Source of the DNA: Mantamonas sphyraenae STR306 | Taxonomy: Eukaryota; Protista; CRuMs | Length of the DNA: 64,000 nt | Direction of reading: 5' to 3' | Assembly (NCBI GenBank): GCA_026936335.1 | Contig: JAPMXV010000037.1 | Coordinates: 231,503 to 295,502 of the forward strand | Part shown: positions 1 to 64,000 of the stretch, one piece after another | How positions within the stretch are numbered: the first letter of the stretch is position 1 | Layout: each line of letters begins with the position of its first letter | Program-made: the position numbers and the translations under genes | Notes under the pieces: model-generated | Told to the model about the DNA's origin: nothing | Database searches by the model: none | The model's input: the letters and a program-made list of their open reading frames with translations, nothing else

Positions 1-1235
1 GAATCTTGCGGTACGTGCTCTTCACGTCGCGCGTCTGGAAGGGCGGCGTGCCCACCAGAAAGGTGTAGATGATGACACCCAGGGACCAGATGTCCACCTC
101 AAAGCCGTGGCCTCCGGCCTTGTTGTTGAGGATCTCCGGGGCGATGTAGTTCGGGGTGCCGCACAGCGTCTTGCGCTTCTCGCGCGCATGCGACAGCTTC
201 GTGGCAAGGCCAAAGTCGCCAATTTTCACGTCCATGTTGGAGTTGAGAAAGAGGTTGCCCAACTTGAGGTCCCGGTGGATGATGTTCTTGCGCTTCATAA
301 ACTTCAGCGCAGCCACAAGCTGTGCCGTGTAGTATGCCGCCTCGGGCTCCGTCAGGCTGCGACGACGCTTCAGGAACTCCATGAAGCTCTTGTTCTTGCA
401 GATCTCCAGGATGATGTACACGTTCGTCTTGTCCTCAAAGTACTTTTCAAACTTGACCACGTACTGGTGGCGGATCGAGCGATGGATTTCAATCTCGCTC
501 TTGAGCTGCACACATGATGTGCGTGCAAGGAAGTGCGTGTGTGGAAGCGCGGAGCGAGGAGTGTGTGTGAGTGGGGTCGCCTCCAGTTTGCTCGAAACAA
601 CAGCGGAAAACGCGTTTCGAGCGCAAAAAGAGCCGTTCGCAGAGATCGTTTGAAAAGGCGATCTTGGGCGCGTGCGTACCTTCTGGCGAGCCTTTTCCTT
701 GACGATGGAGCGCTTCTCCACCACCTTGACGGCGTAGATGTGGTTTGTTTGCGGGTCCTTGAGCTCATAGCACTTTGCAAATCCGCCCTGTGGGTGTGTG
801 GAAAGGTGTGAGCGAAACGAGTCAAGAGTCAGAGAGCCGTTTGCGCGCGCCCTTTTTTTTTGAACTGGCCCAACGTACCTTGCCGAGCAGGTTGCCCACC
901 TTGTAGCGGATGGGGGTGCCTGACGAGCGATCCTCAATGGTCTTGTGCCAGCGCTTGCTGTCGCTGGTGGTGGCTGAGGAAGAGGAAGAAGAGGTGCTGG
1001 CCGTGGTCTTGCTCAGGGAGGAGAAGTGCGCGGTGGGCTTTCGCGAGGCGGACGAATACGCAGCGGTGGTGCTGGTGCCGTACGTACGGGCGCTGGACGA
1101 GGAGGCAGGTCGGTAGTAGCCTGAAGATGAAGAGCCAATGGTGCTACTTGCGGTCTTGGTGGACGTGGAGGCGTAGGAGCCGAGCATGTGGCTGCGGCGG
1201 GTGGAAGTGTAACCGAGGTCGACTTTGGATGACAT
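1..1235 (-). CDS. PLK: Polo-like Ser/Thr kinase, 5' part (continues beyond the window's left edge); introns ~788-878 and ~506-679
   Basis: Spliced translation gives LLGK|GGFAKCYEL...AVKVV...QK|LKSEIEIHRS...IHRDLKLGNLFL...KIGDFGLAT...KTLCGTPNYIAPE...GHGFEVDIWSLG. GGFAKC and HRDLKLGN are PLK hallmarks. Introns are GTACG..CAG. Confidence 0.93.
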
Positions 1236-1476
1236 GATGAGTGGCTCGGTGGTGAGTGGTGCTGATGATGTGATGGGTGCGGTGCAGGTGTAGTGCAGTG
1301 TGGAAGGGGATGTGTGCAAGTGTGCTTGCGGTTGATGGGTGAGTTGTGCACCGGAGGGTGAGGTGTTGTTTTTGTTGGTTTTGCGGCGCTGCCCTGCGCT
1401 CACACTTCTCGTTCCTTCCTCCCCCACCACCGCCCGTTCTGTGCCTCCACCGATGGCACCTGCACACATGTGGTGC

Positions 1477-3786
1477 TCAACGTACGCCAAACAGAGGCAG
1501 GAGCTGCTTGCGAAGCTGACCCAGACCGGCTGTCCAGTAGCGGAGGATGTGCAGATCCTCTTGCTTGACACCGAGGAGGGCACACAGCTGCATCTGGGTG
1601 GCCTCAAGCTGGGTGTTGGACAGGGCACGGAAACGGTGAAACACCTTTGTCTTGCCCATCCAGTCGATTTGAAGGCGATCGAGACGCATGAGGGCAAACT
1701 CGTACTCGTAGTCGTCGTTGAATAAGATATGGCGCAGCTGCTTGCCCAGGGTGGTGGGCACCGCTTGGCCCTTGAATCGAAGCTGGAATGCTCTCCAGAA
1801 TGCAGGCACGTGCGCCTGCGGGTTGTACGTGGCGTTGGAAGGCGACGCAACCACAAGCACCTCTGCTGCCGTCGCCGTCGTGTTCTTGGATGGCGTGTCA
1901 CCACCATACGTCGTCACAACCGTCGTGCTGCTTGCCTCGTCGTTTGCTTCCCTTGCTTCTTCCTCCTCCTCCTCCTCCTCCTCTTTCTCCTGCTGCTGCT
2001 GCTGCTGCTGCTGTTGTCGTTCCTCCTCCTCCTTGGTCCCGCCTGCAAACTCTGCGCTGTGCTCGTCGAGATCCAGCCCCAACGCAGCCGATTGGGAGAC
2101 GGCGGCGAGAGCAGTGATGAGTACGGAACCTTGTGGGTTGCCATCGATCTCTTGCTCTTCTTCGTCGTTGTCCCATCCCTGTTGCAGGGCGTCCGAGTCG
2201 TCGGTGGCGCCGATGACATCGAGAATGACCACGGTGTCGCGCAGCACATGCTTGGGCACAGGAGTGTCCAGAGGCATGCCCAGGAAGTTGCATTGCCAGG
2301 ATTCCAGGTAGCGGGTGGAGTAATACACAGGGTTGCAACAGCGTTGGGGCACCAGGGTCTGCAGACAACGAAGAATCGACTCAACCATGGCCGGGTGTTG
2401 TCCACGCAACACAACCTGGTTGCCCACCAGCACATTGTACGCCACCACATGCATGGCTGCAGGTCCAATGCTGCGTGCCAGGCTGTACACATTGTCAAAC
2501 ACCATCAGTGGAGGCTCATCATCATCATCATCCTGTGCCGCCACCGTCACCTCCTCCTCCTGCTCCAGAAGAAGGGTGCGACTGCTTGGTTGCCTGCCAC
2601 CTCCATTGCCGTTGCCATGGGATGGGTGGGATGAGACGGATTGCATGCTCATAAACAGATCGGCAGCCAGGTGGCGGCCGAGCACACGCTTTTCGGTGAG
2701 GCGGACGAGAAAGTTGCGCACACTCAGGCTCATGCACATGTGCAGCTTCTCAAACAGGTTGGTTGTGCCCAACAGGGTTTCGATGGGTCGCAGCATGGTC
2801 GAGTTGATGCGTCTGTGCACAGGAAGGTTGCGCCGTGCCTCCCCTTCCAGGTCGAATCGTGCGTTTGCTCGCTCCTCCATGTCGTTTGCCATGGTTTTAA
2901 AGTTGCGACCAAAGTGCTGTGTGGCCCACGAGTGGGTGGTCCGTGTTGCAATGTCAGCAAGTGGCGTGTGTTGATATCTGTGTGTTGGGAAACGAAAGGG
3001 GGGAACATACCTTCCACCCGGCAAGCAGGCCATACTTGTCCCTGTGCAGGATCATGAAGCTGTATCGACGGTTGAACCCACGTGCCTGGCTGTCACGCAG
3101 CTTAAAGGCATACGACAGCACGTGGCCGTTCTCATCGTCGCCAAACAGGACGGGCTCTTCGCTGAGGGCGATTTCGCAGCTGAGCGAACGCAAGCAGGCG
3201 GACCGTACGCGTGCAAACTCGCGCGTGTCTGGTCGACGCGTGCTGATGAAGCAGATCTGTGCGGTTGGAAACATGGGTGCATGCAGTGGGTCGTGGCAGA
3301 GTGGCTGTGTCAGCGTGGGCGGGCGGCCAAGGGCCTGTGGGAGCCAAAATCACTCACCTCGTGGAACCGATCGACGCTGATGTACCCCAGATCGTTGTCT
3401 GTGGCTTGACAGCACTTGGGTGCAGCCAGAGATTGTGTGGATGAGGCACGGGCGCTGTTTGCAGCGGAGGAGGAGGATGTGGTGGTGGTGGTGCTTGATG
3501 GCGAGGAGGAAGAGGAGGAGGAGGAGGAGGAGGAGGACGCCAGCGTACGCGCCTGGATTGCCACCGTGTGGTCCACTACAGGTGGTTGAGATGATACAGA
3601 GGAAGGAGAGGAGGACGACGAGGAAGATGTGCGGTTGTTGTTGCTTGCCACAGGCAGAATGTCCATGTCAAAGAGGGTGCTGCGTGTGTTTGTGGGCAAC
3701 ACGTGTGTGATCCACAACACACGAGGCCCATGCAGTTCGCAAAAGTGAGAAAACACGGCCAGGAGACCCCCCGAGGTGTCACCCAT
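1477..3786 (-). CDS. FLCN: Folliculin; introns 3257-3357 and 2917-3010
   Basis: N-terminal SHFCELHGPRVL, then VRSACLRSLSCE, VLFGDDENGHVLSYAFKLRDSQARGFNRRY, YNVLVGNQVVLRG, WQCNFLG and C-terminal LRYWTAGL all match folliculin motifs. Two GT-AG introns join the three ORFs in frame. Confidence 0.92.
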
Positions 3787-3852
3787 GTCTTGTGTGTGTG
3801 TGTGTGTGCGTGTGTATGCGTGTGTGGTGTAAAGAGATTGTGTTTGTTCCCA

Positions 3853-4951
3853 TCACGCATGTCCTGTCTTGCTTTGCGTGTCAAGAGGCACCTCTTGCTT
3901 CTGATTGACCTCCACCACGGTTTGCGTGAGCTCGCGGCGTCGTGGCGACGCGGACGACGACCGGGAACACGTTTCGTGGATGCCCAGGTAGTTCAGATGG
4001 TCCTCCACCTCGTGCGGGGCAAAGAACTGATCCGAGCAGTAGGGATCCTCTCCAGAGCCATCACACACCACATAATCACCCGTTTGGTTGTTGTAAAAGA
4101 TTTCTGTGGGTGTGTGTTGGTAGCCAAGGTACTTGGGAGGCAGGTGCGGCACCGGATCCTTCCAGCGCACCACACGCTGCACCTGGTTCAGATTTTCTCC
4201 CACCGTGTCGTTCCAGTACAATGCCATGTCCTGGTTCCCTGGTCTGTGTATGTGTGTGTGTGTGTGAGAGAGAGCGTACATGGTGTCAGGGGGTGCGTTT
4301 GTGCTAAATCCCGTCCTCGCGTGTACACACCCGCATCAGCAAGTCTCCCACGTACCGAGGCTGGCCAAAGGTGATGTACGACCCGGGCATGGAGACGATG
4401 TGCTGCTCGTGCAAGTCGAGGACGGCAAACCAGAGGAGAGCTGCGCCAAGGGAGTGGCCGGTGAAGACGGCTTCGTTGCAGGTGGGGCAGGCCTCGTTGA
4501 CCACCTCCTGCCATGCCTCACGTGTGGCATTGGCCAACCGTTGGTAGGAACCGTACCAGCCGGCGTGGACACGGCATGTGTCGGCACACATGGGATAGGA
4601 CACCTGTTTGGAGTCGATGTCCAGGTTGGCAATCCAGTTGCGCAGGTCGCTCTCCACCGTGCCCCGGAAGGCAAGGATGGCCCGGTTGTGGTCCGGTTGG
4701 TATCCAACAAACCCGTACGTGTCTGCCACCGGGTCGTGCAGGATGCGAGTCACCACTGTGCGTGGGGTGTCTTGGCACCACGGCTCGCACTCCCACGGCT
4801 GCAGCGCGTCCGGATCGCAGTACGTTGCGTATGCGTACATCAGAAACTGTTGTGCCATGTCTTTGTTCCACTCCACTGCTTCCACACCCGGCGGACTGCC
4901 ACACAGCACCAGGAGGAGCAGCGCAACGAGAAAAGGGGCGGCGCGCTTCAT
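3853..4951 (-). CDS. Secreted class-3 (fungal-type) triacylglycerol lipase; intron 4244-4355
   Basis: Signal peptide, YAYATYC, AFRGT, VHAGW, GHSLGAA nucleophile elbow, TFGQPR, DPVPHLPP, CDGSGEDP, DHLNY (catalytic His). Confidence 0.92.
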
Positions 4952-5030
4952 GGAGGAGGTTTTTTTTGCTCACTTGACGCGCCGTCGCTGGTAAAGAAAA
5001 GGCCCCAAAGCATCCCAAACACATCTCGTC

Positions 5031-6019
5031 ATGACGCACGGAAGCTTGCTGCGTGACGACACGGTGTCGTTGGTGTGTATGCTTGTTGTGGCCATGGTGT
5101 GTGGGTGTGCAGTGGCACAGGGCGAGCCGTTGAGAGAGGGACAACCATCCACGCTGGTGCTTCCGGCAGTGCCCCACGTCTCCAGAGCAGACATGGCACC
5201 CGAGGTCGAGTGGGATTACGATTATGCCAAACAGACGTTGGTGTACGCATACGCAGCGTACTGCAATGGGACCAGTTTGCAGCAATGGGACTGCAAGTGG
5301 TGCAAGGAGCTGCCGCAAACCACCGTCACCCAGTATTTCTACGTCGATGCCATTGCTGGGTTTGTGGCCTACAGTGGTGACACGGCCCTGCTTGTGTACA
5401 AGGGCACCACGTTCACCAACATCAAGGAATGGATCGAAAACTTCCAAATCAACAAGCTGACGCCGTACAAGGATGATCCCAAGGCCAAGGTGCACGCAGG
5501 ATGGTACAAGGCGTACCAATTTGGCGGCGTGGGCAACGTGACACGCACCGCATTGCAACAGCTGTTCTCTCAACATTGTCCTCAGTGCCGGAAGCTGTTG
5601 GTCACCGGACACTCTCTGGGTGCCTCCATGGCCACCCTGGCTGCCATTGACCTTGTGGAACGTGACTTGTTGCCCGTTCCCGTCGATTTCCTCACCTTTG
5701 GATCGCCTCGTGTCGGCAACCGCGAGTTTGTGGAGCTGTGGTTGCAGCGCCTTGCTGGACGTCTGCTGCGCCTGCAGCGTGTGGTCAACCAGCACGACGC
5801 CGTGGCACACCTGCCCAGTGACTGGCAGCACACCGGTTGGTGTCATCTGCCCACTCAGGTGTGGCACAAAACACCCACCCCGCGCGAGGACTATGTCATT
5901 TGCGACGGTGGGCCCGCCCCAGCGGCAGCGAAGACCCCGCATGCTCCAACAACCAGCTGGACCTTAGTGTCCACGATCATTTGGACTACTTTGGCCTTCC
6001 TGAGAGCTGCTCGTCGTGA
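5031..6019 (+). CDS. Second secreted class-3 lipase; needs +1 nt near 5910-5921 to reach its C-terminus
   Basis: YAYAAYC, YKGT, VHAGW, TGHSLGAS, TFGSPRVGN, DAVAHLP. The C-terminus SGSEDPACS...HDHLDYFG lies in another frame (ORF 5837-6019) and matches the neighbouring paralogue. Confidence 0.88.
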
Positions 6020-6131
6020 GAGGAATGGTGAGAGAGCGCGAAATGAAAGCCAAGACAACTACGGGGCAAAGACGGAGTGAAGCTGTCGTTCCTTGCCACT
6101 TCAAAGTCTCTCTTTCACCCGTTGTTGTGCC

Positions 6132-8862
6132 ATGGCCCGCCCTTCCATTTTGGTCATTGCAGTGGTGGCCATGTGCGTGCTGGCCCTGTCCATCAACTTT
6201 CTGTACGTGGAACGCCAGGCGACCACCCCTGCGCCGGCGACCGAGGGCGAGATGCAACACGACGCTCCGCCCGCCACAGGCGACCCCTTTGCAGAGGACG
6301 GCAAGCAAGATATGAATGCACCCAACGAGGAGGGTGACGCAGACGACGACAACGAAGAGGACGAGGAGGTGGTGACAACGCCCACGCCAACACCCACTGC
6401 AACACCCACTGCAACACCCACCACAACACCCACTGCAACACCCAGCGCATCACCGAGCCCAACGGCACAACCCACGACGCCTGCGGACAAGGGGTACTTT
6501 GCTGATCTTGGGCCGTGGTCGGACACCACGTACCAAGACCCGGACCCGTTCAATGTGAACCTGGACGACATTGTGGTGATGATGACGACGGGCAAGAAGC
6601 TGCATGGGACGCGAGCCAAGACGACGGAGCAGACGTGGGCCCAGTACGCACCCAACTTTCTCTTTTTCTCCTCCGGAGGGCCCGATGAGCATGTGAAGCG
6701 CGTGTACGCCGTGCCAGGCACGGGAGACACGTGGAAGGATGCAAATTACAGGTTCATGAAGTCGCAGGAGCTCATGCGACGCAAATTCCCCACGAAAAAG
6801 TGGTTCCTGGTTGGCGACGACGACACCTACATCTCTCTGCCCCACCTCCTGCGCTACCTGCGCCTCGTGGACAGCAACAGTAAGTTTGGGACGAGGGAAG
6901 AGGACGGGTTCCACCGCATCTGCGTGATGATGGATGTGCAATGGTTCCTGAGCGTGTGCACGGGTGCCCATCGTTGGCAGGTGAGCGCAAGACAGAAACG
7001 CTGACGTCGCATTTTTCGCAGAGCCGTACGCCATGGGCTTCATGCGCTACTCACAGGGGTTCCAGTACGGCGGAGGGGGCACATTCATGACAGGAGCAGC
7101 ACTGGACGCCACGCGATCGACGATGCTGACCAAATGTGTGAGCTACGACCAGAACTACGACATGAAGATGAGCCGGTGCCTGCGGGAGGCCGGAGTGACG
7201 ATGTTGCACATTGACGACAGCCACAGCATGCCGCCTGTGGACGCATGTGCCTCCAAGATGGGCGCTGGTGTGGGACAGCATCCAGTGAGCTTCCACTACA
7301 TCAAGGATGCAGCGAGTATGGAGTACCTGAGCGACGTGTTCACAGTCGTACCCATGCTCACCATGATGCAGGAGGAAGAGCGGCGTGGTGGCCAGCTTCC
7401 TGCCAATCGTGAGGAATGGGAACCCAGAGCCAACACATACGTGCATCCGCAGCAACCGGCGCGGGTGAACCCACGCTCGCTTCGCAAGCTGACACTGGAG
7501 ACTGTGTATCGGCCACACTGGAGCAAGTGGTATGTGTTGGCCGGTCCCGATGAGGCGCCGTCGTCCATCCCCAACCACTATGGCAATTGGGAGTCGTCGC
7601 CAGGCGTCAAACAGTACCAGGCAACCCTGCCTGATCAGGCACAGAATCCGTTTGTTGGGTGGAAGCCTGCGTTTGTGAAAACACCCGAGGACTATGTGGA
7701 GAGGCCAGAAAAGGTGGGGTTGCTTGGAGTGCCTCCTGTGCTGCATGGCATCGGGTCGGTGGATCCCCACACGCACAGCGGCAGCCGGCGACGACTGCTG
7801 ATGACAGCAGACAAGAAGGACCCGAAGAGCGAGGATGAGGGAACCGCAGCAGGCACAGTGACAAAGGTGGAGGGTCCCACGCCGGCACCGACGGCTGCAC
7901 CGACGCCACCCAAGGAAGAGGCGAGGAACAGGGTGATGTTTGTTGTGCGTGTGAGCGAAGCCAGCAACGACGACACAGACACGCCCAACATCCGACTGTC
8001 GAGCACGTACGAGACATGGATGCGCGAGTGCACGTCTGCAGCAGGATACGACGGGGTGTGGGTGGTGGGCAGCCACGAGCGACAAGACGCAGTCAAGGAA
8101 CACATGGAGCATGTGTCGACGGTGGTGGTACATGACACCTACGATGAGTTGCAAAAGCCCAAGGGCGAGGCCACTGTGCGTGTGCCTCTGGTAATGCGTA
8201 CGATCCAGACGCTGATGAAAAAGCACGGCGACTACGACTGGTATGCCCTGATGCCCGATGACACACTGGTGACCTGCCCACGCATGCTGGACACCCTCAA
8301 CAAAGACCCTGACTGGGTGCATGCACACACGTCGCCCGTCATCATGGGCACCAACGGCATGGTGGACGGCTGGCCTGCGCTGCGGCGTGTGCTGAACGCA
8401 GACGGCCCGCTGTTGCTCAGCAACGAGCTGATGACACGCTTGAACGCATTGGATCTGGAAAACATGCGCGACGAGGGTGTCAACGGCTTCCAAAGGCTGA
8501 GCAGCGAGGACACGCACGACCTGCAGCGTGTGGACGATGTGGAACACGTCAACTTCCACCGTGCGGTTCTCAAGGCCGGAGGCGAGACGACACGCATCCT
8601 CATGGACGATCTGATGTATGCACAGGCGCCGGAGGACTACTGCACCATGCCGGATCTCATCACACGCACAGGCGGTTACATTCACACCATCCACGCCTGG
8701 GCCAACGCACACTTGCATCCGGAACGCCAGCGGGTGCTCGCACGCGGACGCAAGTGTGTGTGGGAGCTGGATCCCAGCGAGCATTGGCAGTGTGCGGCAA
8801 AGGAGATGGGGGTCGCCGATCGCCATGTGCAAGGATGGAAGTGGGCAACCATCACCTCGTGA
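6132..8862 (+). CDS. Type II membrane glycosyltransferase with two GT31 (Fringe/core-1 galactosyltransferase-like) domains; intron 6880-7021
   Basis: N-terminal TM and Thr/Pro stem. Domain 1: TW..., KWFLVGDDDTY, GGGG, PVSFH. Domain 2: ETW..., YDWYALMPDDTLV. Intron GTAAGT..GCTGAC..CAG joins the ORFs in frame. Confidence 0.8.
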
Positions 8863-8961
8863 GAACAGACATGACACTTACCCAAACCCTAACAGTGCAC
8901 TGCAAGCGTCCATTGTGCACTCCATCTACCTTTCATTTCCAACCGCAATGAGAGAGAGTGA

Positions 8962-9981
8962 TCACTCCGCCTGTTTTCGTCCATTCAATCCCAGCGCTTG
9001 CCAGACAATGAACCGCGCGTACCCATCACGGATTGCGTTGATGTCTGAACCACCCTCTAACAAGGTGAGCATGGTCTCCACGTGGTCTCCATGAGCTGCA
9101 GCCACCAGAGCTGTCCAGCCGTTGTCGCACTCGGCCGTCACATCCGCATGTCCCACCTGCATCAACACATCCACCGCCTTTGTTTGTCCAAACCATGCAG
9201 CAATCATCAACGCATCCCATCCGTGATCCTTCACCGCGTTCACATTCGCCCCGCCCTTGATCAGCGCCAACACAGCCTCCCAGTGTCCCTCCTGTGCGGC
9301 ATACATCAACGCCGTGTGGCCACCGTCTAATGCCGCCTCTGTATCTGCGCCCGCTTCAATCAGCACCTGGATGCAGTCGACATGGCCGGTCTGGGCAGCC
9401 CCCAACAACGCGGTGGCACCCCGTCCCGTGGTGCGTTTCTGCGTGTTTGGGTCCGCACCATAGTCCAGCAACAACTTCACCGTACGTACGTGTCCATTCT
9501 GAGCTGCCAGAAACACGGGTATGCTGTCCCCATCCGTCCACGACGGTTGTGCGCCGCCGTCCCGCAGCAGCACCTCCACCACCGCTGTCCACCCCTGCTC
9601 GCACGCTGTCAGCAGTCCCGTGCGCATTCCTTCGCTTGCCCCACCCTGCACCAACACTTCCACCGTCTTCAAATGGCCCTCCTGTGCCGCCAGCTGGAGG
9701 GCCGAGGCACCGTCGGCTCGTGTGCGATTCACGCTTGCCCCGTGATCCAACAGAAGCTCCACACACTTTTCGTGTCCCATGGCTGCACTGTTGATCAACG
9801 CAGTCACCTTTCCCGGTCCCTCGGCGTCCACATCGACACCTGCGTCGAGCAACACCTGCACAACCTCGGTGTGTCCTTGCTGAGCGCCCAGCATGAGCCC
9901 ATACTCCTTGTCTTCCTTCCCACTGTTGGTCAACAACGACTTGACCGCCCTCCAGTTCCCATGGTAGGCAGCAAGATCCAT
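8962..9981 (-). CDS. Ankyrin-repeat protein (~9 repeats)
   Basis: Repeated G.TAL..AA..GH...V..LL..GA.V motifs. The 3' end may include an intron (GTACGC near 9020). Confidence 0.88.
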   Translation of the reverse strand: MDLAAYHGNWRAVKSLLTNSGKEDKEYGLMLGAQQGHTEVVQVLLDAGVDVDAEGPGKVTALINSAAMGHEKCVELLLDHGASVNRTRADGASALQLAAQEGHLKTVEVLVQGGASEGMRTGLLTACEQGWTAVVEVLLRDGGAQPSWTDGDSIPVFLAAQNGHVRTVKLLLDYGADPNTQKRTTGRGATALLGAAQTGHVDCIQVLIEAGADTEAALDGGHTALMYAAQEGHWEAVLALIKGGANVNAVKDHGWDALMIAAWFGQTKAVDVLMQVGHADVTAECDNGWTALVAAAHGDHVETMLTLLEGGSDINAIRDGYARFIVWQALGLNGRKQAE

Positions 9982-10084
9982 GCTGCTATGTGGTGTGTGG
10001 TGTGTGGTGTGTTGTCTGCGCGAGTGCACACACAAGAGCACTGCCCACAGCACAGACAGCACGTTCATTACACACACACACAGA

Positions 10085-10563
10085 ATGTCGTTTGTGGGTC
10101 CTACGGTCAAGGCTCAGGTGTACAGGCGGACCTTTGCACGAGGGCTGGGCTACTTTGCCATCGGCCTGCCCTTCTTCTACTACTACACGCAGACAGAGGA
10201 AGAGGTGCAGCAACAGCTCAAGGTTCGTTGGTTGGTGGGCACAGAGGATGAATTTGCAAAGGTGCACATGAACGGATGGGGCCCAACCAACCCCCTTCTC
10301 TCCCCACCACGTGTGGATCATTCGTTCGGCGAGTTTTCCCCCACGCTTGCACTGACACACACACTCACTCACACACACGCTCGACGTCTCACCGCCTACA
10401 GGAGGCAAGCAAGAATACCATGCAGTATGAGAGGACACGGATGAACAACCAGCTGTTCCTGGACAAAATCCGCAGCGAGAGCGTGTTTGACTCGAGCGGC
10501 AAGACCGAGTCGGAGGTGGCAGAGGAGGCACAGAGGAGGCACACGGAGGAAGCAGGAAAATGA
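10085..10563 (+). CDS. Small (~99 aa) single-TM protein, possibly a mitochondrial inner-membrane assembly factor; intron 10223-10401
   Basis: MSFVGPTVKAQVYRRTFARGLGYFAIGLPFFYYYTQTEEEVQQQLK|EASKNTMQYERTRMNNQLFLDKIR...; intron GTTCGT..ACTGAC..CAG is in frame. The function is inference only. Confidence 0.6.
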
Positions 10564-10725
10564 AGGCCATCTCTCTCTCTCTCTCACACTCTCTTTCATT
10601 CCTCCCATTTCTCATGATGATGGTTCGTGCACTCTGCAGCTGTGCGTTTCCCGCTGCGGGTTCCCGTCCGCTTTCGGAGGCAGCGCAACACAGTCACACA
10701 CACACACACACACACACACGTGGGA

Positions 10726-12525
10726 ATGCTGGAGACATACAAGGATGCAGTGAATTACCTGTGGTCCACGGTGTCGTTTGCCAAAATCAGCAAGGAGGAG
10801 TACGAGTCACGTGAGGCGAATCGGCTGTACCGCTTCCTGCGCAAGGCGGACGTGTTGCCGCTGGACAACGCCTCGCAACTGCGAGTGATCCACGTGGCTG
10901 GCACCAACGGCAAGGGGTCGACGGCAGCCATGAGTGCAGCGGCATTGCAGGCGTTGGGTTACAAGGTGGGCCTGTTTACGTCGCCCCACCTGCACAGCGT
11001 TCGGGAACGGTGCCGCATCGACGGCGCCCTGATGACCCGTCAGGAATTTGTGGAGCGGATGAACGAGGTCAAGACGCTGATTGAACGCATCACCGACATT
11101 GAACTGACGGTGTTTGACAGGCTGACCATGCTTGCGTTGCTGCACTTTACGCACCACCAGGTGGATTGGGCGGTGATGGAGGTGGGGATGGGTGGACGAC
11201 TGGATTCCACCAACTGCATGCCCGACCATTGGATCCAAGCCAGTGTGATCAACAGCCTGAGTTTGGAGCATACCAATGTGTTGGGCAACACCATCCAGGA
11301 CATCGCATGGGCCAAGGGAGGCATCATACGCCCTGCCGTCCCTGTCTTTACCATCCAACAGCCCTCCCACGACGCCCATGTCGTCCTTGCCGACATTGCA
11401 CAGGACAAGCAGACCACGTTGCATGTCAGCACACCCGTGGGATTGGACACAGATGCCATGCTGGCTGTGCTGCAGGGCAAAGAGGTGTCTTCAGGTGAGA
11501 ACAGCAGCAGCAGTACTACCACCACCACCACCAGCATGCAGAGTGAGGAGGATGACTATCAGGATGTGAACCGTGGCCTTGTGTTGAGTGTGTTTGCACA
11601 TCTGTTGCAAAAGGGCATTGTGGAGGATGCGTCGCAGGGCCAGGCGGTGGTCAAGGCGTTGCAGGAGGTGCGTTGGTTTGCACGCATGGAGGCACTCACG
11701 GGTGCCCCGGTGCCCGTGTACATCGACTGTGCACACAACTTGGGTGCTTTTCGCACCTTTGTGCACACGTTGGCCAACACCCTGGCCGCAGAGGTGGAGC
11801 ACAACCACAACGCGGATGTCAGCACCACAGGCACCACTGGCACCATCACCAGTGCTCCCGTCTTTGTGGTCGGTTGCAACAGGGACAAGGAGGTGCAACC
11901 CATGATCCAACTCCTGCTGGAGTATCCTCTCGTCGCTGCGCTTGTGTTTGTCAATAGCTCCCATCCCAAGGCACTCATGCCTGCCGAGATGGTCGAGCGC
12001 TTCAACACAGAATCGGCCTCCGAGGATGACGATGCCCCTTTGCTTGTGCCTGTGCCACAGGAACAGTCTGAGGAGGAGGGTGCCACCGAGCAGCCTTCGG
12101 CGTATGTGTACCGCGACGTGCATGTGTATCTGTGTGACCAACGTACGGAGGCTGTGCAAAAAGCGTTGGCACTGGCTGCCGACCACACGCACCAGGCACA
12201 AAGCCAAGAGGATGGCACGCAAGAGACGAACGACGAGGGCAACGACGATGATGAGGGCAGCATCAGCAACAGCAGCAACAGCAGCAGCAGCAATAGCACC
12301 CAAGGGGTCGTGGTGGGTGTGGGATCTGTGTTTCTGGCTGCCGATCTGCGTGAGGAGTGGTGTGTGTTGTACCCGGATTCATTCCCTGCTTCGGATTGGG
12401 TTCACGAGGCAGCCAAGGAACCCACCTTTGAGTGGACATCCTCCTCCTCCTCCACCACCAGCTCCTCCTCCACCTCGTCCGACGAATCGAGCAGCTCGGC
12501 ATCCTCCTCCTCCTCCTCGGCATAG
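10726..12525 (+). CDS. folC: Folylpolyglutamate synthase / dihydrofolate synthase (FolC family)
   Basis: IHVAGTNGKGST P-loop, GLFTSPHL..VRER, EVGMGGRLDSTN, EHTNVLG, IAWAKGGI, DCAHN, GSVFL. Confidence 0.93.
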   Translation: MLETYKDAVNYLWSTVSFAKISKEEYESREANRLYRFLRKADVLPLDNASQLRVIHVAGTNGKGSTAAMSAAALQALGYKVGLFTSPHLHSVRERCRIDGALMTRQEFVERMNEVKTLIERITDIELTVFDRLTMLALLHFTHHQVDWAVMEVGMGGRLDSTNCMPDHWIQASVINSLSLEHTNVLGNTIQDIAWAKGGIIRPAVPVFTIQQPSHDAHVVLADIAQDKQTTLHVSTPVGLDTDAMLAVLQGKEVSSGENSSSSTTTTTTSMQSEEDDYQDVNRGLVLSVFAHLLQKGIVEDASQGQAVVKALQEVRWFARMEALTGAPVPVYIDCAHNLGAFRTFVHTLANTLAAEVEHNHNADVSTTGTTGTITSAPVFVVGCNRDKEVQPMIQLLLEYPLVAALVFVNSSHPKALMPAEMVERFNTESASEDDDAPLLVPVPQEQSEEEGATEQPSAYVYRDVHVYLCDQRTEAVQKALALAADHTHQAQSQEDGTQETNDEGNDDDEGSISNSSNSSSSNSTQGVVVGVGSVFLAADLREEWCVLYPDSFPASDWVHEAAKEPTFEWTSSSSSTTSSSSTSSDESSSSASSSSSSA

Positions 12526-13615
12526 AAGTACAAGCTTTACCTTGGCAATGTCCTTGTTGACACACTCTGGCTGCTTGCTGTAGTACTGCCAGTAGCGATG
12601 GTTCTCTTTGACACGCAGGCGCTTGATAAAGGCCATGCCATTGTCGTCCTCCTCCCACAGCGCAGGCTGTTCGTTCACCTCGTCCAGGTACTCCACCAGA
12701 TCCTTCCAGCCTGCACTTTGCAATCGAAATGTGTTTTCCACCTCTGGCGACCACTGCTTGGCACGCACCATCTTGATTGGCTTGCGTTGTGTCTGCTTAC
12801 CCTTGCCATTGACCTTGACCTTGCCCTTGCCCTTGCCCTTGCCCACGGTCGATCCCAACCCTGCCGTTCGTCCCACCACCTCTTTGCCCTTGCCCTTGTC
12901 CCGTGTCTCCATGCTCTTGCTCCCTCCTCCCATGCCCGAGACACCACTCGTCACCTTGCCCTTGCCCTTGTCCATACCCTTGGTGTTGATGCTGCTGCTA
13001 CCACCACCACACCACCACTACACCGTGGCTGTAGTTGGATGCGTTGTATGTGGATGATGTCGATGTGCTCCCTGTTTGCTTGTGACCACTGCTGCTGCTG
13101 CTGCTGCCACTGCTGCCTTCCTGCGTGTTGTTTGCTCGATGCAGCGCGTTTTCCCGGTCGCTGCTGCGAGACACCCGTCCCGACGGCCGTGTCGATGTAC
13201 TGCTGCCTGTCGATGTGTTCCCCAGTGTCTTTGATTCATTCGTCTGTGGGTCTGTCGTGTCCATGGGCATGCTTGTGGCTCCCTTGTGGCTGTCCAACGA
13301 CGGAAACCTGGCCGAGCCCGTGGACCGTTTCTCCCCGCGCGCGTTTGTCTTTGCACCCGTCCCTGCCTTGCCTGTGCCACTGCCCTCTGTACCTCGTTTG
13401 GTCAACCCACTGCCTATGCTCACCCCTTCCTTCCTCCGCGTCGTCGTCGTCCCACTCGTCGTTTTACTCCGTGTCTGGCCATACCCGGAACTGGAGATGT
13501 TCCGCTTCTTCGTCGTCGTCGTCCCACCCGACTTTTTGCCTGCCTTACGGGCCCCAGCCCCAGCACCAGCACCACCGCCACCGCCACTCTTTTCCTTCTT
13601 GGAATGCAGTGTCAT
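12402..13615 (-). CDS. MEIG1: MEIG1-like protein, probably with a long low-complexity Lys/Gly/Ser N-extension (frame breaks at ~13010 and ~12534)
   Basis: Core KPIKMVRAKQWSPEVENTFRLQSAGWKDLVEY...FIKRLRVK...YYSKQPECVNKDIAKVKL resembles MEIG1 (W..E.EN..R.Q.AG..D..EY...YY.K..EC..K...KVK). Both termini are uncertain. Confidence 0.78.
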
Positions 13616-13751
13616 GGGCGTGGATGACACGCTGAGTCCGAGATCCATGCCGCCTGTGATGCGAAGATGTTGTTGATGCGTGGGCGCAGCCAGAGCCTGC
13701 CAGCCCTCAAACAGCACCACGTCGTCGGATCTACCACAGCAGCAGAGGCAC

Positions 13752-15505
13752 ATGACCACACCGGTGGTGGGAGGCATGCAGCGTGTGATTCCCCATGCCT
13801 GGATGTTTGCACGGCAGCAGGGCAGTCGCAGCAGCAGCAGGGCAGCAGCCACCACGCAGGAGGGCCTCTTCATCGCCCTCGGCTCACGTAGGGGCTTCCA
13901 CGTGCACAGGGCAGTCCACAGGCACGACTTGGACGCAAACAATGATGATGGTGATGGTGATGCAAAGGGCATGCGGGGCCGTCAGGAGATGGACTTTGTG
14001 GAGCAGGAGCTGCAGAGGGAGATGGAGGAGGAACGCCTCTCCAAGCGCTTGGGTCTGTTTTCCGGTGCTGCCATGATTCCACACCCGGCCAAGCGCGAAC
14101 GAGGTGGCGAGGACGCATACTTTGTGGATGACAAGTGGGTTTGGAGGGTGTGGAGACGTGGGGTTGGGCGTGTGGGGGGAGAAAAACGGGAGAGTGTGTG
14201 TGGGAAATGGGAAACGGGAGATTGTGAGCTGACACACACGCGCCCTTTTTCACGGTCCACAACGTCACCTGGGCGCAGGGACAACATTGTGGGAGTGGCA
14301 GATGGTGTGGGTGGCTGGGCGGAGCAGGGGATTGATGCAGGCGAGTATTCGCGAGCTCTGATGAAGGTGGGTGGGGGAGGGTTGGATGGCTCCGTGGCGC
14401 CGGTAGTCCGGGTACCTGGAACTGACTCCCTGCTGAAACGACGGCGGACTGTGTGGATGTGTGTGTACGTGATGGTGGGCATGGGTTGTTTGTGAACACA
14501 CGTGTGGGTGCAATTGTGGACGATGGGGCACCGCAGTACTGCGAGCAATACGCGCAGGAGTACGTGGAGAACACACGCATTGGCCTGCGTGTCGAAAGCT
14601 ACCGACGACAAAGCGAAGGCGACGACAACAACGCCATGGGCGAAGTCATGGCCAAGTACAACACCGCAGACAACACAGCCGTGTTTGTGCCACCACTCAA
14701 GGTGCTCAACGACGCCTACATGAAGGTGACCTTTGAAAACGTACGTGGAGTGTGTGATGCTGTGTGAGAGAGAGATCCAACACACACACACACACACGAG
14801 ACTCACTCACCCCCACACACACATTCCCTGGGGTTGTCTGGCCACAGATTCTGGGTTCGACAACGGCGTGTGTGGTGTCGTTGGATGCAAAGGAGCACCG
14901 TTTGGAGGTGCAGAATGTGGGCGATAGTGGCACGCTTGTGATCCGTGACGAACGGGTGATTCTGACCACAGAGCCACAACAGCACCGGTTCAACCAACCA
15001 TACCAGCTGGGCGGAAGCGATACCCCTTCCTGTGCCGACAAGTACGAGTTGGCTGTGCGTGCAGGAGACGTCATTGTCACCGCCACAGACGGTCTCTTTG
15101 ATTCTCTCTACGTCCCAGAAGTGCTGGAGATTGTGCGCGAGTGGTAAGTGTGAACGTGACCATGGGATGGACGGGGCATGGGGTGACGGAAGGGGGCGGA
15201 TGAACGATTGACGGACCCTGGGTGATGCTCACACTCTCCCTCTCCCTCTCAACAGCATCAAGACGGCAGAGGCATCCGGGGAGGAGTTTGACCCCAGTCT
15301 GTTGGCTCAGCGACTTGCCTATGAAGCTCATGAGCTGGCACGGGATCCCAGCCGCTACAACGAGACGCGCATCTCCCCATTTGAGCTGCAGTGTGCTCAG
15401 TCCACAGAGCTCATCTACTTCAAGGGCGGTAAGATGGACGACATCACAGTGGTCGTCTCCATGGTGGTCGCCAAAGACCCTGCAGAGGAGTCTTTGGTCG
15501 TGTAG
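13752..15505 (+). CDS. PTC7: PTC7-type protein phosphatase 2C with a likely mitochondrial presequence; 4 introns
   Basis: IPHPAK..GGEDAYF, GVADGVGGW, GSTTACV, NVGDSG, QQHRFNQPYQL, ATDGLFD, GGKMDDITV. Exons are joined by GT-AG introns. Confidence 0.9.
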
Positions 15506-15562
15506 GGGAAAACAAACACACATCCTTTTGAAACTCCTCCATTGTATGTACTCCGCGTCGCA

Positions 15563-16803
15563 TCATGTGCTCGTGGGCATCAGGTTGGCAAAGTCGATCT
15601 GCAATACACTCGCAAACTTTTCATAAGCCCTCTTGCGTGCGGAGCGCAGGCGGATGCTTGCCGAGAGGATAAGCACAAAGGTGCCGTTGGACACGATGGC
15701 CAGCACAAGCAGCATGGTGCCCAGTACAAAGGTGGCTTCCTGCGTGTAGTACGACGCCAACACGGCCTCCACAGTGAGGATGAGCAGCACCACACTCAAC
15801 ACCACGTCCAACATCGCATACAGCTGCAACTGCTCCTGTGCCGTGCCCACCAAGGACATCATTTCGGAGCGGTGACGTGCCAGAGCCTTTTCCAAAGGTG
15901 ACATGGTCCTCGAGTTGCCGTCGAGCTCGTCGGTGAGCGAGGCTGCTGTGGCAGCGTTGTTCTTTGCCCGTTCGATGACGTCTGACAACTCGTCGAAGCG
16001 CAGAGTGAACAAGTAGATGACCAACCAGAAGCAGAAGGGCACCCCGACGAGAGTAAACACCACGAGGGCGTCGACGACCCTGCTCAGCAACCACATCCGG
16101 ATCACTCTTCGTTGAGCTTCTCCGGCGCAACCACAGCCTCGTTGAGAGTGCCCACAATCCACGCCAGTGACAAGAGACCCGCAATGGTAAGCACCACCAG
16201 CAGCCAGCGTTGTGTGCGACGCCGTTGCTGTTCGGCAGCTGACGTCGACGACAGTCGCACACGACGGAACACATTGGCAATGGTCGACCAGTGAGCTCCC
16301 ATCGAGTACCAACCCGCCACGTAGCCACACAGACTCTTGGCGTAGAAGAGGATGGCCAGCATGGTCGTGCGTGTCATTTCCGGAAGGATCCCATGGTCTT
16401 TCACCGGCCCGTGTGCGTTGTAGTATGATACAGATATGATGCCGTTGGCAATCAGCAGCCCCGTGAACAACACCGGGTGTAGGTAACGCAGGATCACAGG
16501 CACGGCGCTCGGATGTCGGTACCCGAGCAGCCGAACAAAGAGCCGCAGCCACCGGAAGATCTTCAGGGTGTCCTTGTTCTGTGTGTTGACCATGTGTCCA
16601 GAGTACAACGAACTCATCGAATATTTGGACTCTGTGCGTGGTATGGAGCGCTGTACATCATCCACAGTCACCACCGTGGCTGTGCACACGCCGATTTTGC
16701 AGCCAGGGGCGCCCCGGAGGCGGCGCGTCAGCAAGCAAGCGCGCCGTTTTTTCTCTCTCCCAACGCCCGCGCTTTTATCCATCATCCATCACTCACACTT
16801 CAT
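15563..16803 (-). CDS. Multi-pass membrane protein resembling gustatory-receptor-like (7TM ion channel) proteins; intron 16680-16796, +1 nt needed at ~16105
   Basis: At least six hydrophobic helices across ORFs 16102-16785 and 15563-16552, N-terminal LFVRLLGY, TM4 followed by RFDEL and a long cytoplasmic helical hairpin. The family assignment is inference. Confidence 0.55.
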
Positions 16804-17178
16804 GTGCCCCTGCTTGGCCTTCCGCTGCAGGGTGTCGGCGTTCCGTTGGTCCAGCTCGTTCAGCGAGTGCTTTTCTGTTCCGTTCCGTGTGGTGCAGCGT
16901 GGTGCTTGCGGGTCAGTGTGCTTGCGTGGGCTCGAGGTTTCGATTTGCACACACAACACGCTCTGGAACCCTCCCTCCTGCGTCCACGCATCCCTCTCGT
17001 CGTCTCGTATGCCCCCCACACGCACACGCTACTTACCGAGCATTGTTTTCACCGACCACCAGAAACGTCGTGCACTTGGTATGGTGGAGCCGTCGCGTCG
17101 TGGTTGCGGCGACGAAGAAACCAAACTTGCTGGAGGCAGAAGGACATGCCATGTGGTGACCAAAGCCTAACAATCGCT

Positions 17179-19288
17179 TTACTCATGCTCATCAACCACA
17201 ATGCGCACCACACTGCCTGTGGAATCACCATCCTCATCACCATCATCGTCTTCGCTCACCTCGGAGTTGCTTCCGACACTGGCCACATCCGATGCACCCC
17301 CTGCACCGGCACGCAACCCAGCCACCTCGAGGCGATCTCTGTCACGTTGCATCTCCTCCTGTTGCTCCTGGTGCCGTCTACGGTCGGTGTGGGAGACGCT
17401 GCTGCTCCTTCCTTGGGCAGCCATGGCGTTCGTCAGCGCCATGTCCTTGACAAAGTAGTCCACACGGGCCAGGTTGCTCAAAGCCACCGCACTGTCCGAG
17501 TGGTCCACAATGGTGGAGGACTGTTCGTCCACAAGGCGAGCCAGAGAGGTCAGCTGGACGTCGTCCTGCGCCCTGCGTTCCTGATGACCCCCCGCACACA
17601 CCGCACACACCACAGCGCCACGCTGCTCCTGGAACTGGGTGCACTGTGCACACAGACTATGTCCACAGGGCCACAGCACCTTGACCCCGTCTGCCATCAG
17701 CTGCGCGCAGTGCGGACACACCAGCTCTTCGCTCACCACCACCAGCACCTTGTCCACCGCGTGCGACAAACTCAAGTGGTCTCTCACCTTTCGCAACAGG
17801 CCCACACTGTAACTCAACTCGTCACGCACCGCCTGCTGCAACTCTCCAATCTCTGCCTCCTTCTCGGCCAACACCTTGTCAAAGTATCGCCGTGTTTCCT
17901 TCACACTCGTTGCCTGCCCACTCGCCTTGGCTGCCTCTGCCTCCGCCCTCTTCTTCGACTCCTGCTTGACCCTCCTCTTGAGCCGGTCCACCTCTCGCTT
18001 CAACTCCTTCATCTCCTCCTCCGTCTCCCTGTTGCTGCTGCTGCTCCCTGCACCGGCCCCCGTCGACACGGGGTAATCAGAGAACCGACGTTGCAGCCTG
18101 CGTGTCCCTCCTGCTGCCATGGGCGACGGCGATCGTGGCGATGCCGGCGACCCGGATCCCGAACCGGAACGATTGCGCTGCAATGCAGACGATGACGACG
18201 ACGGCCGTCGCTGCAACGGCGTACGTGGCGATCCACTGCTGCTTCCCCTGTGTTGACTCCCACTCGTGGTGCTGTGTGTGTCGTACGCCTCCAGCAGTGC
18301 CTGTTGCATGTCCGCACACCGTTCTTCCAGCTGTTTGTTGTCTTGCTCCAGCTGAGCAATCTGCACCTCGAATTGCTCCTGCAGAGTGCTCGTCTTGAGT
18401 TTGTGCATCCTTTCCATCTCCTCCATGCTCTCTTGCACCCACAGCGTGTGTTTGGTCAGTTTCTGTTGGAACAGTGACGCCACCTTGTGTGTGCGCGACT
18501 CCAGCAGTCGTTCGTGCTCCGCCACCGTGATCACTCGGTCGAATTCATCATTGTCAATCAACTGCTCCGCAAGGATCTCTGCCAGATCCCGCTTCATATC
18601 TGCCGGTGTCACTTTGCTTGCTTCCCTGCCACCCAACATTCGAAGCGACCGGTTTGCGGCGCTGCTCGACTCAGCCACAAGGCCCACCTTGCGCAACTCC
18701 TCCAGCAGATTCATCCCAGGGCCTCGTGCATTCGTCACCGATCGATGTCCATGTGGACTCTCGCCAGCCACACTCCTGCGTCGTCGCATCATGGCTGCTG
18801 CCTTGTGCTGGTGGCTGTTCTGGCTGCTGCTTGCCACGCTTCCTGCCGTTGCCCACGCGCTTGCTCCTGCCGTGCTGCTCACCACAGACGTCCGCCGCTG
18901 GAACGCAGGTCTGCATGGAACAGCCCCACCCCCCAAACAGCCCCGTTTCATCGATATGTGTCAGCCTGGGTTGAAATCCGCCAACCATGCTCGCTCACCC
19001 GTCGTCTGGCACTCACTTGAGAGGTGAGAACGGCGACTGCGCCTGCGCCTGGCCCTTTGCCTTCCTTCCTTGCTTTCTGGGCAACTCTCCAACTGTGTCC
19101 CGTTCCTCTGCTTCTACATTCACCTCGTTGCTGCTCCCACCAAAATCCCATGCGTCCAGTGACACGGCATGGATCTCCAGCGGGCCATCTTTGCTGCGTC
19201 CTCGGCCTCGTCGTCGTCGCCGCCGCCTTCCGCTCCCTTGCATCTCCTTGCGTGGTGAGGGCATCGCATACTGCTCCATCAGTTCCAT
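17179..19288 (-). CDS. Coiled-coil protein with a C3HC4 RING finger (putative E3 ligase); intron 18911-19016
   Basis: CPHC...PCGHSLCAQC...CAVC; long E/K/Q heptad stretches; intron GTGAGT..GCTGAC..CAG joins ORF 19013-19639 to ORF 17179-18951. Confidence 0.8.
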
Positions 19289-19419
19289 CTTTTTCCTTCG
19301 TGTCGTGGAGCCCAGGCTAGGCGACGCCCGCACGTCGTAGCTTGTCGCAATCTGCCGGTGTTGCATCGCTCGGTTTGGGCCGGCTTGCGCCCGCCCGCAC
19401 ACACCAAAACAGCACAAAC

Positions 19420-22116
19420 ATGGTCGGTGCCATCTGCGACCCAATGTGCCACCCCCATGGTTGCACTCACACACATTCACCTGTCCACACACAGATCCGT
19501 GCCACCTTTGGCGAGCATTTTCCGTCGAATGGTCAGTTTGCTCGGATTCCCCACACCTTCTTCCCTCACCTGGCACCTTGTTCCTGACACAGCCTCCGAC
19601 TCGTGTTTGGTGTCGCCCTTTGTCCACAGGAACGGTCAAAGAGAATCTGGGGCTGCCCTGGGGCTGTGTGGTGACGCCTCTGCAGCGACCTGAAGGCGTG
19701 GCCTCGGTGCTCCACGTCGACGCCGAGAGTGACTCCAGTCAAGGTGCCTCTTCCACCGCAGATGAAAGCACCTCCTCCACGGCAGAGATGACCCGGTGCG
19801 AAGAGTGCTTCGGATACATCAACCCGTTTGTGCGCTGGACACACAGTGTACGTGGGATGCGTCCTGTTGCGTGTGTTGCTCTCTTGGCCTTCCCCTCCGA
19901 CTGACACACACACACCCGCCACAGCACTGGATTTGCAATCTGTGTGGTGCGTACAACAGCACAGAGAGCGAGCGGTACAGCAAAACGAATCGGCCCTACA
20001 TGCCCGAAGTGTGTGACGCGCTGGTCGAGTACGAGCTGGAGAGCATGACGCTGAGTGCCGACGTGGCGTTTGCCGACGAGGATGGACCCATGCTCCTGGT
20101 GCTGGTCGACCTCACCGGCGGACCCGAGTATTTGGATGCAGTGACATCCGGTGTGGAGGCTGTGTTGCAAGCGGTGCACCCTTTGACGCGGTTTGGCCTG
20201 TTTACCTTTGGTCACCGCCTGGGCGTGTGGGATCTCCATCATTCCACGCCCCAGGTCAAGCATCTGCGCCTCCCCACAAACAACACACGCACCATGCCTG
20301 TGCCCATTGACGAAATCACCTCCCTCGCCAAGCTCTGTGTCCCTGTCCATTCCCATGCCGCAAACATCTCCACTGCTCTGGAGACGTTGCCCAGCCTCTC
20401 CTCGTCCTCCTCCTCCTCCACGTCATCGGCAGACAGCAAACCTGCTGCCCGCCGTGCCCTGGGCACTGCATTGGCATGCATCCACGACTTTATGGCGCAG
20501 CAGGGCCAGCTGGTCGCTGCTCGTATGCTCCTCTTTCTCAACGGCGTCTCTACAGTGGGCCTCGGCGCAACCTCTGACACACGCATCCAGGCTGCAGCAA
20601 CACTTGCAGGACGCACGTCGTTCGCATCGTCATCGTCATCATCATCATCATCGTCATCATCATCGTCGTCTTCTTTGGCAAAGGCGAATCTGTTGGACGA
20701 AGACTCGTTCGAGTCAGTTCCCTCGAGCGAGGAGCCGCAAGTGGCAGGTTCGGGTATAAACAGCAACACAGGGGGAGATGGCAAGAGAGCAAGTGACGGC
20801 GACGCAGAGAGCATCGACACACAGACCTTTGAGCTGATCACACCACAGGATGGCCAGCTGCGCAGCGAGGCACAACGGTACGCCGAGCTGTCCCTGGGAG
20901 TGGATATGATCCTACTGGGAGACGAGTTTATGGATCTGGCCAACATCAAATTCATGGCCACCATGACGGGTGGCCAGGTGTTTGCCTACGCCGATGTGGA
21001 GGACCACACCGTGCCCCAGGATCTCTACCGAAGGTACCGACAGACACAGGTCAGCAACGGCCTGCTACGCCTGCGCACCTCCCAGGACTTTGACGTCCAA
21101 CAAGCGTTTGGCTCCATGTACACAGACCCCAACTACGACAACCTGTACCACATGCCCACCTGTGACCCTCTCAAAACCGTGGGCTTTGAGTTTGAATTCT
21201 CCTCCATGAGTGGCTTCCTCGACCAAGCCCCATGTGTGCAACTGGCCTTTGCCTATACGCTGGTCGAAACGTCGTCGTCGTCGTCGTCGTCGTCATCGTC
21301 GTCAGTCATCCCACGGCTACGATCCGACGGCGCGTGCTGGTGCACACATTGGAGTTTACGCCCACACGCAGTGTGACGCAGCTGTACCAATCCACAGATG
21401 CACCAACAGTGTTGGCGTTGCTCACGCAGCAGATGATCCGCGTGTCTCTCGACGAGGGTCTCACCGAAGCTCGCTTGGTGCTGCAGGACTGGATGACCGT
21501 GTGCATGTGCAAATACCAGGTGGATCAGTACGGAGCCGCCAAGGCCGTGTCCGGCATGGATCCCACCTTTTCCAAGCATCCCACCTTGCAGTACCTCTCC
21601 CGTCTGGCCTTTGGCCTCCTGCGCAGCGACCTGCTCAACATCCACCAGATTGGGATGGATGTCGACCGTCTCGTGTGCATGCAGTGTCTCTATGGCGCCC
21701 TCGAGCCACGACTCTTGCTGCGTGCTTTGTACCCGACCATGGCATCGTACAGGGACGCCGATCACCTGTCCCATCCGCGCCTCTCTCTCAGTCGTTCTGC
21801 CATGCAGTCAAGTGGCAACCACCTTTTCCTGGTCGATGCTCTGCATACCTTGGTTGTGTATGCAGATCGCAATGCCCCCGAGGAGGTGCTCATCCCACCT
21901 GCCAAGGGGTCCCAGCTCGATGAAGCGGTCACCGCGATCAAGGGCGAGCGCATGGTAACCCCTCGAATTGTTTACCACGACACACGCACAGACGTGTCTG
22001 GCTCGCCCGACAGTCCTCTGCAGCGTTTCCTCATCGAGGATGGCACAAACAGCTTCACACGCTTCCTGGAACTCACCGCACGCTCCGCGCGTGCTTTCCT
22101 GGAGGAGAACCAGTGA
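19420..22116 (+). CDS. Divergent Sec23/Sec24-family COPII protein; introns 19423-19494, 19532-19629, 19848-19924; +1 nt needed at ~21304
   Basis: M|IRATF...GLPWGCVVTP, zinc finger RCEECFGYINP...WICNLC, trunk LVLVD/FGLFTF, TGG, LRLRTS, QLAFAYT, gelsolin-like region, C-terminal FLIED. Confidence 0.85.
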
Positions 22117-22219
22117 AGAAAGCGGGGGAAGGAGGGGAAAGGGGGTCTGAAGGGATGTGATTTCAAAAATCACACACACACCACACAGAGTGTTCATTGA
22201 GTTGTTCCCCGAGTTCCAC

Positions 22220-23545
22220 TCACATTGTCTGTTCGGCATCGGAACGTGATCGTTTGGAAGCCGAGGCAGCCATGAGCAGATCAAAGGCACTATTGCTGCG
22301 TTTCCGTTGCTGCTGGTCATTTCTACTGTCCTCTTGGTTGTTTGTACGCACCTGAACCTGGACCTGCATCTCTTGCGTGTCACCTCCTTCTCCATCCTCG
22401 GTCTTGGCCACCACCTTTGCCTGCACCTTGCCCAACGATCCAGCGCGTTGGAACATCTGCATGAGGGACGAGGATGAAGAGGATGAAGAGGATGACGATG
22501 TGGACGAGGATGCACCACGTGAGAATGCTCCCCGTTGGACTCGATTGCCTGAGACAAACAGGTCGCTCAGTTCGTTGGTGAACAAACAAGGCTGGCGTTC
22601 GAGCTGGGCCTTGCGTTCGGCACTCAAATCCTGCACACGGTCGACATCCAAATCAAGGTACACTGGGCCATGGTCTGAACCCAACACAAGAGGCATGTTG
22701 CCGCTGGTGAGGGCCTTTGGCCGCAGGGTGTCGTCAAGCAGAAAGTAGTCGAGCCGCCAGCCTTGGTTGTCGATGCGTCGCGAGGGAATCTTCTGGTCCC
22801 ACCAGGAGTATGTGTCGGCAATGTCTGGGTTGAGCAGACGCAAGGCATCACTCATGCGCAGCATGGGTTGCCACGTGTTGTCACCCTCATCCACCTCCTT
22901 CAAGGGTGGATCCGGTTGCACACCCAAGAGACGACTCAACCAGCCGCGTTCGCAGTCGCGGAAGCAGGCACTCTCACGTTTGGCATTGGCATCGTAGGTC
23001 CAACAGTCATTGGGATGGTAGACGGCGTTGAGATCACCACACAGCAACACTGCCTTGCCTGCAGCCTGCACCTCGACACACAACGACTCGACGTTGCGGT
23101 TGAAGCGTCTCCGGATGTCCTGGCTGCCCTCACGGGTGCCAGTGTTGGGAAAGTAGCAGTTGAGCAGCACAAAGTCGCCGTGATCCGTCGCCACCAGCCT
23201 CCCCTCCTCTCCCCAGCCCCGTCCATGCAGTGTGGTGCCATGGCGTGCATACGTCACCACTCCACTGTATCCCTTGCGTGTGGTGGCATAGGCAAAGAAT
23301 GATTCGTAGCCAGGGACCCGCTGCACACTCTGTCCTCGCTTCCGTCCCTCCTTCCGTTCATACTCCTCCAACTTGTCCTCTGAAATCTTGGTCTCCTGCA
23401 TGCACACAATGTCTGCATCCCACTCCCCAAACAGTGCCTCCAGATTCGGTGTCTTGTCCGGCAGCTTCTTCATCAGCGCACGGATCCCGTTGACGTTCCA
23501 CGACACAATGTGCAGCGGTTTCCTTACACTGTTGCTGCTCATCAT
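22220..23545 (-). CDS. Exonuclease III-family AP endonuclease (APE1/APE2-like)
   Basis: SWNVNGIR, DIVCMQETK, GYSGV, EEGR, YFPN, GDLN, YSWW, GWRLDYF, GSDHGP. Confidence 0.92.
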   Translation of the reverse strand: MMSSNSVRKPLHIVSWNVNGIRALMKKLPDKTPNLEALFGEWDADIVCMQETKISEDKLEEYERKEGRKRGQSVQRVPGYESFFAYATTRKGYSGVVTYARHGTTLHGRGWGEEGRLVATDHGDFVLLNCYFPNTGTREGSQDIRRRFNRNVESLCVEVQAAGKAVLLCGDLNAVYHPNDCWTYDANAKRESACFRDCERGWLSRLLGVQPDPPLKEVDEGDNTWQPMLRMSDALRLLNPDIADTYSWWDQKIPSRRIDNQGWRLDYFLLDDTLRPKALTSGNMPLVLGSDHGPVYLDLDVDRVQDLSAERKAQLERQPCLFTNELSDLFVSGNRVQRGAFSRGASSSTSSSSSSSSSSSLMQMFQRAGSLGKVQAKVVAKTEDGEGGDTQEMQVQVQVRTNNQEDSRNDQQQRKRSNSAFDLLMAASASKRSRSDAEQTM

Positions 23546-23602
23546 TTGGTTCAACGGGCCTACCACACACACACACACAGAGAGAGAGGGACAAGGCAGA
23601 GG

Positions 23603-24804
23603 ATGGAGTGTGATGCTGGGTCCCCTGGCGCCCCCCCGTCGCAAGCAAAACAACCACTTCCTTCGGAAAGAATGCTCCATCGCAGTGGCGCGGGTACAGG
23701 TGCAGGTGCCATGGACACCACAGGGGATGGCGGCACAGGACAACCCATGGGACCCATGGGCATGCGTGGAGGTGGTGGGGTGGCAAGCATGGTGCGCATG
23801 CAGTCCCGGGTGGCCGAAAAGGGGTTTGGTCTCTTCCGAGACTTTACCCGAGCCCACGTGCTCACCATGGAGAGTCTCTTTGTCGACTGGCGCCCTCGTA
23901 CGCCTGTCATTGCCACATTGGGTGCCATTGCCCTGATTGTATTGGGCACCTCCATGTCCTGGTGGCGGAGGGTGCGTTTCTGGTGTGTGTGGCTCGGTGA
24001 TGAATCCCACAACCCCGTTCTGACTCCTCCCCCCCCCTCCCCCCCTTTCCCCTCTCCCCCCCGTATCACACACAGCTACTGGCATGTGTGATCCCACTGT
24101 CGTATTTGGGAGCTGGTTACGTACTGGATGACATCTTTGACCACAAAGTGGACAAGGAGGAACACCCGCAGCGTCCTCTGGCGGCAGGCAAGGTGTCTGT
24201 GATTGCCACGGGGATGACAGTGATCCCTCTGTTCCAAGTGTCCATGATGCTCTGTGCGTTGTATGGCATGCAGGCGTTCTTGACACTGTTTGTGGCGTTG
24301 ATCCCAGTGGTGTGCAGTTCCGTGGCCTTCCGAGTGTTCCCTGTGTTGGGTCGTCTGCTCCTGGCCATGGCCTGTTCCATGGCGTACTTCTTTGTGGCTG
24401 TCATTGACAGGACTTCCACCATGGGCCATGCTGGCTTCTTCCTGGCAATCCTTCTCTTCCCGCTCTGGTATGTCATGGACAGTCTCTTTCACTACAAGGA
24501 CCCCGGTGCCAATTGGGATGCCCACAGTGTCCGTGGGGGCATGCGCACCGTCGTGGCTCAGGCCTGGGCTGCGCTTGCCTTGGCTGTCTTTGCCCTCCTC
24601 ACCTTCTCCCTGGGCTTCCTGGGCACCCCGCAATCCATCACACACCCGCGTGTGTTTTCCCTCCTTATGGCCCTGGCCCTGGCTGCCTTTGCTGGCATCC
24701 TCACCGTCATGTACACCCATCGCAACCTCAAGCACTACGCCACCCTGCGTCTCGTCGCAGAGGCCCTCATGCTCACCTTGCCTGTCCTCCTTGCCCTCTG
24801 CTGA
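23603..24804 (+). CDS. UbiA-superfamily intramembrane prenyltransferase-like protein; intron 23972-24075
   Basis: First Asp-rich motif YVLDDIFDHKVDKEEHPQRPLAAGKVS and about 8 TM helices. The second Asp motif is degenerate. Confidence 0.72.
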
Positions 24805-24915
24805 CTCTCCCTGACATCAATGAACCATCCTCCACACTCACTCCCAATTTGTTTCCCAAACGGGTGTGTGTGTGTGTGTGCACATGTGCACCCACCCCTT
24901 GCCCACCCAACAAAA

Positions 24916-27900
24916 ATGTTTGCCTCCCGTGTCACTCGTTCTTCCTACACACGCACAGGTGCACGCACGCTGGGGTTGGCTGTGGAAGCACCCCAGTCTG
25001 CACGTGCCCAAGAGGACCACGATGAGGTGCTTCAAAGAGCCCAACAGCAGGCGTTTGGCTCTGGCAGAGGAGGCGGTGGTGGTGGCCCAGGCTCTCGGTC
25101 GCCCAGCAAACCGTCCCACGGCGGCGGCTCCGTCGGCGGGTCGGGCTACTCGGGGGGTCGCCTGACTGTGTATGCAGGCAACACACAGAGCAAACGACGC
25201 ATCAAAGTGCATCCGTCGGTGGTGGGACGCAAGGAACGCAGTGAAGTGGTGTCAGGGGCCCAGGCCCTTCAGCCGCTGGATGCCTCGCAAGCAAGCCACC
25301 TCAGCGACTTTCGTTCCGACACTGTGAGCAAACCCACACGAGGCATGATGGAAGCCATGATCAACGCCCCATTGGGGGACAATGTGTATGGCGAGGATCC
25401 TGCCGTGTTGAGACTGCAGGACCGCCTTGCGGAAATGAGCGGCAAGGAAGCTGCTCTCTTTTGCCCCACGGGCACCATGACCAACCAGATTGCCCTCCGA
25501 TGTCACCTCTCTGCCCTCCAAAGGTAGGTTGCCCTTGTACCAATGCCCACCAGAATGCCTGTTTGTGTCCCGTTCTCGTGGAGGTGGGGCCGTCTGCTAA
25601 ACACAGGCTCCGGCGTTTTTTCCGGTTCCTGACGCGGCTTTCGTCTCTACTGCCCCGCGTGTGTGTGTGTGCGCGTGTGTGTGTTTGTGTGTGCGTGTGT
25701 GGTGCTCACCCTTGCCCTGGCGTGCATGTGCGTTGTTCCACAGCGTGCTGGTCGACGAGACATCCCATATTTATAACTACGAGTGCGGCGGAGTGGCGTA
25801 CCATTCCCAGGCGCAGGTGGATCCGGTGCCCCAGTCGTTGTCACGGTACCACGTGACGGCAGACGCCCTGTTGGAACGGGTGCGTGGCAAAGACCAACAC
25901 CACGCAGTGACCAAGGTGATTGCATTGGAAAACACAAAGAACGGGGTTGTGTTCCCGCAGGACGAAGTGCGTGAGATCCGACGACGGCTGCTGGGGGCTC
26001 ATCCCGACCTGGATCTCAAGTTGCACCTGGATGGGGCGCGGCTGTGGAATGCATGTGTGCGCGACAAGCTGACGTTGCAAGAGGCGTGCGAGCCGTTTGA
26101 CACCGTGTCGTGTGCATGAGCAAGGGACTGGGAGCCCCTGTGGGCTCTGTGCTGTTGGGGGACAAGGCCACGGTGGAGAAAGCCCTCCATTATCGCAAAC
26201 TGTTTGGGGGTGGGTGGAGACAGGCAGGCATGCTTGCAGCAGCAGCGGAGTATGCGTTGGATCACCAGTGGGCAAGGATGGAGGAGGACCATGCCTTGGC
26301 ACAACACCTGGCCTACAAACTCGACTCCATGGGCTTTGACATTGTGTTGCCCGTGCATACAAACATGGTGTTTGCCTCGTCGCGGCCCCTGGGTGCCACC
26401 TTTGCCGAGTTGGCAGAGCGAGTGACTGGGGCCTCTGAGTTTATGCAAGCCCATGCGGTGGTTGCGGATTTCCCACATGCGAACGAGATGCGGCTGGTGA
26501 CCCATCTGCAAACCAGTCGCCAGGCTGCAGACCAGCTGCTCCTGCTGATGGATCACATGGCCAACGGGAGGGGCTTTGACAAGGCCAAGGTGGCAGTGAT
26601 GGCACGGCAGGCTGGCATGCTGGCAGCAAGTGCACAGCGACGCAAACAGGCAGCGTCAGCATTGTCACCGTCGCCGTCGCCGTCGCCGTCATCAACATCA
26701 TTCTCGGGTCCGGCACGTGCGGGAGGGTTGCATCGTATCTACACAGACCCGCAGGCGGTGTTTGAGGCAGCCAAGGAAAAGTCAGACACACGTCCTGTGA
26801 GTCGCTTCTATGAAGAGTTTGACGAGAGCAACCTGGAGGACGTGGAGACGGCGTATGTGGAGGCGGCACACGCGCAGCACAACGGCACATGGGGCATTGA
26901 GCATTCGTCGTTGGCACAGCGTGTGGGCATGGTGACACGCTTTGCAACCGAACTGATGGCCAGGCGGGGCGAGCTGGCGGCGTTGTTGACGGCAGAGACA
27001 GGCAAACCGATCTCGCAGGCCGGGGCAGAGATTGACGAGTTTGCACGGTACATCAAACACTTTGTGGAGAGTGCACAGAAGGAAATCGACTCGAGGTTGA
27101 TGACACCGGTCAAGACGGACGAAAAGGGAGACATCCTGCTGTACGAACCAGTGGGGGTGGTGGGTAGCATCGCCTCGTGGAACTATCCGTACTTTGTGTC
27201 GGGCAACGTGCTGATCCCAGCGCTGCTGGCGGGCAACTCGGTGGTGTACAAACCCAGCGAACTTGCACTGGCCACAGGGTGGGAGATGGTGGAGATGTTG
27301 TACAAGGCCGGTGTGCCTCGCATGGCCTTGCATTGTCTGGTGGGCAAGGGCGAGGTGGGTGCAGCGCTGGCCAGCCAACCCCTGGATGCACTGTACTTTA
27401 CGGGCTCCAACGCAGTGGGACGGCAGCTGGAACGGATTGTGGAGCAACGGGAGGGTCGCAAGGAAACGCGGCTGAATCTGGAACTGGGTGGCAAGGATGC
27501 AGTGTATGTGTGTGATGATGTGGCGAGTGTGAAGCATGCCGCACGTACAGTGGCACAGGGGGCGTTCTACAACGCCGGTCAGTCGTGCTCGTCGGTGGAG
27601 CGTGTGTACGTGCACGAGGCGGTGTACAACGAGTTTGTGGCAAGGCTGGTGGACGAGGTGAGCCACTTTGTGATTGGGGAACCCGAGGACGAGGAGACGT
27701 TTATTGGACCGTTGGCACGTGGACAGGTGCATGTGAAGGAGTTGCAGAAGCAGGTGGAGGAGGCCAAACACCTGGGAGCGGTGCAGATGTGCGGGGGCAA
27801 TGCGTTGTACAGTGGGGCCGGGGGAGTGTACATGGAGCCCACAGTGATGACGCATGGCACACATGCCATGTCGTTGATGCAGGAGGAGAGCTTTGGGCCC

Positions 27901-28197
27901 GTGGTGTGTGTGCACAGGCCTGTGAGTGGGGACGAGGAGGCCGTGCAGCTGATCAACGACACTCAGTATGGTCTCACTGCAGGTCTGTTCAGCAGAGACC
28001 CCGAACGACTGTCCCGACTCACCACCAAGGTCAACACGGGCTCGGTGTACTGGAACAGCTGTGACATGAGCGAACCATGGATGCCCTGGAGTGGCCGAAA
28101 GGGATCGGGCAAAGGGGTCACCCTGTCGTACCTGGGTCAACAGGCTTTGACACGACCCAAGAGTGTGTTTGTGCGCATGAAAGGGATCACGGAATAG
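24916..28197 (+). CDS. Fusion of low-specificity L-threonine aldolase and aldehyde dehydrogenase (~1020 aa); intron 25524-25743; +1 nt needed at 26110
   Basis: Aldolase: [50 protein letters not shown], [V][12 protein letters not shown] (PLP Lys), GGGWRQAG. In the same ORF follows ALDH: ETGKP, WNYP, KPSE, FTGS, LELGGKD, NAGQSC, EESFGP. Confidence 0.88.
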
Positions 28198-28292
28198 AGA
28201 GAGAGTGTGTGGTGAGTGGTGGTGGGGGGGGGGATGTCTGCGAGGCAAACCAACAAAAACCACACACCCGGGTTCCAACGAGCAAGAAGCAA

Positions 28293-31200
28293 ATGTCGTC
28301 ACGTTCGCAGCTGGACTCGGACGTGGAGGAACTATTTGGGTCTGCGGATGGAGATGGAGACCGAGTGACGCTGGTGGGCGGAGTGGGAGGGGCCAACGGG
28401 GTGCAGGAGGACGACTTGATTGTCAGCGCAACCCAACAACGGAGGCTGTCGCAGGCAGAAGGGGCCACAGAGGAACAGGACACACGCAAGGAGAACCAAA
28501 GACAAAAGGAAAAGGGCAGAAAGGCAGGCACGGGTCGTGGAAGTGACGGTGAGTGGCAAGGGGCCGACGGGGTGAGACGACGGGACGAAGATGCGACCGT
28601 TTCTGCAAGGCCCAAGAGCACTTGTGAGGGAGATTGTGTGGGAGGGACGCGTGGTGAGGGAGAATGCGACGTACTGACAGGTGACAAACATCCACAGATG
28701 TACAATTGCATGCGCCTCTGCTTCAAGTGAGTGCTGTGGAGCGTGTGGAGGACGAGGGAAACGAGACGGAGGAGGAGGACACGTTGGATTCGCTTGTGGT
28801 CGGGTCTGCGGGTTCGTCGGGCGCAGGCGGGAGCAGGAGCAAGCAGACAGGGACACGATCGGGATCGAATGGAAGCAAACGCAGCGAAGCATCACCCAGC
28901 AACGGGGGCAATGGACGTCGTGCGTTGAGTGGTGGGTTTGGCGGGTTTGGAGGATTTGGTGGAGGAAGTAGCAGCAGCAGCAGCAGTGGTGGCAGCAGTG
29001 GCAGTGGTGGTGGTACGGGTGCTGGCAACAACCGAGTTGCACCTGTGAATGGAGGGAGTGCAGGGTTGCAACGGATGATGACAAAGCACAGTCTGAAGTT
29101 CAAGACGTTCAGCACGTTCACGGTGGATCACGACGAGGACGCACAGCAGTCGTCGGGGTCACTGCTGGGGGGGCTCATGCATGGATCATTGTCGACCAAG
29201 GAACAGCATGGACATGGTGGGACGACCCAACAGCCACACCGTGCACGTGAGGAGGAATATGGTGTGTTTCAATTCCGAGCACGGCATCGGTACACCCGAA
29301 GCAGCAGCAGCAGCAGTGAGGAGGGTGTGGAAGTGGTTGGGGCAGCGTCACGTGAGGTGGGCACCCCATCGCATGCATTGAGTGTGGTGGAACGACGCAT
29401 GGCACAGGAGTTGTTGGACACTTTGACGGAGGAGCAGGTGAAGCTGTTGTACCTGGTGTCGTTGTATTCGTACAAGGCAGTGGCCAAGGGGGAGAGTGAA
29501 GAGTGGATTCGCAAGGTGCCTCTGTTGGTGCTCATGTACGAGGGGGTGGTGGCAAAGACGTTTGACTACGACTACGCCCCTGCCTCGGAGATGGTGGGCA
29601 ATCGTCGCATCTACCTCAACATTCCGCAGGATGGTGTGGATGACTTGGATGACCTGCGTGAACAGAAGCTGCTCAATGGTCTCAAGTTGTCCTCCTCCGA
29701 GTACCAAACCGTGACGGCATACCAAATCTCCGACCTGGGCCTGGATGTGTTGTCGCTGGCACCCACGCGCTTGTTCCAGGCCGTGGACGACCTGGTGTAC
29801 CATCGCTTTGTGTGGCGAGAGGTGACGGATGCATGGAAGCGACATGCAGAGGTCAACCACCTTGCCTACGTGCCCCCAGCAACCTGGGCGAGGAGTTTGA
29901 CGAGACGGATGGGAAGGAGCATCGAGAGCTCGTGGAGGTGTTGTGGGACGCAGCCGACGCCTCGTTCTACCTGCGAGGCACAACCACAGACTTTACGTGT
30001 CTGTCATCCATCACAGACACGGAGGATGTGTCGTATGTGGCGTCGCCGTTCATTCCGTCGCACTTGCGCCGCGGAGGGAGGGCGACGACGTCGTTTCGGC
30101 ACCGTGCGGCGGAAGCAAGTGCAGGGGCAGCCAACATTCGGGACGACCTGCAAGAATTGATCAAACTGGACGAGGTGGTGTTTATGGTGGGCGAGTGGGT
30201 GCCGTTCGGGGCCAACCAGATTGTGTTGTTGAACGACAAGCTGGGTGCGCCGGACAGGGTGCGTGGTGGGTTCTTTACGGCGCTGGTGGACGAGGAGCCC
30301 GAAGGAACCAAGTTTCGGATTCCCAACAACACACAGGGCTTGACTTCGGTGGAGGTGTTGGACTTTGACCAAACGGAGTACCTGAACTTTGAGGCGGAGA
30401 TCAAGCTGCCTGTGGAGGAGGGGGTCATCCAGGTGGAGAACTTTGGGGTGCACGTGTCGGCCACAGGCGAGATTGTGTACGGGTTGGCCATCGAGTCGCT
30501 GCAGGACAAGGTTGGGAACAAGATCTCGATGGATCTGCTGTCGCGTGTGATTGTGGACATCCACAAGGACTCGTCGCAGGTGATGGACTCGCTGGTGAGT
30601 GCATACCAACGCTCGCTGATGGACACAGTGTACTCTGGGGACAGTGCGTCGCGAGACAAGTTCCAGGTGATCATGGCGAAGCGGATGCATCCGAAGAAGG
30701 CGGCTGAGGAGTATCTGGACAAGGAGGACTTTGAGAATGAGTTGAAGCAGGTGTTGGGAGAGACCCAGAGTGCACACGACCTTTCGGAGGACGAAATGAT
30801 TGTGATTGGACGGCACGGGATCCTGCTTGTGAGCGAGGACGCCGAACGGTTTGCGGAGTATGTGCACGCACACATGACACTGGCAGCGCTGGGACTGTTC
30901 CTGCGCAACCTGTTCAACCGCATCTTTATCCTGGACGACCAGCTCAAGCGGATCCGGGAGCTGATCCAGACGTACGAACAGAACCCGAACAGCATCCCGC
31001 GGATCAGGGAGATGTTGAGCCAGAATTCGAGGTATGTGATCCTGCTGGAGACGGCACACGGGTACATGCAGGAGGCCATGCGCACGTTTGACGTACCCAA
31101 GGCACCTGGGAGCAGCCAGGTGAGTGCAGACGAGGCGCTGGGCACGCTGTACAAGGTGTTGCGGCTGGAACAGCACGAGAGCCAGCTGCGTCGCAGGGTG

Positions 31201-31954
31201 GAAGATCTGGACAAGAATCTGGAGGGGGCTCGGTTCGAACTGGATGGGTTGCGTGAGATGACAGATGTGATTTCGGAAAACACAGATGTTCCGTCTTCAG
31301 GAGGCGATGAACAGCAACACGAAGAATCTGGAGGAAGTGTTTCGGTCGAACGAACGGTCGTCGGCGTCGCTGGAGCTGATGCAGGTGATTCTGTCGGGCA
31401 CACTGGCGTTTGACATCATGGACCGGTTCACAGGCGAATGGACGGTGATGGACCAGGAGTGGGCGGAGCGGGATGGGATTGTGTCGTTTGTGACGACGCC
31501 GTACGTGTGGTTTGTGGTGTCACTGGCCGTGTGGGCACTGGTGGCGGGTTTGCTGCTGTACTACATGCGGTATGCACAGACTCGTGCGGGAGGCGTGCTG
31601 ACGGTGCGTTTCAAGGTGAACCGACCGATTCGGGTGCGCAACCTGAACAATTATTTGCGGAACAAGCCGATTGCGGAGGAAGGGGTGGAGAACGACGGAC
31701 ACAATTCGATCAAAAAGGTGTCATGGACAGAGGTGGATGGAGAGTACTGGAGCAACTGCCTGCCGCAGATCGAGATTGCCTACGACGAAAAGTACGGGTT
31801 CCTGCTGCATGTGTACATGCAAATCACCAAGGACAAGTATCTGCTGAGCGAACGGGAGATCAAGCGGAGGTTCTTGAATGATCTGCGCAACTATGAGGTG
31901 TTGGAGGAGGTGCATGGGGAGGGTGGGGATGCCAAGCGCAGGGGAGGGCATTGA
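28293..31954 (+). CDS. Uncharacterised protein: low-complexity N-terminus, globular core, coiled coil and two C-terminal TM helices (CorA-like topology); intron ~28549-28697; frame breaks at ~29872 and ~31280
   Basis: Consecutive overlapping ORFs 28706-30160, 29812-31413 and 31286-31954 have protein-like composition (WIRKVPLLVLMYEG..FDYDYAP, GEWVPFGANQI, LSGTLAFDIMDR, VWFVVSLAVWALVAGLLL). Confidence 0.7.
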
Positions 31955-31982
31955 AAAACACACACACACACACACACACGAG

Positions 31983-33886
31983 ATGTCGCAAACAGAACAG
32001 CGCAAGAATTTGATGGAGAAGCGAGTGGAGGAGTGAGTTGGTCCAGGGGAAGAAGGGCAAACGTAGGCCAGTTGGTTCTTGGGGGGTGGTTGATGATGAA
32101 TTTCCTGCTGACCAGATGTGTGTTGCGTTGTGATGGATGTGCGTGGGTGTGTGGGTCGTAGGATTCCGCGGTCACAGTCTGTGTCATCGACGGGGTCGCA
32201 GGATGGAGAGGAGGAGGTGTTGTCGTTGCAAGATCTGTCGCTGCCGCCGACGGAAGAGGAGCTGGAGAAGTATGGGGATCTGCCACTGGGACAGCTTCCG
32301 CGGCGTTACAAGCGGGACCAGCTGAAGCGAGTGTTTGCGAACCGAGACGTGGACATGCGCAAGATCAAGTGGTTTGGATGGGACATGGACTACACGCTGG
32401 CGATGTATGACGAAGAGGTGGGTGTGCAGCGAGAGAGAGGGCGGTTTTGAGGGTGGAGGGGGAGTGAAATCGCGCGGAAAGGGGGCGGAAGGACGGTGGG
32501 GTGACATGGGCGGCTGACATTGTGGACATGTGTGTGTGGAACGGGCACTGTGGTGTGTGTGTGTGTGTGTGTGGCGTGTGGGTTTCGTGTGGGTGTGTGG
32601 TGTGTGACGTCGGGAGCAGGAACTGGGGACGCTGATCTACGACGCAACCATGGCGCGTCTGGTGGACATGGGCTACCCCGATGAGATCCTGGAGAACAAG
32701 TTTGACAGCAGCTTCCCAATCCGAGGACTGTTTGTGGACGCTAAGAAGGGCAACCTGCTGAAGGTGGACATGTACAGCAACATTGTGGGTGGCAGCCACG
32801 GACGAACGCGACTGAGCAAGGAGGAGCTGGAGGAGGCATACCCAAGCATGTTCATTCCGAGCACGGAACGCACACGGTTCTACCTGCTGAACACGATGTT
32901 CAACCTGCCAGAGGCATGTGTGTTTGCAGATCTGGTGGAGTTTGTGGATGCCCACAAGGACATGCAGAGCAGCAGCGGAGGGGTGGGTGTGTCGCTGAAG
33001 AATGTGTTTGCAGACGTGCGCAGTGCCATCGATTGGGTGCACCACAAGAATGTGCTGAAGAAGGCGGTGATGGAGGACATGGAACGGTTTGTGAAGCGGA
33101 GTGACGACATTGCCCTGTTGCTGAAGCGGATGAAAAAGGCAGGGGCGAGTGTGTTTCTGCTGACCAACAGTGAGTGGGAGTACACCAACGCAGTCATGAC
33201 GTATCTGCTGGATGGGGTGTACGAGGACACGCCGTCGTGGAGGGACTACTTTGACATTCAAGATCGTCGGGGCAAAGAAGCCTCTGTGGTTTGGGGAGGG
33301 CACCATGCTGAGGGAGGTGGACACAGAGAACAACACACTCAGTGTGTCGCGCATTGTGGGCTTTGAGAAGGAGAAGGTGTACAACGGCGGATCACTGAGC
33401 TTCTTTGAGAAGCTGACCGGGGCCAAGGGCGGGAGCGTGCTGTACACGGGAGACCACATCTACGGCGACATCATCAAGTCGAAGCAGACGCACGGGTGGT
33501 GCACACTGCTGGTTGTGCCCGAGTTGTCCGAGCAGATCGAGGTGTGGCGCAAGAGCGCGTCGCTGCGCACGCATCTGGCCAACCTGGAGTTTATCCTGGC
33601 CGAGACGATGCGAGGGCTGGACAGCGAGGTGGAGGACATGCCAGACGTGTCTGTGCTGACCACACGCATTCAGGTGGCCAAGGATGAGCTGGATGCAATG
33701 TTCAACCCTGTGTTTGGCGGGTTGATGCGCAGCGGGTCGACGCCATCGTTCTTTGCCACGCAGATGCGCAGGTACGCCGATCTGTACACGCCGAACTATC
33801 TCAATCTGTTGAACTACCCGCTTGGCTTTTACAACTTTTTCACCGACCGGCAGATCCTGTCGCATGAATTTGAAGGGGAGCAGTAG
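31983..33886 (+). CDS. NT5C2: Cytosolic purine 5'-nucleotidase (HAD family, cN-II type); two introns; one extra nt at ~33258
   Basis: RVFANR, GWDMDYTLA (HAD motif I), RGLFVD..GNLLK, TMFNLPE, FLLTNS, WRDYFD..AKKP, YTGDHIYGDI, RYADLY. Confidence 0.92.
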
Positions 33887-34229
33887 AGAAGAGGGCAATG
33901 AAACGGAGAATTTTGATTGAGGAGAAAATCCAGGAGTGGGCGTGAGATCGTGAATTTAAGTCTGAATCAAAATTTAAAGATCGGTATGTAGGTGGAAGCA
34001 TGTACGGGGCCCAGGGAAGAGGTGGGTGCAGCATGCCGGGGGAAGTGGATTCAGGGAGGAATTGGGCGGATTAGGGAGTGTGACGGGGATTGTGTTGTGT
34101 GGCAGCGGAATGGAGGACTTTTCGGCGGGAACGGAGAAAAGGAAAGGGGTCAGAACGAGAATTCGAAGCACTTCGACGACAACCTCGAACTCGCGCCGGC
34201 CAAGGCATACTAACAGCAAACTTTGCAAC

Positions 34230-37200
34230 ATGTAGGTGGCGGGATGTGATGTTGGGGGTCCCGCTCAACAGTGTGGATAGGATGAGAGGTGCATGGGTGC
34301 AGTGCAGCAGCGCTGCAGAGTCTGGATAGCGCGGCGGAAAGTGCCCGTTTTTTTTTCTGAGGGATGCGCAATTTTGTTGCGAACACTTTCCTGAGCTGAC
34401 ACACGGGACGGGGTGTTGCACAGGGCAAACGAGAAGCAACAGGCAGCAGCCTGGGTTGTGGCATTGGCCATGGTGCTTGTGTGTGTGCTCCCTGCATGCG
34501 CAGAGAGCACAGAGATGAGCGTGAGCGAGGCGCAATTGGCGCGGGAGGGAAAAGAGGAAATCATCCAAGTGCCGGAGACGGTGACGGATGAGGAGTTTTT
34601 CGACTTGGCCACCTACGAGCGTGGGCCGGCGACGACGGAGATTGAGGATCGTGATCTTCAGCCTCTGTACGGCCTGCTGGCGGCGCAGGGGGTCAAGACG
34701 AACCAGGCGGAAGTTCGCACGTTTGTGAAGGGCCCCGTGGTGGTGCATGAGCAGTATATGTCTGTGGCACCGGAGTACCACTCGCACCTGAACATGGTTG
34801 CCGAACCCGTGAACGAGCTGGACAACAACAAGGCGCTGAAGCAGATCCGCAAGCAGGCGCATGCAATCGGCCGCCAAGTGGCGCGCTCGCAGAAGCAGGA
34901 GGGGTCTGACTCGGTGGAGGACGTGGACAGCGACGAAGAGGACGTTGCCGACCGCCTGGAGCAGCTGCTGACGGACTACGACGAGTCGACGGTAGTGCAG
35001 CACGTCCAGAACATGGAGGAGCTGGCCAAGCAGGGCCTGATCTTTGCGGGCGACCGCAAGGATGGTGTCTTTACGGCCACATGCGAGTTTATGAAGGCCC
35101 ACTCTGCCAAGATGGCAGTTGGGGCCACGTTCTCGCTGCCTTCGGGTTTGTACAAGGTGACCGGCATCCACGCCCCCAGCGGAGCCAGCGCCTGGACGCA
35201 AGGAAGCTCGCTGACGTGCGACATCAACTCGTTGCCGTACCATATCACGTGCCGCAACGCGGAGCTGGAAGACGTGGTCAAGGATGCCACCGTGCACTCT
35301 GAGATCCGACAGGTGCAGGGCGAGGTGCGCAACGCAGAGACGAACGAGCGCGTGCCGACGCGTCCGCAGGAAGTGCAGGAAGAGGATTTGAAGCTGGCCA
35401 AGGCCATGCAGGAGGATCTTCGCCAGGACCGTGTGGCCAGCACGTACGATGATCAGGTGGAGAGTCTGCTGAAGGATCTGGGCGACCACGTGTGGCGCAT
35501 TGCCAGCAAGTCGGGAACCTGGGTGCGTGGAAGCAATCACAAGGATGTGATTGAAGCCACCAAGGAGCTGCGTGCCAACGTGCAGAAGGAGGCACGCAAG
35601 CTGTTTGATTCGCAGAAGGAGGCAGTGATCCAGGAGGTGATTGCCCGCCACGACAAGTTTACCGCTGCCGACTCTTCTTCCGACCAGAAGGATGGTGAGG
35701 ACGATGAGGTTTCCGATGTGAACCGAGACTTTTGGCGTGTGTTCCGCAGGATCGGCGATGCTTTCCGACGTGCGGCCAGGGCTTTTGCGGCCGCGTTGAG
35801 GGCCATCAAGGCCGCAGCCACGCGCACGTGGAACCGCCTCAAGAACACGGTGGTGTCTGTGGTGCGTACGGTGCGCCGTGCGGCAGCAGCGGCATGGAAC
35901 ACGGTCAAGTCCGTCACGAGGCATCTGACGCACGAGTTTGCCAAGTTTGGCCAAGCGGTGGCAAACCATGTGAACAACTTTGCCAACAAGGTTGCACAGG
36001 TGGTGCGCCACGTGGGTGCTGCGATGAAGCAGGTGATGCACAAGGTGGCCACGTTTGTGAAGCGTGCGGTGGACGAGATCGGCAAGGTGGTGAAGAAGAT
36101 GATTGAGATTGTCAAGTTTATCATCCAGGCGATGATGGGCAACATCGACGTGTACGTGGAAAAGGCGTATGGGTTTTCGTTTGTGAAGCACAACATGGAC
36201 CTGATCAACACGCACGAGGACAAGTACATGGATGCGCTGACGAAGAAGCTGAAGGAGCTGAGGAACAAGAAGAAGGGCAAGCCGGCCAACAACAAGAAGA
36301 AGGGCGGCGGAAGCAGCAGCAACGTGAAGCTGAACGGCCTTGTGCGTGCTACGGAGTTGGAAGCTTCGATCCAGCCCAAGTTTATCTTTGCGTTGAAGAT
36401 CAAGAAGTGGCTGCTTCGCCACCTGAAGATGGAGATGGTGGGCCGCATCCGCGTGGCAGCTGCGCTGTTGGTGCAGGTGTCGATGGAGTGGTCTGTGTCC
36501 AAGGACAAGATGCCGTACGACAGGCGCGTGGCGCGCAAGGCGTTTACCATTGGCCCCGTGCCGGTGTGGATCGACATCCACGGCCAGGTGGTTGTGGGAG
36601 CGTCCATGACAGTCCGTGCAGGCATCCAGTTCAAGTTGGGTGGTTCGTTGGGCGTGCACTGGCGCATTGGTGCACACGTGACGAGCCCGAACGGCTTCAA
36701 GTTCAACTTCAAGTTTATCCACCACTTTAGCACGGAGCGCAAGTTCATCAAGCCCAACGGCTTCCGTCCCTGCGCCTCTGTGGAGATTGAGGTGTTTGTG
36801 CGCCCGCAGATTGCGGTGAAGATCTACAGCGCGGCCGGCCCGACGTTCTCGCTGGAGCCGTACATGAAGCTTGTGTTTGTGCCCGCGGGTGCAACCGAGT
36901 GCATTGTGCCGCTGCAGACGCACGAGAAGCTGGCCAAGACGGAGGCGCCGATGTCTGCCGTGAACAAGAAGAACAAGCTGTCGTTCTACCTGGGCTTCCG
37001 CATCAACGTGGGCGTGCAGGTGAAGATTTTCGGCAAGGAGCTTGTGTCGCACACGTTCCCTGTGTACGAGGCACCCGAGAAGCTGCTGTTTTCGTTTGAG
37101 ATCCCGCTGCCGGCCAACCTGCGCAAGGCACTGAACATGAAGAACGCCCAGGTGGCCGAGTACGACGAAGAGGGGGAGGACAAGACGACGAGCGAGGAGG

Positions 37201-39836
37201 CGATGGAGGAGCTGACCAAGACGCTGACATCGCTGGCTTCGAGGAAGCAGAGCGTGGCAGCACGCCCTGTGGAGGAGATGTCGACACAGGAGCTTGCTGC
37301 TCTGCCTGCGGAGCGCGACCCGAGCCGCTTCTACCCGCAGTGGTCGATGGGCGTGGTGTCGATGGAGGAGCGCAACGTGGAGGACCGTGTCAACGCGGAC
37401 GAAGCCGAGGCGATGGACATCGACAGCCGCGCGAAGCGCATTGCGCAGGAGGCGTTTGGCATTGTGCGTGCGCCTGAGGAGGAGGAAGATGAGGAGAAGG
37501 AAGACAACGAGTCGGACAGCGAGGTGGAGGAGGAGGACGAGGCGCTGGAAGCATCGGAAAGCGAGCAGCTGGAGGGCAGCGAGGTGGAGGACGTTGAGAC
37601 GCAGCAGTTTTCGGAGGAGGTCAAGCAGGTGATGAGCACGTACAATGCGTTCCGTCACAACCTGGACTGGAACACATTCCAGCTGGACAAGTACCAGGGC
37701 CAGTTCCGTCACGGACGCCACCTGTTCATCCAGTACCGTGAGGCGGCGCTTGCGCAACAGCGCCACGTGGGACACTGGACGCACCTGTGGCACTCGTCGA
37801 AGCATGCATGGCAGCACCATGAGAACATTGTGAGGCATCTGACGCACGAACGAAACAAGTTTGTGCGTGCGCTGAACCACCACCGACACTGGTTCCACGT
37901 GCACCAGCGCATCATTCCGCACCTGAAGCACCAGCGCAACCATTGGGCACACCTTGCGCGTGTGCACAACAACGCACACTTCAGGCACTTGGCGCACAGG
38001 TTTCAACACGAGCTGAACCGTCGTGTTCACCTGATGAACCACGACCGACACTGGATGCACGTGTGGCAGCATCGCGTCAATCACGTTCTTGCACGCCTTC
38101 GCCAACACACGCACCTGCGCAAGGTGTTCTGGGACAGGTTCCATCACTACCGGCACCTCGTGAACCACTTCCGCCACATGAACCACTACTGGCGTGTGAC
38201 ATGGCCACCCCGCGCACGTCATCTGCGTGCGCAGATCCACCGCTTCCAGCACGGCGTGCATGTGTTTGCCGCCAACTGGAACGACCACACGGTGGTTCAT
38301 CGGGAGCACGCAAAGCGCCATCACCTCTTGCGTTTGGCGGCTGCACTTCGGCCGCAGCTTGTTGTGCCGACAAGGCACTTGCACCACTGGCAGCACCTTG
38401 TGAACGAGGCACAGCGTCACTTTGCGCACTGGAACCACCAGTGGCATCACTGGAACCATCAGTGGCACACCTGGAACCACAAGCAGCACGTGATTCACCG
38501 CAAGCACGAAGTACCGGAGTGGCACGCATGGAGGCACAACCTGCACATGCGAGACATCATGCACAGGGCGATCCATCACCACGGTCACTTTTTCCGTGTC
38601 AATGGTCTCGGTGAGCTGTTCCCTGAGCTGCAGCGCCGCTTCCACCTGTACAACCACCGCTACCACCACCATCTGCGACAGTGGCACCACTGGCGTCACC
38701 AGCGCCACCTTGCGTTCCGCCATCGCGACCACGCGGGACACATGCGACACCGTGCGACTGGGCCCCGTGACCACTGGGCCCGCATGCGCGCAGTACGCCT
38801 GCCGCACCTGCACCACTGGCAGCGTGTGGTGAACCACCTGAACCACCGCATCCACCACGCGTTGCACCTGGCACACCTTGCGCTGCTGAAGATCCAGTGG
38901 ATGCACGCACGCATGCGCAAGTGGGCTGCCAACCCTGCTATCGGGCGTGAGTGGCACCACGTGCTGCATCACCTGCGCCTGGCTCGCTTCCACCTGTACC
39001 GCATGCAGGAAGCAAACAACCAGCACGAGGTGAACAAGGCACATCACGCAGTGAACCACTGGCGTCATCTCCTGGAGAAGGTGCTTGTGAAGCGCATGGG
39101 CAACCAGGAGCTGACGACGATTGTGCAGTGGACGACCCACAACTACAACCGTCAGATGGCCAAGCTGCGTGCCACAGAGGCTCGCCTGAGGGGTTACCAC
39201 CAAAAGGCGAACCACTGGATGCGCTCTGCAGAGCAGTTCTTCAACTGGATGCGCGACGCACACAGGCATCACAAGGACGGTGGAGCGGCTGCACAGCGAC
39301 GGCACATGCCGGAGTACAACCGCCGCGTGAACCTGAGCAGGCACTATAACCGTCTGATGCAAGCGCAGACGGGTGCGCTTCGCAGCGAACGCGACCACCT
39401 GACGTACCTGTCGCATCGTCTGCAGTACCTGAACGGCGGTTCGCACCTTGTGCTGCGTGAGCACGAACAGCGCAAGATCACGGAGCAGATCAAGCAGCTT
39501 CTGGCCACGCCTGCGGTGCGTCAGCTGCGCCATGCAGCACGTGAGGCACTGCGCACGCGTGCCACGGCCATGCGCAACCTGATCCGTGTGGCGTCGCTGA
39601 GCCGAGGTGTGCCTCGTGAGGCGCGCCACGCCATGACCCAGAGCATCCGTGACGCACTGGTCAAGACGCGTTCGGTGTTGGACCGTGATTGGGAAGTGAA
39701 CCAAAAGATCGTTGGCTGGGCCAAGCAGGCAGCGTTGGATGCCCGACGCTGGCTGAGCAACACCCCGTCGCCGCACGTGCGTGCTGACGAGGAGCGTCGT
39801 GCACAGGCTCATGCCGACAAGATTCACCGTGGATGA
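34230..39836 (+). CDS. Large secreted protein (~1804 aa) with a cationic amphipathic segment, beta-rich domain, acidic linker and ~600-aa His/Arg/Trp-rich C-terminal region; intron 34232-34423 splits the ATG
   Basis: 5.4-kb open frame with strong codon bias; signal-like AAAWVVALAMVLVCVLPACAES; AT|GTAGGT..GCTGAC..CAG|G reconstitutes an in-frame start codon. Confidence 0.85.
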
Positions 39837-39944
39837 ACGCAGTCCCAGTAGTTTGCTTGGGAACCAAAAGAGCGAATGAAGAAGCATTGTGAATCATCGT
39901 GGCGCCGTGGGAGACAAAGGGAAAGGGAATTCGAAGCGAACGAC

Positions 39945-41430
39945 ATGAGGACAGGGAGCGTTGTTTTGATGGCGCTGTTGACGCTGGCAGTGTGCACGTC
40001 AGCATTGTTTACGCAGCGGCCGCATGTGGGCGCGAAGGACATGGAAGGGCAGACGGCGCAGTGGTTTACGCAGACGCTGGACCACTTTGAGTCGTCGGAC
40101 ACGCGGACGTTCCAGCAGAAGTACTACGTGAACAGCACGTGGTTCAAGGCGGGAGGACCGATTGTGCTGTACATCAGTGGAGAAGGTAAGGGTTGAGCAA
40201 AGAGGGGCGGGGGCGGGGGGAGAGGCGGCGGAATCCACGCGAGCTGACGTGAGGGCACACACAGGACCGTGCTCGGGAATCCACCCGAACGACTTTACAC
40301 TGGAGATGGCGGAGGCACTGTCGGGGATGGTGGTGACGCTGGAGCATCGGTTCTACGGTGCGTCGCAGCCGTTTTCGACGCTGACGACGGCCAACCTGAA
40401 GTACCTGACGTCGAGCCAGGCGCTGGCAGACTGGAATGCGTTCCGGAACCATCTGGCAAGCGAGAACCCTGGCAGCAAGTTTGTGATTGTGGGCGGATCG
40501 TACTCGGGGGCACTGTCTGCGTTCTTTCGGGAAAAGTACCCGGACGCAGTGGAGGGAGCGGTGAGCAGCTCGGGAGTGGTGCATGCCATCCTGGACTTTT
40601 ACGAGTTTGACGAGCAAGTGGCCAAGAGCGCAGGGCCGACGTGCACACTGGCACTGCAGAACATCACAGGGTACATTGAGAGTCAACTGGCAGGAGGGGC
40701 AGAGGCAAACGCAGCGGTGAAGAGTGTGTTTGGTGCGGAGGAGCTGCTGGACGGGGACTTTCTGTACATGATGGCAGACACGGCTGCAGAACTGATCCAG
40801 TATGGATACTATGCCGAACTGTGCACGCCTCTGGTGGAGAGCTGGGTGCATTCGGGAACCCCGGAGGAGCTGCTGCAGCTGTTTGCCGGAATCTACAAGG
40901 ACACGTGGGAGCCGAACCTGAACCCGGGGGGCCCGCAGGAGTACAGCACCAAGTACGGCCAGCGTGTGGATACGGAGGACAGTGCAGGACGAAGCTGGTG
41001 GTGGGAAAAGTGCAACGAGTTTGCGTTCTTCCAGGTTGCGCCGAGCAGCAACAGCATCCGCTCGTCTCAGATCGATCTGGCATGGCATCGTCAGCGGTGC
41101 GAGGCACTGTTTGGACAGGGCACGTGGCCGGATGTGAACGAGACGAACCAGAAGTACGGGGCACTGGGTCTGCACAACGCAACGAATGTGGTGTTTACGC
41201 AGGGCAGTGCAGACCCATGGCAGCGTGCGGGGATCTCGACGTCGTCGCCACAGCGTGGCTTTGAGGCGCAGGTGATTGAGTGTGTCAACTGTGGCCATTG
41301 TGTGGACCTGCGCGGCTGTCCGTCGGCCGGGCCGCACACAGCAGGCGGTTGTGCTGGCAATGGGTCGCAGGAGTTGGTGGCGTGGAGAAAGGTGATTGTG
41401 GAGACGGTTGGGAAGTGGGTTGGGCAGTGA
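39945..41430 (+). CDS. Secreted/lysosomal serine peptidase, family S28; intron 40186-40264
   Basis: Signal peptide, WFTQTLDHF, TFQQKY, SGEG, LEHRFYG.S.P, QALAD, GGSYSGA (Ser), DPW (Asp), HCVDL (His). Confidence 0.93.
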
Positions 41431-41499
41431 TGATGGAGAGGATGCGCAGAATGAGAATGAAGAGAATGAATGATGGGTTGGGTTTGGACGAATTGAGGC

Positions 41500-41585
41500 G
41501 GGTGGAGGGGGGGGGGGGGGGGGGAAGGGGGGAGTGGGAGAGGGAGTGGGTGAGGGAGTGGGAGAGGGCGTGGGGTGGTGGAGGA
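41500..41585 (+). other. Poly-G / G-run tract (potential G-quadruplex) between the S28 peptidase and tafazzin genes
   Basis: An ~18-nt G homopolymer followed by multiple GGG runs (GGGAGAGGGAGTGGGTGAGGGAGTGGG). Confidence 0.6.
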
Positions 41586-41638
41586 GGATATGGTGCAACG
41601 TGGTGGCGATCGGGGGCCCAAAGAAAAAGGCCAGTGCA

Positions 41639-42583
41639 ATGGAGGGGCACGAGGGCAATGAGGAGGAGGAGGAGGTGGTGGCGTGGGCAGTGAGTGCGTG
41701 CGCGTATGTGTTTCGCAATCCGTCGTTTGTGCTGGTGGACAAGGAGCGGCGGGAGGAGCTGGTGCGGGAAAGGCACGCATGGTGGTTTGAGGAAAGGCAG
41801 GCGGAGGTGGAGGCGGCGCGGAAGGCAGCGTACGATGCGGGAGTGACGTCGACGGCAGGGGAGCGTGTGGTGGTAAGTGTGTTGGGGTGGCTGAGCCAGT
41901 GGTGGATGGAAATGGTGAACGAGACAGAGGTGGTGGGCGACGGGCGGGAGGTGATGCAGCGGGCAGTGTTTGGACGGCCGGCGGGGGTGCCGCTGGTGAC
42001 GGTGTGCAACCACGTGAGTGCAGTGGATGATCCAATGGCCATGGCACCGTTGATGTCTGCACTGCAGGTGATGGAAACCAACCGGATGCGGTGGACATTC
42101 TGCGCAAGCAACCGGTGCTTTGTGAATCCGGTGATTGGGGCCGTGTTTACACGAGGCAAGGTGCTGTCCATTGCACGGGGCGAAGGGCTGGAGCAAAAGG
42201 GACTGGCAGACGGGGTGGCGAAGCTGGACAACGGCGAGTGGGTGCATCTGTTTCCACACGGGACACGGGAGCGGGAAGGACGGGTGGCAACTGTGAAGCT
42301 GGGAGTGAGCAAGTTGATCTGCGATGCCAAACAGACGCCGCTCGTGGTGGCGTACGCGCACGAGGGCATGGACAGGCTGTGGCCTCGGGGGTCTTATCCG
42401 CGACGGAAGCAGCATGTGGTGCTGAGGGTGGGCCAGCCCTTGGCGTTTCATGATCTGGTGGCATACCACCGCGAACGGGGCCACGATGACGTTGTTTTGT
42501 ACATGGATGTGGCGACGCGGCTGAGCGCAGCGATGCAGGAATTGCACGGCGGGGGTTGGGTCGGGGAGGAGGGGGACATGTGA
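41639..42583 (+). CDS. TAZ: Tafazzin-like phospholipid acyltransferase
   Basis: LVTVCNHVSAVDDP (HxxxxD), MRWTFCA..RCF, GKVL.I.RGEGL.Q, GEWVHLFPHG, KLGV.KLI. Confidence 0.88.
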   Translation: MEGHEGNEEEEEVVAWAVSACAYVFRNPSFVLVDKERREELVRERHAWWFEERQAEVEAARKAAYDAGVTSTAGERVVVSVLGWLSQWWMEMVNETEVVGDGREVMQRAVFGRPAGVPLVTVCNHVSAVDDPMAMAPLMSALQVMETNRMRWTFCASNRCFVNPVIGAVFTRGKVLSIARGEGLEQKGLADGVAKLDNGEWVHLFPHGTREREGRVATVKLGVSKLICDAKQTPLVVAYAHEGMDRLWPRGSYPRRKQHVVLRVGQPLAFHDLVAYHRERGHDDVVLYMDVATRLSAAMQELHGGGWVGEEGDM

Positions 42584-42676
42584 GAGGAGAGGTGCGAAAT
42601 GGAGAAATGGAAAGTGGGTTCCGGTGCGTCGGGCCAACCAAGAAAAATTGTATTGGAATCAAGAAAAGAGAGCAGG

Positions 42677-43255
42677 ATGGCAAGCACAACAACCCAGCGC
42701 AAGGTGGGACAGAACACAGCCACAGTACAGGCGGGTGGGGAGAAGGAAAAGCCGAGCATGGCCGAGGTGCAGCAAAACTGGGCATACCGAGGAGCGATCG
42801 GCATGCTGGTGGGCATCTTCTTTGGACTGGTGATGGAGAAGAGCAAGGTGAACTTGCCTGGAGTCATCCGGATGACGTTTATGCTGGAAGGATTCACAAT
42901 GTTCAAGTTTTTCGCGGTGGGGTCGGCAGTGGGCATGCTGTGTGTGGCTCTGCTGCTGGCTATGGGCAAGTACAAGCGCGACCCAGGTGTAGGTTGTCAC
43001 GTGGGAGCGTGGTGGTGTGGGGAGAGGACGGAAGGAGCGGAAAGAGCGAACGGGCGGATTGATGTCCGGACATCAGTCCGGAGTGCTCGCGATGCTCAGG
43101 ATGCGTGGGGAGGGTGACGGGACAGGGACAGTGAGATCGGCTGTTGTGTGTGGAGATACTGTGCTTTGCTGAAGCAAACAGGGGTGCACCACGTTGATGC
43201 TGTCGATCTGGGGAGTTGTGGAGATGCTTGGAGAGATGCTGACACACGATGGACA

Positions 43256-43289
<34 letters not shown>

Positions 43290-44230
43290 AGAAATTCCAC
43301 GTGGTGCCTGTGGCAGTGGGATCGCTGATGCTTGGCGCTGGCATGGCCATCAGCGGGTCGTGCCCTGGCACGATGGCAGTGCAGGTGGGCGCCGGACAGC
43401 ATTACGCTTGGATCATCATTGCAGGTGCCTACGCAGGAGTGACGGTGTACTCGCTGCTGAGCGACCGCATCCACGCGTCGGGCTTCTACAACGCGTGGAA
43501 CTTGGGTCCGTTGACAATGGACGGGATGCTGGGAGTCAAGGATGAACGGTCGATGTGGAAGGTGGGCGTGGTGATGGCATTGACGCTGGGCGGACTGGCA
43601 GCAGTGTCGGAGGTTGTGTCGCCAAGCGGGGCAGAGATCGGCATGCTGGTGGACTATGTGGAGAACGCGGACAGCGTGAAGGAGTACGTGACCGGGGCCA
43701 ACTGGTTCACGATGAACAAGTTTGCGTACTCGGGTATCATGGGAGGCATCTTTGTGGGTCTGCTGCAGCTGCCGACGATCATGCTGAGCGGGGGTCTGCT
43801 GGGCGCAAGCTCGGTGTACGTGGCAGTGAGCGGACACACGGTGCACAAGCTGGCACCCAAGGTGGACGTGCACTCGATTCCGTACTACAAGCGCCTCATG
43901 TACAGCCCCAAGGCGGTGCAGCAAGGCGGGATGGCGCTTGGGGCAGCGCTGGCGTCGTGGATGAGCTCGTCGATGACCGACGCGGTGCTGGAGCCGATGA
44001 AGTATGATGTTCGCAGCGTGATTGCCTATTTCATGGGCGGGTTCCTGTTTCTGTTTGGGGCGCGTCTGGCAGGAGGGTGCACGAGCGGGAACGGCCTGAG
44101 CGGGACGTCGCAGCTGCAGCTGAAGGGAATGCTCGCTGCAGCCGGGATTTTTGGTGGGGGCATCGCGACGTCGCTGGCCATGAAGGCTGCGGGGATTCTG
44201 CCGTACCCGTCTGCGAACTTTGTGTGGTGA
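42677..44230 (+). CDS. YeeE/YedE-family (thiosulfate/sulfur-compound) transporter; intron 42989-43291
   Basis: G..FG..MEK, GMAISGSCPGT, LGASS, GGFLFLFGARLAGGCTSGNGLSG; many Gly-rich TM helices. Confidence 0.85.
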
Positions 44231-44628
44231 CGGGAATGAAAATCGGCATTGGGAAATGAGTGTGTGTGTGTGGCGGTCGGCGGTCGAGTCGCTGGCGGGA
44301 CAAACACAAAGATGGACCGACAAGGTGGGTTGATGTGTGTTGACAGAGTGGGTGTCAGTGTGTTGTTTTTGGCAATGGTGGTTGGTGGGTGCAGTGCGGG
44401 GGAATGCGTTCAACCAGCTTCGCTTCCGGCGGGGCAAGGAGTCTTGGCAAGCGCAACGGCAGCATGCAACGCATCTAACAACCGGCGCATTTTCACAGAA
44501 TCAGAGTCTGAAGGTGGGTGGGCTGGTGGTTTGAGAATGCCTGGTGATGGAGAGGGAGAGGAAAGGTGGCCGACGGAAGGGAGGGGGAAAGATGGTGCAC
44601 ACGCGCTCACAACAGCAGAGCAGACGAA

Positions 44629-46203
44629 ATGAGCTTGCTGGATGTGGATGATTGGGTGGCCCTGTTGCAGGATGGGGATCATGAACGGGTGTGTAGTGCA
44701 CTGGACGCAGAAGGAAAGGTGGGTTGGGACGGGGAAGCAGTGACGTTTTGCACCTCAAGAAGAGGATGAAGAACAACAATGGGGGGTGTGTTGACACGTG
44801 GGCCACAGGAGTTGTGTATCGATGTCATGCAGATCGGAGACGACGAGGTGACAGCGCTGGCGCAGGCACTGAGGAAGAACAGCAGCTTGAAGAGACTGAG
44901 TCTCAGACACAACAGCATCGGGGAAGAAGGAGCAGCAGCACTGGCGCAGGCACTGAGTGAGAACAGCAGCTTGCAGACACTGGACCTCAGTTTCAACAGC
45001 ATCCTCGCAGAAGGAGCAACAGCACTGGCACGGGCACTGAGAGGGAACAGAGGCTTGCAGACACTGGACCTCAATTGCAACAGCATCGGTGTAGAAGGTG
45101 CAAAAGCACTGGCACAGGTACTGAAGGAGAACAGCAGCTTGCAGATTCTGGACCTCAGTTTCAACAGCATCCTCGCAGAAGGAGCAACAGCACTGGCACA
45201 GGCACTGAGTGAGAACAGAGGCTTGCAGACACTGAATCTATACAACAACAGCATCGGGGCGGAAGGAGCAACAGCACTGGCACAGGCACTGAGTGTCAAC
45301 AGCAGCTTGAAGAGCCTGATCCTCGAGAACGTCAGCATCCGGGCAGAAGGGGCAACAGCACTGGCACAGGCACTGCGTGTGAACAGTAGCTTGCAGATAC
45401 TAAACCTCGAAAACGTCAGCATCGGGGCAGAAGGTGCAACCGCACTTGCACAGGTACTGAGTGAGAACAGCAGCCTGCAGACACTCAGGCTCTGGAACAA
45501 TCACATCGGTGATGAGGGAGTAGCAGCACTGGCGCAGGCACTGAGTGAGAACAGCAGCTTGCAGACGTTGGACCTCAGCAGCAACGACATCGGTGATGAG
45601 GGAGTAGCAGCACTGGCGCAGGCACTGAGTGAGAACAGAAGCTTGCAGACGCTGGACCTCAGCAGCAACGACATCGGTGCAGAAGGAGCTGCAGCACTGG
45701 CCATGGTAATGGAAGTCAATCGAGTATGCTGGGACATCGTAGGCGTTGACAATGACGCTTTGCAGTCGCTGATGGGGAGGAACACGGAGAAGCACGTGGA
45801 GTTTGTGGAGTGTGGAGATGTGGAGAAGATGGCTGCGTTGAGGGAGTGGGGTGTGCCCGTGGACACGATTGCAGGGAATGGAGGTGAGGAGACCGCGTTG
45901 GAGCGAGCGGTGATGAGAAGGGATGAGGGGATGATCGAGGTGTTGCGGGAGTGGGGCGCGAGGCCGAGGATGGAAACGGTGGCGATGGTGAGCAAGAGAG
46001 GGTGGAGAAAGGCGTGGCATTGGATTGGATGGGGTGGACAGGTGGATGAGGCGATGGAGGTGGCGTTGGTGATGAATGGGGAGGAGCGGGAGGCGATGTT
46101 TGAGTGTGGAGGGATGGAGGCGTATGAGTCGACTGCACAGTGGATGACACTGCCCGATGAGGTGATGGAGAGGGTGATTGGGTGGATGGGGAGGGGAGGG
46201 TGA
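44629..46203 (+). CDS. RNI/NLRC3-type leucine-rich-repeat protein with an ankyrin-like unit and C-terminal F-box-like motif; intron 44719-44832
   Basis: 10-11 x 28-aa IG.EG..ALAQAL..N.SL..L.L..N repeats, then ETALERAV...EVLREWGA, ending in WMTLPDEVMERVIGWM. Confidence 0.85.
44833..45710 (+). repeat. Tandem 84-bp coding repeat (LRR units), about 10.5 copies
   Basis: Near-identical units such as GCAGCACTGGCGCAGGCACTGAGTGAGAACAGCAGCTTGCAGACACTGGACCTC recur with an 84-nt period. Confidence 0.9.
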
Positions 46204-46302
46204 GGTGGAGAGTGTGGGAATGAACAAGTTCATTCGAGGGGAGGAGGAATTGCGCGGATGCGGTACTGCACCGCATTCGTGGCCAACACAACCCATCCAG
46301 AC

Positions 46303-49300
46303 ATGATGCGATGTCTCATCATCCTCTTGTTCGTCCTCCCTTTGATCTTTGCGTCATCAGACTATGTCATCGGAGGCGAATTCACTGCGCTCAGGTCGGC
46401 CCCCGGCTCGGCCTCCGCAGACAACGCGCTTGGGCTGGCAGCACTGGACATCTCCACTTCTAGCATCACCAAGTTGCACAACTTGCGTGTTCATGGCAAC
46501 GTGCTGGCCATGCAGTACCGCGACGACGCCCTGTTTGTCGGTGGCAACTTCTGGTCAGCGATGAACGGGACGACCAACATCACCACCGCTCATTTTCTGC
46601 ACCTGGCCCCTTCAACCACAGTCTATGACGTGCCCCTGGCCCTCGATGGTGCTGTGCGTGCCATCACCCCCGCTCTCGACCAAACGGAGGGCGTTTTTGT
46701 TGGTTCGTTTCATCGTTACTGTGCAGCCCCAGGCCGCGTCCCTCTCTCGTTGTCCTGCCATGCGCCCATGCAATCGTCCCACATTTCCATCACGCCCCGG
46801 TCCCTCCCACCCGAGCTCAAGCACACCCCACATCTGCTCCCCTGCCCGTCAGCACTCCTTGCCGCCCTGCGTGACTTCTCCTGACACCTAACACCTGGAA
46901 CACAGGAGGCGATTTCTCGAGCCCGTCGCCACGTGTTGCGCGATACAGGCCGTCCACAAACTCCTTCGAAGCAATTCCCGGTGCTTCGTTCGACGGCGGC
47001 AACGTGCTGGCACTGGCAATGAGCGACCCGGACACATTGTTTGCGGCGGGAGATTTCACGAACGGCACAGGGGGCGCACGGTACATTGCCCGGTACATTG
47101 TTTCCACGTCCCAGTGGTCGTCATTGACTGCCGACCCGACACAGATCACCGGCCCCGTCGACACCCTGGCCTCTCTGGACGCCAACACCATCTTTCTCGG
47201 CGGAAGGTTCACCTTTGCGCCCGAGACAAAGGGCAACTACCTTCTGCGCTACCGAAACGACACAGACGTGTTTTCGCCGCTGTCCATGTGCACCTCCATT
47301 ACCGCCCGCGTGCGCGCCCTGGCTGTGGACAGCAACGGCACTCTGTGGATCGGCACCGACGGCCAGGCATTCATAGTTGGCAACGTGAACACTGTGTTCG
47401 ACTACATGGACTATGTGGTCGCGTACAACACGCACACATCCACCTACGAACCTCTGGTGGGCCAGAACACATTCAGCCCAGGCACGGGCATCTCATCGTA
47501 CCCTCTCGCGTTTGCTGTCCAGGGCAACACCGTGGCCATGGCGGGCAACTTCCACAACACCAGAGACGGCAAGACATACGGTCGCATTGCCATCTACGAC
47601 TCGGTGGCACACACCTGGTCGTACCCAGAGCCCGGCACGGGACTCACCTTTACAGGAGACACCTTTGCCCTCGCCTGGCGATCTGCCTCCCAGCTGCTTG
47701 TCGGTCGATCGGACGCAGAGCTGGACTTTGCTTCTGGCAGCGCCCAGCTCCTGGCTGCTGTGGACAGGGCCACAGGGGCAAAGAACGCGGATGGGACAAC
47801 CTCCTACCGCACGGGCAAGATTGAAGCCATGGTGGCTGTCGGTGACGATCTCATTGTGGCAGGCGACTTTACGACAAATTCGGAAGCCAACAAGTACCTA
47901 TACAGGCGTACTTCGACCAGTGCCCAGGTTCCCGTCTTCTCTGGTCAAGCTCCCAACGACGTGGTACGCGCGCTCACCTTCCACGCTCCTACAAACACAC
48001 TGTACTTTGGCGGCCGTTTCAGCTCAAACGGCGTTTGTCCCGAAACGCGCTGCTACTACGTGGGCTCCGTTGACACCACCTCCTGGAGGTACAGGCCGGT
48101 GTTTGCGGAATCTCTATTTTCCAGTTCTTCGTCCGGTGGTGTTCGGGCGCTGCTGCGCATCGGCAACCATCTCTTGGTCGGCGGTGACCTTGACCATGCA
48201 TCGAACAGTCGCAGTCCATATGGACCCACTGATTTCGGTGTATATGACGTCGTCCAACACGTCTGGCTGCCTGTGGGCGGGGTGAGCGGCACGGTGTACG
48301 ACATGGAGCCTGTGCCTGGAACCAGCAATGCCTACCTGGTTGGCAACTTTGAGGAGGTCAACGCGTTGAGGAGCGCCTATCTCGCTACCTTTCTGTACGC
48401 GGAAGATAGGTTCCAGCAAACCAACCCCAGTGCCAAACAGCTCGACGGGGCCGTTTACGTCATGCGCTATGATGCCACACGCAACCGCACCTGGGTTGGC
48501 GGGGCGTTTGGAAAGGTCAACGAAGCGTCCGAAAGCGCGCACTTTGCCAGCATTGACATGGACTCCCATCAGGTGCTGGGATCCTACGCCACGGCAACGA
48601 GCGTGTCACGCGCATTCGATGGCAACGTCAATGACATCGCGCTGGTCAACGGCCGCATCATTGTCGTGGGTGCATTCAACAACGTCAACGGCGTCGCCGC
48701 CAACGACCACGTGGTCGAATGGGTGCCCGAGGCCAACGAATTCCGGTCGGTGTGTGGTGGCTACCCAACAGCCATCCGCAGTGTGCACTGGGACGGGCAT
48801 CACATGCTGTACATGACGACCGAGGTGGCCAGTCCACGCATCATCGCCTGCAACCTCACCGCCAACGATGCCATGATCACAAACGCCACCACCAGTGTCA
48901 ACGGCGACGTCAACGCCATGGTTCAAGACGACCAGGACCCCAACGTCTGGTGGGTTGCAGGCGAATTCACCTCTCCTCACACCCGTTTCATGCAGTGGAA
49001 CAGCGCCACGGCACAGTACGCCGCCGTGCCCGGCACACCGTCCACCCTCAGCGGCCCTGTGCACGGCATGGTGAGCTGGAATGGCAATCTGCTGATCGCT
49101 GGTGAGTTTCAAAACGTCGACAACAAAGGATTCAGCTATCTTGCGGCGTACAATGGCTCGGCATTCCTGCCTGTGCTGTCGCAGGGGAGTCCATCACACG
49201 CGTTGGGGACCAAACTCGCGCGTTCCGCAGCCATCACACTGGTGGGCAACACAGGAAAGGCGGTGATCACCGGTGCGTTCACCTCCATCAACGGCAACCA

Positions 49301-52300
49301 ATCTTTCTCCTACTGTGCAGAGGTCGACCTCGGCACCGGTAAGCTCACCTCCCGATTCATGGACCTGTTCCCGGACTGGAAATTCGGCGAGGGCACCTAC
49401 AAGGGTGCATACTGGGTGGAGCAATTCAACGTGATGTACCTGTTGGCGGACAACAGCAACTTTAAACCTGGAAGCCAGAGGGCCATTCGCTTTGGTGTTT
49501 GGGATGATTCGCGCATGCAGCTGCGACCGGCTTCGCAGCACTCGATCAACAACCTTGTTTACACCATCGTCACAAAGAACAACATGGTGTATCTCGGGGG
49601 TGCGTTCACAACCCCGTTCCAATCCGTGATGAGCTGGAACCCGGCCACAGACACGTTTGCCGCCCTTCCATCAAGCGATGGCAGTAGCAGCACGTCCGGC
49701 TACGTGCACGACATGCTCGTGGACGGCGATGTCATTGTCCTCGTGGGATCCTTTACTACTCTCCTGGGCAAACCGGCAAATCGCATTGCCATCTGGAATG
49801 GAACGGCTGTGGACGGCGATGTTGTCGGCGTCGATAGCACAGTGAATGTGATTGTCAAAGCCAACGTCACCACAGGCCTGCAAGTGCCGTCAGACGACAC
49901 CCCAGCCACAATGGTGCCCGTGCGCAGCGCAGCGGCTGCCTTTTGCTCTCCCGTCCTCCCTGGCAACCACATGGTGTCCAGCAAGCTGTCCCAGAACGAA
50001 GCTGATCGCCAGGCCATGCATGCGGCCCGTGGTTCCACGGCAGCATGTGCCAACTGCACCAAAGCAGCCAAGCAGCTGTTTTGCCACAAGTGGTTGCCCC
50101 ACAACGGACAGCTTCCGTGTCGCTCGGAGTGTCTCAAGTTCGCCCACACGTGCGCCATCAACGCCGCTGCTGTCTGCGACGGCTATCCCACCTCTGCCTG
50201 CCAGCTGAACATTATCGACGAGGCGCCCGCATGTGTGGCTGGGTCAAACGTGTTTGCCGACCCGCCCCGCATCCTGCATCTGGCAGGAACCTTCACTGGC
50301 CAGCAAGAAAGCGACCAAAGGTTCAACCGGCGCGACCTGATGTGCTACCACACCACCACGGGCGCGTGGAATCACGCCCAGTGCGTCATCGATGGCACAG
50401 TGTACGCTGCCATCCCAGATGGCACGGGCAAGCTGTATGTGGGTGGTGTGTTTTCCTCCAGCGCCGGCGTGAGCAACTTTGGTCTCTTTGACCCTGTGTC
50501 TCAGCGTCTGCAGGCTGTGGCTGGAGTTGCACCCAATGCAGAGGTGCGCCAGATCAAGTTGCGCGATGGCTCCCTCTTCCTCTCTGGTCTGTTTACCAAC
50601 CTGGGTGGCAGCGGCGCCGACTTCATCGCCCGGTACAACCTTTCTGCATCCTCCGTCCACAAAGTCGCAACCGCCACGCAACCGAACGGCCGAGTCAACG
50701 ACTTTGAATGGAGTCTCGATGGCTCTGTGCTCTGGATTGCGGGTGCATTCACAGACCACTTCAAGGGCCTGGTGTTGGCCACGGGAGCGTACGTGCAAGG
50801 CATCCCTGGCTTGTCGGGGTCCGTGGAGACGCTGGTGCGGCTGCCGTCTGCAGACACGTTTGTGTTGGGCGGTGCATTCGACACCCTGGGAGGGTTTGAT
50901 AACACGGCAGACAATCTGGTGGTGTACAACGTGACCAATGACATGTTTGAGCAGCCCGTTCCCGGCACGGATCTCAACCTCAACGCCGCCGTGCGCACCC
51001 TGACTGCTGCTGCGGGAAAGGTGTTTGTGGGTGGCCAGTGGACCACCAACACCATGGCTGGCGTGTCCAACACCCAGTACGCGCTGCTGGTCAACCCAGC
51101 CACCCGTCAGATCGAACCCATTTCCGAAGCGGGCTCCATCAACCAGAACGTGCTCTCCAGCAGTGCCACCGGAGACTCGGTGGTGTTTGGCGGCTCGTTT
51201 TCCAGTATTGCGGGTCAGGAGAGCAGGTTCGTTGCGTCTGTGGATGCACGCACGCGGCAGCTGCGTCCGCTGGCTGATTTCAATCAGCTGCTGGCCAGCA
51301 GCGTGTTCGCCGTGCACAACGTTAGCCGCACCCGTCCGGCAGAGTATCTGCTGGGAGGCAGCTTCGATCGCAAGGTGGGTCTCTTCAGTGCTGGAGACGG
51401 CGTGTTCCGCCGCTTCGCAGGGGGTGTGCTGGACAACAGCATCTTGGCCTTGGAGCGGTACAGTGCCGACACGTGGTTTGTGGGTGGCCAATTCACCACA
51501 GTGAGCACGGATGAGAGTGTGTTTATGGTACTGGGGGGTCCCAACGTGACGGCAGACACTTGGCGGCAAGCCAGTGCCTTTGTCGACACGCTTCAGGAGC
51601 AAGGCACCAATGAGTATGGCTCCCACGTGTTGCAACACACCCCCAGTGGGGATCTGTACGTTGCCGGGAACCTGGTTGGCGTCGTTGCCGGAGGCGACAC
51701 CACGTTTGCCAACGGCATCTTCCGTCTGCCTAGCGGCGGCTCTTTAGGACCCCAACCACTGCGCGGTGGCCTTGTGGGTGGCGGGGTGAGTTTCATGGCG
51801 CAGTGGCGATCGCAGATTGTGGTTGTGGGCGCCTTCCGAAGTGTGTCCGACATCGGCCCCTCCGGTCGCTTTGCAGCCACATACGACATTCCCAGTGACA
51901 CCTGGGCTCCCCTGACCAACAGCAAGCTGATTGCGCCTGTCCGCTCGGCCTTTCTGCATGGCAACACTCTGTACCTGGGCTGTGCGGCATCGCCCTGCAT
52001 CCAGTTGGCCAGCACCGGGGGCGGAGCGTTGCAACGCTTGTCTGCCGCATCCTACGATCTCCAAACCCACGTGTGGACAGGCCTGGGAACCACCGTTGGT
52101 GGTCACACCTCACATGACATGGCGCAGGTGCTTGTCCACCGCGACCGTGTGTTCTTTGCCGACCGCGTCCATGGCCTGCTGGCCGTTCCCATGGCGTCTA
52201 CCAATCAAGAATTCCAACGCATCGGGTGCTACAATGACAAGGTGCACGCCCTGCTTCCCTACGGCGATTCCCTGATTGTGGGCGGGGCGTACCGGGGTGC

Positions 52301-55300
52301 GGGCCTGTCGCCAGCCACGTTTGTGTCTCGCTACAACCTTGTCACGGGCAAGGTCGAGTTTGCCAACGCGGTGGCGGCCGTCAACGAAGCAGTGTTGGGC
52401 TCGGTTGACCGCATGGTCATGTACAAGGGCTGGGTGGTCGCCACCGGTCCGGATCGCCGGGTGGTGCTGATCGACCCGGAAACCATGCGTGTGTCGGCCC
52501 CATCCAACCTGGACATCGGCAATGCGCTGCTCACTGGCCTTCATGTGACTGGCGACAAACTGTACGCGCTTAGTAGCACGGCTGTGAGCAAGTCCATGCA
52601 ACGCGTCGCCGCCCTCAACATCGACACCGGTGCTTACACCGCGCTGGCCAATGGAACGTCCGGTCAGGTCAACGCCCTTCTGCGCTACGGCGATCATTTG
52701 TACGTTGGAGGCCACTTTGACGTCGCTGGACACGTGTGGACGTCACCCAAGCTCGCACGGTGGGACATCTCGTCCGCACAATGGCAGCCGGCCTACAACA
52801 GGAGCAGTGGCCCACTGCAAGGGGCCGTTCGTGCGCTCATTGCGCACAATGGTGCCATTTACGTGGGGGGCGAATTTCCGGCCTCTCGCGCCACTGGGGT
52901 GTCCGCATTGGTCACCAAACTGCATCCACAATCTGGCTCCTTTGAACCGCTCTCGCTCACACGATCAGTGTCCACCGCCGGATCGTCTGTGGTCTTTGCT
53001 CTTGCGTTCCTGGACAACAAGCTGTACATTGGCGGAGACTTTACGGGCGCTGTGGGCAAGGAGCAGCTGGGCGGCGTGGTGGAGTTTTCGTCCACGCAGA
53101 ACAAGCATGTCAACTACGGTGTGCACTCTTCAACCACAGTGCGAGCTGTCGTGCTGAAACCCGGAGACGACAACATCGTTTTCGTGGGTGGCGAATTCCA
53201 AGCTGCCAACGGCGTCGCGAATTTGGGCATGTACAATCGCACTCTGCAACGCTGGTCCTATCTTGGCTACTCCTCGCCCTTTCCCAAAACGGTTTTCGGC
53301 ATCCGGGCCACCAGCGATGGTGATCTCTTTGTCGCTGGCTCGTTTGAGCGCCCGGTGAACGGCAACTACACGGTGGCTGCAGCAGTGCAACGATTCGCCC
53401 GATACACAGCTTCCACCAACGGGTTCCAGGCCCTGGCAGACGGTTCTCTTGGGTTTCGTGGCACTGGCCATGGCGTGGTGGTTGTGGGCAACCACACCTG
53501 TGTGTATGGCAACGTGATGGACAACACTGCCCTGCATCTAGGCTCCGTCGCCACCCTGGACACGGCCAACCAGCGCCTTGCCCCAGAGTACCTGGGATTT
53601 GATGGGCTGCCCAAGTCGGTGCACACTGTCACCGGAAGTGTCAACGGCCTCATTGCTGGAGGCACGTTCTCCTCGGCGCCCGATGGTCAGGGGGCGGCGG
53701 TGGGAGGGGCTTTTGTGAGCAGATTCAACAGTTCGCGGCTGTGGGACAACGTTGCTCCAGGCATGTCCTTCTCCAGCAAGGTCTGGGCCTCCATTCCGTA
53801 CGGAGCGGGCGGGCTGTTTGGTGGCGAGTTTGTGGATCTCCAGGGCCACATCGACTCCCTGGTCATGTTGACGGATTCAAATGCCCGTGCTGTGGCTTGC
53901 GACGCCATCCCATCGGCAGTGACCGCCATTGTGCGCAACGGATCGCATGTGTTCCTTGGCACCACGGCAACGACGCTGGGTGCGCAGCTGAGTGGCTCGC
54001 TCCTGCGCCTGGATCTTGACACGCACACCACAACGGCATTGGCATCCGCACAGAACGCCTACTTGGCAGGTGGGGTCAATGTGATGGTTGTGCGCGACCA
54101 GCACATGTACGTGGGAGGCAGTTTCACGGGGCTAATTCCACGCGTCCGTGCCAAGTACCTGACGCAGTACGACGTGAAAAACGCCACCTTTGTTGACCAG
54201 ACATGGAGTCCCGACTTTTCGGCAGCCATCGATGCGTCGTTTGTGGAGTCGGAAAGTGTCGTGTATGTAGGCGGCAACTTTCAGACATACGGCGGCGATG
54301 CCTCGGCGTCGTATGTGGTGCAGCTCAACCCGATCACGGGTCAAGTGGAGTCGATGAGCACGACAGGCAACAGCTACCCCAGCCGGGTGTACGCCATCAC
54401 AAAGTGCATGAATCAGCTGTACGTGGCTGGCGCGTCCGGGATCTTTGTATGGCTGGGTCGTGACTCTGGCTTTCGTAGGCTGCCCAACGGAGGTCCAACC
54501 ACCACTGTGTTCGCCCTGGCATGTCACGCCGAATCACACCTGTGGGTCGGCACAGAATCCTCGCCGTACCTGTACAAGTTTACCCTGGCATCGCAGCTTT
54601 GGAAGAGCGGCTTCCAATTGACCCAAGGTGCATCCTCAGTGTCTCCAAACGGACAGGTCAAAACGTTGACCGTGGTGGGCTCCAAGCTCTTTGTGGGAGG
54701 CTCGTTCACCACACCACAGAAGCGCGGTGTGCTGCTGGACCTGTCATCCGAGCAGTATGTACCCATGTATGGGGGCACATTCGACAACACGGTGCGTGCT
54801 TCATGCTCGCATGGCGACTGGCTGTATGTGGCGGGCGACTTTGCTGGAGTCGGCCTCAACCCCCTTCGCCGCAATCACATTGTGCGCGTCAACATCCACA
54901 CAGGGGTGTGGGTCGAAGTGGACGGAGGATTGAACGACGATGTGTACGCTTTGGTGTGTGGTGACCAATCCCTGTACGCAGCAGGCAAGTTTGGGACCGC
55001 AGCTGCACCCATCGAACTTGGCGGGCTCAAGCCGTTGGAGTTTTTGGCCTCGTACTCGTACACAACACAGCGCTGGGTACCCTTGGCCTCCAAGCTTGCG
55101 TTCGACTCGTCTCACACCTTTGCCTCGTTGTCGCTGTTGCCATCAGGCAACCTGTTGGTGGGGGGTGACTTTGCCTCCGTGCAGCCAGATGTGGCTGGAT
55201 TCCAGTGGCTTACGCGATGGAACGCAGCAACAGACCGCATTGAGCCTGTGCTTCCCGCGGAGGCCACTCTGCCGCTGGGTGGCGAAGTGTATGCCCTGCT

Positions 55301-58300
55301 GGACCGTGGCGACCATCTGCTGATTGGTGGCCAGTTTCGCAGTGGGTACGGCAGCTCAAACCACAAACGAATCATCCGCTTCTACTACGACTCGTTGGAG
55401 GTGCGCATCGTGAACCACGTGCCCACCACATCCAGCTTTCACGTTTCCTCGTTTGCCGAGTGGAACGGCGAGCTGTTTGTAGGCGGACGACAGATCTCAG
55501 AGTACGGCACATATGGACTGGCAAAGTTGAGGATCGAGAACGGCCTTCTGTCCTACTTTCGCCTCAATCTGGCACGCAACAATTTCCATCTGGCGCCCAA
55601 CCAGGACGTGCACGTGGTCAAGTCTCTGGCAAAATGCCAGCGTTTCCCACTGAGCCAAGGCTTCTGCAAGTCCGTCATCACGTGGCAGGTGGGAGTCAAC
55701 GGCAACGCCAACTTTACGCAACTGGACGAGTCTGCTCGTTTGTTGGCGAGTGTGAATGGTGACGCAGGCTGCGCCGAAGCATCCAGGCTGTTTGCATGCG
55801 CCACTGTGTTTCCTGGCTGTCATGCAGACACGGCGGTGGTGCCCGTGTGCAGACAAACATGTTTGTCCATGCAGGCACACTGCAACGCACCCTTTTTGCA
55901 ATGCTCCGAACTTCCCCTGACCGACTGCTTCCCGAGCACAGTCGCCGTCACCAACACCAGTGTCTCCCGTGCTCCGGCTGCGCTTGGCATTCCATTGCTG
56001 GTTTCGGGTGTGGGGTTCCGCCCTGCCACAGGCATTGTGGTGTCGTTCGGAAGGCTGTCCTCAGCCTGCGTGTACGAAACGCCCACGAGTGTGCGCTGTG
56101 TGACGCCCAAGCTCCCGTTGGGGAACCATTCCGTCGAGGTGTCGTTTGATGGCGGCGTCAGCTTCACCTCGGGCAGTGGGGTGTCGATCGAGACCGTGTT
56201 GCCGTCGGTGGAGTCTATCACGCCCGCCAGTGTTCCACTGGATGGTGGTCCCACCATCACTGTGACTGGTCGGGGCCTCCTGGACGCACAGGGAGTGCAC
56301 GGGTCGTTGAGAGTACGCATCGGCGCCTCCCCGCCGGTGTTTGTCAACATCAGTGGCACTCCGGTGACGTTTACCATGCCCTCGCTGCTGGGCAGGGTCA
56401 ACGTGAGTGTGGGTGAGTTTGTCTCTGTTCCAGTGGAGGTGTCCACCAACGCGGGTGCGTCGTACACCGCCGACGGGCGCTCGCTGCGTGTGTTTGGCGA
56501 CCCGGTGTTCAACCGCACCGCGCCAGAGTATGGAAACGGGGCTGGAGGCACTGTGCTCAGTGTCACCGGCGTGTACCCTTCGGGCATCCCGGGCATCACC
56601 GTCAAACTCAACTCGTCGCTGTGGGAATCGGCACCCCTTGTTGCCACTGCCGTCAGCTCCTCCCTGCTGCGTGTGGTCACGCCGGCTGCACCGTCGGCCG
56701 TCCCCACTCGGCCCCTGCAGCTGGACGTGTGGGTGTCGCTCAATGGGCGCGATTGGATACGCACCAGCGGGCCCGGCACCTTGACCTACCATGGTCCCGT
56801 CAGTGTCTCTGGCGTCAGCGTCGCCAAGGTGCCCGCCGGATTGCATGTGCCCCTGGACGTCAGCGGCATGGGATTTCTTCCGGGCAACGGGATTGTGGCC
56901 TCGTTTGGGGGCTCCACCGCCCCGTGTGCGTACGGCACGGCATCACGTGTGCAGTGCAACACGCCCCTGCTGGGCGAGGGTTCACATGCTGTCACCGTGT
57001 CGCTGGACTCGGGACAGACGTTCACGTCGGGTGGGGTCGTGTCTGTGCAGGCCGTGCATCCGAGTGTGCAGTCCATCGCGCCCACCAGCGTCCCTGTGGG
57101 CGGCGGCACCGTGCTCAATCTCACCGGCATCGATGTGCTCAACGTCCCCGGGCTGCCCAACTCGCTGCAGGTGTGGATCAAGACGCCGGCGGGGGTGTTT
57201 GCCAACATCAGTGCGACCCCGGTGTCGTTTGCCGTCCCGTCGCTTGTGGGCCAGCTCATCATTGCTGGCGGTGATTTCGTGTCGGTTGCCGTGGAGGTGA
57301 CCACCAACGCTGGGTCGACATGGACGACCGACGGACGCACCCTGCGCGTGTACACCCCTTCGGTGTTTGCCGGTGTGACCCCGAATGTGATGCGGTTCAC
57401 CGGCGGGACCCGAATCAGCATTTCGGGCAAGTCGGCTGTGGTGGATGACACCACGCTGCTGCGACTGCGTGACAACAGCGACTGGGAGTCACAAACACGG
57501 GTGGTGAGCCGCCAAGGAGCCGCGCTGGTGGCCACTATGCCCGAGTACAAACGCCTTGATGGGAACACGACCACGCTGGATGTGTGGGTGGCTCTCAATG
57601 GCGTGGATTGGGTGGACACCGGGTTGCAGCTGACGGGCTTCGGCGCACCCACAATCACTGCGGTGCAGCCGAGGCAAAAGACGCCCGGAACGGCAGTGCA
57701 GGTGGTCGTTACAGGCTCAGGGTTTGTCAACACGGGACGTGTGGTAGTGCGCTTGGGTTCGGGCTTTGAGTTTTCGCCAGCCATCGTCACTGCCACGGCC
57801 ATCACCATTGTGTCGCCCGTCGAGCATCTCCAGGGCCGATACACCGTGGAAGTGAGCATGGATGGCCAGCTGTACGACTCCAATCCTGCCGTCCAGTTTG
57901 ATGTCATCCCGCCGTCCACGGTGGTCGCATGCCCGCTGAACACGGAGCCGTCTGTGCCTGTGCCTGCTTCGGAAGCCGATTGTCTGTGCAAGCGTGACTT
58001 TTACAATCCGGACAAGCAAGCAGGAAAGACCTGCCTGGAGTGTCCACCCAATGCCGACTGCACAGGTGGCCTCAACCAGCCTGTGGCCAAGCCAGGCTTC
58101 TTTGCAGCCACGGCAACGCCAGGTGCGTACAACTTTGTTGCTTGTGCTGTGCCCTCTGCGTGTCTCGGAGGCGCCAGCAGCGGGTGCGCGACTGGTTACC
58201 AGGGCACGCTGTGTGGCACATGCAGTCCTGGGTTCTACCGTCTGGGCAGCACGTGTCAGCCCTGCCAGCAGGGCTCAGGGGGGACCATAGCCGTGCTGAT

Positions 58301-59858
58301 TGTCCTGTTTGTGCTCTACTTGTTCTTTGTCAAGCGGCAGGTGCGTGCGAGTCGCAAGAGCACGGGCAGGGTGGCGGCACTGGCCATCACGCACCTGCAG
58401 GTGATGAGCACGTTTAGCGAGTACCGCCTCAACTGGCCCTCCAGTGTGCAAACCGTGTTCAACTACTTTTCGCTGGCCAACTTCAACGTGGAGACGGCGG
58501 CGCCCGAGTGTTCCGTGGCAGATGGGTGGACGTTTGAGACACGATTCTGGATCACCATGATCCTGCCTGCCGTGGTGGCTGTTGGATTGCTACTGCGTGT
58601 GGCGGGCCAGTTTCTGCATGCCCGGTGGGTCATGAAGTACAGCGAAGGCTTCCGACAAGCGCACCCGGGCTTTTGTGCGGAACCCGATGGATCGATGCCC
58701 AAGTGGCGCTTTGTGCTGAGCTTGCTGCGGCACAACATTGCCTCCTTCTTCACCGAGGCAGAGGTTGTGGATCAGGAGACCTTTAGACTGTTGGTCAACG
58801 AAATGCTCTTTACCATGGGTTTGCTGTACATCACACTGTGCTCGCGCGTGTTGGAGGTGTTTGACTGCACCCAGCTGCGTGTGGGCGTGTCGGTGATGGA
58901 TGCGGCGCCCGATGAGCAGTGCTGGGGAGCCTCGGGCATGCACGCTCGCCTGGTTCTGCCTGGCCTGGTGTTTGCAGTCCTGTATGTGCTGGGAACGCCA
59001 TTGTTGTTCTTTCTCATCGTGCTCACCGGCAGGGACACGCAAACGCGGCAGGGAACGGAGTTCCGGCAGAAGTTCTCCACCATCTACAACAAGTATTCCC
59101 CTCGCTTCTTCTGGTTCGAAGGCATGGTGCTGCTGCGCAAGGTGGCGGTGGTGGCGGTCAAGACATTTGCCACTACCCTGCCGGCGCTGCAGGGATTGCT
59201 GGGCATGCTGGTCATGGGCGGGGCCGCGCTGGTGCAGACCTCCAACAAGCCGTACAAGACCACCATGATGAACAACCTGGAGACCATTCTGCTGGTCGAG
59301 TCCATCCTGTTGCTGGTTGCTGGGATGGTGTTCCAGACTGGCAGTGCCGTGCGGAGCCAGGACCAGTGGGGTTTGGTGACCACAGCAGTCGCGTTCAGTG
59401 TGCTGGCCGTCTCTGTGTGGTATGTGCTCAAAGACGTGTGGAACGCCGTGCAAGAACGACGGCGCGAGAGCAGCGGCCACAATTCGACGGTCGATGCGTT
59501 TGTGACCAAACTTCGTCCCTTGTTTCATGCCGACTACCACGCCCGGCTGGAGTCCGTTGCCAAGGATGGAAAGTTGCTGGAAAGGGACATGAAGAAGGCA
59601 GTGGAGGAGATGGCGTCGCTTCAGATGCTGTCCCACGACGCCATGGTGGAACAGATGCAAAAGACCTCTGGGGCAATCGAAGAGGAGATGCTGATCATGG
59701 CAGTCGCCTTTTGCGAACGCAACGAAGATGCGGCGTTGGCCAGGGTGATTGATCTTGTGGGTGGCCGCGAGGGGCTGCTGACCCGGATTTCGGTGCGTAT
59801 GGGCAAGAGTAGCGCACGCAAGCAGAAGAGCATGGATGTGGAGATGGAGGAGATGTGA
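46303..59858 (+). CDS. Giant (~4450 aa) cell-surface protein: signal peptide, dozens of Rax2-like beta-propeller blades, two Frizzled-type CRDs, ~7 IPT/TIG domains, Cys-rich repeats, ~9 TM helices; intron 46703-46905
   Basis: MMRCLIILLFVLPLIFA; recurring LYVGGxF blades; CRDs near 49940-50210 and 55633-55930 (LFAC...FPGC...VCRQTC...C); IPT P.V.SI.P...P..GG...G..F; TM block with Y...FFWFE...LLRK. Intron GTTCGT..CCTGAC..CAG restores FVG|GDF. Confidence 0.9.
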
Positions 59859-59998
59859 GGAATGCATTGTGTAGTGGGTGGGGAGGGGAGGGTGAGTTGG
59901 AGGATGTGGGAATGTGAATGGAAGGACCGATTTGCCGACGAGGGGATGGTTGGGTGGTGGGTGGGGAGGTGTGGGGTGGTTGAGTGGGAAAGAATGGT

Positions 59999-62900
59999 TC
60001 ATTCGAGGCGTTGGCGTTTGGAGGAGGAGGAGGAGGAGGAGGAAGGGGCTTTGCGCTTTGGGAGGGTGAAGGAGGGGATGGGGTAGGCGTTGACGAGTGC
60101 ATAGGTGGTGGGGCGTGTGGTGATGTGGGGTGTGATGCGGTCGATGAGGGTGTGGAGGAGGGTGTGCAGTGTGGCGTCGCTGGGTTTGGGGTTGTCGAGC
60201 CAGGCGATCTTGAGGGAGAGGGAGGTGACACCGCGGCTGAGGGTGTTCTTGATGGCACCTTGCACCTGCAGGCTGGTGAGGCGTGGCCTGAGGAGACGGA
60301 CAAAGAAGGCCAGGTCGACAGGCGGCACGCCAACGTTGCCCAGCGCAAGGATGATGTGTCGCACCAGGGACTTCAGGTCGCCATTGTTGGTCAGCTCACG
60401 CAGTGCCTGGTGCTCGTGTGCGTGCTGATGGCGAGGGTGCTTGGCTGCGCGTGCCTTCATGTGTGCCAGCAGCGTCTGGAACTCCCGCGCCGTGCAGCTG
60501 CCACGCTCGTCGCTGTGGCCTATGATCCAGCCACTGCGCACAGACTCAGGATGCCACCCTTCCACCATGGTGGTGGGAAGGTGGTGATCGTAGTCGCATT
60601 GGGTCCAGTGTGGGTCGCTGTCGTTGTCAGCAGGGCGTCGTGCTTCCTGCAGCCACAGCTGGGTCTGCTTGTGCTTCTTCCAGGTGGTGGGATGGGGCCT
60701 GTCGCCGAGAGTGTCCATCTCTGTCATGAGAAGGTGGAGGAGGGCGTAGTTGGGGTCACCGTGGTCGTGTGGCTCCTTCAACCAGCACACCTTCAACCCA
60801 GCCTTTGTCACACCCATGGCCAGACCAGCGCTGATGATGGCAGTGCTGCACGCCTGTCGATCCACTTCAAGGCCAAGAAGGGTGAGACAGAGGGCCATGT
60901 CGCCCTGGGAGAGGGGAATGTTGCCCAGAGCGAGCTGAACCTGTCGGACGAGCGTGCGCAGGGTGCCATGGCAGACCACAACACGCGCCTGCAGGGACAT
61001 GAGGTCAGGCTTGTTGTCGATGGGATGCTCATTGGCCAGGGTGTGCATGTGGTTCAGCAGTGCCGTGTGCTCCTTCTTGTTGCTGTGGCTGCGCTCGCTC
61101 GTGCGCCACTGTGTCCAGCCACTGCACACAACACCATCTGGCAGTCCATCCTCCACGGCCATCATCTCTTCCTCGGTGGGCTCGGGCAGAACAAGCTCGG
61201 AGATGTCGAGTGAGTTGACGTCGTCGATGGTGGTGGGTCGGGTGGTGATGTGGGGTGTAATGCGGTCGATGAGGGTGTGGAGGAGGGTGTGCAGTGTGGC
61301 GTCGCTGGGTTTGGGGTTGTCGAGCCAGGCGATCTTGAGGTAGAGGGAGGTGACGCCGCGGGTGAGGGTGTTGCCGATGGTAGGGGATAACAGCCTGTAA
61401 GTGACGCGTGGCCTGAGAAGGCGGACAAAGAAGGCCAGGTCGACAGGCGGCACGCCAACGTCGCCCAGCGCCAGGATGATGTGCCGCAACAGGGACTTCA
61501 GGCTGCCGTTGTTGATGAGCTCACGCAGTGCATGGTGCTCGTGTGTGTGCTGATGGCGAGGGTGCTTGGCTGCGCGTGCCTCCATGTGTGCCAGCAGCGT
61601 CTGGAACTCCCGCGCCGTGCAGCTGCTCCGCTCGTCGCATGTTGCAGCACCGGTCCAGCCACTGCGCACAGACTCAGGGCGCCATTGTTCCTCGGTGGTG
61701 GTGAGGTGGTGGTCGTAGTTGCATTGTGTCCAGTGTGGGTCGCTGTCGTTGTCTGCAGGGCGTCGTGCTTCCTGCAGCCACAGCTGGGTCTGCTCGTGCT
61801 CCTTCCAGGTGGTGGGATGGGTTCTGCTGCCAAGTGTGTCCATCTCTGTCATGAGCAGGTGGAGGAGGGCGTAGTTGGGGTCGCCGTGGTCGTGTGGCTC
61901 CTCCAGCCAGCACACCTTCAACCCATCCTTTGTCACTCCCATGGCCAGACCAGCGTGGAGGATAGTAGCACTGCACGCCTGTTGATCCGTGTCATGGCCG
62001 AGAAGGGTGAGACAGAGGGCCATGTCGCTCTGGGAGAGGGGAATGTTGCCCAGAGCGAGCTGAATCTGACGGACCAGCGTGTTCATGGTGCCATGGCAGA
62101 CCACAACACGCGCCTGCAGGAACACGTGGTCGGGAATGTCGTCGATGGGATGCTCGTTGGCCAGGTCGTGCACGTGCTTCAGCAGTGCCGTGTGCTCCGT
62201 CTTGTTACTGTGGCTGCGCTCTTCACTGCGCCAGTTCTGCGACCACCCTTTGCGCACAACGACAGCGGGCAACTTGCTCTTCATGTCCACGCCTGATTTC
62301 TTCCGTACGCCGTTGTCTCCGTTCTTGGCCCTCCTTCCCTGTGTGCTCGACGTTCCTGTCTCTGTGCCACTCCCAGCCGTGACCCTGATCCTGCGCTGTC
62401 CGCTGCCTTTCTTCTTTTGGGGACCAGTACGTCGGCTGCTGTGGCCTCTGCGGCGTTGTGTGCGGCCTCTATCTGTGCGTTGCGGCTCCCATTCGTCCGT
62501 GTCCTCCTGCTCCATGTCGTCTGCGTCGTCGCTGCTGTCGTCTTGCGGCATGTACTCCTCATCCATGGCATCGCCAGTGTCTGCAAAGCTGAGCGAGCCC
62601 TGAGTTTCCAACTCGTCGTCCACGTGCTGCTGGGTTGCGTCGTCTGCCTCGACGTCTTCTTCGTACGCCTCCATCCATGAGCTGGACATCCACTGTGGGT
62701 TGCTGGAGATTGACGGTGGTTCTCGGTGGCCAAAGTTCAGGAACATCAGGTCCTCCACGTCGCCGGTGTCATGTGTGTGTGTGTCCTGGTCTGCGTCGTC
62801 GTCGTCGCTGTCTCCAGTCTGCTGTGTGGCCTGGTGGGAGGAGGAAGACGATGTGGTGGTGGATGTGGTCCGTGTGATGCCGACAAAGGCAGGGCTGATG

Positions 62901-63570
62901 CGTTTGGGGACGCGGTTGTGGTTTGTGGTGCGTTGAGCAGGCGAAGGGTGCGACGGAGTCTGAGCGAAGTGCATCTGGGCGGTTTGTCGCGGCTGAGGAG
63001 GCGGCGGAGGAGGGTATGCGAAGTATGGGTGGCCCTGATGAGGGTATGCGTGGTACTGCTGGGAGTGGGTGTTGACTGGGACCCAGATGATGGGTGGTTG
63101 TGGGTGTTGGTACGGGTTTTGTACGCCTTGGACGGGCAGCATGTTCGGAAACGGCTGGGCAGCCATGGGAGGGACCATGTACCCGTAGCTGTGGCGGAGA
63201 CGGGAGGGGAAGGGCGGGGTGGGAACGGTGAGCGGAAGGCGGGATGGACGCCGTCAGGGCAGAAGCGGGGGTGAAGGGAGGCTGGGACGAGCAGAGAGGG
63301 AAAACGGAGGAGATTGGCAGACCGGGAAACTGGCAACGGGGAGGGCAGTGACAGGGGAGAGAGGATCGGAGAGGAGCTGAAAAGGCAGCAGCGGTGGTGA
63401 TGGGGAAGTGGAGATGCAGGGGAGGAGTGCAGGGAAGGGACGGAGGCATAGAGGGGGCAAGCAAGCGGGAGAAGCGGGCAGTCAGAAAACGGAGTGGAAG
63501 GCAGAACGCACGCTGGGTAGGTGTTGGGTGTGTGTTGTTGCTTTTGAGTGCTTGAGTAGTCTTTGCCCAT
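59999..63570 (-). CDS. Telomere-adjacent orphan protein (~1082 aa) with a Pro/Gln-rich and acidic N-terminus and four ~185-aa repeated domains; intron 63189-63511
   Basis: 3.2-kb open frame. Upstream exon MGKDYSSTQKQQHTPNTYP joins in frame via GTGCGT..CCTGAC..CAG. C-terminus KRKAP...KRQRLE is NLS-like. Confidence 0.8.
60104..62248. repeat. Intragenic tandem duplication, period ~1125 bp (copies ~60104-61122 and ~61229-62248)
   Basis: Long near-identical stretches, e.g. TGCGGTCGATGAGGGTGTGGAGGAGGGTGTGCAGTGTGGCGTCGCTGGG at 60136 and 61261. Confidence 0.92.
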
Positions 63571-63844
63571 GATGGTGGTGGTGGTACTGGAGTGTATGTG
63601 GATTGTGTTGGACTGGTGGAGGGTGTCGTGGGTGTTGGAGATACTTTTGGTTGAAGGCGGATGGGCAGTGCTGACTGCGCGGCGTTGCAAAATGACGGCC
63701 ACTCACCAGCAGCATTTCCACTCCCACCCATTGCCCACTGCCCCATGTCACCACCCAACTCAGCCACCCAGCCAGCAGACACAAGCACAACTCACATGAC
63801 ATAGACCGGACTCAGCATTTAACAATCCAACACAATAGGGGTAT

Positions 63845-64000
63845 GGTTAGGGTTAGGGTTAGGGTTAGGGTTAGGATTAGGGTTAGGATTAGGGTTAGGG
63901 TTAGGGTTAGGGTTAGGGTTAGGGTTAGGGTTAGGGTTAGGGTTAGGTTAGGTTAGGGTTAGGGTTAGGGTTAGGGTTAGGGTTAGGGTTAGGGTTAGGG
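63845..64000 (+). repeat. Telomeric repeat array (TTAGGG)n, right chromosome end
   Basis: About 25 TTAGGG units to the end of the window, G-rich strand running 5'->3' toward the end; variants TTAGGA, TTAGG and TTAGGGG are present. Confidence 0.97.

What the first reader, a model, noticed from the sequence alone, without database searches (positions are those of the whole stretch)
24916..28197. Threonine aldolase fused to an aldehyde dehydrogenase: possible acetaldehyde-channelling enzyme
Seen: the aldolase C-terminal half, a Ser/Pro linker and a complete ALDH lie in one uninterrupted ORF (26110-28197). Both active sites look intact (PLP Lys in SKG; ALDH Asn in WNYP, Glu in LELGG, Cys in GQSC), and the N-terminus resembles a mitochondrial presequence. 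Established: L-threonine aldolase yields glycine plus toxic, volatile acetaldehyde, which is an ALDH substrate; aldolase-dehydrogenase channelling is known in the unrelated bacterial DmpFG pair. The GGKD and C-terminal GVTLS motifs resemble a poorly characterised bacterial/fungal ALDH clade. Inference: a single mitochondrial enzyme converting Thr to Gly plus acetate and NAD(P)H. I do not know of a described natural fusion of this type.
Basis: partly seen in the sequence, partly recalled or inferred. Interest (0 to 1): 0.85.

Follow-up and report, generated by a model that had tools for sequence, protein, structure and literature searches.

The report
Fused aldolase-dehydrogenase, likely carnitine synthesis
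The marine flagellate Mantamonas has joined a threonine-aldolase-type enzyme and an aldehyde dehydrogenase into one expressed protein, which most likely carries out two consecutive steps of carnitine synthesis rather than the acetaldehyde clean-up first proposed.

Summary
The fusion is real. The gene (24916-28197, one 220-nt intron) encodes about 1020 aa. An RNA-like run splices the intron, supplies a base the assembly lacks at 26108, and crosses the aldolase-linker-ALDH junction in one contig. The genome matches Mantamonas sphyraenae, and Mantamonas plastica has the same in-frame junction. No other such fusion turned up in the protein or paper searches.

The genome's only TMLD-like and BBD-like genes (carnitine steps 1 and 4) lie 37-47 kb upstream on the same 295-kb chromosome. 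GLY1/Tha1-type aldolases are known HTML aldolases (step 2), and no ALDH9/10 was found for step 3. The ALDH nests among bacterial gamma-glutamylation-operon enzymes, but has lost three near-invariant pocket arginines and gained Tyr, Trp and two Glu, which suits a cationic aldehyde such as TMABA.

Best reading: a bifunctional HTML aldolase/TMABA dehydrogenase (0.62). Threonine/acetaldehyde remains a rival (0.2). No activity was measured and channelling is untested. An earlier scan note flagged the TMLD+BBD neighbourhood but did not link it to this gene.

The parts
24916..25523 (+). Exon 1: ATG, presequence-like N-terminus, Gly/Ser-rich spacer, start of the aldolase domain
24916..24990 (+). Possible mitochondrial presequence (Arg/Ser/Thr-rich); judged on composition only
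25306..25523 (+). Aldolase domain, N-terminal part (PF01212 1-68), with the RSDT motif and Y158 (equivalent to mouse Tha1 Tyr69)
25524..25743 (+). Intron, 220 nt, GT..AG, phase 2; spliced out in a contig of run X3
25744..28197 (+). Exon 2: rest of the aldolase, linker, whole ALDH, stop codon
26108..26108 (+). Assembly error: one base missing, giving an apparent frameshift; run X3 has an extra C here
25744..26560 (+). Aldolase middle and C-terminal part: H211, H255, D299, R302, PLP lysine K330 (26122), R453
26575..26799 (+). Interdomain linker, about 75 aa, with a Ser/Pro run at 26656-26712; shorter and without the run in M. plastica
26800..28194 (+). ALDH domain: catalytic N683, E783, C818; K-P-S-E cofactor motif (E709, NAD+-type by established rule)
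27037..27051 (+). Substrate-channel helix changes: E635 (Gly/Ala/Ser in all 120 relatives) and Y639 (Arg in 120/120); both shared with M. plastica
28060..28089 (+). Substrate-channel loop changes: M978 (Arg in 120/120), E980 (Ser in 120/120), W982 (Arg in 111/120); W985 kept (equivalent to spinach BADH W456)

Best explanation
One polypeptide performs steps 2 and 3 of carnitine biosynthesis. [quoted passage not shown] The tethered NAD+-type ALDH oxidises TMABA to gamma-butyrobetaine. TMLD upstream and BBD downstream in the pathway are encoded on the same small chromosome. The ALDH was probably taken from a bacterial amine gamma-glutamylation operon, and its pocket changed from binding an acidic glutamyl tail to binding a cation. 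The fusion most likely gives co-expression, co-targeting and proximity rather than a closed tunnel. Shown: the fusion, its expression, its presence in two species, the gene inventory, the linkage and the substitutions. Inferred: substrates, location, the effect of the substitutions on the pocket, and gene transfer.
For: (1) The only TMLD-like gene (C37:208466-209631) and the only BBD-like gene (C37:218759-219911) in 25 Mb lie on the fusion's contig (fusion at C37:256418-259699). Each prefers its own model: TMLD 214 vs 157 bits; BBD 247 vs 201 bits. Both have the N-terminal Cys motif. The idea was noted before this result was read. Chance that a given gene lies this near is 0.34%, or 0.7% for either of the two aldolases.
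(2) Mouse Tha1 prefers HTML about 1000-fold over L-threonine, and a Candida GLY1 paralogue is an HTMLA (PMC11016064). The fused domain falls in a mainly eukaryotic clade with fungal GLY1-type enzymes (support 100) and keeps the Tyr69 equivalent.
(3) Among 12 ALDH genes none is an ALDH9/10/BADH orthologue; the best BADH score is 342 bits against a cut-off of 669, from an ALDH8-like gene.
(4) Pocket changes R>Y639, R>M978, R>W982, G/A>E635, S>E980 against 120 nearest relatives. Y684 and W985 align with spinach BADH Y160 and W456, which bind trimethylammonium (PMC4046141).
(5) A gamma-glutamyl-aminoaldehyde dehydrogenase (PauC) oxidises TMABA well (PMC12006823). TMABADH has been recruited from different ALDH genes (PMC8085414).
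(6) Four carnitine acyltransferase genes show that carnitine is used.
Against: No enzyme was assayed. The cluster is loose: about 18 unrelated genes lie between BBD and the fusion, and with all 13 aldolase/ALDH loci as candidates the chance of one lying this near is 4.3%. The TMLD and BBD hits are below the curated cut-offs. The mouse Tyr168 equivalent is His here, as in most family members, so the aldolase shows no HTML-specific signature. Two SHMTs and a second aldolase could also cleave HTML. The second aldolase has an altered PLP-phosphate motif, so it may not cover ordinary threonine cleavage. The genome also lacks an ALDH1/2, so an acetaldehyde role is open. Y684, Y812 and W985 are inherited from the bacterial clade, not new. 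The spatial positions of the substitutions were inferred from alignments, not measured on coordinates.
Confidence: 0.62

Rival explanations
1. One reading: L-threonine or allo-threonine is cleaved to glycine and acetaldehyde, and the fused ALDH removes acetaldehyde as acetate, in mitochondria.
For: The aldolase is a canonical low-specificity threonine aldolase type. No ALDH1/2 was found, so acetaldehyde needs another sink. Loss of the arginines could simply mean loss of the glutamyl substrate. The standalone aldolase looks degenerate at the PLP-phosphate motif.
Against: It does not explain linkage to TMLD and BBD, or the gain of two acidic and two aromatic residues at channel positions. It leaves carnitine step 3 without a candidate. 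Mouse Tha1 is a poor threonine aldolase.
Confidence: 0.2
2. The pair acts on another beta-hydroxy amino acid with a cationic side chain (for example 3-hydroxy-lysine or a hydroxy-arginine derivative), producing glycine and an omega-amino acid.
For: The same pocket argument applies. The best solved-structure matches are broad aminoaldehyde/betaine-aldehyde dehydrogenases. The aldolase family is promiscuous.
Against: No second hydroxylase was identified. The TMLD-like gene supplies HTML directly and is linked.
Confidence: 0.1
3. Neutral fusion of neighbouring genes in a compact genome, the two domains working in unrelated pathways; for example the ALDH still acting in ethanolamine gamma-glutamylation, or being made separately from an internal start.
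For: Genes here are about 100 bp apart. The linker has an Arg-rich, acid-free stretch after M489 that resembles a presequence. Contig depth steps from 131 to 234 at 26214.
Against: The fusion is kept in two species whose ALDH domains are only about 61% identical. The M. plastica linker lacks the presequence-like stretch. The arginines typical of the operon enzymes are gone. No operon-type Fe-ADH was found, and the two glutamine-synthetase-like genes are ordinary GlnA.
Confidence: 0.07
4. Assembly artefact: a missing stop codon or misassembly joins two genes.
For: The assembly has an indel error in this very gene, at 26108.
Against: An independent short-read contig crosses the junction with no gaps, and a second species has the same in-frame junction.
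Confidence: 0.01

Closest known systems
HTML aldolase: mouse Tha1 (PDB 8PUM) and the Candida albicans GLY1 paralogue (PMC11016064)
   Same: Same family (PF01212) and same catalytic set (PLP Lys, stacking His, Asp/Arg); Tyr69 equivalent kept; TMLD and BBD present in the genome.
   Different: Those are standalone proteins; here the aldolase is fused to an ALDH. The Tyr168 equivalent is His.
TMABA dehydrogenases: animal ALDH9A1, Neurospora NCU00378 (PMC8085414), plant ALDH10 aminoaldehyde dehydrogenases (PMC4046141)
   Same: NAD+-type ALDH; Tyr/Trp pair at the trimethylammonium site; Glu at the position of the second acidic helix residue of the plant enzymes.
   Different: Not an orthologue of any of them (about 33% identity to ALDH10; 265 bits against a BADH cut-off of 669). 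The Trp167 position of spinach BADH is Asn.
Bacterial ALDHs of amine gamma-glutamylation operons (ethanolamine pathway type; PMC6529630, PMC10132767)
   Same: Nearest sequences (43-49% identity); the fused ALDH nests among them; six of seven relatives checked sit beside a glutamine-synthetase-like gene and an Fe-ADH, three of them with peptidase C26 as well.
   Different: Three near-invariant arginines are replaced; partner genes were not found in Mantamonas; fused to an aldolase. That these relatives act on gamma-glutamyl-aminoacetaldehyde is inferred from operon layout, not tested.
DmpFG/BphIJ aldolase-dehydrogenase channelling complex (from own knowledge)
   Same: An aldolase makes an aldehyde that a partner dehydrogenase consumes.
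   Different: Unrelated folds (metal-dependent class II aldolase, acylating dehydrogenase), two chains with a buried tunnel; here a PLP aldolase and a non-acylating ALDH on a flexible linker.

Membership tests
Low-specificity threonine aldolase family (GLY1/Tha1/LtaE, PF01212) | PF01212 over its full length | tested here: met
   Three pieces cover 1-68, 75-193 and 195-283 of 288, each over the cut-off
Low-specificity threonine aldolase family (GLY1/Tha1/LtaE, PF01212) | PLP Lys, stacking His, Asp/Arg pair, second His, C-terminal Arg | tested here: met
   K330, H211, D299/R302, H255, R453
HTML aldolase (function) | Aromatic residues contacting the trimethylammonium group (mouse Tyr69, Tyr168) | tested here: inconclusive
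   Tyr69 equivalent is Tyr but is aromatic in most family members; Tyr168 equivalent is His
HTML aldolase (function) | Cleaves HTML to glycine and TMABA | not testable with these tools
   needs an assay
Carnitine biosynthesis pathway | TMLD and BBD present in the genome | tested here: met
   One gene each, each preferring its own model, though below the curated cut-offs
ALDH superfamily (PF00171) | Full domain with catalytic Asn, Glu and Cys | tested here: met
   E 3e-114; model pLDDT 91.8; TM about 0.87-0.90 to solved ALDHs
ALDH9/ALDH10/BADH (canonical TMABA or betaine aldehyde dehydrogenases) | Score above the family cut-off, or orthology | tested here: not met
   TIGR01804 265 bits against 669; nearest relatives are a different clade
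ALDH1/2 (canonical acetaldehyde dehydrogenases) | Close similarity to ALDH1/2 | tested here: not met
   About 30% identity to human ALDH2 and ALDH1A3 in the fold search, no better than other families
Gamma-glutamylation-operon ALDH clade | Phylogenetic placement in the clade | tested here: met
   Nested in a 32-row clade, SH-aLRT 99; operon context
Gamma-glutamylation-operon ALDH clade | Conserved pocket arginines and operon partners | tested here: not met
   All three Arg replaced; partner genes not found with the queries used
Channelling aldolase-dehydrogenase (DmpFG-like behaviour) | Enclosed tunnel, or aldehyde protected from bulk solvent | not testable with these tools
   No full-length or oligomer model; the linker end is low-confidence

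The most novel reading that the evidence does not exclude
The first natural bifunctional HTML aldolase/TMABA dehydrogenase: a eukaryotic GLY1/Tha1 aldolase fused to a bacterially derived ALDH whose pocket changed from anion- to cation-binding, with all four carnitine-synthesis steps on about 51 kb of one chromosome in a lineage that branches at the base of Amorphea.
Probability: 0.55. Interest if true: 0.82.

Novelty: new variant of a known kind. Interest (0 to 1): 0.72.

Why it matters
If the carnitine reading holds, the fusion is independent evolutionary evidence that GLY1/Tha1 aldolases are the HTML aldolases, the step of carnitine synthesis that stayed without a gene longest. It would extend the pathway, described as mainly opisthokont (PMC11016064), to CRuMs. 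It gives a first testable substrate for a derived member of a large uncharacterised ALDH clade, with a clear set of residue changes to test. It also offers a single-gene HTML-to-butyrobetaine module for carnitine production, where the aldehyde intermediate is reactive. If threonine is the substrate instead, it remains an undescribed aldolase-ALDH fusion conserved in the genus.

Tried and rejected
- An intron at 26108: candidate GT/GC..AG pairs would delete conserved residues; reads show a one-base insertion instead.
- Other fusions: none among 120 aldolase hits of 382-1216 aa, the top 120 ALDH hits, the 150 best representatives apart from M. plastica, long ALDH hits checked by Pfam, a 1-400 region search, JGI metagenomes or the ESM Atlas.
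- Papers: none describing the fusion. Strijbis 2009 is not held. My recollection that the Candida HTMLA and TMABADH genes are adjacent (orf19.6305/6306) could not be verified; one review gives orf19.6306 as the aldolase.
- The rRNA search failed; the organism was identified from assembly size, contig count and GC.
- Retained ethanolamine pathway: rejected.
- A tight gene cluster: rejected; the intervening genes are unrelated.
- The careful aldolase tree timed out; FastTree was used. Both Mantamonas aldolases have long branches, so their exact places are unsure.
The joined protein was built only inside scripts, with X at the assembly break, and was not sent to any search or folding tool.

Full report
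Gene structure. The gene starts at ATG 24916. Exon 1 ends at 25523, a 220-nt GT..AG intron spans 25524-25743, and exon 2 runs to the stop at 28197. Pfam PF01212 is covered in three pieces (1-68, 75-193, 195-283 of 288), followed by PF00171 22-461. In the assembly the second and third aldolase pieces are out of frame at 26108. A contig of run X3 has one extra C there and splices the intron exactly. With X at that break the model is 1020 aa with no internal stop. The joined protein was used only inside scripts; all searches were made exon by exon, by reference.

Is the fusion real? Run X3 behaves as RNA: it is spliced, and it shows a poly-A tail at 24840 for the upstream gene. One of its contigs covers 26215-28233 without gaps, across the aldolase end, the linker and the whole ALDH; contigs end at gene boundaries, not in the linker. 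A contig cannot prove a single transcript, but there is no stop between the domains. The genome (25,061,354 bases, 78 contigs) matches the Mantamonas sphyraenae assembly (25.06 Mb, 78 contigs, GC 59.19; PMC10492846). A representative-protein search found P0242, the only fetched protein that matches both domains. It is Mantamonas plastica P029143. It holds the aldolase C-terminus, a shorter linker and the first half of the ALDH in one frame, 46% identical overall; it appears to be a partly spliced fragment. The fusion is therefore shared by two well-diverged species.

Is it known elsewhere? No other protein with both domains appeared in three homologue searches, the representative search, the metagenome scan or the ESM Atlas. 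No paper describing it was found. These searches have limits, so 'not found' is the claim.

The aldolase domain. All catalytic residues are canonical. It falls with fungal and protist GLY1-type enzymes in a 47-row clade (support 100, FastTree, long branch). The genome has a second, standalone aldolase on C29, with an altered PLP-phosphate motif and Met at the mouse Tyr69 position. Members of this family are established HTML aldolases: mouse Tha1 prefers HTML about 1000-fold over threonine, and a Candida GLY1 paralogue is HTMLA (PMC11016064). The fused domain keeps the Tyr69 equivalent but has His at the Tyr168 position, like most of the family, so its own sequence does not decide the substrate.

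The ALDH domain. Its nearest relatives are standalone 449-478 aa proteins at 43-49% identity, bacterial where named. Six of seven checked lie in operons with a glutamine-synthetase-like gene and an Fe-ADH, three of them with peptidase C26 as well. This layout matches the ethanolamine gamma-glutamylation pathway (PMC6529630; PMC10132767); the match is by layout, not by testing orthology. Both Mantamonas ALDHs are sisters (99) nested in this clade (99) and are far from the genome's other ALDHs, which suggests transfer from bacteria; the taxonomy of most rows is unknown, so this stays an inference.

In 120 nearest relatives, three substrate-channel positions are Arg (120, 120 and 111 of 120). The fusion has Y639, M978 and W982 there, and gains E635 (Gly/Ala/Ser in all 120) and E980 (Ser in all 120). 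E635 and Y639 are shared with M. plastica. Y684 and W985 align with spinach BADH Y160 and W456, which form the trimethylammonium pocket, but these two are inherited from the clade. The change from basic to aromatic and acidic suits a cationic aldehyde. Assigning these positions to the channel rests on alignment and on my knowledge of ALDH structures; the AlphaFold model (pLDDT 91.8) gave no coordinates to measure. PauC shows that a glutamyl-aminoaldehyde dehydrogenase can oxidise TMABA well (PMC12006823). The operon partners were not found in Mantamonas.

Pathway context. After noting the carnitine idea, I searched the genome for TMLD and BBD. Each is single-copy, and both lie on the fusion's own 295-kb contig, about 47 and 37 kb upstream, just outside the window. 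Each prefers its own model and has the N-terminal Cys motif, though both score below the curated cut-offs. The chance that a given gene lies this close to them is 0.34%; it is 0.7% for either aldolase and 4.3% for any of 13 aldolase or ALDH loci. About 18 unrelated genes intervene, so this is linkage, not an operon-like cluster. The 12 ALDH genes include ALDH3, 4, 6, 7 and 8-like types but no ALDH9/10 and no ALDH1/2. Four carnitine acyltransferases are present.

Mechanism. TMLD makes HTML. The fused aldolase cleaves it to glycine and TMABA. The tethered ALDH oxidises TMABA with NAD+ to gamma-butyrobetaine, and BBD makes carnitine. The N-terminus looks like a mitochondrial presequence by composition only. 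The linker is about 75 aa, differs between the species and is low-confidence in the model, so proximity and co-regulation are more likely than a tunnel. I put this reading at 0.62, threonine/acetaldehyde at 0.2, another cationic beta-hydroxy amino acid at 0.1, unrelated domains at 0.07 and artefact at 0.01. The first two are not exclusive, since these aldolases are promiscuous.

Verdict. Both domains belong to known families and the pathway is known; the fusion, the source of the ALDH and its pocket changes appear undescribed. New variant of a known kind, interest 0.72.

Noticed in passing
G000:C37:219920-221751 (L031:4920-6751, minus strand): A Rubisco-LSMT/SETD3-like protein with a Rubis-subs-bind domain lies tail-to-tail with BBD; such methyltransferases make trimethyllysine. 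No SET domain was detected by Pfam.
   Followed up: partly
L001:1255-2379 (G000:C29), minus strand: The standalone threonine-aldolase paralogue has an unusual PLP-phosphate motif and lacks two aromatic pocket residues; it may have a different substrate.
   Followed up: partly
window 26220-26240 and about 26607-26627: The linker holds a 21-nt, 19/21 copy of an aldolase-internal stretch (RQAGMLA), absent from the M. plastica linker; borderline against shuffles (score 34, shuffle maximum 35 of 500).
   Followed up: partly
window 26213-26215: The RNA-like contigs break here with a depth step from 131 to 234; 3' bias, an allele bubble or a shorter transcript cannot be told apart.
   Followed up: no
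G000 whole genome: No ALDH1/2, ALDH9/10 or clear ALDH5 orthologue was found among 12 ALDH genes; the C17 and C41 ALDHs are near-identical duplicates.
   Followed up: partly
L041:1117-2445 and L042:1469-2287: Two bacterial-type (type I, GlnA) glutamine synthetases in this eukaryote.
   Followed up: no
window 28706-31951: The large downstream gene has no Pfam match and shows frame changes near 29872 and 31283, possibly further assembly indels or introns.
   Followed up: no
P0004, P0009, P0011: Threonine aldolase fused to PF06108 in Acrasis and two metagenomic proteins: another recurring aldolase fusion.
   Followed up: no
P0244, P0273: ALDH hits fused to a peptidase C26/GATase domain, consistent with the gamma-glutamylation context.
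   Followed up: no

Follow-up and report, generated by a model that had tools for sequence, protein, structure and literature searches.

The 64,000-nucleotide stretch of Mantamonas sphyraenae DNA analysed here (the window) contains a gene for a 1788-residue protein, in which a canonical heptad coiled coil of ~475 residues carries its histidine/arginine face outward. A protein family specific to Mantamonas has a polycationic helical module that is interchangeable between its members, and this His block is the histidine version. We favour, at a probability of roughly 40%, the reading that a large secretory protein carries the block as its C-terminal 'payload', where it would serve as a charge switch and most plausibly have a role in a structural material.

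A histidine-striped helical block

Between aa 1071 and 1545, histidine accounts for 22.1% of the residues, accompanied by 13.3% Arg, 5.7% Trp and 5.9% Asn, as compared with ~3.4% His in the remaining protein. Counted per 50 residues, there are 9-14 histidines in every bin from ~37713 to ~39060. An earlier note on this DNA had described about 600 aa of His-striped helix with roughly one His in five over much of it; the frequency is borne out, but the length is somewhat generous, the His-dense part covering ~475 aa with patches extending to aa ~1627 (39350).

The spacing of the histidines was compared with that in 2000 shuffles. Pairs at i+3 are enriched (43 vs 23, z 5.3), and so are pairs at i+7 (32 vs 22.7, z 2.5) and i+14 (z 2.6); the spacings i+2, i+5 and i+9, on the other hand, are rarer than in the shuffles. 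The note had described the spacing as typically i, i+3/4, i+7; for i+4 the z is 1.4 (28 vs 23). Periodicity had been set beforehand as a check, and the Fourier spectrum of His indeed peaks at a period of 3.50 residues (p=0.0025, taking the highest peak anywhere between periods 2 and 12). The best period of the hydrophobic residues in the window gene is likewise 3.50 (p=0.0005 when 3.5 alone is considered, p=0.13 across all periods). When residues are sorted into angular bins around the hydrophobic centre, the three most distant bins hold 69 of 93 His and the three central ones 19 of 22 Trp, in line with the continuous His face that had been claimed, lying opposite a Trp/Phe/Leu stripe.

For a 597-residue fragment with the His block, AlphaFold2 predicts ~93% helix, in helices of 26-125 residues, at an overall pLDDT of 62. 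The pLDDT is ~90 for fragment residues 60-200, a confident hairpin of two helices at aa ~1100-1235. We describe the block as a canonical coiled coil because of the 3.50 period, the position of His opposite the hydrophobic stripe and the predicted helix; the 3.5-residue hydrophobic phase is kept over long stretches, and the modelled helices are long and unbroken. The core is made of Trp, Phe, Leu, Val and Ala, and the outer His stripe is flanked by Arg, Asn and Gln. The coiled coil is probably folded into long antiparallel hairpins. Among the best 50 PDB structures listed by Foldseek, the nearest are antiparallel coiled-coil hairpins (chemoreceptor, SMC, colicin E3), all at E >= 0.12.

The 21-nt tandem repeat that had been noticed within the block does exist (88% matches; Table 1). 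Its unit corresponds to a single HWNHQWH-type heptad, in which the Trp spacing runs 4,3,4,3. Designed Trp-zipper coiled coils have Trp at their a and d positions, and the repeat heptads resemble them in placing Trp at core positions; unlike them, the Mantamonas sequence is natural and its core also contains Leu, Val, Phe and Ala. The remaining DNA repeats in the block are short, dispersed and degenerate (61-84%), and self-BLASTP finds no internal repeat at the protein level, which agrees with the view in the note that the composition did not arise by slippage. The many short copies that mark tandem-repeat His-rich proteins (GHHPH in HRG, AHH in Plasmodium HRP-II) are not found, the block having the one 21-nt repeat. 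Codon usage for His is similar in the block (CAC 87, CAT 18) and outside it (36 and 9).

Gene, transcript and domain layout

The protein is encoded by a single open reading frame without introns on the + strand, with its first in-frame ATG at 34470. A candidate split start codon can also be read further upstream (Table 1). However, the sequencing run X3 has zero depth over 34200-34398 and an adaptor-bearing end at 34436, both of which speak for transcription from about 34436 and use of ATG 34470 rather than the split start. Use of this ATG would give the protein a very short signal peptide; all database searches were made with the exon-2 ORF that begins there. Coverage of the gene in X3 spans 34399-39970, with a summed depth of 0 upstream of 34399, 3175-14544 over the gene and 371 in the one that follows, as compared with the mostly flat depth of the genomic runs X1 and X2 across the same region (~59 and ~43). 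From the depth profile alone we infer that X3 is RNA, and judged by its depth the gene, which is located about 24-29 kb from a telomere, appears to be strongly transcribed. The + frame is moreover collinear with a protein of M. plastica, P0001 (E 3e-95 or better, best E 1.7e-151). Together with the X3 profile, this match upholds the + strand frame as genuine and transcribed.

Table 1. Features of the His-block gene, in window coordinates.
Feature	Position	Strand	Details	Evidence
Candidate split start codon	34230..34423	+	AT 34230-34231, GT..AG intron 34232-34423, G 34424	Sequence reading
Coding region	34424..39836	+	Open frame from 34413; stop 39834-39836	ORF list, M. plastica P0001 collinearity
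Hydrophobic N-terminus resembling a signal peptide	34424..34502	+		Translation
Conserved N-terminal domain	34563..35699	+		33% identity to P0001; paralogue matches
Weakly SpaA/prealbumin-like stretch inside N domain	35106-35315	+	aa 213-282	
First acidic spacer	35667..35729	+		Translation
First cationic amphipathic helical region	35730..36200	+	Arg/Lys/Ala/Val-rich	Composition
Lys-rich linker	36243..36320	+		Translation
Family-defining beta domain	36321..37136	+	Very long strands	17-sequence alignment A1; AlphaFold2
Second acidic block	37113..37679	+	Core 37413-37562	10-22 Asp+Glu per 50 aa
His-striped heptad coiled-coil block	37680..39104	+	aa 1071-1545; 105 His, 76 Arg+Lys	
Two long helices modelled with most confidence	37767..38174	+	Break at aa 1167-1168	AlphaFold2
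21-nt tandem repeat	38427..38480	+	2.6 copies	Tandem Repeats Finder, translation
Block tail, patchy His enrichment	39105..39350	+	6-18% His per 50 aa	Sliding windows
Conserved C-terminal helical segment	39417..39803	+	31% identity, E 2e-11	BLASTP to P0001

Clear signal peptides open the M. plastica homologues and one paralogue (C19). These signals in relatives support the secreted nature claimed in the note; the window gene itself has a hydrophobic, signal-peptide-like N-terminus. Within the N domain, aa 213-282 match P0010, a protein of 13 SpaA domains, in seven stretches (E 3e-11), but no Pfam match to SpaA (PF17802) is found in the whole protein at E <= 1. Below the Pfam threshold, the first amphipathic region resembles Baculo_PEP_C, and that of paralogues resembles ApoLp-III and phasin. 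The beta domain is modelled by AlphaFold2 at a pLDDT of 85, with strands of 27-47 residues. At the other end of the protein, the C-terminal helical segment is common to several paralogues, with matches to C48 and C32 at query positions 1671-1778.

Ahead of the His block, Asp and Glu number 10-22 per 50 aa over 37113-37712 and the net charge over 37170-37679 is -34, so that the strongly acidic block described in the note is indeed present. The His block itself has a net charge of +55 with neutral His and of +160 with protonated His. An anionic segment followed by a cationic one, with signal peptides in the relatives, is the layout of cationic antimicrobial-peptide precursors with their anionic pro-segment.

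As the note had supposed, no recognised family accounts for the protein. Nothing above the curated Pfam cut-offs was found for the whole protein, the His blocks or four paralogues. Neither the His block alone nor a beta-domain profile had any match in a word-index search of proteins, PDB sequence searches (His block, beta-domain profile, N domain) gave nothing meaningful, and ESM Atlas feature searches gave no usable match. An exhaustive HMMER search of aa 1-1000 against 1.84 billion representatives returned only M. plastica proteins as strong matches; the weak ones were SpaA-repeat adhesins and three unannotated metagenomic proteins, one of which (P0024) is bacterial, lipoprotein-like and free of Pfam domains. 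The beta domain has fold matches at noise level only (Foldseek best E 2.7e-3, TM <= 0.27; Atlas TM <= 0.46), and with VIA-align its matches have Z <= 8.4, tied with outer-membrane barrels and inside the noise range of the tool. No fold match to the beta pore-forming proteins (MACPF, gasdermin, leukocidin) covers the domain and stands well above background.

A Mantamonas family with exchangeable tails

The published FALCON assembly of M. sphyraenae has 25.06 Mb in 78 contigs at a GC content of 59.19% (PMC10492846). Searching this genome (25,061,354 bases, 78 contigs), we found at least 15 family loci, at E values down to 2e-135, in addition to M. plastica transcripts. Besides P0001, the family matches include P0006-P0009 (E 9e-150 to 2e-20). 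The N domain, the amphipathic helix and the long-strand beta domain are common to all members, and the family is expanded, fast-evolving and partly subtelomeric. Protein lengths range from 1000 to 2800 aa, and some paralogues have a Cys/Gly-rich C-terminal composition.

Where loci were examined closely, the acidic block leads into a polycationic tail of varying composition, rich in His/Arg, Arg/Val or Lys/Leu. Paralogue C24 has His and Arg at 17-20% each, C46 has 41-56% Arg, and C69 has both Lys/Leu and Arg/Val composition. In C46 and C69, the tails of which were read, the acidic block lies directly before the cationic helical tail, and this arrangement fits the idea of the note that the acidic block is a counter-ion or pro-piece. 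Large lineage-specific multigene families with heptad repeats and charged pro-segments also make up the abundant matrix proteins of ciliate dense-core granules and trichocysts; these differ from the Mantamonas family in being acidic and much smaller, and there is no homology.

The His-rich state (17-22% His) is found in three genes of two species, namely the window gene, C24 and M. plastica P0001. In C24, His and hydrophobic residues again have a period of 3.50, in both cases with a power that 0 of 2000 shuffles reach (6.18 for the hydrophobic residues). The His periodicity of the M. plastica homologue is not significant over all periods (p=0.70), with p=0.028 at 3.5 alone. Columns with His on His make up 43% in the alignment to C24 (45±4 with shuffled partners) and 54% in that to P0001 (46±3.4), and the identity of the block to both is 29-30%, against 28±2 with shuffled partners. 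C24 is thus at shuffle level for His matches and identity alike, and P0001 marginally above it. Positional conservation of His, considered on the strength of 41-49% His-on-His columns, was rejected since the shuffled-partner control gives equal values. As far as these sequences tell, what is conserved within the block is composition and periodicity only and not residue positions. Retention of His richness in three genes of two species despite maximal divergence argues for selection on composition.

Possible functions of the His block

At the pH of an acidic compartment on the secretory or endosomal route, the block's 105 His would be protonated and the rod would carry a charge of about +160. 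It could then be condensed with acidic partners, be it its own -34 block, acidic members of the family or further polyanions. Seawater, at ~pH 8, would leave the His neutral and lower the charge to about +55, which we propose would free the His face for metal coordination or contacts with the substrate. Such a pH- or metal-switch role would be plausible. The likeliest role would be in an extracellular or granule-stored material, e.g. an adhesive or gliding matrix or the matrix of a secretory granule. We infer this 'biomaterial' role from the giant size of the protein, its rod-like coiled coil and its adhesin-type N-terminal stretch, as well as from the Cys/Gly-rich C-termini of some paralogues, the very strong transcription and the life style of the cell. 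M. sphyraenae is a marine surface-gliding flagellate that was harvested with cell scrapers.

Secreted proteins with a high His content are known from animal materials, including the His-rich domains of the mussel byssus, the polyelectrolyte cement proteins of the sandcastle worm and the Nereis jaw protein. In these materials, blocks of opposite charge are kept in acidic granules, and setting occurs through the jump to seawater pH and metal-His coordination. They differ in being Gly-rich, largely non-helical, of animal origin and not homologous to the Mantamonas protein. Extrusomes are not mentioned in the Mantamonas genome paper (PMC10492846), and PMC6492006 names Mantamonas solely in a classification table.

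A membrane-directed role would suit the beta domain and the amphipathic helices equally well, and the strongest competing explanation, though an unlikely one, is that the protein is an antibacterial effector that the bacterivorous M. sphyraenae delivers into phagosomes against its prey. The acidic blocks would hold the cationic amphipathic modules inert during transport, acidification of the phagosome would protonate the His face and let the rod bind the anionic envelopes of bacteria, and the long-hairpin beta domain would attack the membrane together with the first amphipathic helix. Precursors of the defensin and cathelicidin type have a signal peptide, an acidic segment and then a cationic amphipathic segment. 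The Mantamonas protein has the same order, with the acidic block adjoining the cationic module, although the segments of the precursors are tens of residues long and here they comprise 475-800 aa with coiled-coil periodicity. The richness of the block in Arg, Trp and His, the fast evolution, expansion and partly subtelomeric position of the family, and the resemblance of helix 1 of paralogues to ApoLp-III and phasin, which stays below threshold, are also consistent with an effector. The weak fold matches of the beta domain are mostly to pore-state MACPF, gasdermin and leukocidin chains and outer-membrane barrels, but they lie at noise level. His-rich amphipathic helical peptides, both natural (histatins, clavanins) and designed (LAH4), oppose a polar His face to a hydrophobic one as in our block, and their charge, and with it their binding, is switched near pH 6; they are membrane-folding peptides of 20-40 residues. 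Designed peptides such as LAH4 interact with membranes pH-dependently (PMC8160934). In the 1788-aa Mantamonas protein, however, the 3.50 period is phase-coherent over hundreds of residues and, with the hydrophobic core, points to a stable rod. The family proteins, large and in part with Cys/Gly-rich C-termini, likewise look structural.

A further, improbable alternative is that the His/Arg face binds polyphosphate, nucleic acid or sulfated glycans, e.g. in an acidocalcisome-like or secretory compartment. The model for such a function is CHAD (PF05235), the polyphosphate-binding conserved histidine alpha-helical domain (PMC6537752). Like CHAD, the His block is predicted to be all-helical, His and Arg abound in it, and it has the kind of basic surface to which polyanions could bind. 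Its positive charge is large, and the Arg-rich paralogues are extreme polycations. Against this, CHAD was not matched by Pfam in the whole protein (E <= 1) or in the His blocks of the window gene, C24 and P0001 (E <= 10), PDB sequence searches gave no match, and no CHAD structure is among the best 50 Foldseek PDB matches of the low-confidence His-block model. The block, a 475-residue heptad coiled coil in a secretory protein, is also roughly two times as long as a CHAD domain, and none of its positions is conserved.

Pairs of His at i/i+3 and i/i+4 on a helix are classical chelation sites, and the 43 HxxH and 28 HxxxH pairs on one face of the block (~23 expected of each) could chelate Zn, Cu or Ni in a metal store or buffer with sequestration or delivery as its main role. 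We consider this quite improbable, since paralogues carry Arg or Lys instead of His in the same module, which suggests that charge and not chelation is the common denominator; a pattern of Cys, Asp or Glu co-ligands is also absent. Equally little weight is given to compositional drift, by which His richness would be a neutral by-product in a fast-evolving low-complexity linker. The shuffle-level positional agreement described above would be expected from drift, but neither the His content kept in three genes, nor the strict heptad phase of His opposite the core, nor the low DNA-level repetition and the similar His codon usage inside and outside the block would be. Lastly, the chance that the His-rich frame is an artefact of a minus-strand gene is negligible: a codon-aligned 1938-aa ORF does exist on that strand (34071-39887), but it is accounted for by the fact that TTA, CTA and TCA never occur among 1789 sense codons, with a GC3 of 0.79, and the match of the + frame to M. 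plastica proteins and many paralogues effectively refutes the minus-strand model.

Returning to the reading as a charge switch in a structural material, one may, speculatively and with the odds rather against it, go further and regard the family as a new class of giant secreted 'acid-base block' proteins, in which a common chassis bears an exchangeable polycationic coiled-coil payload that is pH- or metal-switchable in its His version. The chassis would consist of the adhesin-like N domain, a lipid-type amphipathic helix and an oligomerising long-hairpin beta domain. The payload would be chemically tuned from paralogue to paralogue: Arg/Val and Lys/Leu versions would keep their charge permanently, and the His/Arg/Trp version would be gated by pH. 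The His rod would set an underwater adhesive or gliding matrix on release into seawater, or arm a prey-killing effector in the acidified phagosome only. With a Trp-containing core and some 100 His that can be titrated, the natural rod of ~475 residues would respond to pH and metals as an unusually clean coiled coil, and the Arg and Lys versions of the module would provide natural built-in controls. Should the His stripe have no specific role, the family would still be a well-documented orphan family in which composition is conserved and sequence is not. Mantamonas belongs to CRuMs, a deep and almost unstudied supergroup of eukaryotes. Its giant secretory proteins, which form a genus-specific, partly subtelomeric and apparently very strongly transcribed family, are good candidates for a part in the way these cells adhere, glide or kill their prey.

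Composition, periodicity and charge of the His-rich block

The His-rich block lies within a single long open frame of the + strand (34413-39836), and the protein read from the first in-frame ATG, at 34470, is 1788 aa long. The earlier note had estimated about one residue in five to be His over some 600 aa. The density was borne out, with 22.1% His in the block (Arg 13.3%, Leu 9.5%, Ala 8.0%, Asn 5.9%, Gln 5.7%, Trp 5.7%) and ~3.4% in the rest of the window protein, but the dense part is shorter, about 475 aa: bins of 50 residues hold 0-5 His before window position ~37700, 9-14 until ~39060 and 2-6 after. The block contains 76 Arg+Lys, 21 Asp+Glu and 105 His, and its charge roughly triples upon His protonation, from +55 to +160. 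The acidic block that the same note had placed upstream is indeed present, with 10-22 Asp+Glu per 50 residues across 37113-37712 and a net charge of -34 for 37170-37679. The description of the DNA as largely non-repetitive also held: Tandem Repeats Finder reported one relevant array, the 21-nt repeats already noticed (38427-38480, period 21, 2.6 copies), in which each unit is exactly one heptad and Trp is spaced 4,3,4,3. Other DNA repeats in the block are short dispersed families of 61-84% identity, and self-BLASTP with composition correction found no internal protein repeat.

Analysis of His spacing, which the earlier note had named as a check, revealed enrichment at i+3 (43 observed vs 23 expected, z 5.3), i+7 (z 2.5) and i+14 (z 2.6), and depletion at i+2, i+5 and i+9. 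Spectral analysis of the His indicator puts the maximum at exactly 3.50 residues, a power matched at any period from 2 to 12 by 0.25% of 2000 shuffles (p=0.0025). For hydrophobic residues the best period is likewise 3.50 (p=0.0005 when 3.50 is tested by itself, p=0.13 across all periods). In nearly every 21-residue window the hydrophobic and His moments are 100-180 degrees apart (mostly 130-180). The three of seven angular bins farthest from the local hydrophobic centre hold 69 of 93 His, and the three central ones 19 of 22 Trp. The common peak and this angular placement show a heptad period (3.50 rather than 3.6) in which Trp/Phe/Leu/Val/Ala form the core and the His stripe faces outward. AlphaFold2, run on a four-sequence alignment of the region, predicted helix for ~93% of 597 residues, which, with His opposite the hydrophobic centre, supports the continuous His face suggested earlier; mean pLDDT was only 62, and reached ~90 at aa ~1100-1235, where two long helices are modelled with a break at aa 1167-1168. 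The closest Foldseek matches listed were antiparallel coiled-coil hairpins (chemoreceptor signalling domain, SMC arm, colicin E3), which we regard as generic because all had E values of at least 0.12.

In the four-sequence alignment, 41-49% of the window His columns are aligned to His, compared with a background of 15-16%. We had taken this as positional conservation, and withdrew that reading when the window block was re-aligned to shuffled partner sequences, which gave the same or nearly the same result: His-His pairing was 43% (shuffled 45±4) with the paralogue on contig C24 and 54% (shuffled 46±3.4) with the Mantamonas plastica homologue P0001, and block identity to partners was 29-30% (shuffled 28±2). 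The block sequence has thus diverged as far as possible, and the lack of positional conservation leaves no specific binding site that is conserved. Conservation extends to composition, heptad pattern and position in the architecture.

The window gene and its transcripts

TTAGGG repeats at 63847-64000 close the window, which is therefore subtelomeric throughout; some 24-29 kb separate the His-rich gene from the chromosome end. The published FALCON assembly of M. sphyraenae comprises 25.06 Mb in 78 contigs, with a GC content of 59.19% and TTAGGG telomeres (PMC10492846).

Upstream of the ATG, a candidate split start codon can be read whose splicing would give the window protein a longer, more typical signal peptide; all homology searches used the exon-2 ORF as query. 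In the public sequencing run X3, depth is 0 in 34200-34398, 3175-14544 along the gene, 1703 in 39772-39970 and 371 in the next gene, with coverage of the stretch broken into 478 short pieces. Runs X1 and X2 have mostly flat, genomic-DNA-like depth (~59 and ~43). Judged from depth, X3 resembles RNA-seq data in which window-gene transcripts are very abundant. The gene is likely to be highly transcribed, a grade short of proof because the type of X3 is not on record and contig depth is a poor gauge of expression. Contig ends bearing adaptor lie at 34436 (before), 39872 (behind) and 39925 (before). They suggest that the window-gene transcript spans ~34436-39872 and that the neighbour's begins at 39925, its signal-peptide Met (39945) lying 20 nt further on. 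The end at 34436, together with the zero X3 depth upstream, favours ATG 34470 and an unspliced transcript starting downstream of the acceptor. Gene spacing is very compact here (39836-39945), and the next gene encodes an S28 serine carboxypeptidase.

The minus strand carries a 1938-aa ORF (34071-39887) codon-aligned with the window gene. We rejected it as a second gene, since TTA, CTA and TCA are wholly absent among the 1789 sense codons (GC3 0.79), which leaves the antisense frame open.

Features of the window gene, its M. plastica homologue P0001 and the tails of its M. sphyraenae paralogues
Sequence	Feature	Position or length	Strand	Detail	Basis
Window gene	Candidate split start codon	AT 34230-34231, G 34424	+	192-nt GT..AG intron, 34232-34423	sequence reading
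Window gene	Beta domain	36321-37136	+	pLDDT 85	AlphaFold2, 17-sequence alignment
Window gene	His block	37680-39104 (aa 1071-1545)	+		composition
P0001, part 1	Signal peptide				
P0001, part 2	N domain			33% identity to window protein over 577 residues	
P0001, part 3	Acidic spacer				
P0001, part 4	Cationic amphipathic helix				
P0001, part 5	Lys-rich linker				
P0001, part 6	Beta domain				
P0001, part 7	Acidic linker				
P0001, part 8	His/Arg-rich region	aa 1141-1600		17.4% His, 16.5% Arg	
P0001, part 9	Conserved C-terminal segment				
P0001, part 10	Two C-terminal repeats of ~80 aa	aa ~1740-1897		absent from window gene	
C24	Tail	~400 aa		His 17-20%, Arg 15-23%	
C46 (L015, G000:C46:12000-21999, ORF from 2869)	Tail	most of ~800 aa	+	Arg 41-56% with Val	
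C69	Tail			Lys/Leu module and Arg/Val module	
Remaining loci	Tails			Arg/Lys/Ala-rich, or Cys- and Gly-rich C-terminal stretches	

A Mantamonas family with variable cationic tails

A word-index protein search returned a single match, P0001 (E 1.7e-151), a complete Trinity ORF from M. plastica (EukProt) that is collinear with the window protein; its C-terminal repeats have no match in Pfam. An exhaustive HMMER search with aa 1-1000 against 1.84 billion representatives gave strong matches in M. plastica only (P0001, P0006-P0009). Weak matches linked residues 213-282 of the N domain (35106-35315) to SpaA prealbumin-like repeat proteins, one of which, composed of 13 SpaA repeats, was matched at E 3e-11; Pfam gave no SpaA/Cna-B match in these residues. 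Such prealbumin-like repeats are a feature of Gram-positive adhesins. The beta domain weakly matched three unannotated metagenomic proteins, and the one whose contig was inspected, P0024, is bacterial. Used alone, the His block drew no match from the word search, from PDB sequences, from Pfam with its CHAD profile or from the ESM Atlas, so that within these collections the earlier note, which recognised no known family, is borne out.

A six-frame search of the M. sphyraenae genome found at least 15 more loci, each within an open frame of 900-2800 aa. Common to them are the N domain, an acidic spacer, an amphipathic helix of Lys/Arg/Ala/Val and the beta domain. Composition profiles of most loci show an acidic and a cationic stretch past the beta domain, and the region that follows varies by locus. 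The C46 tail starts directly behind an acidic Ser/Asp/Glu block and is built in part of Arg/Val heptad-like units repeated almost perfectly. C69 resembles C46 in that its cationic helices directly follow the acidic block, and the entry motif is similar in both. Among the paralogues, natural Arg and Lys forms of the module occur. The C24 block is itself His-rich and has the 3.50 period more strongly than the window gene (His power 2.13, hydrophobic 6.18, neither reached in 2000 shuffles). In a maximum-likelihood tree of the beta domain these two genes are sisters (support 92/89), within an eight-member clade (93/91) that also holds P0001, P0006 (9-10% His), C47 and three paralogues with Cys-rich C-terminal composition.

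The paralogues on C41, C46, C47, C48 and C55 lie 10-35 kb from contig ends. Those on C75 (L021) and C55 (L022) carry two beta domains in a single open frame, as though the family chassis had been duplicated internally. Between C75 and C55 the copies are almost identical (end branches 0.008 and 0.075), as are, nearly, the composition profiles of C47 and C49, and this likeness suggests recent duplication between chromosome ends.

The beta-domain model is a confident one and nearly all strands, of 27-47 residues each, in a sheet or barrel. Its best Foldseek matches were pore-state MACPF, perforin-2, pleurotolysin, gasdermin-like and leukocidin chains (E at least 2.7e-3, TM at most 0.27), VIA-align gave Z 7-8.4 to outer-membrane barrels and gasdermin pores, background level by the tool's own rating, and the ESM Atlas gave TM at most 0.46. 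With matches this weak we rejected membership of a pore-former family. There being no convincing fold match in the PDB or ESM Atlas, we take the domain as predicted long amphipathic hairpins with no fold assignment, and the fold may be undescribed.

Possible roles of the His-striped rod

The family is one of the secretory pathway, and the block a predicted rod-like heptad coiled coil with an outward His/Arg face and an adjoining acidic block. We propose that the block acts as a charge switch, which inside an acidic compartment would be strongly polycationic and condensable with acidic partners; in seawater, at ~pH 8, its His would be neutral and available for metal coordination or surface contacts. 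M. sphyraenae is marine and glides on surfaces. We favour, with a probability of roughly 40%, an extracellular or granule-stored structural or adhesive role, given that the protein is giant and rod-like with an adhesin-type N-terminal stretch, that relatives have a Cys/Gly-rich composition, and that transcription appears strong. The main rival, an antibacterial effector activated in the phagosome, would fit a pro-piece logic and the membrane-like beta domain, and seems to us rather unlikely. CHAD-like polyanion binding is improbable, and metal storage more doubtful still. Neutral drift is just as doubtful, because 17-22% His has been kept in three genes of two species despite full sequence divergence, which argues for selection acting on composition.

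Each ingredient is of a known kind: His-rich proteins, coiled coils, acid/base secretory precursors. We found no description of their combination here, a natural His-striped heptad rod of ~475 residues as an exchangeable polycationic-module variant in an orphan, genus-restricted family. Readings at the level of function remain proposals; the observation itself is solid, and its family context intriguing.
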